From Saccostrea cucullata (Eukaryota): 64,000 nucleotides of DNA. This document shows, piece after piece, positions 1-64,000 of this stretch. Below the pieces are notes generated by a model. That model saw only the letters and a list, made by a program, of their open reading frames with translations, was not told the origin of the DNA and searched no databases. The stretch covers positions 62,001-126,000 of the forward strand of contig NW_026929220.1 in assembly GCF_032062105.1 (NCBI RefSeq), given 5' to 3'. The position numbers and the translations under genes are program-made. Each line of letters begins with the position of its first letter. The first letter of the stretch is position 1.

Positions 1-13700: not shown

Positions 13701-14679
13701 ATCTTATTCCCAACTTATTTTGCCTATTCTTTGACGAATATTCCTAGTTGAAATAGTTGAAATAAATTTTATAAAATGCATACTGTGTTTCATAAAAGGT
13801 CCCATGGAAATACAAATGAAATTAGGAGTACTTAAATATTTCACCATTATGCAAAATGTTCCAGAAACATTTTCATACATGCAATAAAATCTTTCTTTAT
13901 AAGACAAAGGCACTTATACATCTATCTATATTTTAACCCTGCAATAACATTCCATTAGATAGATGCAAGGAAGTTAATATTCACCTGAGTAAAATACAAC
14001 AATTTGGAGGATCCATACAATATAAAATAAACTGATATATGAAGCTTTGCTCCCTCAAAACAACAGAAATATAATGATTAGGATTAATGAAATAATTATT
14101 CTAATATTTAGTAACAACTAAAAGATTAAGTTCTAATCGTTTCATAATATCACTATCACCATGCCGACTATTGACAAATTATTATTGCTTCTGTTCGATT
14201 TTTTAACCCCAATTAGTATTCTCTTACATCGGCCTCACTTGGTATTTGAGGAAGATTTTAATACGTTATTTTAAGTAGTTTGTCCAATTTTTATAAACCT
14301 AACATTTACAAATCTATCTGACCATTGAAACTATGAAACCATAAAACTATGCAATACGTAAATCTGGAAAAAAAATCAAAATGCTGTTGATTAATTTTTA
14401 CGTTTCAAAATTTTTCTGCTTTGTTTACATTTTCTTACTGGTAATTTATTTTTAAGAAAAATATTTTTGCGAATGCAATGAACTCGCAAATTTGCTAAAA
14501 ATTTATCTACAGTAAAAATTTCCAGATTTACGGTAATTATAGTGATTAATTATCAAAAGTGAATTGCACATGGGAATAACTCTTATCATTCAAATACAAA
14601 TTAATAGAACCCTGGTCAGGATCAGAACACTTGACCAAATAGTTCAGCATTTAAAAAAAAACTGGTAGCAATATACTTG

Positions 14680-16158
14680 CTCATCAAAATGTTTACTTTG
14701 TATGCCTTTGATATGCCAAGGAGCAGAGAAAAACTTTCAAAGAAATAATGCATTTTCACTACACATTCAAAACATCCCCACCCTTACACCAAAACCCATG
14801 ACACATGGTAATGAATTTTAACAGCCTTGGAAGAGGTACCCCATCATCATCATAGCTCTTCTCATAGTTGATTTTCAAAGAATTAACAGATTTTCACTTG
14901 ATTATCAACACCCCCATGAGAAACAAATCCCCTCATCCAAGGATCATGAATTTAAAAAAAATTAGAAACACAAGAAACCATGACCTGGGGGCCATGAAAT
15001 TCACAATTTTAAAAGAGGCACTCTTGTTCATCATAAGCATAATTAAGTTCGTTTGTTTAATACCCAGGTGCAGAGTAGAGGATTATCAAAAAAAAATTGA
15101 TACACATTCGCAATTTTTAAGATATAGCCCCACCTTAGCACTAGAGCTCTTGATCCTTGGGCAATAAAATTTACAAATTAAGAAGAGGCTCACTTGCTCA
15201 TCATAACTGTGTACTTAGTTTGTTAAATATCCAGAAGAAGAGATTGTGATTTTCATAGAATAATGCATTTTCACTTTCTGATTAGTATAGTCCCACCCTG
15301 GCACTAGAACCCTTGACCCTGGTGCCATGAATTTCACAATTTTAGACGAGACACTCTTGCCTATCATTGATATGTAGTTTGTTTGTCCATTTGATACCGA
15401 GGACCAGAAGAGTAGATGTTCAAAGAAATCATGCATTTTTAATGCATAGTGAATAGAGCCCTGTCCTTGAATCCTGACCAAGGTGCCCTGAATTTTACAA
15501 TTTTGGAAGAGGGTCGCCATATTCATGATAACTATGTAGTTAGTTTGTTTGTTTAATACCCAGGAGCAGAGAATAAGATTTTCAAAGAGTTGTTTTATTT
15601 TCAGTATATAATCAATTGAGCCCCCATCCTTTCCACAAGAACCTATGGCCCAGGGGCAATAAAATTCACAACTTCTCATCATAGCTACATAATTAGTTAT
15701 TTTAGTTGATACCCAGGAGCAGAAGATGAAATTTTCAAGGAATTGATGCACTTTCACAATATTATCGCTAGAGCCCCACCCTAACTTTGGAACCCCTGAC
15801 CCCGGGTCCATGAATTTTTATAATTTTGACTGAGGCCTCAATGCTTATTACAATCATGCCGGCAGTTTGACTGCGTGATGTCAAATAGTGAAGAAAAAGA
15901 TTTATAAAGGTTGAATTGATTTTGGTGGTTTTTGCCCCGCCTCTCATGTCCGAGGGGGGCAGAGACCATGAAATTCACAATTTCTATTCCTCTTAACCCA
16001 TAGATGAACTATGCCAAAGCTGGCTGAAATTGGGTAAGTGGTTCCAGAGAAGATGCAAAATATGTTCAAAAGGTCAGACCGACGAACGACAGACGACGCA
16101 CGACGAAGGACGAAAACAGATAGCAATATGTCACCTGAATGTCTTAGATGACCTAAAA
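14680..16158 (-). mobile_element. Helentron-associated non-autonomous element (HINE-type) with degenerate ~165-170-bp central satellite array
   Basis: Reverse-complement homolog of 40411-42304: 5' end TTAGGTCA...GGTGACATATTGCTATC plus (CGT/GTCC)-type microsatellite at 16070-16158, and tandem monomers at ~14980-15860. Confidence 0.75.
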
Positions 16159-16399
16159 TGAAACCATTACTTTAAGGTACTTCCAAGGTAAACCGATTGT
16201 AATTGTTGATTTCTTTACTACTCGACATTTTGCAAATACTAACTTGATTTTAGGACTCCATTCATTGCGTTAGTATCCAAGGGACGAATTATAGATATAG
16301 AATTATAGTGTGATATAAATGAGTTTGCAAAATGGCCATCGTCATACCTCTGGCAGTATATAAAATATAATTTTTATCAATGAAATAATTTATACACTT

Positions 16400-17150
16400 A
16401 CCTTTTTGTTTAATACTTTGTTATATGACCTGTAGATCAAAGAACACATTGAATTTTCCTGGTAATGCATGTACATAAACTCTAAATATAGTTCAAAGGG
16501 AGGCTACTGATTCGCTCCAGATCATTTGCTTTTCTGACCTGATATGTCATCCTTCGAGCACGGATTTTGAGCACTCTCCAGACAATTTCAATTATATTGA
16601 AATCAGACTTTTTAGGGGCCTCGTTTCAAACAATTTGAGAAAGCGGAGACATGACAGGGCATTGTCTTCTAGCCAAAGGAAAGTCTAGTTGGTGTATGAC
16701 GAGCGATCACGGTCCATAAACATTCATGAAGAGTTAATAAATATTCCTCGCTATTCATGTTCCCATCCATATTTTTAAGGGTTCCTACTCCATTATAACA
16801 TATAAAACCCCAAAACATGAGGGAGGCTCGGCAGTTCGTTTTCAAATCATCACGCAACCCGCCACATTCAGGACGATTTTTTTCCTCTCTCTTCCTCTAG
16901 ACATGAATTTTACCGTTATTTTCAATAGCCATCTTATTCAATTACTGAATATTACAGATGAACAATGATTGTTTACTGTTCAGTGTAACTTCTATCGACC
17001 AAATTGAGTATTCCTCTCTCTTTCCACACGTAAAGTTACAGTAGTTATTTCTTTTAGAATCTAAAAAAGCATTCTTAAAACCTTCCTTTGATAATCGTAT
17101 GTGAATTGTTCTAAGATATTCATTAGATCCTGGCATTGCATCTGGTTATA
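16400..17150 (-). mobile_element. Degenerate Tc1/mariner transposase remnant
   Basis: ORF 16669-16857 has SLMFWGFICYNGVGTL..DGNMNSEEY...LW.VIARH (Tc1 DDE core). Downstream P..SDFNIIEIVWRVLK resembles the WPxxSPDLNPIENxW motif. Broken by stops and frameshifts. Confidence 0.8.
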
Positions 17151-18702
17151 AAAGCTTTAAATGTCTGCCGACGGTTTATATTAATGCTAATATTAAGGAA
17201 TACTGTCATCACTATTTGAAGTTTTCCATGTCATCCCACGATCTCTTTACTTAAAGTACTTTGCCTCCTGGTGTAATCGGAAATTTCTGATTAATTGGCT
17301 ATGACATAATCAAAACGTTATTTCCAAACCATGACCATCTTTAGTAGAACTAAGTTTAAATTCCAAATTGAATACACAAAGGTACTTGACCGTTTTTATG
17401 AAATATTTCTTATCTCTTTGTACTGAGGGATTAGAAGGAACCTCAATTGCAATTAGTTTTACTATTTAGGAAAACTACACTGGTTATATAACCTTGTTAT
17501 CTTTTTTGTGAATGGAAATTGCGTTTGAAATAATAGCTTAATCAAATCAAGATGCAAAGAAAGACAGTAAATTTTGATACAGCACTTGACCTATTTCAGA
17601 GGATGTCATTGCATAAATACAGTTGTATTTCTCTTTTCCCTAGTCAATACTAAAAGGAAAAAGCTTCAAGATAGCGAGGATATCAAGAGATTTTAATATG
17701 TTTTACGGTGTGACCGTTGGGGCGAGCGCAGTTGTACCATCAAAAACACTCTAAAAATTGGTCAGCCACTTCAAACATCAAGCCGCACAAGACATCTCGA
17801 CTAGTTGTGACGTCACACGACATCACGGAGCTCGTCGGAGCTTACGGAGACAGCCGAGCGTCTGTTTGAAACTATAGACCTAGTGCAATTTTGGTTGAAA
17901 AACATTGTAGAGTTATTTTTTGTTTCTTTAAAAGATTTGTACAAACTGATAGCCTTTTATGCTTTACGTTATTATTTATTTATTTATTTTTATTTATTTT
18001 CGCAAAGGACATTGGGTAGTGCAGGAATTCTGGGAATGTTTCACAGAGAAATTTCGCTGACGTATGTACATATTTCAATCCGAATTTCCTCTGTTCTTAC
18101 ACGTTAGTCCATTGAGCTCGCTGCGCTCGCTAAAATTAAACACTATTTAAGGGTAGCTTCAGAATTTTATCGTTATGTGTTTTTTTTATTTACGTTTATA
18201 TATTAAGTCTTTGACCATATTGCTACAGATCCCGTAATGAAAAAAAAGGTATAATTTACGAAACAAGTATCGATATCCTCCCCCACCTACCAGAATGCAG
18301 AAAATCTAAAATACATTAAACCATAAAGCTACATTTAAAGAGGACAACAACCTTGATCGGAACCTCGAAGCGGTGTACTTGTGTCGCAAAATCACACAGA
18401 TCCTGATAAAACTAATTTATCTTTCGCATGCACTTGCAAACGCAGCCTCTTACACTCTCTCAAACACTAACGCGTTAACTTTTTAACGAAGAATAAAAAG
18501 TAAAAAAAAAAAAAAAACAAAAAACAAAACACATATTAAATGTAGGAAAATTGGTTTGGATGATGTTTTAAGTTGTTTTTATTGTTAACTTGTCAAAAAA
18601 TAGCTTTAATCAGCGACTTATGTTCACAATATGTGATCACTTTTTAAATTATTTCTCAATACACTTAGGAATAGGTTTTGTTTAATAAGAAATATATGCA
18701 CT

Positions 18703-18839
18703 ATATTCTTATCGGTCCGTGAAATGTCTCCTGATTTATCATCACGTGTGGCGAAAACATGACCTATCCCCACTACATAAGTGTGCAATCTTGACAGAAA
18801 GAACGGTTCATTGTTCAGTCGTTGTTGGAAAGCAAAGAG
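18703..18839 (+). promoter_or_regulatory. Putative core promoter and non-coding first exon of gene 2
   Basis: ATATTCTTATC (GATA site, 18703), CACGTG (18743), ACATGACCTA (18757), TATA-like TACATAA (18774), Inr-like TCATT/TCAGT (~18808-18819), donor AGAG|GTAAT at 18839/18840. The same order (without the E-box) occurs upstream of gene 3. Confidence 0.55.
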
Positions 18840-19882
18840 GTAATACAGGATTTTAATTTTATTCTGTTAAGTTCTCCCAAAGAAAAAATATACAGACAAT
18901 TCATTTTGAGATATTTCTGAGAATTGTTCAAATCCTGTTATTATTATTATCGTTAATGAAAAAAAAAATATTTCAAAATTCACGAAATTAAATAAAACTG
19001 CGATTTGAATTCAAAACAATATTTTCAATCTTATTACCGGGACAGAAAACGCAAAAATTATCATTATTCTTCTTTCAAATTCAAATAATGAAGAATATAT
19101 CATGATTAAAAATGAATGTGTATATTTGTAATATTAAAAGCATTTTTAAGAAGTATAAAAGGGGTTATGAATTAAAATTACATAACTTTTTAGTATATTT
19201 AATATCCTTTGCATATTCCTAATGTTCTGAATGGTATTTTGATTCTAGATAGATCATTGAAATTAATTTTTTAACTAAATAATTGATTGATTTCTTTTTC
19301 GATGTTATATACGCAAAAAAAATCTTATCAGTATTTCATTTTTTTATTATATCATATATAAAATTATATTGATACAATCTATTGTCAACTGATAACGAGT
19401 GCATAAAAGCCCTGTTTTTTACTGTGGAATCATTTTTATTTTAGAGAGTCAATATTCGTTGGGAAGCATCATTTCAATTGTTCGTAGATTAGGCGTTAAT
19501 ATGGAAGATTTAATACATTAATATGTTTAAAAATAAACGTTATAAGGGATGTATAAGAGTGACCTACAAACAATGAGATCCCAATACATTGGTGATCACA
19601 AAGTTCTCAAATTTAAATATGTTTGAAAGTAAACAAGATCTATATTTTCAAGCTTTTAACTAAAGGCAACATTTTGCGTTGAGGTTAATGTAATTGCAGT
19701 AATGCTGATGATAAAAACGTTATCTTGCTAAAAATTGCTCTGTTAATTTTTTCCTGCCCCCTTTTTTGATTTTTTTAAATGTTACGCTTTCGTTTTCCTG
19801 TATCCATGTCGACAATGTGTCATTCATTTTCTTTTAATTTTTTTTGTAGTAATAACAATGTATTTTTTTCACTCTAGGAACA

Positions 19883-22800
19883 ATGCAGATTTTAATTCTC
19901 TTTATTTTGCCGGCTGTCTTTGGGGCATCTGGTAAGTATTTTTATGAAAGAAATGAAAACAAACCATTTTTGAAATTGTGCTGATATGTCGTTTGAATTT
20001 AATCATACTTTTTTCAGTTCCCGAAAAAAGATTGCTCTTTGACAGTAAGTATTAATAACTGCACTAATGATATTGTCAAGATTCACATAATTTGCTGACA
20101 ATGTAAATTGCTTTTTTAAACATCATTTAATTTTATGATAATGTTGTATAATTTTGCTAAAAAAATAAAGAAAAAATAACTATAGTCTGAAAACAACATA
20201 GAATATTCACATCTTTTTTCAGCAAAAAGAGTCAAAAGGAATGAACAATATATTAATTCTTCGTTTTGACATTTTTTTAATATTCAAAGTCTAATAACTA
20301 GAACACTTTTTTCATATTAAGTCTCAATCATATATTTTTCTCCATTTTGAGTCTAACCCAATATGTTTTTCCCAACTTCTAAAGACCATCTGGATATACA
20401 CCGTTACTTTATTTTCCTTTTTTGTAGAAATACATGTATTAATCATTCATGAAGAACAATTTCTATAATTTTTTTCCAAATTCAGCCTTTCTTAATGGGG
20501 AAGAGGCCAGACATCTAGTTGATCAACTGGTGGAGTTACTTGCTACAGATGACAACGAGGTTAAATGTGAATCACATTGTCACACACTCATTGCAAACCA
20601 ACAGTCGGTTATGCAGCATTTATGTCCCTTCCTGTGTCACTCGTAAGTAGTAAAAACCATCAAAAGTCTTCATTTCAAATTCGATGGAGAAAAAAAAATT
20701 AAATTTTCTGATACGTGCTAGTGAGAAGAATTTTGAAGTTTTTACCACTTTTTTTATATACTGTAGACGTACTTTTTTTTCCAAGGGGTCATAATTCAGC
20801 GGAATCTCAATTTCTGTTAAATTTGCAGGAAGAAAATTACGCTGATTTTCTAGATTGTCTCTATATGCCTTAGTTTTAAATTAGGTACGCTTGGACACAT
20901 TTCCGCGGAAAATTTGTGACCGCGTACATAGCGTAAATTAATACCACGCGGAAAAAAGTACTTCTACAGTAGTCAAATTACATCGACATATCCATGGTAC
21001 TCAAGTTATCAGTATTCATTCAGATGATAAATTTCCACTTCAAATCATAATGAAAGAGAGTTGTCATTTTCTTCACTTGTTCACGGAAAACAATTACTTA
21101 TCGTGCAAATAACTCACGTTTTCATAATTTTCTACTTTCCTTAGAGCCCAAAATGCACTGAACCACTTACATAGCCCAAACACAGACCCAACTGTTACAG
21201 GAAAACGTCTTGTCCTCGATAGTAAGTTTGCTTATCATGTTTTAATTACCTTTTCTCATGTACTTGAAGCCATAAGAGTGTATGGAATATATACCTAGTG
21301 GATCTTCACAAAGGATTACAATTTACTTGAATCTCTTTATTAGTACCCTACCGATGAAAACGGAGGGGATTATTTATTTCCTCTGCTTCTGTCTTTACGT
21401 TCGTCCGTCTGTCTGTCCAAGTGTTTGTTTGTCAAGCTGTCCTACTTCTACTTGTTTTTTCCGCTTTTTTTTCTAAACGTTTGCAGACATTCAGCTGTAT
21501 TGTTGTATGTGAATGTAACTTTATAAGTTACATATCAATATTAAAATGTTGTTTCGCTACATTGATTTTTGATAGAATGATGGGATTTTAATTTTTCGTA
21601 ATGGTTTTAGATCGGTTCATGCTGCGCCAAATTCCGATGGTCAACATGATAAATATGAAGTGATAAAAGACATTGAAAAATGAGTTGAATTTTCGTCTTG
21701 ATGTGGTTCATTTCTTATATATGTTATATGCATGCACAATCACAATTTTCACATCAAGCAGATAAACTTGTTCATATCTTTTGCATATTATAAAATGACA
21801 CTCTAAAGAAAAAAGGGACCCGGTAGGGGATGTTTATTGCTTGTGCAATACTCTCAAAATGCTTGTTCTTCTCGCAGACTTCTTAAACACAGCAGAGACA
21901 GCTCATCTTGTAGACCAGCTGGTGGCTAACCTGGGAACAGACGAGAACGAGGCTGCCTGCGAGAAAGAGTGTCACGTGCTTATTCGAGATTCTACATCTG
22001 TTTTCCAACATATGTGTCCTTTCTTGTGTCACTCGTATGTGATTTTTTATAGTCATCTTTAAATTGTCTTTTTCTTTTATCATTCTTTAATGTTACACAT
22101 CTTTAATCTTAAATATTGTATCGTTGTAACAAATACAATGATAATATTGTTTTTAATATTTCTTACATTGGTAAAATTGAACAAAAAGTGATACCTAAAG
22201 GTTAAAGGAGCAGTCGCATCATCTCGGGTCATAGGTTGGAAAAGCAACCTCGAATGTATAAAATGTATAAAAATTCATACATTTCCTGTTTATTCAGTAT
22301 AGGATTGAAGGAGTTTGAAGTCCTTTCTTTAGTATATTTTAGGTAATATAATTACATTGAATACACTTTAACTCAATATTCCATAGATAAAAGGTCTACG
22401 TGCATTTATTTCAAAGATCGTGAAAGGTGGATTGTCATGGCATCTACGTAATACATTCAAGGTTGTTTTACCTCTAGTCTTAAAGGCCCTAGATGTTGCC
22501 ATTGCTTAGGGAGTATTATACCTTCATTTTTGGTTTTGAATAGCCATTTATTTATCGTTTTCAAATAGCGCTCAAGCTGTCATTAACAGCATCCATCACA
22601 CACCAAGTGGATCTCCCACAAAAAGATTTTTGGTCGACAGTAAGTGACTGATTTTTTATGGATTTTATTCACGTTATAAAAAAAATGTTTTAAGATCGTC
22701 TATATATAAGTAAAAAACACTCAAATGTGACGTAAAACAGCATACATCCAATCATCAATCTCTCTGTTTTAGCCCTTTTGGCAAACCCAGAGGTCAATGT

Positions 22801-24542
22801 CCTAGTAACAGGTTTGGTGGATGTCCTTGGATCGGACCCAACAGAGCAGCAATGTGAGAGAGAATGTGTCGTACTGATGCACGCCGATAATGTTCTTCAC
22901 CATCTTTGTCCGTTTGTCTGTCATTCGTATGTTTGTTTTTTAATCATTTAATTACATGTTATGCCGTGGTGTCAAAACTAACAAAAAGAATTATCAATAG
23001 TGAAAACTTTTATTTTTGTACAACGCAGGAATTGATTGTTTTCTGTAACAGATTATCCTTTCAATATTTCTGCGCTGAATTTTATTCTAAAAAAAATAGT
23101 ATTCTCCTAAAGATGATATATCCCAGTGGCTTCATTTTTGTGCTGCGCAGATATATAGAATGTAACTCATAATCGAAGTGGATTTATTAAAAGTAATAAC
23201 ACCTAGCGTAATAAATAAAAAAAAATAATTCTTGTGTGATCCTTTTTTTCAACTATCTATGAATCATATATATGAAGTTTTTTGTTAATTCATGTGTCAA
23301 TTTTTATGCATAGTATTTCATGTTAAGTCTTCTTTTTTTGCTTTTAAGATTCCAGCAGTTGGTATCTAAGATCCATTTGAATGCACCAGCATCCAACCCA
23401 TCTAAAAGATTTCTTGTTGATAGTAAGTATATAGAGTAAATCAAATATCGTTTTCAAATAGTCAATTCCACAAAAATAAGTCAAAACGCTACTCTGTGAA
23501 CTGATATGCTCTTGGTGACAGTTTTTACAAGCATATAAATGTTTAAGAAAAACGTGTGGAACAAATATATATACTAGTAAGTAAAATTGGAATAAAAAGG
23601 GGTCAAACGTCTCAGTGACATAGACGAAATATGTTAAATTGGCTTCGTATCAAACATGTTTGGTTTTTTTTCCATTTTAAGGACATACGCAAGGTACCTT
23701 CCCTACTGATAATGTTTCAAGATATTTTTGATTTAAGATTATTGTGCCATCAGATGTTCATAGATAAAAAAATCAGTATGCGTTGCCAGGGTTTTTTGGA
23801 AGATATCAAATTATGAAAATTTTTGCATTATTCAAAGAAAGATATATAAAAAATTACAAAACAAAATTTGTTTTAGAAGAAGTGTACAAATCCATATATA
23901 GACATTAAAAGTACTGCACACAGGTCCTTAATTTAGTAGAACTCTTCAACTCCAGGGAAGAACCCAATAAAGTTCAAGCTACGTTGCGTATGACCTTAAG
24001 GACGATATGCAGATTGTAATAATCATCAATATTTTTTCTTAAAATTTACATATATATCATTTTTGTAGCCCTCCTTCACAACAACCCTGATGTCGCCGTC
24101 CTTGTGAACACATTGGTCCAGACTCTAGGATCAGACCCCACAGAGGCTGCCTGTGAGTCCAAGTGTACCGTCGTCGTACACGCCGACAACTTCATGCACT
24201 ACCTTTGTCCTCTGGTTTGCCACTCGTACGTATTCTGTTCATCCCTGTGCCAGATTTTAGATTTTGATCAATAAAAAAATAAATAAAAGATGCTTCTCTG
24301 AAAGCATATACCCGAAAAATATCTGTATTTTAATGCTTACATATTTTGTTTTAATTTTTTTTTCATTTAAGAATTTATGTTAAAAAATATTGCATGCAAT
24401 CTAAGAAGATTTAGAGACAAGAAATCCATTTACATGTAACTTCAAAGATTTTTTTTTCATTTTTAAATTCATTTCTATCTATAGATTCCAGTCATTGGTT
24501 CAGAAGATACACATAGATGCTCCATCTGGTTCTGTGAAATGA
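19883..24542 (+). CDS. Gene 2: complete secreted 4-domain KR-cleaved Cys/His-rich polyprotein precursor (326 aa)
   Basis: Exons 19883-19931 (MQILILFILPAVFGAS, signal-peptide-like), 20018-20044 (VPEKRLLFD), 20486-20642, 21145-21221, 21878-22034, 22569-22639, 22773-22926, 23349-23422, 24069-24225, 24485-24542 (FQSLVQKIHIDAPSGSVK*). All borders are AG/GT; total 981 nt in one open frame; AATAAA at 24596. Confidence 0.92.
20759..20971. mobile_element. Short MITE in a gene 2 intron
   Basis: TACTGTAGACGTACTTTTTT...AAAAAAGTACTTCTACAGTA inverted termini. Confidence 0.65.
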
Positions 24543-25515
24543 AGGAGATTATCATCCAACAGATTAATTGTGTGTAATTAAACAACATCTTTTTAAATAA
24601 ATGAAATTTTTCTGGGTAACGCTGTTTATTTTTCTTCATTGTCAAATGTAGAAAAAAAAAACTTGCCCATATAGTCATGTGTGTGTTTTTTACTCGTAAA
24701 CATATATATTTCTTGCTAAAATACTGTAACATATTACCTAAATTAGTACTAGTATTTCAGAAAAAAAATACATATGAAATCAAGATTCCTTGAATAACTT
24801 CATGAACAATGCTAAAAGAATATTGTCATATCTGCAATGAAATCTTTATTTTTTTTTTACTCGACAAGATAATGAAAATATGTCTGAGGAAAATTTATTA
24901 CGTTAATTCCAGAGGAATGAATTTCATGAATAGTTACATGTAAAACCACCATTTCCCACCAAAAATTCCATACGTCAAATCTAACAATTTTTCTTCATAT
25001 CACACAATAATTCCCAGGGAAAAATTAGTGGAATAAATATCACAATTTCATATTTAGCCTTTGTGAAAAGAAAAATCAAAGATTTTACATTTGTTTCTTA
25101 TTCACTGTGTGTATTTTTAAGTAAGTTGTTTATTATTACTGGACTAGGCCAATTTTGGAACGAACTAACAGCGGGATCGGGAAACAAATTAGAAAATAAA
25201 ATCATTGCTCAAGTGTTGCATGTCCAAATAGTGATACATGTATATACGATATACTATTTAGAAGAATGAGATAAAACATATAGATAGAATTTCTGAAGCA
25301 TTAAAAGGAGGTTGAAAGGACAAACATTATTTAAATCAATGAAGTTAGCACACCCATTCACACAAGAGAACAATCTAAGGAAATGACACGAAGATAGCTT
25401 AGTGACACTTTGTGCGAAAAGAGCGAATCGTGTTTTCGTAGACTATAAATGGAATGATCCAGGGGTACAGAAAAAAAAACACACAGATTTGTTGAAAGGA
25501 TGAATCTCATGGAAT

Positions 25516-26635
25516 TAAGAAATGAATGTAATATTTTTTTCTTTGATCGATGTATCAAAGAAAAATTTGGACGGAAAACTTCATCAATGCGCGTAGCGCA
25601 TTGATGAAAAAGTTTTCCGTCCAAATTTTTCTTTGATACATCGATCAAAGAAAAAAATATTACATTCATTTCTTATCATTTAATTATGATTTTAAATTAA
25701 TAAAATGAAAGTTTCTTTCACTTTTCTATTAAATTTATGCATCAAATACAGTGCGCACGAATACATAACCAATTAACGTTAACGTTGCTGAAAATTCAAA
25801 ATGGCTCTAACCAGCTTACCAAAAACGTTCTCAAATATTGTTGTGTGATTACCAACAGTCTCCAAAATAATTTACAGTTCTTAAGCACAAAAAAACTTAC
25901 CTGTTATGTTTTCCCTCTTGGTATATTTTCCCCGGTAAGTTATCTAAGTTCGTAAATGTAACGGGAAGCTACTCAAATATCCTAACAGTTCTAGATCACA
26001 GAAATTTTGGATTTCATTTGCGCATCTTTTCATTTGAATTTCAAACCGAATATATAAATACGTATCACAACCTGTCAATGCTGTAAAACCCTGAAAAAGT
26101 CTGCTGTCGATAGTTCAAGATTAAAGAATTCCATTCTCAATTCATGCAGTGGCGTTTTTCTCGATCGCTCGTTTCCCTCGATTTATAACAGATTTACGGT
26201 TTTCCCCGCTTTGGTAGCATAATAAAACATTTTTTCAGAGTTCTATTGTTTCATACCAGATATCTCAAAGTCAAACATTTTAGAAAAGTATGCCGAATAA
26301 ACTATTTCTTCCCTTCTTTTCCGTAACTGTTTTGTCGTCATGCAGACGATTTTAATTTGTTTAGCAAAGGGGGATAATTCAAAATGAAACGAAAGTAGAA
26401 AGTAAGTCAGGAACCTAACGGACAGGTTCCGAAATTCAGAAAAATATTTATTAAAGCAAAGTTATTTAATTATTCCTTCAAAAAGTAACCTGGAAGCGGG
26501 GAATATACATGTACCGACTGTCAAAGTAGTTCCGGCTGCTTAGTGCAACCGAACTCTAGATTTTATTGATGCAGTTATCAAAAGAATTTTTGATCCAATC
26601 AGAATCAAGTATTTTATAGAAATTAAATGATTAAT
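25516..26635. mobile_element. Non-autonomous repeat with a long terminal hairpin; second, inverted copy at ~42431-43255
   Basis: 25516-25675 is a near-perfect inverted repeat (~75-bp arms, 3-nt loop GTA). The body to CCAATCAGAATCAA at ~26600 aligns in reverse to 42431-43255. Confidence 0.7.
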
Positions 26636-27269
26636 GTTTTCCATGCAAATATAATAAAGAAAGAAAACACTACAGTAATTTGCATCAGTAATATCATTCT
26701 TTTTGAAAAAATTCTGATTCTTTTAAAGTGCAGGTAAATCATTCCAATATCTCTACATTCCGTGTGTTTTTTTTTCCTAAGCCAACTGTGACATTGATTT
26801 GAAAACGTTTTTCGTGTATGCGTGTATGCTCGCGCGTAGAAATATACATGGAGAAACGTGTGTTAATGTGACGTCACAGTAAGGATATATCGAAGGTAGT
26901 AAACGTATAACGAGATAGAACAGGGAGGAATTCAAATATTGAGTATATTTTTGGTGCTTTCAAACATGTAAAATATGAAATATAAGGAATGTTTTAAGCT
27001 TAGTGTGATTTATTGGTGTGTGAATCACACAGACTTGCAAATAGGCATATCTACACAAGTGTCAAATCTGTATGATTCACACACCAATAGCTTACACAAA
27101 ACTTAGAAATATTCCTTGAGTAAATCCGTGTTCACAAAATCTAGTTTTATATATATGGTCGTATTGTTTCCGATCATGGAAATATTAATCCTTATTACGC
27201 CGTGATGTCAGGCAATAAACAGCTACCTTTGAAATAAAAACTAAACATTAGAACTTTAACGTCATTTGA

Positions 27270-28110
27270 TTGGTCATCAGCAAAATGACCTACTTTGTAA
27301 AAAAAATACTGTGAATGTACGCTCAACTACTTTGACGTTAATATTAAGGGATTGCTGGCGTTCCCCATTGACAACATGGATGTAGTCTTCGAAAACCAAG
27401 CTTTCCAACATGCTCTTGAAATTTTTATATTTAATAATTGTGCTCCTTTTTCAAGCGACCTGTTTTTATATTCCATTCCTAGATATGATAGAATTTATTC
27501 AAAATTCTTTTACACAAGAAGTAGAAAACTCTCACTGTGGTCTTCAATTTGAAATGCAGGTAAATCGACAATGTTTTATCGATTAAAAAATGTTATTTTC
27601 ATTAAAATGTTGACACCATTTATATATCAGTGAACTTGGAATAAAAGACACCATGGATGCTGCAACATAGTTTTCTTATTTCAATGTTTTAATGATCATA
27701 CAGGATAAAGGTTAATGAGCAACTAAACCAAACTGCATGACAAACGAGATGATTTTAGTTTTTCTATCGTCCAATTTCCTTATTTTATTAAGTAATACCC
27801 CATTTTCACCTGCTTATAATGTTTATACATTTTTCTTTATCTTATTTCTTACTTAAAAGCTTCTTCTGAGTTAGATACATTTTTAAAAAGTAGCAGACTA
27901 CTCACAAGTAAATTGATGTTTCGGGGATTTTAGCAGCCTTCTTTAAAGTAGCATTTTGGTTAATCTTGAATTCGTTATGTTGATTTTGTTAACATATTTA
28001 TCTTACTTTTGGGTCTTATTTTGGCGAAATTCTTTCATATCGATCGCAAATGCTATATTGTTGTATACTTAACTACATACGCAGAGTTTGTCTACCCGAT
28101 CAATATCTAG
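27270..28110 (+). mobile_element. Highly degenerate Penelope-like RT fragment
   Basis: Remnants of IDN..VF..Q.FQ, NCAP..DLFLYS, ELEIKDT, DKRDDF.FSIV and SN.P.SPAY.VY motifs; the tail resumes at ~29745-29880 after a nested insertion. Confidence 0.65.
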
Positions 28111-28128
28111 TGGCCACTTGAATTGCAT

Positions 28129-29739
28129 CAATCTAATTGAAATTAGATGTTAGATCCGCTCGTATACTCGCTTCACTAACATCTAACAACATCCCATTAA
28201 GGGTCACGTCAGAGGTCAATTCTATTAACCAATCAAATCGTCGCCTGCAAAATCGTTGTATATTGTTGAAGCGAATAAGTCTAGAGGTGTTCCGAATTTG
28301 ACATCTGACTTAAAGCCCGAGATAATAAGCACCGCCTTCAGATTTACCTGGTCTGTATCCCCCTGTCAATCAAATGAATTAAGGTCCGTCATTGGGTACT
28401 TGAAATTGATTGACAGTTAGCTACTAGTCCCTGTGTATATCTCTTTTACCTTGCTTGACACGCGTGGCCACCATCAAACTAACTTTTGGTCCTCTGATGG
28501 TTACCGCTAAATTACCATCGCAATAAGGAAGCCATTTCGATGAAAACAATTTCAGCTTGATTATAATTAATTAATTATCTGTATTGCAAACATGTCATTA
28601 AAAAATGATTTTTTTATCTCATTGTATTTCAATAAAATAAATCAAGATTGTGCATATTTTCACTAATGAAAATTGCATAGGAGAATGAAATTTTGTTTTC
28701 ACTCATAAAATTTAAGAATGATTCTTGGTTTGAGACGTGGCGAAAAATTGGGAGAAAATAAGCTGGTAACACTTTTTGCATTTAACGGATAACTAAGGAT
28801 AAAAACAAAATATCTGATAAGTAACAACTTCGCCTGGACAAGTATTAAGAGTTTCTTTCTTTTCTTTTCCTTTTTATAACCGAACATTTCTTACTTCGTG
28901 GGTTGTTACCTCCGTTCAAGGTCACAGATGTTAAAAATAGTTTTGAAAGAAATACATATGTTGGCATTAATTTCATATTTTGTTTAACGTTGTAATATTA
29001 TAATCTAAATTTACTTAAAATACACACATACTTGTATGTAATTTTAAGTTTACAAAACCATCGTTATCGCCAATTTTTCACTCAGAATGTACATTTGCTA
29101 AAAATAGGACCACGCGACATTTTATACAAACGGCAAGTAACTGGTACTATTTGACCGTGATCGAAGCTCTATAAATACAATAATTATGAATAGTTTTTAA
29201 GATTTTGAAAGGGACAGACAAGGACGAGTATTTTACCTTTGAAATTATACCTGAAATTCATATTAAATGATTATTATTATTTTTTTTTTACAAAGAACTC
29301 AGGTCGTTGCTGCTGTACATGTGACGTACAACACGCCGTAGTTTTTTTTTAAACAAAAAGTCGGCCTGCGAGATTTCTGTTTGTTTGATATTAGATATGA
29401 GTCTGAAATTACGAAATTTTACAATTATCATTAATTACTATTGATATTTTTTCTTATTTACGATGTCGAATTCTACTAATTTTAAGATGAACAGTAGGCC
29501 ATCAAGCTGTACAGGTAATACCCATGGACTTCTTGTGTATACTGTTTGTGTATAGTGATTAGCGCTTCCCACGGTCTGCACGACCGTCAATGCCTCGGGA
29601 TGCCACGCATGTAAAACTAAGTCCCTCCCCTTACCTGAGAAAACCGTACGGTTAAAAATCTCGGCCTTTAACCCTCTATGGGATGTTGTTAGTGTAGCAA
29701 GTTTGCGAGCGGATCTAACATCTAATTTTAATTAAATTG
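28129..29739. mobile_element. TIR-bounded non-autonomous DNA transposon (~1.6 kb) nested in a Penelope-like tail
   Basis: ~70-bp imperfect TIRs: CAATCTAATTGAAATTAGATGTTAGATCCGCTCG... and ...GCGAGCGGATCTAACATCTAATTTTAATTAAATTG. Confidence 0.75.
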
Positions 29740-30345
29740 CACTTGCATGAACCGTTAACAGGGGATGTCTACTCCTCCTTGACACTTGATACATCTACGA
29801 AATTTCCAGGAGTCCGTGTTTTCTGTTCTTTTCACATATTTGTATTTTTTTGAACGATCAATGTTTTTTTTTCGTTATTTTCCGATAACCGACAAACTGT
29901 AGGTCAGCATGCATTTCTTATTCAACAGGTTTAAACATGTCAAACGGCATTTAAATGAAGATTGCACTAGTTTTCTTATACCTTTGTTAAATCTTATCTT
30001 AATCAACAGTTAAAATTTTGATGGAATAATTCAGTATAAAATGGGTTGCTCATAATATATGACACATCTTCATCTTACATCATAAGAAAACTTTTTATTG
30101 GTGAAAACAGGGAGGAAATGAATACTTATACGCCCTGAAGTGGCTGGATTTTTTAATATTATTATGATTTTACAGTCGTGCCGTCTACGAGTTTGATGGA
30201 AATTCAATACATGTGAAATGTAGTATTACAGGCGACATTTTTGATATTTCACATTTACTGATATTTTGATACTATACTTATATATAAGGAATTAGATGAT
30301 TTAATAGATATGTGATAGGGATTTTGATAAATTATATTTGCAAAG

Positions 30346-30692
30346 ATACCAGGCCATCATCAACGCTCTTCTTTTTGTTGACTTTTGTGGTAAATGAAAT
30401 ATGATATTTGATATTGTCATGAAAAAGAAAAAAAAAACATCTTTATTTCCTAATTTTTAAGCCTTCCTTATCCAAATATCATGGTATCAGTATCTAATTC
30501 TTTATATTTCTTTCTTTGTATTTAGCCTTTTTTGCTTTCTCTTGTGTTCAGTGCCTTGGAAACTAATTTTTAGGCGGTCCTTGGATCACACACAGGATCA
30601 AAGATACTGAAAGGTCTCGACAGAGTGAGATGGTTACATTGATGTATAGCGGTATCGCGTTGCACCATCTTTGCCCCCATTATCTGGCATCC
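30346..30692 (+). pseudogene. Second, older relic of the polyprotein family: degenerate linker exon and B-type domain exon
   Basis: 30346: ag|ATACCAGGCCATCATCAAC...GTTGAC (QAIIN...VD with the KR segment deleted). 30526-30692: ag|CCTTT...GCGGTCCTTGGATCA (AVLGS)...GTTACATTGATG...TTGCACCATCTTTGCCCC (LHHLCP), with an in-frame TAG and lost Cys. Confidence 0.65.
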
Positions 30693-30819
30693 ATATATAT
30701 TTTCTTTTAAATCTGTTCAATTTTCATTCCTTGCATGCAGTCCATATTAATGTACTTTTTGAAAAAAAATAACAGTCTGTGATAGTGCTTTGAAAATGTG
30801 ATTATTAACTCATATATTT

Positions 30820-31095
30820 AAGGTAGTTCAGTCACGGAGCACTCGCTCTGTGATGGATCAGATCCTTTCAGCGACATACCAGAGTTAATGAAAAGCAAAG
30901 CAACTGTTCATTCGTAAAGCACTCGGCATATTGAAATGGAATAGGCTTTGGTTCAATATGATTCATTTAGTGTTACAAGTAAATGACCTTGTTTACGAAG
31001 TATACAGGTCTAAATTTGAAGCTGTTATCCGACATACTATACCATCTAAAATGAGTGGGAAAATCTTGCAATGAACGTTAAACAGCAATACATTA
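30820..31095 (+). mobile_element. Degenerate SINE-like element
   Basis: tRNA A-box-like start (GGTAGTTCAGT) and 3' end ...GAAAATCTTG...ACGTTAAACAGCAATACA, similar to the reverse complement of the ends at 50180 and 50540. Confidence 0.45.
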
Positions 31096-31871
31096 ATCGT
31101 AAAAGTACAACTTTTTACTATTATTTATTATCATTTACCTTGATTTGATAGTTTATAAAAACTTACTTGCATTTTTATTTATTTACATGTAGTAGAAAAG
31201 CAAGGTTTTATTGAATGTTTTTAATATATCATAACATCTGCCCAAAGCCTAATTGACATTTTTTTTAATTTTCTCCGATGTATACATTTTACATATTTCT
31301 ACAAATGTTGATGGAGGAAGGGTCGAACCCAATTCAAGTATGTTCCTCTTTTTTCTGTTTATCTTGTCTAGTTTTGATATGCCTTATTCTGCAAAATTCC
31401 CATGGAACATTCAACCAAAAACCAAAGTGCTGCAGTATATCTAATAAAGTGCATTTTCAAATTTTGAAAAAAAGTCAGTCATATCAACTTCTGAGTGCCT
31501 AATTTGATATAACATGGAGAATATTAAATGGATTAAAATGATACCTGTCGACAAGCCATATTATGTTAGTCAATTTTCGTTTTTTTTTTCCAAAAGAAAA
31601 AAAAACTTTCTAGATATGCTCTGGCTTAAAAGCAAAACTTTATATTGATGCAAGTGATTCTGCTGAGCAGAAACGCCAAAAAATGATAGATAATAATTTG
31701 CGAACAAATCACTTTTACAATTGAGTCTTTATTCGACATATCAAATTTACAATTATTTTGATCACATTCCATAGCTTATGAAGTAATTTTAAAAACGTTA
31801 TTTACTTAACTCTCCTTCATATTGCAGGTATGTAGAACAATTCCAAAATGAATGAAAATTTCCTTAAAAAC

Positions 31872-32020
31872 ATATTCTTATCACTGTATAACCTTGCGTG
31901 GAGTTAGTCAGCTGATATAGCCTTGCACGAAGAAAGTACATGACCTACCAATGATTTCACTGTATGCATAAAAGACCTAACGAAAGGCTTGTCTTTCACT
32001 TACTCTTGGAGAACTCAGAG
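31872..32020 (+). promoter_or_regulatory. Putative core promoter and non-coding first exon of gene 3
   Basis: ATATTCTTATC (31872), ACATGACCTA (31938), CATAAAA (31967), Inr-like TTCACT (~31995), donor AGAG|GTAAAT at 32020/32021. Parallels gene 2. Confidence 0.55.
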
Positions 32021-32254
32021 GTAAATGATGTTTAATATTTCTTAACATTATTCAAATAAAAATCAACCGAGGACGTTAATATAAGTAAATTATGTTTGAA
32101 TGTATAAAAAATGTTTTGAGTATCCAGAAATTAGAAAATATAATTCAAAAAAAACAAAAAAAAAAAAAACAATTATACTAACAAACATCACACATGAATC
32201 AATGTTTTGTAATATTTTCATTTTGATATAGATTTTTTTTTCTTTTTAGGAACA

Positions 32255-35200
32255 ATGAAGTTTTTAATTTTATTCTGTCTTCCTGCAGTTTTTGGGGCAG
32301 CTGGTGGGTGATTTGTCGCCTAAAAAATGAATTCATTCGAATAAAAATAACGTGATTTGATTTGGACATATCATTTTACTTATACTACTTATTTTACCTC
32401 TTTTTCAGTTCCACAAAAGAGAGTTCTCTTTGACAGTGAGTAGGATTTTCCATTTTTTTTTTATAACACACTTTGGGAAAAGTTAAAACACTCTCCTTTT
32501 TAGTAGTTTTTAATAGATATCTAGTACTGAATCAAGAAAGATTTAGAGGAAAAATAATGTAAAAGTTTCAGAGTTTCAGAAAAATAAGATGTGACCCATG
32601 GAAAGCACCATAGAATTATCGTATGTGGCAGGTATTTCTGTCACAAAACTTGAAGAGTTTAGATGAATTTCGATAAAAGAAAATATGACACTACTGTAAA
32701 AGTGAAATGTCAGTAAGACGCACATTTAGCGAATTCTACTTCAAAATTGATATTTATATTGATATGTAGCTTCAGCATTTTGAAAATGCTTCGAAAGAAG
32801 CTATTTATTTTATTCATAAAAAAAATTATTTACAAAGTGAATGGAATTGAGCATCAGGCAAATCCTATTTAGCTCTCTCCCCCCAAGGTCAAGATGAACA
32901 CATACAATATATAGGTATGAAAGTAAATAGACAAAAACGCTATAAATAATTGCAAATAACAAAAAAGGGATTTTTAGCGATATTCAATTTTAGCAATCTC
33001 TCAGCACCCTCGCTAATAATGCCAAAATTAAATTCTCGCTTTAAAATGCACTTAAACGTTTTTTTGTTGCTGTTGTTTTTTAAAGGACCCTTTTTAAAGT
33101 AGTTCATGTGCACTTTTTGTATGTTTTACCTTATTTACCTTTATTTGAATTTTCGACAATTGAATTCTTCTCCTCCAAAATTAGATTTGGTAGGCTATCA
33201 AATTTTTTGCTCAAAACTTACTTGCAGCTAAAAATTCAAGAAATGTTTTTACGTTAATTGTGAATTATATTGTGTAAATCACACAAACTTTTGCGTAAGC
33301 ATACTTATCATGGATATATCATTCTGCTCTGATTAAGAGTAGTACCTACGTTATCCATGAAAGGGTCTATTGTAAAGTGAATTATAAACTCATTGGTTAA
33401 TATACAGAATGTATGATTTCTTTCAACAGCATTTTTGAATGGTCCTGAGGCACAGCATGTAGTCAATCAATTAGTCACATTTCTTACCACTGAGGACAAC
33501 GAGGCCAAATGTGAACAAGAGTGCCACGTCCTCATCGCTAACCAGCAGTCTTTAGTGCAGCATTTGTGCCCATTTATGTGCCGAGCGTAAGTAAAATGCT
33601 ATATGAACACATTTACATTTTTTATGATTGAATACAACTCTTTCGGGTATTTTCTTAATCTACAACTTTACATTGCTCCAGGACTGTGTCATCTGAAAAA
33701 AAAGTATTTTCTAAATTATGCTTCAATACTTGGTTAAAAAAAAACCTGTTTTCACCGCCCAAGAGTTTATCTTTATAGCAGTTACGAGGAAGATATTTTA
33801 TACGTACAAATACAATATAACGATTGAAAAATGAAAGGATATTCTTATTTTCTATAGATAATGATTTAAAAAAGAACAATAATCCCTTATGATATATCAT
33901 TTTTTTCAGCTTTTCTCAATGGGGAGGAGGCTAGACGTCTGGTTGATCAGCTGGTGGAGGTACTAGCTACAGATGATAACGAGGTTAAATGTGAATCACA
34001 TTGTCACACCCTTATTGCAAACCAACAGTCGGTTATGCAGCATTTATGTCCCTTCCTGTGTCACTCGTAAGTCAAACCCAAGACCTTAAATTTTATCTAA
34101 ACTTTTTTTGTTTTCTGGAATAAAATTACTAGGTGCTTTTGGTGCCAAATTCGGCCTCGTGTTCAAATGAAATGAATATTTCCTCAAAATTCTTTCAGAG
34201 TGCCTATATTTTCAATTAATAACTCTACCAAGATTAATAAATATTTATTATCATTGAAAAAAGTACCATAGTTTATGTGAGGAAAGCGGTACTTTGGCGT
34301 TGCCTTATTCGTTGATAAATCCACCATACATGTATAATTCAAGAGGTTTATCAAATCTCATTTCCGGAAATGCACATTGAGACGTCCAGGTGATAGCATA
34401 AAATGACCATGCTAGTTCAATCGATTTTTCTTAAATAAAGAAACATCTTTTAATTATCTGGAATTATTTTTGGATTTGATTTTTAAAAATCTGAAAAAGG
34501 AGATGGGCGTATTTGGCATGTGATCTGCAGGAATCATTTGTACGAAACATTTATGATTTGAATGTCCATGATTTGGTTGGCTGACGATACATATAGCTGG
34601 TCAAATTTTAAAAACTGCCATAGGGTTTTTTAAAGTTAAGTTTGAAATACCTTGATAGATTGTAACATTTATGACCTTTTATATTAGGAGGTACAATAAC
34701 ACAGTAATGCTTCATCGAAAAAAAAAAATGAACACCAATTAGATAAACTAGGCATATATGATAAATGTACATCAGTGCTCATGTACATCAAAGTTTAAGT
34801 AGAATAGAAGATTGGATTTGATTTCGCTCTCGGTGCAACAGAACCAAAATTTATCTAATTCAAAATTTTGATAAATCAGTATATAAAACGAACCTGACTA
34901 AAGAATTGACTTTTGTATTTAATAAAAATAAATAATGCCCCATCGAGACTCGAACCAAAAAAAATATTCACCTATAGTGCAATGCGCAGGTAGCCCATGT
35001 TACTGAGCTATTGCCGTTACACGATTAGTGCATTTTAAAAAGAAAAAGAAGCACCACATTTCCACAGCTGTAATTTTTGGGAAAAATGATTTTTTTTATG
35101 GTCCCTGGGTCTTCTCTCCATTTTTTTTTTTTATAAATGTATGTTCGTTTCTTTGAATTAAAATGCACACAAAAAACGTTTCAAAATCATAGAGAGTGAG

Positions 35201-37631
35201 AATGAAATTAGAAAAGCGTGTTTTAAAATGTACAATTTTGTACGAAATGTCTGATCTAGCCAATTTTCAAGTTAGTTCGTAGCAAATCAAAACTCACTTA
35301 CTGGAAAATATTTTTCTTTCCCATTTCACAGGAACCCGATTAATAAAAAAATGTTAAAATTTCATGTGACACGACGATAAAATTTTCACTTTTATGTATT
35401 TTGCTGAATGCCAATATTTAGTTAAACATGCAAAATGTTTATAGCCCTTTTTTCGACTTCGTTTGTAAACTTTTGTATCGAAATGTAACATATTAAAAGA
35501 AATGTTACTTTTTTCTTGCAGTTTTGTATAGCATCTGTTAATTATGATCATTGAATTTGTGTGTATACATGTACGTGAACATATATCATTATATACATGT
35601 ATGGTCTTCCGATTTTAGGCTTTCACATATTTTTAGATTTCATTTTCAAAACCCACAGTTTACTTCTTCTCCGTTGGTACTTACCATTACTTTTCCTTGA
35701 CTTGATTAACAAATAAGAACACCTCTATTAACCTATTAAAACATTTAATTTCCGTTTCGATTTTTAACGATTTTTCCGGATATACGCATTTCGTATTTTG
35801 ACACTATAAATAGAATACGTGTAACAGTCACATTCTAAAAGTTATGGTTCATATTTTATTTTTAAGCAAGGAGATTTCCGACATTTATATTCTATGTAAG
35901 GATCTAATTCAGCGTAAATATCATTATTTGAAAATTCCCTGGGCCAATTATTTTACCAAAGCACCTTATATCAGATCTAATTTATCCTTCATAGTCATTC
36001 CTTATATTTTCCTTAGTGCTCAGACTGCTTTGGCTAACCTACACAGCCCTAACACAGACCCCACTGCCACCGGAAAGCGTCTGGTCCTCGACAGTAAGCA
36101 CTTTGGACTTTCAAATATTTTTCTCTCTCGTTCTGTTCTGACACGTATTAATAATTATACAGCAAAAATAAACTCAGTTATTTGGGGGAAAATGAACATT
36201 TTTTTATTACTAGATTGGTCTTTTTGTAGCTTTCTTGAACACCCAGGAAACTGCCCATCTAGTTGACCAGTTGGTTGCTACTCTTGGCTCTGATGAAAGC
36301 GAGGCTGCATGTGAGAAAGAATGTCACGTGTTAATCAGAGACTCAACTTCCGTTTTCCAACACATGTGCCCATTCTTGTGTCACTCGTAAGTGAAAAAAA
36401 TACCCATAGGAAAATTTCTATACACCAAGATTATGTAATAAATACAACATAAAGTTAAAAAGTTTTGCTTTTGTCCCCAACTGTAAAGTCAGACAAGTGA
36501 ACTCTTAAATGTTTGATGCATAACAAAGCTCAATTTAATTACGTTGATTTCATGATAGATGTTCTGTTTCAGAGCTCAAGCTATTATTAACAGGGGACAC
36601 ACCACTACCCCTCCACCTGCCAAACGCTTAGTTTTGGACAGTAAGTTTTAAAATTACTTTTTGTATGATCAATATGTATCTAAACTACAGTATTGTAATA
36701 TACATAGGCTAGAAAAAAAATTTCGCTGGTGAAGAGTTCATGTTTATAATATTTTAAAAACTGACTTTCCAGTAAATAATTTTCAAATAAAAGAAAGACA
36801 AACATGGTTGTCCATTTTAAATATTAATGACTAAAACCAATTTTTTATCCAATCAAATGACGCGTTACAACCAAAATTTTTTTAACAGCTTTCCTGAACA
36901 CCCAGGAGACAGCTCACCTAGTTGATCAGTTGGTCGCTACCCTTGGTGCTGATGAAACCGAGGCTGCATGTGAAAAAGAATGTCACGTGTTGATCAGAGA
37001 CTCAACTTCCGTCTTTCAGCACATGTGTCCATTCTTGTGTCACTCGTAAGTAATTAAAATTAAAGAAAGGTCAATCTGTTTGCTCATCCAGAGACATTCA
37101 AAACAAATAACATAAGGCGATCTTTAACAATTGTTTGGTTGCCTTCTGACAAGTTACTGACTAAAATTTAAAAAAAAAACTTCCTTTTTTATTTAAAGTC
37201 ATTCATCTATTTAAAGTCTTTTCATTATATTCGTCTTATCCCGTCGACAAAGATGTAAAACTTTTCTAGAAAAAAAAATTCCTTAGCCTACCTTTTGCCC
37301 TAATAATTTTACCCAGAGTAAGGAGAGGGCAAAAAATCATTATTTTAAAGATGACGTTAGCCTCAAGTTTTAAAATAGTCAATTTTTATTGTTTCACATC
37401 AATGCTGTATAAAAATTGCTTACCGTTATTGACTAAGAAAAAGTAATACATGTTTCAGTGTTTCCAGATACTTTTCCAGTCACTGTAAATTTTATATATT
37501 CTTGAGTGAACTCTTACTGATGATTCTGCTGGAATGAGTTCTGTTTATTTCCTTTTTGTTATAGAGCTCAAGCTATTTTTAACAAAGGACAAACCACTAC
37601 CGCTGCTGCAGTAAAGCGTTCGAATCTTTAA
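32255..37631 (+). CDS. Gene 3: secreted 3-domain KR-cleaved Cys/His-rich polyprotein precursor (252 aa) with two alternative first-domain exons
   Basis: Exons 32255-32303 (MKFLILFCLPAVFGAA), 32409-32435 (VPQKRVLFD), then either 33430-33586 or 33910-34066, then 36017-36093, 36230-36386, 36573-36640, 36889-37045, 37565-37632 (AQAIFNKGQTTTAAAVKRSNL*, TAA 37629-37631). 759 nt open frame with either alternative exon. Probable 3'UTR exon from 37789 with AATAAA at 37887. Confidence 0.88.
33430..33586 (+). CDS. Gene 3 alternative domain exon 4a
   Basis: 157 nt, cag|...|gtaag; TFLNGPEAQHVVNQLVTFLTTEDNEAKCEQECHVLIANQQSLVQHLCPFMCRA, all four Cys intact. Confidence 0.8.
33910..34066 (+). CDS. Gene 3 alternative domain exon 4b
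   Basis: 157 nt, cag|...|gtaag; TFLNGEEARRLVDQLVEVLATDDNEVKCESHCHTLIANQQSVMQHLCPFLCHS, nearly identical to gene 2 exon 20486-20642. Confidence 0.8.
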
Positions 37632-38412
37632 AGTAAGTTTTTTTTTTTTGGAATTTAACTTATTTCACGAGTGCAAGTTTTCAGGATATTGTTAAGATTT
37701 TTCTTTTTCTTTTTTCTTATTTGTTTTTCAATAAATGGTTGAATAAAATGTAAATGTCTATTTGTGAAAACTCCTGTTTTTCCTACAGATTCAATGATCA
37801 ACAATATTTTCTGATGAAAAGAATTCAATTTATTGAAGGAGCGATTTATGTTATGAAGTTGTGTGTTTTGTACTCAAATTGAAAAAAATAAATATATTTC
37901 CTTATAACACAGAGTTTTTTGTCAGCAAAAATAAAGGCTACGTGTATACATTCGAAAAGCTAAGGGTACGAATTTGTATTTCTAAGGGCTTGTAAAAATG
38001 TATTCTCTGTCATGTACGGGCCAATTAAGGCCCACAGTTTTGAATGGGTATGCATACATTGTCCACATGTAAATGATACAGAAATAATCCATAGCATGAA
38101 TTTGATTTTTTTTTTAAAAAATCAAATTGATCTCTAAATAAAATATCAAAATGCATTACAGGTGAAATAAAATCTTAAACGTCTGCATCTGGATTCTCTG
38201 AAAGCACAATAGATTTATGAATTTGGAGGTTTGATTCGATTCAATTTTTTAGTTGCACGTACAATACACTGAGCATATTTTTAATAACTTAAAAGCGCTC
38301 ACCCTACGTTTAATTTCTTTTATCCTCTATCCGCATGTAAGTTTTGTTGTAATTTGTGGTACTTGATGTTCTGCTGGGGTTGATCTAACACTAATATCAT
38401 AATGGCTAAATC

Positions 38413-38530
38413 TTTTTTACCTCACCCTAGCCCAAGGATCAAGTGAGCTTTTCTGTTCACTACATGTCCGTCTGTCTGTCCGTCCGTTTGTAAACTTTTC
38501 GCATTTTCGACTTCTTCTCAAGAACCACAA
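38413..38530 (+). mobile_element. 5' fragment of a HINE/Helentron-type element
   Basis: TTTTTACCTCACC...CAAGTGAGCTTTTCTG plus (GTCC/GTCT)n and TTTTCGACTTCTTCTCAAGAACCAC; a similar fragment lies at ~21340-21480. Confidence 0.55.
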
Positions 38531-38534
38531 TATA

Positions 38535-40390
38535 TATATTGGATTCCGAAACTTCATAAGAATCCATACAAACAAAGATACATTGCAGCTTCCAGTTAAT
38601 GTTCAATCAAGCCTCTTTCTTTACTTCTAGCTAAGATATTGACAGTAGTGAAGGGAAAACTTCAAGAGTACTGTGCAACAGTATATTCAAGAAGTAGTGT
38701 GAATCAGATGTGGATACTCAAAAGAACTTTTGTACAATTTGAAATCACAAGATTTTACCAAAATCAACAGCGACTTTTAAACTTTATACACAACTATTTC
38801 CCACGATAAATTAAAGTCCAGGCTATTTGATATTATTAACAACTGCTTTTTCAAAAATTAATTGGACTCTTGAATTTAGTTACTTGGTCATTGGTCATTT
38901 TCAAAATTATTTTGTTAAAACACATTCTGATTGCAAACACAAGTACTCTGCAGTTGACATCAAAAAGATGTTTGAGTTTCTGATTGACAATATCCATGTG
39001 GTTGTGGAGACCAGGTCCTCCAACAATCCATTGGAATTCCCATGGATACGAATTGTCCTCTATTATTAGCAGACATGTATTGTATTCATATGAAGCATAA
39101 TTTGTGCAAATCTTGTGCGTGAAAAGAAGAAATCACTTGCTGAACAATTCTATATTTAGATTTATTTTATAGCTAATAAATAGTCTCTAATAAAATACTG
39201 CCTAAACTCTAGAGAATTTTAGCGTTCAATATTTTTACGTTTTATTGATCGTTGAATTTGTATTACGTATACGAGTATGTCCAAAACATTCTGAATACGA
39301 GCGTTCAATATTGAACCGTTGTAAACAAAAAAAGTCGTCTGGTCAAATTTTCAGAGCCAAATTAAAGAAAAGAAGTGGCATCTGAGTAAGATGTTTTATT
39401 TTTTACAAATTAAATATGTATTAGACTCATTAAAACCTAAATAAGCAAATCATAACGCTCGGTATGGTCATCGGAATGATACGATATTGAACACTTACAG
39501 CACAGGCGTTAATTTCAATACTAAAAAATCATTAATATGAGTGATTTTTTTAGTTGGAATAATTATCATTTGTTTTAACTATATAATAAAGGAGTTATTG
39601 AGCTTATATTGGTGAATATTGGCAAGCTCGTGCATTTGTACAGCCAACTTGTGCCAATATTCACCAATACAAGTTTAAGATCCCTATAATATCAACGACG
39701 TATTGTCAATAAACGATGTTAATTTCCTTTCCTATGTCGATACGATATATCCTTGTGAGCTTGAGATGAAAGATATCAAAGATCTAGAGTCTGACGCATC
39801 TGCTTCATACTTGGATATTTTACTTAAAAGACGTTAATGGTAATCTAACAACCAAGCTCCATGATAAACGTGGTGACTTTAACATTTCTATTGTCAACTT
39901 TCCTCATTTATGCAGCAATATATCTCAATCACCTGCATACGACCTTTACCTATATCAGTTGATTCGATACGCAAGAGCATGCTCTACATATGAACAATTT
40001 CTAAAACGAGGTAAATTATTGACAAACAAGTTGAAGAAACAAGAATATCAGCAGTCTCGTTTAAAGTCATCATTTCGTAAAGTCTTTGATCGATACAATG
40101 ACCTTGTCAGCAAATACAGCTTATCATTGAGTCAATTGCTGACTGACGTTTTTCATACTAATTGTTCGTCCATTATTTATACATTGAATTGACGACGGAT
40201 TTTTCCGTTATTTGTCGATCATGAAAAGGAGCAAGCGGCGAGTGTGACCGGTCAGCAGGGGATGCTCACTCCTCCATGGCACCTGATCCAACCTCTGATG
40301 CTTTAGACGTCAGTGTTTGCTCTGAACTTATTTCATATTGTTTTATGGTCTTTGATATTGAATACTGTTCGCTATCCCCATATCCTTCAT
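38535..40390 (+). mobile_element. Penelope-like retroelement RT (degenerate, interrupted at ~39150-39690) with 3' tail
   Basis: YWIPKLHKNPYKQRYIA, YSRS.VNQMWILK, TLYTTI.HDKLKSRL, FLIDNI, GIPM.TNC, IYP.ELE.KD, ASYLDI, DKR.DFN.SIVNFP, and LIRYARACSTYEQFLKRGKLLTNKL (ORF 39959-40192); many frameshifts. Confidence 0.8.
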
Positions 40391-40410
40391 TACCGTCTGA
40401 ATGGTAGATT

Positions 40411-41138
40411 TTTAGGTCATGTGACCTATTGCTACCTGCTTTCGTCCGTCGTCGTGCGGTGTGCGTCGTGCTTCGTGCGTCGTGTGTTAACATTTGAACA
40501 TTTTTAGCTTCTTCTCTGCAACCACTCAACCGATTTCCACCAAATTCAGCATAAAGAATCTATAGGTCAAGGGAAACAAAAATTATGAATTTCATGGTCC
40601 CTGCCCCCCTGGGGCCTGAGGGGTGGGGCAAAAACCACTAAAATTAATGCAATCTTTAAAAATCTTCTTCTTTACTCCTGGACATCAAGCAGTCAAACTG
40701 TTAGCATGAATGTAATGACCATTGAGTCTTCTACCAAAATTGTGAAATTCATGGCCCCGGGTCCAGAGGTTCTAGTGCTAGGGCAGGGCTCTATTGATGA
40801 TATAGTGAAAATGCATTATTTCTTTCAAAATCTTCTTCTCTGCTCCTGGGTTTTAAATAATCTTACTAAGTACATAATTATGATGAGAAAGTATGCCTCT
40901 TTCCAAAATTGTGAATTTTATGGCCCTGGGGTCAGGGGTTCTGGTGTTAGGGCGGGGCTCTATTATGATTATAGAGAGAAAATGCAGAAATTCTTTGAAA
41001 ATCTTCTTCTCTGTTCCTGGGTATTAAACAAACTAACTAAGTATATAGTTATGATAAGCAAGAATGTCTCTTCCAAAATTGTGAATTTTATTGCCCCAGG
41101 GTCAGGGGTTCTGGTGTTAGGGCGGGGCTCTATTGATT

Positions 41139-41180
<42 letters not shown>

Positions 41181-42304
41181 GCTCCTGGGTTTTAAACAAA
41201 CTAACTAAGTATATAGTTATGATGAGGAAGAATGCCTCTTCCAAAATTGTGAATTTTATGGCCCCAGGGTCAGGGGTTCAGGTGTTAGGACGGGGCTCTA
41301 TAATGATTATATAGTGAAAATGCAGAAATTCTTTGAGAATCTTCTTCTCTGCTCATGGGTATTAAAGAAACTAGCTAAGTATATAGTTATGATGAGGAAG
41401 AATGCCTCTTCCAAAATTGTTAATTTTATGGCCCCAGGGTCAGGGGTTCTGGTGTTAGTGGGTGCTCTATTGATTATATGGTGAAAATGCATTATTTCTT
41501 TCAAAATCTTCTTCTCTGCTCCTGGGTATTAAACAAACTAACTAAGTACATAGTTATGATGAGGAAGAATGCCTCTTCCAAAATTGTGAATTTTATGGCC
41601 CCAGGGTCAGGGGTTCTGGTGTTAGGGCGGGGCTCTATTGATTATACTGTGAAAATACATTACATCTTTGAAAATCTTCTTCTCTGCTCCTGGATATTAA
41701 ATAAACTAACTAAGTACATAATTATGATTAGGAAGAATGCCTCTTCGGAGATTGTGAATTTTATGACCCCAGGACAAGGGGTTCCGGTGTTAGGGTGGGT
41801 CTCTATTGATTATATAGAGAAAATGCAGAAATTCTTTGAAAATCTTCTTCTCTGCTCCTTGGTATTAAGCAGATGAAGTACCAACATACCTATGATGAGC
41901 AACAGTCATTCTTCGTGAATTGTGAATTTCAAGGCCCCTGGGTCAAGGGTACCATGGGGGCGGTCTACTTATATACTGAAAATGAATTAATTGATTGAAA
42001 TCCCTCCTTGATATTGATTAAACATTTTTGATAAGTAAGGGTGCCTTTTCCAAACTCGTGAAGAGTCAGGGGTTTATGTGTGGTTGTGGCACTACTGAAA
42101 ATGGATTTTTTTGTTCCCCTAGTCTGTCTATGGGTATTAAGTAACCAAAGTAAGCATGCTAAGTGTATAGTTATGATAAGCAATGGTGCCTCTTTCAAAA
42201 TTGTGAATGCCATGACATCTAATTTAAAACATAAACCAAATTCAATCGTTGGAAAGTTGTTGCATGATGCTCAGGTGTCCTATAAGGCCCATGGGCCTCT
42301 TGTT
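40411..42304 (+). mobile_element. HINE/Helentron non-autonomous element with ~7 tandem 167-170-bp satellite monomers (Cg170-like)
   Basis: 5' TTAGGTCA..TGACCTATTGC, (CGT/GTCC) microsatellite, monomers starting CCAAAATTGTGAA at 40734, 40903, 41073, 41241, 41411 and 41578; 3' palindrome GGCCCATGGGCC followed by TCTTGTT at ~42286-42304. Confidence 0.85.
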
Positions 42305-42430
42305 AAAAGCATTATCTCTATTTTTGCTTCAATTAATGTTTGTTTTTTTTTTTTTCGCATGGATTAGAATGGAATTGGAACACATGCTTATCTAGGTTTA
42401 TAGAGGCCTCATCATTCATTTCCTTTTTAT

Positions 42431-43255
42431 ATTATTTAATTTCTATAAATTATTTGATTCTGATTGGATACAAAAATGTTTTGTAACGTTCATAAATAGA
42501 ATCTGGAGTACACTCGCACTAAACAGCAGGAACTACTTTTACTGTCTTTATATATATATATTTCCCAGTTCCAGATTACTTTTTGAAGGAATGATAAATA
42601 GTTTAACTTTAATAGATATCATCGTAAATTAAGAAACTTGTCCATTAAGTTCCTGACTTATTTTCTACTTTCGTTTCTTTTATAATTATCCCCCTTTGCT
42701 AAAGAAATCAAATCGTCAGCAGGGCAGCAATGCAGTTATTGGAAAGGTTAGAAGGAAGGAAATCAGCATACTCATGTTAATGTTGTGTCTTTGAGATAAC
42801 TGGTATGAACAAAAGAACTGTGAAGTAATGTTTTATGCTATTAAGGGAAATGTCGTTAATCTGTTAAATTTTAGGAAACTAATGATCGAGAAAAACAACA
42901 CCGCATGAATGTGAACAGAATTATTTCAATCTTAAACAGTTGGTAACAGAATTTTTCAGATTTTACAGCATTGACAGGTTGTTTTAAATTACGTATTTGT
43001 ATTTTCGGTTTGAAATTCAAAAGAAAAGATAAGCCATTTTGAATTCAGCAACATCAACTTTGTTGTGATATTTTCATACGCACTGTTTTTGATGCGTAAA
43101 TTTCATAGTAAAGTGAAAGAAAGTTTCATTTTATTAATTTAAAGTCATAATTAAATGATAAGAAATGAATGTAATATTTTTTTGAATTTTGATCGATGTA
43201 TCAAAGAAAAAAATTGAACGGAAAAAAGTTTTCATCACTGCGTTACACGCATTGA
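42431..43255. mobile_element. Inverted copy of the 25.5-26.6-kb hairpin element (hairpin truncated)
   Basis: GATTCTGATTGGAT...TTCTACTTTCGTTTC...CCCCCTTTGCTAAA...TAAGAAATGAATGTAATATTTT...GATCGATGTATCAAAG is the reverse complement of 25590-26635. Confidence 0.7.
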
Positions 43256-43741
43256 GAGAACAGTTCACATTGTAGCATCGTCCACTGGAAAAAATTTACA
43301 TTTTTGTGGTTTTAGGACCCTTGTTTTTCTTAATATGCTAGTTCAACTCTGTTTCAGTATATATATTGTATATTTATACTTTGCAAACTTTGTCTATAAA
43401 AAAAAGACCATTATTCCATTATATGTATATGCACCACAAAAAAAAATTTTTAATCGAAAAAAAGAAATTTGAAATTCTTTTTAATACATTGGCATAAATA
43501 TGTAAACAATTGATGTATTCAACAAATATAGACAATTATGTTTCTTTGTTATTTTTGAAATACCTATTGTTAATTGTTGTTATTTATAAAAAATCAAGTG
43601 ATATTAATTGTTACGTCCCTAACAAAAAAAAACCTATTTAATATTAAATCATTAAAAAGTTTTCACTATAGGAAATCAAAGTTCCAACGTTTTTACTACA
43701 ATAAATCAAAGTTTTTTTTTATCATGCACATCTAATGTATA

Positions 43742-44792
43742 CGAGGGGTTATCAAAAAGTTCGTGGACTGAGGCTATAAAATTAGAACTATATAGTTTGT
43801 TCTTTCGAAATTTATAAGGAGCATAAAACAACAAAAATTAAAGAAATGTTGAAAATTTTAGCTAGATACGTTCATAATTAGCTAAATTATTACAAAATAA
43901 AAATGACATTATATGATCATCTGGCGCTGTCGCCGTTTAGTTTCATGACGTCCGACAACGTCATTGTTTTTCATTGTCGTCTTCTTCTACGTCCTTCACT
44001 TATTTTGATGAGATTCACTAGAGCTGAGTAAGGACTTGAACCCGTCTTGTTTATATGAATTTACAATGTCATGCACAGCGGGTTTCAATGCATATATTAT
44101 CGCAAATGGATTTTTACACTGGAAGAGATCCTGGCTTGATTATGCAAGCATATTTGATTTTTGGAGCTCAACAGCTGCAACACATGATCAACGTCATTTT
44201 TGACGTCATTGATTTTTCACATTTGACTTCAAATTGACATTAACTTTGCATCACTTTTCTCTTCGAATTTATTTTGGCATTAAAAATCAAATACTCTGGA
44301 TGCATATTATTTCTTCATAGCAAGTTAAAACATTTCCTAGGTCTATACTGGTTTTTTCAGGGGCAAAGCTTCAAAGAATGTTGGAAAAAGAAACCCCTCC
44401 CCTTTTTGAGGTCATTTTCAAGCCTTATTTGCTCGGAGATCATGTTGAATTTATGATAAAATTCATAGAACTTCCAGAATGAGGCAAAAATTCCACATTT
44501 TATGGAACAATAGTGTCCAAACGCATACCTGAATCAAAGGGCTTTTTGGAAACCAAGTGTACATATCGAGTTTTTCTCAGTTACACATAAGTCGTTTTCG
44601 AGGTTGCGCCGCCTGGACATACCATTGCTTTCGAAAACATTACTAATTTATTAAAGAATAAAAATTATGACTTAGGATTTTTTCTGTAGATAGAAAAGAT
44701 GATGTTAAATAGAATCTTTTAAAAATCATTGATATACCTAAAGTCGTTTTAATTTAATGGTGCTAGTTCACGGACTTTTTGATACCCCCTCG
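43742..44792. mobile_element. Mariner-type MITE (~1.05 kb) with TA target duplication
   Basis: TA|CGAGGGGTTATCAAAAAGTTCGTGGA ... TTCACGGACTTTTTGATACCCCCTCG|TA; no transposase ORF. Confidence 0.85.
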
Positions 44793-45012
44793 TATTTATT
44801 GATCTTTTTATTTTTATTTTTTTTTGGTTATTTAAATGTTTAAGGGGGTCAATATGGGGTTGTTTGGGGCTGGTTTCTGTTGTGCATTTTATTTAATAAT
44901 AAAAAGTAGTTAATTCAATGCAATATTTACATTAAAAGATAAAAGGAAAATTAATATATATTATATGTGTTTTGATAATTTATTCATGACTTTTTCCTAA
45001 ATACATTAGTTA

Positions 45013-45240
45013 AAGAATTCAATTCTGTTTTCATTACCAAGTACTACTAGATAAAAAAAATACTGCAAATGAAGACTAATTTTTTTTTAATAAATAGTTG
45101 AAAATTTGAAGAAATAAAAATGTATTCAAGTATTCAATTCTGTTTTCATTACCAAAAACTACTACATAAAAAAAATCTTGCAAATGAAGACTCAAAATGT
45201 TTTTGAAATAAATAGTTGAAAATTTGAAGAAAAGAAAATG
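45013..45240. repeat. Two-copy ~115-bp tandem repeat
   Basis: ATTCAATTCTGTTTTCATTACCAA...TGCAAATGAAGACT...TAAATAGTTGAAAATTTGAAGAAA occurs twice. Confidence 0.8.
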
Positions 45241-47095
45241 AAAAGAAATGCAGCTGGAAAATTCAGTCTAAGTCTGTTTCATAAACCTGGGGCCTGATCT
45301 TCAAATAGATTGCTGTAAATTGGATGGGAACTTATTGTGCTTCCAAGCTGACCCGATATTATTTACAGGAAGCAGACTTTATTCAAAAACTTTTACATCA
45401 TCAGAAGAAGATAGCATTTGATTTGACCTTCATCTCGAAATTTAGATATGTCGGTATTATATAATCAATTCACAATAGCTACTTTTATTCAAATATTGAA
45501 CATGTTGAACTTAAAGTGAAAGTCTTGAAACCACAAACTATTATAAAAAAGAAAAAAAATCCTTTTATCAAATGCTTCACACATAGCTTTGACATATTTT
45601 AAATATATCATTTGTGAGTATACACAATTTGACATTATCACTTTTTACATATACTGAGTACACGATCTAAATTCACATGATAACAATTTCATAATAATAC
45701 ATGTAACAAGCATCTACTTTAAAAGGAGTAAATAGGATTGACATAACTATTTTATAACATTTCCTTTAGTACATAAAATAAATTATTATTTTTATTTTAA
45801 TACAATACGTATCTTGCGACAGTTGTTTCTTCTACATTATTGTAAATTGCTCAGTCTAAGTAGATAAAAAAAATCATGATTAAGTGGATAATGCAAAATA
45901 GAACGTAATTCATAACTAATCACATTCACAAAAGTAACACATATAATCAAAAATTAATTTGTTTCAACCTTATTCACATAACGACAAAATGCATTTGTTT
46001 AATCAGTCAGATAAATAAAAACCCAAACTCATGTAATCTGTATTTTAAACATAGTATTTATAAAGAATAATCTTGCATTATTTAAATATGTAACGTGTGG
46101 TCTGAAGTATGTGTTCCAATATCATCGAGACCAAAATTTTCACCCCTATTGTTCACCTACTGTGTTAAAATGAAAGAGAAGAAATTAATGATAAATATTT
46201 CCGTATGCTAGTAAAGCATGATTACATTTTCCTTGTCACAGCTTTTCAATGCCCATTATATGACATCTATTGTACATTTCAACAGAAACTACTGTTTTAT
46301 TGTAATGTTCGTACAAAGCATAACACATTAGAGGCATTTTAGCTCAATATTAATTTTTGTGTGATCAAGCAGCCATTGGTTGATGAAGCTTGATTAGAAC
46401 TACGAACCGTGGTTTGGGACTATGGTAAATCAGGCAATTTTATTTAGAATAATTTCTAGTATGTTTTCTGATATGTTACTTTATTTCCGACATTACTTCC
46501 TTGTATTCCAGAATCTTAGATCTTCTAAATAAACTGTCACTACTTCTACATGCATTCAAAATTCTTTTTGTTCTCTCTAGAACAGAAACGCCCATCTTAT
46601 CTAAATCAGCATGGTTTTCTTCACTCCTCCACTTCCCAAACCAAGGGTAACTTCCCAGCTCAGACCTAGCAATCGCATCAGCCCCCAACTCTAGCAGAAG
46701 CCTCACTTTCTCGACTCTGTCATTAGTAAAAACATCATCAATCACTGTATGGTGCAGTGGTCTTATATCAGATTCACTAAAAGCCCATTCCCCCTTGTAC
46801 ACATGTATCAGCTGATCTTTATCTAAACCAACACAGAGAAGATGATTCAAAACACAAGAGTTCTCACGTACAATTGCTTTCCACCAACTTCCACCCATTT
46901 CCATATGCCTGACCCGTCTTTTTCTCACTACCACATTATCCTGACTGTCTGCCATTACATCAGTATTTCGTATGTCAACAAGGATGTTAAATAGGTGTAA
47001 ATTAACATCTTTTAGTTATGTGTGATTCAATTAACGGATTTATTACGTTTACTCTGTTCATTACTATTTCTCAATAAAGTGTGGATACATTGATA

Positions 47096-48268
47096 TCAAC
47101 TTTTTTGTTCAAAGCATGCACCATTTTCAGTTAGGATTTTTAAAACAGAGGGATTATGTAATGATGCAATCATAATTGGCGTCTCGCTTTTCATATTTGG
47201 CAAATCAACAACAGACCCGGATTTTATTAGCATTTTTACTACAAGTGTATGTCCACCCCTACAAGCTGCTGTAAGCGGTGTGTCATATTTACCCTGTTGA
47301 TTGACATCTGCCCCAACTTTAATTAGTTCCTCAACAATGCGTAAAAGTCCTTCTTTACTAGCCATAACTAATGGTGCAGACCAACTTTCTGCTGCACCTC
47401 CCTGATTGAGTAAGGCACCAATTTTACTTACATACTGCAACATTATTTGTAAAGTTTCCACATCACCACTCAAACAACTAAGAAGAAATAACCGTTTCTT
47501 TTCTCTCTGGTACTCTTTTGATTTCCTCATCAAACGCACCAAAGCTTGGAAACGATTTTCAAGAAAGATCACCGACTGTATCTCTCTGTGACTTTTGGTT
47601 TGGTCTATAATGTACTGCAGAATTTGATGATGTCCATAGTAAATGACCCAGCTGATCACCCTAAAAGTGCTCGTAAAATTTTTGCGTTTTAGTGATCTAG
47701 TATAGTTGATACCCATCAAGAGATTTACATGTTTAAATCTACATGATGTTTTCCAACTACTCAACGAATTTCCAATTTCTTCCTGCTCTGACCTCATGAA
47801 ATCTTTGTTCGACTTTCCTTGGACAAATGTCTTAACCTCATCAAAGAATTTTTCAGCATGAACACCATGAATTTGATCCAAAAACAAAGACTTTAATTCT
47901 CTATAATCTTTTCTCTTTAACACTTCAATAAAAGCCTGACACACCCCCTGATGTTTCAGAGCATCATTCATGAACACGTTATACAAGTCCATTCTTTCTA
48001 CATCTCTGTATAACCTCTCAGCTAACATTGAGTTCTGACTCTCATTATGTAATCTTATGCACAAATCAAAAGGATTTTCAGCCTTCTGAAACATGTCTTT
48101 TGTTTCCTTATTCCAGGGTTTCACACAGTTAGCAATATAAGTACTGTTCATATATTTTAACATTTGCTCGGGAAACTGCTTACCATAGTGATAAGCACAT
48201 ATTTCAAAGATAGAATCATGAATAAATGTGTACTCTGTCCCCTTTAGTTTTGTGTATGTCCCCGTCAT
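47096..48268 (-). CDS. Ankyrin-repeat-containing segment of the disabled HEPN-STAND-ANK gene
   Basis: 390-aa ORF with several ankyrin repeats, in frame with 48586-48359 across a TAA. Confidence 0.7.
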   Translation of the reverse strand: MTGTYTKLKGTEYTFIHDSIFEICAYHYGKQFPEQMLKYMNSTYIANCVKPWNKETKDMFQKAENPFDLCIRLHNESQNSMLAERLYRDVERMDLYNVFMNDALKHQGVCQAFIEVLKRKDYRELKSLFLDQIHGVHAEKFFDEVKTFVQGKSNKDFMRSEQEEIGNSLSSWKTSCRFKHVNLLMGINYTRSLKRKNFTSTFRVISWVIYYGHHQILQYIIDQTKSHREIQSVIFLENRFQALVRLMRKSKEYQREKKRLFLLSCLSGDVETLQIMLQYVSKIGALLNQGGAAESWSAPLVMASKEGLLRIVEELIKVGADVNQQGKYDTPLTAACRGGHTLVVKMLIKSGSVVDLPNMKSETPIMIASLHNPSVLKILTENGACFEQKS

Positions 48269-48609
48269 TGCTAACGACGCACTGCCGAATTTGAAAGTAT
48301 CAAAGTTGTTTTCTAATTTACAACTTTTTAAAACATCATTTTTAATGCTTGTTAAAGTTTAATTTTCTTGATCTCTTAAACATCCTTCTGAGATATGACC
48401 TCCATTCATCATACACAAAACAAGTGATCCATAATCAATTTCTTTCTCTCTTTGCATTTTGTCAAATTTACGACGGATACATGGAAGTGGTGAGATAAAA
48501 GAATTTAAACCAAAAGATGAAAATTCTGCTTGTCTTGAATAGAATTTGCAAAGAAGAGGAAACATACGAGAAACGGACGCGAGCAATGAAGGAGACAGTA
48601 GCTCGGTAT

Positions 48610-49124
48610 CTAACCATACTTTTTGAACAACAACTTTTTATCATTTTCATCTAATGCATTTTCAGTATCATGAAGCTTAATGACATTTTCCTCCTTTGTG
48701 AAAAAGGATTCATAAGGATTCATAAGGGCCTCGTTAAATACATTCTCTCTGCAAGTCATTAAAGTAATGGATTTATCCATACATGGATTTTCAATGAATT
48801 GTTGACATTCTGTCAAAAAATATAATTTTGCTTTCTCAAGGCCAAGAAGACCGACTACATCATCAATGACAAAGACCTGAGGATTTTTTGAGTCAGAGTA
48901 TTCCTCTATCTGTTTGATATGTTTTATTGGTACGACTTGGTATCCTTCTTCTGCGAGTTTGAGAGCGATGTAATGAGCTGTTGCTGATTTTCCGGATCCG
49001 GAGACACCAACAAATGTCACAAAGTGTTTAGTTTTTACCTTTTCCATCATTGAGGGGAAACTGTGGGTTTCTTGATACATGGAACATTCAACTTTCCATT
49101 CTTTTAACTTATCCTTATGTTGGA
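48610..49124 (-). CDS. STAND (nSTAND3-like) NTPase segment of the disabled gene
   Basis: FVTFVGVSGSGKSATAHYIALKL, VFVIDDVVG, LMTCRE; ends at the frameshift. Confidence 0.7.
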
Positions 49125-50174
49125 CTGAAAGAAACATAAAGTATTCAGAATTCATAATATTTTTTACTACAAATCATCAAAAGATAATTTATTATTGTCA
49201 CTATGATCAAGGATATGTCCTCTTAAGGACCCTCTCTACACATGTGCAAATTTTTTTTTTGGACTTTGAGAAAACGTCATTGTATAAAGGAGTTAATATT
49301 GAGCTTATTTATTTAGTTTTCAATGTATGATGCGTGGCATTTACCTCCGGGAAAAATGTTCAAAGACAACACTGTATCAGTGAATAGAAATCGCTGTTAA
49401 TTACTTCAATAGAGAAAATACATGTCATTAACACGTTCAGTTGATTTATCTTGGCCTTTAAAAATGTTGAGATTACTTGAATTTATTACAAATTTAAATT
49501 GAGTGATATTGTGTAAATTTTTATTTTTTAGAATTTAGATCTAAGGGCAGATCACTCTAACTGCAGAAAAATACCTTAGAATCAGCACTCTTTAGTGCGC
49601 AGTGTAGAGAGGGTTCTTAAATCAAATAAGGAAATTATACTAAACCTATAGAAAGCATGCCAAGGCCATTACATATATCAATTCTATGCCATTCAACGCA
49701 CATGGTGCTTCGAAATAATAAAACAAGAAAAACTTTCACTTCGGCTAAAATTACGTATATCTAAATGAATACAGTAATACAGACATTTGAGTTAGGTGAG
49801 CTAAAAGATAAAGCAAGATTCATTCTTTTTCGTAGTACGTTTGTAAGTCTAAAGTGAATATTATGTAAATTCACAATTCATACCTTTGACACTTGTTGGA
49901 ATGCGAGAATGCCTGAATGAAACTATGTCATCTATAAAAGAATATTTTAGAGTTACCTATTTCTGGATAATCAGTTCTATAAACTATAAAATTGAATTTA
50001 GAAATAAAGATGAATTGTCTGAAGCATAAATTGTTGAATTAAGGGCGTTTTTGTGATTTAAACCATGCTTTCATCTGAAATGAGATGAGTACATGTATTA
50101 TTTAATTTTTTTAACACAATGTCATGTCTGACAAAGGCGAAATTTTTACTTTAATGACTCTCTTCTTCTATTAT

Positions 50175-50700
50175 TTTTGTTTGCTGTTTAACGTCACTCT
50201 CAACTTTTTATTCATACAGAGACGCCACCACTTGCCGGTGGAGAACTACAAATTTTGACATTTACTCCTCACTCAGGTCCATTGAGCAGTGGAGTTTGTT
50301 TTTCGTGCCAGCACTTACTGCGATATGGGACTTCAATTTTTACAGTCTCATCCAAATGATCGGTCTCTACGTTCCATTCACAGATATGTAGGGCAGACGC
50401 TCTTACCACTGCGTCATGCAGGCGACTTAACTATCTTTAAATAGCAATTAAATGACCCAAGATGAAGGGGAACAATGTTGTAGTTTTATTTTTAAACTGG
50501 AATATATAAGGTTCGAGTTTGTGCTGGAATGATTGTATATTATTTCACGTCCCATTCAAAAATTGTCACTCATATTGAGACGTCACAATATACCGGTGAA
50601 ATGCTTCGAATGCTTTACCTTTACGCGGCACTCATGGCCATTGGGCAATGAGGGGTCTTTTTCGTGCCGCTGCCTGTCGTGACACGGGCAACTTTCAATT
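50175..50700 (-). mobile_element. Two SINE-like fragments
   Basis: Mutually similar segments (TTTAACGTC/TTTCACGTC...GAGACG.CAC...CCGGTG...GCCATTG.GCA.TG...TTTCGTGCC) at 50180-50430 and 50540-50700. Confidence 0.5.
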
Positions 50701-50719
50701 TGAAGAAACAGTTTTTTAT

Positions 50720-50925
50720 CGACTTACGTCATTCTCGGCTGAGATTATTTACCGATCATGACAAGGAGCACAGGGCGGATGTGACTGGTCAGCAGGGGAT
50801 GCTCACTCCTCCAAGGCACTTGTTCCCACCTCTGATGATTCAGAGGTCCGTGTTTGCTCTGTTCCTATTTTATATTGTTTTATGGACTTTGAGATTGAAT
50901 ACTGTTCGTTAACTCCATCTCGTTA
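50720..50925 (+). mobile_element. Penelope-like 3' tail
   Basis: GATCATGACAAGGAGCAC...GGTCAGCAGGGGATGCTCACTCCTCC...TGGACTTTGAGATTGAATACTGTTCGTT. Confidence 0.75.
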
Positions 50926-51075
50926 TTCAAACTCATGATCTCCCGATCACGGAGCGATCGCTCTACAGACTAAAATATCGTGAATGAAACAATTGTGCTT
51001 GAAAGAAAACGACAAAATCTAAATTATCTGGTATGTTTCTGCACGACTTTAACAATTTTTACCCAGTCTGATATT

Positions 51076-51232
51076 TAAGGAATCACTGTCTAGTTAGGAG
51101 AGTATGCCAGGGCATCAACAACAGTGGGAAACATGGGATAATTAGCATAACGGGCGAATGCTAAAATTATCCCATGTTTCCCACTATTGTTGATGCCCTG
51201 TCATACTCTCCTTACTAGACAGTGATTCCTTA
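51076..51232. repeat. Long inverted repeat (hairpin, ~72-bp arms)
   Basis: TAAGGAATCACTGTCTAGT..GGAGAGTATG..AGGGCATCAACAA.AGTGGGAAACATGGGATAATT...AATTATCCCATGTTTCCCACT.TTGTTGATGCCCTG.CATACTCTCC..ACTAGACAGTGATTCCTTA. Confidence 0.9.
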
Positions 51233-52754
51233 TATTTCCATTTTTACTTTAAATAACTTAAAATAATTCGAAATACCGCCTAATTCAGTAGATTTGAAAT
51301 GCATGAGGCCCCATGATGTCAAATTTTACCATAAAAATAGTCCCATAAAAACACGAAACAAATTTATTGATTATTTAGTTACTGTAGTCAAATATCAACA
51401 TTTACAAAATAAACAACAAAAGAATTTTAAATTATGATCAAAGTAATCTTGTTAACATTAATTATATATGTGACCTAGATTTAAATTGTCGGAAGAACAA
51501 ACATATATAGGCCCTAGGTCACTTCTCCGCCACCATACTGAATGCATGTTGCAGTTGATGAAACGGGAGTTGGTCAGCATGGTCAGGAAACAGATTTGTG
51601 TGGATGTTAATATAGCAGAGGAAGTTGAGTTGCTTAAGAAGTCGGATGGTAATGACTGATGAGGGACGATGTCTGTATTAGATGATGGAGAGCAGATCTA
51701 AGTGGCAATGCCGATTTCTCCACGTGGTTCAGATGGGATGTTTACCATGTGTTTACGGAAGTGAAGTTTTAGGTCTCGCGAGGCCTCGGTGAAAGTGGAC
51801 AGCGTTGCGCTAGTGACTTGCTTTTGATCCGAAGAGGATTCATTATTTATTTTTTTTGTTAAAAGATATATCATATCTAATTACTTAGTAAACAATTAAA
51901 CAAAACATTTTTTTTTCTTCAGTGTATTTATACACCACACATATACATGCAGGTTGACATTTGACCTTTCAGTAGTATTTCAATAGAGAAATTTACATGC
52001 CACAGGAATCACGGAGAAATTAACAAGCTTCACTTACGTAGTGTTTATCATAGGGAAAACAATTGGAAATGGAAATATTAAAGTGTAATTTAAAGTGAAA
52101 TGTTAAGATACAATACCACTTATTTCCTGTACTTTATCCTCTGTTTTCGAAATTCGCATAGTATTATCTTCCACTGTTCCTACAAAATTTTCAAAAAATG
52201 TATATTTTACTCTTTCAGGATTTGGAATTTGGGTATACAACAACAAACAATACTTACACGGTAATGATTATGAAAACTGCATCATTCAAAACTTGAAGTC
52301 TTGCGGATATATTTTGTGTATATAAAAAGATGAAGGTAAGAATTAATAACGATACTAAAGATTGGATGAACATAACATGTATCAGTGAAATTTTACAAAA
52401 AAAATGAATTAAAAATTATGACAGATTTTAAGTCCTCAAAAGCAATTCTCATCTTTGTTTTATTTCAGTAACTGGTGTTGATGATGGATCTTGAAGTATT
52501 TTATATGTACAGGTTAATACGGTAAATCAATTTTTATTTGCAAGAACTTTAGTTTTGCGTAATTACTGTCTGCTCCCAAAAATTTCATTCTCGAGTATAT
52601 AAGTATTCTCAATAATTTATGGGACAATAACAGCAATTCGTAACTTGTCACGCTTATTAAGACTTGAGAACTCCCTCGCCAAGAAAATGTGTCGCAAAAA
52701 TATAGTGATCTACAGTCTTTATTACTAATTGTTAGTCCTCTGTTTTCGAAACTG

Positions 52755-52950
52755 TTGACGACAGATTTTTCCATTATTTCACGATTGTGACAAGGAGCAC
52801 ACGGCGGGTGTGACCGGTCAGCAGGGGATGCTCACTCCTCCATGGCACCTGATCCTCTGATGTTTCGGAGGTCCGTGTTTGCTCTGCTCCTATTTTGTAT
52901 TGTTTTATGGACTTTGAGATTGAATACTGTTCGTTATCTCCATATTTTTA
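52755..52950 (+). mobile_element. Penelope-like 3' tail
   Basis: Near-identical to 60270-60410 plus 61030-61080. Confidence 0.8.
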
Positions 52951-54048
52951 TCTTAACAGTTATTGTTTATTTAAAACTAAAGCCCTCACATAGGGCATGC
53001 TCCTTTCTCTGGAATTTTGTACGCCCCGTTTGAGAAACATGGGTAAATAGTGATGGGGATGTCCGTCTGTTAGACCCGTAGTTAACGGGGCACCCATCTC
53101 TAAACCACAACTCCTCTTATACATGTACCACCGAATGAAATAACAAGATACAGTTTCAGTACAAATTAAGCCATTCCTTTTTTTTTAAAAAAATATGAAC
53201 TGATATAAGAAGATACAATAAATTCTTTCTGAATCATAGGAATTCCATCCAGTAAGAACACACAAATCGTTTTTTGATCTCCTAAATGCTAATTGTAACG
53301 TCAAAGTTGCAGAGGATATCAATTTTCAGTGGAATTTTCTTTCAGAAAACATACTCTGCCACCGTCGCCCACTAAGATTTTGAGGTATTTGTTTTTATAT
53401 AGCAGTTTACATAATATATCAAAAAATGAAGTGGGTGACGATGACAGACAATATTTTTTAAAAGAAAATAAACATAGAAATGAGTCATTCTGAGGCTTTT
53501 TTGCATTAAACTTCCTTTAGCATTAATCCAGAATGCCCCCCCCCCCTTCATGCCATATTCTTTAATGATGTATCATATTCATCTACTCAACCATTTTTAA
53601 AGCCAATTTCATTATTTTTTAAGAACATTAATTTTTAGGGCACAATTAAAGCCCATACCGTACTTTCTTCTTTATTGAGACTTTCAGAGAATCCTTTTTA
53701 CACAGTACTCTAACGTTTTGATTGGACACATTTTTCTGCTTTCCAATAGCCAAACGTAGACACTGCAATTTTCTCTATAATATTTAAGGGTATTATCTCT
53801 TATCTACCTCTTTACCACAAAATGAAATCTTTATCTGTAAAGATTCTTTCTCATAAAGTATTATAGTACACTTCCTATTTCACTTATTTCTGACACTTTT
53901 TTCAAGTCTCCAAGACCAAAACAAGGACTTTGTCATTGAAATAATATGGTAGGCAGGAGGAGTGAGCTCGGTGCTTACAGCGCCTCCATTTTGGATAGAT
54001 ATCAAGAACTTTTATTGAAAATTGCTAAATAAAATTATGATAACTTAC

Positions 54049-54664
54049 TTTCAAGCTCGACAAGCATTTCCCTTGTCTTTCTATCATTTTCAAATTGTTT
54101 TCTCAGTTCCTCTTGATAATGTAGGTCCCATATAGGATCCATTGTTTCATAAAGGAGAAAATCGACATCTTTTGCATAATCAGTAATGAATGCGTTGTCT
54201 AGATTTTTAATTGCCAGTCTTAGTGTCTTCCAGATAGACGAAAACTCTGAATTGGAGAGAAGCGAACTTGAAGAATGCCCGCATTGATTCCTGGCTAAAT
54301 GGATCCTTTCTATATTAGCAGAGACAAACCTGTCAGAAGGATCTGGATTTTTACCCCATCCTCTAGAGGGAGGTGGCAGGCTACAGATATTTCGCAATAT
54401 TGTGTACAAAAGCGAAATGTCCATATCATCATAATTTCCAGTATATTGTCCACAATTTGGTAAAACAAGGTCTCTCTGATTTGGTAATAAACGAGGAGAA
54501 TTTCCTGTTCTAATACTTTGTTGCAGGGTGTGAGTTAATGTCGAAGGAGGAACTTTATTGCGTAGAACATCACGGAATTCATCTGTACACGGACCTAGGA
54601 GAAGTCGGCATACTCTGCTGGCATTTGTCGTCTCCTCTGTCGATAAGTATGCGCAGGTGGCCAT
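54049..54664 (-). CDS. Intact DZIP3-like HEPN domain exon of the HEPN-STAND-ANK gene
   Basis: ORF 54035-54664; acceptor TTTTACCTGCAG upstream (exon starts 54678); donor GAA A|GTAAGT at 54049/54048. Confidence 0.8.
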
Positions 54665-57507
54665 TGTTTGTAGATCTCCTGCAGGTAAAAAAATATTTTA
54701 TGCCTATAACAAGCATTTTCTTCAACGTTTTGAAACTTTTGTCTTCATGAATACATGTACATGGTTTTCCAATATTTTGACTTCATGAATACATAATTTT
54801 TAAAATTGCTATTGTTAATATTAATTCACCATTTTGTAAACAGAAATTCAAGTTGTAAAAGTAATAAAGAAATCAGCAAAAAACAAAAGAGCAAAATAGA
54901 CACCCACTGGAAATGATTTTTTTTACTATCAATCGAATGTATTATTAATTGTAAAAACATAGGATGAACTTTCTTTCTCATGATTTCAGCTTGCATTGGG
55001 CAGATGATCTGAATGACACTTGATAAATTCGTGAAACATGAAGATAAAAATAAGTTACTGAGCCCAAAACGTCCATTGTAACAATACTAATATCCAGAAG
55101 AGCAAACATGAACATCTGAAAACCTCAGGTTGAATTAGGTGTCATGGACAAGTAAGCTTTCTCTTAAGACCTGTCAAACTCTTCGTGTGTTTATTGGCTA
55201 TCTCATACGCAGTTCTACGGTACATTGTCACAGAGAGAGGCGATTTCTGTATTTGAACAGGCTTGTTATATGGATTGAAATAAGGTAAGTTGACAATTTG
55301 ATATATAACACGATGTGGAGAAACCGGACAATAGATTTTTCTCTTGATTTTGAGTTGATCGAAGGGATAGTTTGCTGTTACCGGGGTAAGTAAGAATATC
55401 AAAATAAACACATGCCAATATTCACGTGTTTTTTCACAATAGATATTCATACTTGTTGCTAGCATTCGTAAAGCAGCTTTAAAAGATCACGCATCTTTCA
55501 TGCTACACTTTTATTTCGGTAAACATACATTTCCTCCGACTATACGTCAAGATGATTCAATATGCATCACCTAATAATCACTGAAAAATAATTAAAAATT
55601 TCACCTTACTCACAACATAAATTCAATAATGCAAAAAAAAGGCCGAGACCTCCTGATAGCAATATACATATGCATTTACCAGTATTGCTAAAGTGTATTG
55701 ATAAATACTGGTATCAAACAACATTCATTGACTATGTGAATAAAGCATGTAAAATTAATCGCATAAAGATTAAGATCCGGTAATTGTTTTATAAGTATGC
55801 TTTAATTATTGTTTGGTATTTCATAAACAATAGAATTCAAAATGTTCAATACCCTACAGATCCAAGTTAGAAAAAAATAAGAGGTTGTCAAATCCAAAAA
55901 AGGAAAAAATGAAACCGTGAAGAAAGGGATCGATGTGAAATTTCCGGAAGAAAACTTACTAAATACATGTATTATACTCAAAAAAAAATCGGGAGCCGGG
56001 ACCCTTGTTAACCTACCCCCCCCCCCCCCCACTCCCACCCCTGGTTTTCCATTTATGTGTAAGGTTGGAAAAAAAATAAATAAAAAACACTTACTCAGAC
56101 AAACATTAAAAAGATCTATGCATAAATACAAATGTTAGAAGTAGATTAATGTAGGTCATAAATAAAATGACTTGTTCCCGAAAAAGAATATGCAAATGAG
56201 AGTCAAAAAAGCAGACCACATCTCTGCAAGAGGAATGGAGGAAGACGTGAGTATTTTAAGAAAAATACATGTATTTGTAACAAAATGTAAATTCAAATTG
56301 AAATCAAAGGAAACATTACCCACCTTTCTTTTACTGAGTTGATATCGGCTATGTCTCAATTCAAGGGCATTGCCTACTGAGCTGAAGCAAGCTTCCTTAT
56401 AATTAATATTAACCAAAGAATGTAGAAATAAAGGGTAGCTGTTCAATATTTTAACAAAGAAGTATCGTCTAAAGTAATATAAAAGCATTTTCATTGATAA
56501 ATTTCCCTATCTGTGTTTAGTCAGGTAATTTTTCTACTGTAGGTATAGTATATAATTTCCTTTTACCTTCCAATAGGGAATCAAAGTAAATAAAATGTCT
56601 CTAGAAACTGAAATTGTTTATTGTGTTTCTTTTTTTCGTCCTTCAAGTTAACACAATAGGGGCGTTGAATACAAAGTTATAGTCTAAATTTAAAACCTAT
56701 CATATGATGTGAACGTCTGGTATGACATTTGAAAAAAAAATATTGCAAACGTACAAACGAGATATTTCATCAAACAATAAATCTAATACTTTTCATACGG
56801 TAAATTTTCTACATTTTTACATGTAGCACTTTTGAAATGCATGAAAATCAATAAAAAAAAATAATAAATTTACATGGCATTTATAGCTATTTAATTTTTT
56901 ATGCATTTTACAGTCAACTTTTCAAACAGAAATATCATTAAATTCCGCTAGAATTATTACAATCCCAAGTTTTTAAAAAGTCGTTACAATTGCCTTGCTT
57001 ATATTACAAACTCTTCCTTAGCTCTTTGTATTGACTGAGCACTTCAAGACAATTAAATACCTTTGTTCGTGTAATGAATTTGACTACGTCATGTTCCGCT
57101 TTCCTAACCATACGTCTGAAAGCGGATGTGACCGCGGCTAATGGGGGATACTTATTCCCCCTAGGTAACTGATCTTCCGTCCGATTTCCTAGTATTCCGC
57201 GATATAAGCCATTCTCCAGAGCTTGTATGGTTGTTGTGTTCTTTTATAGATTAAAATGAATGAATATTAAAATATTTTTTTTTTACAATTTTCTTGTGTT
57301 CTTGTTATAGACTACAATACGAAAAAATTAAAATGACTCCAGTCTGTTTACGTTGTACCCTAATGAATATTAAAATATTTTTTTTTCTCTCTTATAATGT
57401 ATAGTGGGGTAAAATTTTCTACACATGATGAATAAGTGTAATCATTATAATTTGCTGTGGTTTTCCTAATAGAGGTAATACATACTCGTAAAATTCAAGT
57501 TTAGTAG

Positions 57508-57510
<3 letters not shown>

Positions 57511-57565
<55 letters not shown>
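57511..57565. repeat. (AT)n microsatellite
   Basis: About 27 AT units. Confidence 0.95.
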
Positions 57566-57570
<5 letters not shown>

Positions 57571-59744
57571 TATATTGCTTTGTTTATAAAACCTTGGTAC
57601 GTCACGTCTTTTAGGATTCTATTTGTTACGATGAAATGGATAAATTTCAAATATTACATTCGGGATATTAAATGTGCAATCTCTAGTATGAACTAGACCA
57701 ATAAAACAATCAAGGAGGATTTTTTGTGAGCGACATTTTTATCATGCTGCATTAATTACATTTTTATAGATTTGAATTAGAATTTATTCAATTTATTTAA
57801 AATATGTTTTATATAAAGAAATAATAACAGAAAATTGAAGTGTAATTGAAGCTAATGTATAACTGTTATCTATAAAATGATTGTGTAGAAATGTATTGCA
57901 TTCAATGAGCTCTTCATAATGATAAGCTATTCATTATTTTTTGATAACCCTAACAAGTAAAAACTATAGTTATCAATATAGTTAACTATAGTTAACTATA
58001 GTAAAAGAAAATTCAAATGTTTTAACTTTTAAAGAAATCAAAGTTTTAAAGTTTTTACTGAGTTAAATAAAAGTTCCAACGTTTTTTCGCTATAATAGAT
58101 CAAAGTTCATGAAAATCATGATATTCTTTTTTAAAACCTTCGATATTTTAAATTTCACGCAATAACTTATGGTTTTTATCTGTTCTTTTACTCTAGAATA
58201 AGGGAGTGAAAGGTTCTTGATTGACCAATGCTAGAAAGTGAAGAAATTCTCCCCAAAACTACGCAAATATTGCGCCTTAAATTGCACCTTTTTGCATTTC
58301 GGGATCTGTAGTGTTATTGTAAAAGACAAATATATAAATTCATAACACTACAGATCTGCAACTGGGAAAAATCTTAATTCAAACATGACATCTTACTGTA
58401 AATACTTGGAAAAAGGGAAAAAAAAATAATCAAACTCATTTCAAAAAAAGTCACAAAATATAGTTCATTGCTTATATGTTGCTTTTTTTAAATTTTAATC
58501 GTAGTTATATGATAGAGTGTAGTCTAATTCGCATTTAAGAATCCAACTTTATTGCAAAAGAAAATAAATGTAAAATTCTAGAAACAGAGTCCAGACAAAA
58601 TTCTGCTCAAAAACTAAGGATCGAAACTTCTTAACTTGTTGAGCCACGTTTAAAGATATATCTTGATGACTTTGTGTACTTAAAGCAATGTTTTCCTTCT
58701 TTCCTTGCTTTTCATTTAAAAAGACCTTTTTGTCATTGTATACATATCCTTAAGAGATATTGTGACACTAGTTATCAGAAAAACAAAAACAAAAAACATT
58801 TGCCTCCGATGATGTTTACTGCTCATTTTCTTGGTTATGCATCGGTTATAAAACGATGATCAACATCTGGAAGTCATTCCTCAAACATAGCCATAGGTAC
58901 CGACTATTGCTTTATATTATTTCAGAGAACCCGCTGTTAAACAGTTAGCTTGGGGAACCGATTTAACATTCATTTACAGTTTTGATAGGTAATTCGTTCT
59001 TGATTTATATTGTCTTGGCATATTTTTTTCATTTTGCATGGTTTGTATATTATTTATTTATTTATTTTTTTTTGAGAATTTAAGTTTGTTAAATATAGAG
59101 TTTAACATGGAACTAAAGAACAAAAACAATCTATCGAATTATTGTAGAAATATGGTACAGAGTTTTTTTTTTTTCTTTGGCGGGTGTAGAATTTGGTGTT
59201 TGGCCTCCTCAAAGGTACATGTTTGCCTATAATTTCCGCCTAATTTTTGTTAGAGGACAAAAGGTATCAGGCCTTTGCGGATGAAATTTAAAAATAGCAC
59301 TGACTATTTGAGCAGTTCAAATCTTAACGCACTTCCATCAAATTAATTGCTAAGATAAGCCAAAATTAGCTACCCTCTAAAATACACCGCTATACTGTAC
59401 ATGGTTATAAGACTTCGTGAACCAGGTTGCAGACTCTAAATCTATCTGAAAGCTTTGATTACGTCAGTCCCTTTTATTTTCCCACTACTCGGTCTAGATT
59501 TAAATTTTTAATTAAACCTTTCCCCCGCCATAACTATTTTTGAATGACTTCAACATCAAACAGTAAAAATTTAAGTAAAATTTAGCCTTAACTCAGAATT
59601 AATGTTACAAAGGTTAAAATGTGTGTTTCACTAAAAAATTGCTTAAAATATTTGACGCCCTTAAGGTGCAGGAAAAATAGGAGGGTTTCTAAAACAATCG
59701 TGGACAATGACATTTTTGTGAAAATAAATGGGTGTATATATCAT

Positions 59745-60415
59745 TTCAGCTCCTTCAACTCGACATTTAGATATATCGTCGACGTATTGTCAATTAATAA
59801 TGGTAATTTCCATTCCTACTTCGATACGATATATCCCGGTGAGCTTGAGATATAAGATACCACAGAGTCCGACACTTCTGTTTCATACTTTGATATTTTA
59901 CTTGAAAAAGACACTAATGGTAATCTAACAGCCAAACTATATGATAACCGTGATGACTTTAACTTTTCTATCGTCAACTTCCGTTACTTATGCAGCAATA
60001 AACCTTCATCACTTGCATACGGAGTATATATAATCTCAGTTGATTCGTTACGCAAGAGCATGCTCTACGTATGAGCAATCTCTGAAACGAGGTAAATATT
60101 TACAAGCAAGTTGATGAAACAAGAATATCAGCAGTCTCGTTTAAAGTTATCATTTAGTAAGTTCTATTGTCGATACAATGACCTTGTCAGCAAATACAAT
60201 TTATCATTGAGTCAAATGCTGACTGACGTTTTTCATACCAATTGTTAGGCCATTATTTATACATTGAATTGACGACGGATTTTTTCCGTTATTTCCTGAT
60301 CATGACAAGGAGCACACGGCGGGTGTGACCAGTCGGCAGGGGTTGCTCAATCAACCATGGCACCTGATCCCACCTCCGATGTTTCGGGGGTCCGTGTTTG
60401 CTCTGCTCTTATTGC
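59745..60415 (+). mobile_element. 5'-truncated Penelope-like RT C-terminus plus tail
   Basis: SFNSTFRYIVDVLSINN (YxDD site degenerate), YPGELEI*DTTES, DDFNFSIVNF, LIRYARACSTYEQ; the tail continues at ~61030-61085. Confidence 0.8.
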
Positions 60416-61469
60416 AGCCCGGAGGACCGGGCTGCTCTATACATATAAGTTTAAGTGTTGGTATATGGGGATTTGGGTGGGAGTAGTCATTCAGAATTAA
60501 TGGTTTTCTAAACATTGAAAAGTTTGTTATTCAGAATGTTTCTTCCCTTTAAAAATTACGAGATACATAATATATTTACTTCCATAAAGTGAATCTGTTA
60601 AAATATATATGTTTTTCATATTTAATATGTAAAGTTGCTTATCATTCAACATTGAAAAAACGACAGGTCCCCTTTTTTAGAATATCGAATTTTTCTTCTC
60701 GCATAAAAACGTACTATGAACAGTTTGTGTTTTATATTCTAAAACTGTTAAACACATTTTTGAATATAGGTGATGCATGTGTCTAACTTCAATTTATATT
60801 TTATGCAGCCATCATTTACTTGAGGAATTGATCAAGTTAAAATTGGTATCGTTTTCGTTTGATTTTTATCCGACTATAAGTTTTCAAAATATTCGCGACT
60901 ATCGTCTTCATCAATTAGACGCATGCCTTTTCACATATATCGAAGGGTTTGATGATCCAAGACTCATTTCCATTGTTTACTTTATAAATTTCCCGGGCGA
61001 CAATTGATGGTTACATCAATGTTTTCTTGTTTTGTATTGTTTTATGGACTTTGAGATTGAATACTGTTCGTTATCTCCTTGTCCTTCTTTACTCAGAAAA
61101 GCCTTGGCACGGAAATACATGTATGGTTATTTCAACCGGGTACGATGTAATTAATTCATCCTGTAAGTAGTAGTTTTATCTTCTAAAGTCCACATTATTT
61201 TATTAGTTAAAAGAATAAGCATTTTTACTATATAAGTAGATTAATTTTATATTTAAACTACACGCGTTTGGTAACAAATACATATGTTTTACGGCAATTA
61301 AAATCATGTTATTAAAATATCGATTTGAGATATTGGTATGTGCAGAAAAAAAGATTTGTTATTTATTTATTTATCTATTGTTTATTTATATTTTAGCACC
61401 TGAAATTAGAATTTTAAAACAATAGAATAATTTCAATGCAAGGAAAAGATCGGAGGCATTCCGAATAAA

Positions 61470-61665
61470 TCGTTCATCTTGCGTTCACCGTTCGTTCACT
61501 GTTCACTTTGCGTTCGTGTTCCCCCTTTCATTCGAGTTCTGCGTTCACTCACTGTTCACCTTTCACACATCGTTCACCAAGTTGCGTTCAGGTTCGGACA
61601 TCGTTCACTCACCGTTCGCTCTGCGTTTGTTCACCGTTCGTTCAGGGTTCCTTTACCGTTCAGGT
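61470..61665. repeat. (CGTTCAC/CGTT)-rich minisatellite-like low-complexity tract
   Basis: Repeated CGTTCAC, GTTCAC and CGTT units. Confidence 0.7.
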
Positions 61666-62699
61666 GGGAAAGTAGAACGATTTAGGAACTATAATTGTTC
61701 GGAGGTCATAAACAAATTTTAATATCGTAAGAGCATATTCTAAGTAATGAGGCTCGTCTTGAAATACATGTATGTCTGACATTTTATGTATTTTATTGAT
61801 AAAGTTATATAAATCATGAAAGCAGCAACACTTTTCAAGATAAGAACTATTGTCTTTAGCTGTATTCCAAAAAAACGAAAAATACTCTCAAGATTTGTTA
61901 AGTGCAGACTTATGTATCAACAAGGAAACACGATATGGATATCAACGATATCAACCCAGTAAATAAAACAAAAATTAAATATTGGCATTAACTAAGTTTA
62001 CAGATTGGTATTAATGGTCAATTAAACATTTGTCAATAACATTCTACTACATGTGAATGATAAAATACATTTTTCACTGTGGAAAAATAAATTAACCCGC
62101 CTCTCAAGGCATCTAAAACTTTGTATTTTGATGTCTCTTCGACAAGTGCTTTGCAATCAATACCTTGGTTATATTTTGCTGTAGGAGGACTAAAGATCCC
62201 ATATTTTTGGGGTCGGGTTGTCTTGTCCCTGAGGATGTGTGACCCAAGGGGCATCCCCGGGTGAGCCCCCAGAAGTGTGTTTTTACATCGTGCACCAGGT
62301 CCATGTCGGTATGTCACGAGCGCCAAAACCTACTACATGGGGCAGTGCGGCGGAGCAACAGCTCGCTGCCGGGGCAACTGCGGTCGACACGTCGGCCGAA
62401 AGATCTAAAAGCAAAACTTTTTCTCAAAGAACCGGTATTAGCAGGGCACAGGTTACGGTCAAACACCGCCTGGTTTTTGTCTCGAGAAAATTACTTGCAG
62501 AAGTAAATTACAATAAGTATTATCAAGTTTTGTAATTTACATATATTCTTGTTTTCATATTTACCAAAAAGTATAGCTAGAATGCAATTTTCATTCATAA
62601 TTATATTCATCACTTAAAACAGATGATGAAACAGAAAACATTTTCCTTATCATTTATGAGTAGAAATATGAATGGAAATGATATTGAATTGTGATATAA

Positions 62700-63010
62700 T
62701 ATAATTTTTAAAAAATGAAAGTGATAATGCAGTAAAAGAAATGACAAATAATAAAATCTGATGAATTAACAGTAGAATTTTATAAAGCTTTTTTTGCCAC
62801 AGTTGAGTGGAATATTATTTAAAGTACACAGAGATGTTGAAGAATGTGGTAATCTATCTTTCACTTTCAATAAAAATGGGTCTTATAATACTTATATAAA
62901 AATAGTGATAAAATGTTAAAGATTAACCTATAAATTGACCTATAAGTCTTCTAAACGTCGACTACAAGATAATAGCAAGGGTAATGTCAAATACATGTAG
63001 AGTAAAAAAA
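62700..63010 (+). mobile_element. L1/Tx1-type LINE ORF2 RT remnant
   Basis: NAVKEMTNNK..DELTVEFYKAF, KMGLIILI and PISLLNVDYKIIARVMSN across frameshifts. Confidence 0.75.
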
Positions 63011-64000
63011 TGTTTTATTCTATTATTCTATTCTGTGAATTAGCTTGTTTATTTACATAATTGCAAGACAAAATAAAGAAAAAGAAGAAAAAATGGACAT
63101 GGTGTAAGTTTGAAAATTCCAAACGTAATTTGTCACTTTTTCGGGGTTAATCGTGTTTAAGTTTTAAACAAGGTTCCAAAGTATTTCAATTTATTTTTTA
63201 GAAATATTTGAAATATTTTATTTATTTTGTTAAAATCCCTCATATCATTTTTTTTAAATGCCCATTACTTTAAATTTCTCTTTAAAGTTTACTGTTATAA
63301 AATATTGAAATGATAACCAACAAAGTTAAAAATAAAATCAAATGTTTTTTTATTTAAACTTACAAAAATAGACTAAAGAAAAACTAAAACAGCATTTTCT
63401 TGAGAATAGCTGGTTGGATCCTCTTCAATATCTGAAAAGATATATAATATCAAGGGGTAAAAACAATGAAAAAAAGAAATTGAAAAAAATTGAAAAACTG
63501 TCAAAAATTTATAAACATCACAAGAATTCAGGTGTGAGAGATCCGCTTTAAGAGTGGACTCAAATATCTTGGTACTGTTTTTTTATTTTTTTTTTTTTTT
63601 TTTTTTATTTTTTTTTTTTTTTTTTTTTTATAAACTTCAATTAAACTCTACTTGCACAAGTATTAAACAAATGTCACGCAAGGACATTGAAAGAAGTTCG
63701 TATTGTACATGTATTGTTTGTCAATTAGTTTAAGCGAAAATCATCGCGTTTCCAGTCAATCAGGTCCAGGAAAATCACTAGATCCACCTATATAGCTAAA
63801 TATAGCTATCTAGGTATTTAAACCTATCACATATAGCTTAATCTACCTATTTGCGGAATTCACGTGCGTTTTTTGGTGACAGATTTTCACGAGGAAATTG
63901 TCGCATTATGGTAAGTAGTTCTTTGTTTCTACTGGATATGTAATAGTTTTCGTTCAAAATTTTTACATATATAAATACCGCGTTAATGAATACAAAATAG

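What the first reader, a model, noticed from the sequence alone, without database searches (positions are those of the whole stretch)
20486..24225. Repeated domain is an acidic, His-rich twin-CX3C helical module: alpha-hairpinin-like or reduced saposin-like fold?
Seen: amphipathic segment (e.g. EVNVLVTSLVATL), turn motif (G/A)(S/T)D(P/D/E)(T/N/S)E, C-x3-C, 13-14 residues, H(L/M)C-P-(F/L)-x-C-H-S, then another amphipathic segment (FQQLVSKVHL or AQNALNHLH). D/E outnumber K/R and His clusters next to the Cys. Established: C-x3-C-xn-C-x3-C with nested disulfides defines helical hairpins such as plant alpha-hairpinins, which also come from repetitive precursors, and kappa-hefutoxins; saposin-B domains have a similar helix-(N/D)xTE-helix pattern but six Cys. 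Inference: a 4-helix bundle with 2 disulfides. The anionic, His-rich character suggests pH-dependent lipid/membrane activity, Zn/Cu binding or waterborne signalling rather than a cationic AMP.
Basis: inference. Interest (0 to 1): 0.7.

Follow-up and report, generated by a model that had tools for sequence, protein, structure and literature searches.

The report
Mollusc secreted helical multi-peptide precursor family
An intact oyster gene encodes four similar acidic units of about 75 residues separated by Lys-Arg sites; they belong to an unnamed family found in clams, scallops, mussels and snails, and are likely released as small disulfide-held helical proteins that may bind lipids in mildly acidic fluids.

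The parts
19883..19931 (+). Gene B exon 1: ATG and hydrophobic leader (likely signal peptide, judged by eye)
   Evidence: the only AG/GT boundary set tried that reproduces P0006
20018..20044 (+). Exon 2: short pro-segment ending in the first KR site and start of unit 1
20486..20642 (+). Core exon of unit 1 (helix A, ATDDNE turn, C-x3-C-x14-C-x3-C); phase 1 to 2
21145..21221 (+). Tail exon of unit 1 (C-terminal amphipathic helix, Ser/Thr/Pro linker, KR); phase 2 to 1
21878..22034 (+). Core exon of unit 2
22569..22639 (+). Tail exon of unit 2 with KR
22773..22926 (+). Core exon of unit 3 (the unit folded)
23349..23422 (+). Tail exon of unit 3 with KR
24069..24225 (+). Core exon of unit 4
24485..24542 (+). 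Last coding exon with stop codon; AATAAA follows at 24596
571..6863 (+). Paralogue A (P0003, 485 aa, six annotated units); begins upstream of the window (L017:9127). One core+tail pair is present twice in the DNA
12964..13658 (+). Decayed remnant of a last unit (fourth Cys lost, 5' half of the core exon missing); 70-73% DNA identity to the end of gene B
32255..37625 (+). Paralogue C: leader and four core exons; no tail exon found between cores 1 and 2

Best explanation
The four repeats are the core exons of one intact oyster gene that encodes a likely signal peptide and four acidic units of about 75 residues flanked by Lys-Arg sites; the units are likely cut apart and secreted as small helical proteins, predicted to be held by two nested disulfides, and would bind lipids or membranes at mildly acidic pH in the manner of saposin-like proteins. 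Shown: gene structure, repeat anatomy, charge, family range, purifying selection. Inferred: secretion, convertase cleavage, disulfide pairing. Predicted: helical fold in which helix A packs against the C-terminal part. Guessed: His and Glu protonation near pH 5-6 removes the net charge of -5 to -8, so that the amphipathic helices A and C can engage lipid (lipid extraction, emulsifying or lysis of microbes in gut, mucus or granule-derived fluid). Copy number was raised repeatedly by duplicating a two-exon cassette, which fits a product needed in bulk.
Confidence: 0.4

Rival explanations
1. The units are secreted Zn/Cu-binding proteins: conserved Glu and His residues on one face of the disulfide hairpin would chelate metal for storage, detoxification or antimicrobial use.
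For: In oysters 49 of 67 units carry His at all three positions flanking the Cys (columns 38, 49/50, 57), and Glu at column 34 in 67 of 67. Oysters accumulate Zn and Cu (recalled).
Against: Outside oysters only 14 of 129 units have all three His and 37 of 129 have none, while D27/E30/E34 are kept in 118-119 of 129. No His column exceeds 62%. Units 3 and 4 of this gene lack the His after C2.
Confidence: 0.2
2. The units are signalling molecules (waterborne pheromones or neuroendocrine or paracrine ligands) released from a prohormone-like precursor.
For: Leader + KR-flanked copies is the prohormone layout. Small acidic disulfide-held helical proteins serve as pheromones in Aplysia and Euplotes (recalled). 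Unit types are kept in order across oyster genera (tree).
Against: Strong purifying selection and 74% identity across oyster genera do not fit a species-specific cue. Identifiers and motifs were absent from the held supplements of a C. gigas ganglion neuropeptide catalogue (PMC8398477, 68,924 characters) and an S. echinata neuroendocrine study (PMC12564202); these files may be incomplete.
Confidence: 0.15
3. The units are bulk structural or storage components of mucus, granules or extracellular matrix; they would condense near pH 5 and disperse in seawater, with no specific lipid or metal target.
For: Calculated charge near zero at pH 5 and -5 to -8 at pH 8. Lineage-specific amplification to 7-9 copies per precursor.
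Against: Invariant turn and Glu positions and dN/dS of 0.11 or less suggest a specific surface. One motif and five identifiers were absent from the held part (4.0 million characters, probably cut) of a peptide file from C. gigas mucus (PMC11432763).
Confidence: 0.15
4. The twin C-x3-C hairpin is the active part, as in plant alpha-hairpinins or kappa-hefutoxin-type peptides (protease inhibitor, antifungal agent or channel blocker).
For: The motif C1-X3-C2-Xn-C3-X3-C4 and modular precursors match the alpha-hairpinin definition (PMC7191063, section 4 part 1 and passages). Cone snails have such hairpins (same paper, passage).
Against: Units are about 75 aa with flanking helices as conserved as the hairpin, against 33-51 aa for the hairpinins described. 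No Arg/Lys reactive site is conserved between the motifs. Either disulfide can be lost. No hairpinin was hit by sequence in the PDB at E up to 10. Slow evolution.
Confidence: 0.1

Closest known systems
Saposin-like proteins (SAPLIPs: prosaposin domains, amoebapores, caenopores, hookworm Ac-SLP-1)
   Different: Four Cys as twin C-x3-C instead of six starting with C-x2-C. No helix 1 to C-terminal disulfide in most members. No profile similarity. KR sites between domains, which points to convertase processing; prosaposin is cut by lysosomal proteases (recalled).
Plant alpha-hairpinins (MBP-1, EcAMP1, Tk-AMP-X)
   Same: C-X3-C-Xn-C-X3-C motif, helix-loop-helix, signal peptide + repeated modules (PMC7191063).
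   Different: Animal; twice the length; acidic; extra conserved helices on both sides; each module split over two exons, whereas the Tk-AMP-X genes have no introns.
Cysteine-stabilised alpha/alpha toxins (kappa-hefutoxin, OmTx, conotoxins flf14a-c and vil14a)
   Same: Same four-Cys nested hairpin motif; the conotoxins are molluscan (named in PMC7191063, passage).
   Different: Those are about 22-30 aa and fast-evolving (recalled). This family is about 75 aa, slow-evolving and present in filter feeders and grazers.
Small Tim chaperones (twin CX3C; Tim8/9/10/13)
   Same: Twin CX3C with nested disulfides on a helical hairpin (recalled).
   Different: Mitochondrial, no leader peptide, no KR precursor (recalled). 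No Tim10/DDP Pfam hit.
Aphid bicycle proteins
   Same: Secreted, lineage-specific, multi-copy, non-canonical Cys pattern on a saposin-like fold (PMC13041983).
   Different: C-Y-C motifs, rapid evolution, no convertase-released units described in the passages read.

Membership tests
Saposin-like proteins (SAPLIP) | Six Cys, first pair C-x2-C in helix 1, three disulfides | tested here: not met
   180 of 196 units have the four twin C-x3-C Cys; 9 of 150 have a third pair, not in C-x2-C form. Saposin pattern seen.
Saposin-like proteins (SAPLIP) | Sequence or profile match to SapB domains | tested here: not met
   No SapB family among Pfam hits at E up to 1 for 54 members. hhalign against 11 oyster saposin domains (8 of them half-domains): probability 0.1-0.2%, score 9.25, shuffled mean 9.5 and max 16.6. 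The template profile was shallow (Neff 2.8).
Saposin-like proteins (SAPLIP) | Saposin fold (4-5 helices in two leaves) | tested here: inconclusive
Saposin-like proteins (SAPLIP) | Binds lipids or membranes | not testable with these tools
   Only amphipathicity and charge were computed.
Plant alpha-hairpinins | Cys motif C1-X3-C2-Xn-C3-X3-C4 | tested here: met
   All four units; definition from PMC7191063.
Plant alpha-hairpinins | Helix-loop-helix with nested C1-C4, C2-C3 disulfides | tested here: met
   By prediction and covariation only: helices 30-40 and 45-67 in the model; paired loss; C2-C3 is the top APC-MI pair and C1-C4 ranks 12th of the 20 shown.
Plant alpha-hairpinins | Short plant peptide (33-51 aa in the examples read) consisting of the hairpin alone | tested here: not met
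   74-76 aa between KR sites with conserved flanking helices; named hosts are molluscs.
Plant alpha-hairpinins | Antifungal, antibacterial or trypsin-inhibiting activity | not testable with these tools
   No assay.
Cysteine-stabilised alpha/alpha toxins (kappa-hefutoxin type) | Mature toxin under about 30 aa (recalled) | tested here: not met
   No conserved basic cleavage site flanks the hairpin; K/R are 0-3 per oyster unit in most cases.
Cysteine-stabilised alpha/alpha toxins (kappa-hefutoxin type) | Lys/aromatic dyad blocking K+ channels (recalled) | not tested
   Needs coordinates or an assay.
Small Tim (twin CX3C) | Twin CX3C motif | tested here: met
Small Tim (twin CX3C) | Leaderless mitochondrial protein matching zf-Tim10_DDP (recalled) | tested here: not met
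   Hydrophobic leader and KR sites; no such Pfam hit.

The most novel reading that the evidence does not exclude
A mollusc-specific branch, or independent re-invention, of the saposin fold: four-Cys, convertase-released, acid- and possibly Zn/Cu-switched lipid-binding proteins that bivalves and snails have amplified again and again by duplicating a two-exon cassette, and that act as an unrecognised digestive or antimicrobial lysis system of microbe-eating molluscs.
Probability: 0.3. Interest if true: 0.7.

Novelty: new variant of a known kind. Interest (0 to 1): 0.5.

Why it matters
The family is secreted-type, conserved across bivalves and gastropods, under purifying selection and repeatedly amplified, yet every named record seen is 'uncharacterized' or 'hypothetical' and no Pfam family covers it. 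The units are small and easy to express, so the function can be tested directly. If they are acid-activated lipid-binding proteins, they would add a missing effector to digestion or host-microbe control in farmed oysters, clams, scallops and abalone. They would also add a new Cys pattern to the saposin fold. If they bind Zn or Cu, they bear on metal accumulation in oysters.

Full report
1. What is in the sequence. The region is AT-rich animal DNA (GC about 0.3). The four repeats are exons with AG/GT ends. Ten exons from 19883 to 24542 splice to a 326-aa protein identical to P0006; of the boundary sets tried within 4 bases of my estimates, one reproduced it. NCBI names P0006 'uncharacterized protein LOC134280155 [Saccostrea cucullata]'. 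The protein is a hydrophobic leader (signal peptide by eye; no predictor was run), a short pro-segment ending in KR, and four units of 76, 74, 74 and 75 residues separated by KR. Each unit is a core exon (phase 1 to 2) plus a tail exon (phase 2 to 1), so the pair can be duplicated in frame. The strict motif occurs 14 times in the window and never in 20 shuffles.

2. Surroundings. The gene is the middle one of a tandem cluster: paralogue A (P0003; starts upstream of the window, ends at 6863), a decayed remnant at 12964-13658, and paralogue C (32255-37625). Two protein searches of the own genome gave 16 and 15 matches, all in this cluster; these counts are lower bounds. Between paralogous core exons dN was 0-0.24. 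In 5 of 11 pairs dS could be measured (0.06-1.50), giving dN/dS of 0-0.11; the other 6 were saturated at synonymous sites.

3. The family. A profile of 14 core exons found 26 proteins in the word-indexed search and 80 at E up to 0.001 among 1.84 billion representatives; I dropped 4 of the 80 as chance. The remaining 94 proteins of the two searches hold 219 units, 200 distinct. Named hosts are oysters, Mytilus, Mactra, Ruditapes and Mercenaria. Of 20 distant hits looked up, 14 are molluscs (Argopecten, Mizuhopecten, Ylistrum, Solemya, Sinanodonta, Mya, Mercenaria, Haliotis twice, Patella, Littorina twice, Pomacea, Babylonia), 5 are unnamed and 1 is labelled E. coli on a 659-base contig, likely contamination. 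The other distant hits were not looked up, so the range may be wider. Precursors carry 1 to 9 units. In a tree of units from the named proteins plus six unnamed ones, units of one lineage mostly group together (oysters, scallops, Solemya, Babylonia, Littorina P0078), so multi-unit precursors likely arose several times (short alignment, weak deep nodes). Orthologues lie whole on Logan contigs of 1.0-1.6 kb, which implies spliced transcripts. C. virginica LOC111113338 is listed in the gill and gonad model tables of PMC12040131 and LOC111115092 in the gonad tables only, with no fold change in the rows shown; LOC111114602 is in none (supplement rows and passages). This says little about the main tissue.

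5. Chemistry. 144 of 147 units from 44 proteins are net acidic, median -6, median 5 His (a few of these segments still include a leader or several units). The four units go from -8.5 to -4.5 at pH 8.1 to about zero at pH 5. The best-kept non-Cys residues are G25 (79%), D27 (89%), E30 (91%), E34 (94%), P53 (83%) and Q60 (86%), in the column numbers. His is at most 62% at any column. The triple-His arrangement is in 49 of 67 oyster units but 14 of 129 others.

6. How it most likely works. Shown: intact gene, leader and KR layout, acidity, conservation, amplification. Inferred: entry into the secretory pathway, convertase cleavage into units of about 8 kDa, two nested disulfides. Guessed (0.4): near pH 5-6 the charge is neutralised and the amphipathic helices A and C bind lipid, as acidic SAPLIPs do. 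Ac-SLP-1 shows larger monolayer effects at acidic pH but no lysis (PMC3184995, passages); amoebapores and caenopores lyse ingested microbes (caenopore in the same passages; amoebapore pH dependence recalled). Rivals: metal binding (0.2), signalling (0.15), bulk mucus or storage protein (0.15), hairpinin-like inhibitor or toxin (0.1).

7. Comparison with known families. It meets the alpha-hairpinin Cys motif (PMC7191063, section 4 part 1 and passages) but fails size and origin, so it is not a member. It fails the six-Cys and profile tests for SAPLIPs, so it is not filed there, although it may work like one. Bicycle proteins show that the fold can exist without the sequence pattern, and also without lipid binding (PMC13041983, passages).

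8. Novelty and verdict. No Pfam family covers it. Searches by identifier and motif found no paper, within a library that lacks most subscription journals. It is a real, apparently undescribed family of secreted-type helical mini-proteins of bivalves and gastropods. The architecture is of a known kind and the mechanism is unproven: new variant of a known kind, interest 0.5.

Noticed in passing
window 3462-4637 and 4666-5873: Recent tandem duplication of one core+tail cassette in paralogue A (91.8% over 1209 bases; core exons differ only at synonymous sites). The annotated protein P0003 holds only one of the two copies.
   Followed up: partly
window 33588-33909: Paralogue C shows no tail exon between its first two core exons, whereas the S. 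echinata counterpart P0009 has one. The first core would have to be skipped, or the gene is broken or mis-assembled here.
   Followed up: partly
window 46479-54697 (-): Gene with HEPN_DZIP3 (E 2e-24), nSTAND3 NTPase (E 4e-26) and ankyrin repeats, split over several frames: an oyster STAND-type immune-receptor-like gene.
   Followed up: partly
window 40730-41950: Tandem array of a 168-base unit, 7.2 copies, with related pieces near 15000-15800. It resembles the Cg170 oyster satellite (recalled, not tested).
   Followed up: no
window 39788-40189 (+): 134-codon frame that looks like a retroelement remnant by eye; no Pfam hit over cut-off.
   Followed up: no
L019:7214-7993: Flavin-containing monooxygenase exon about 23 kb upstream of the window (FMO-like, E 5e-18).
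   Followed up: no
P0026 and P0143 (database proteins): P0026 joins EF-hand repeats to a full precursor with an internal leader, probably a fused gene model. P0143 is labelled E. coli on a 659-base contig but looks like a mollusc member.
   Followed up: no
L021-L032 (G000:C15359, C10546, C15415): The genome has canonical six-Cys saposin domains in at least three other places (13 SapB_1 matches), so this family does not replace them.
   Followed up: partly
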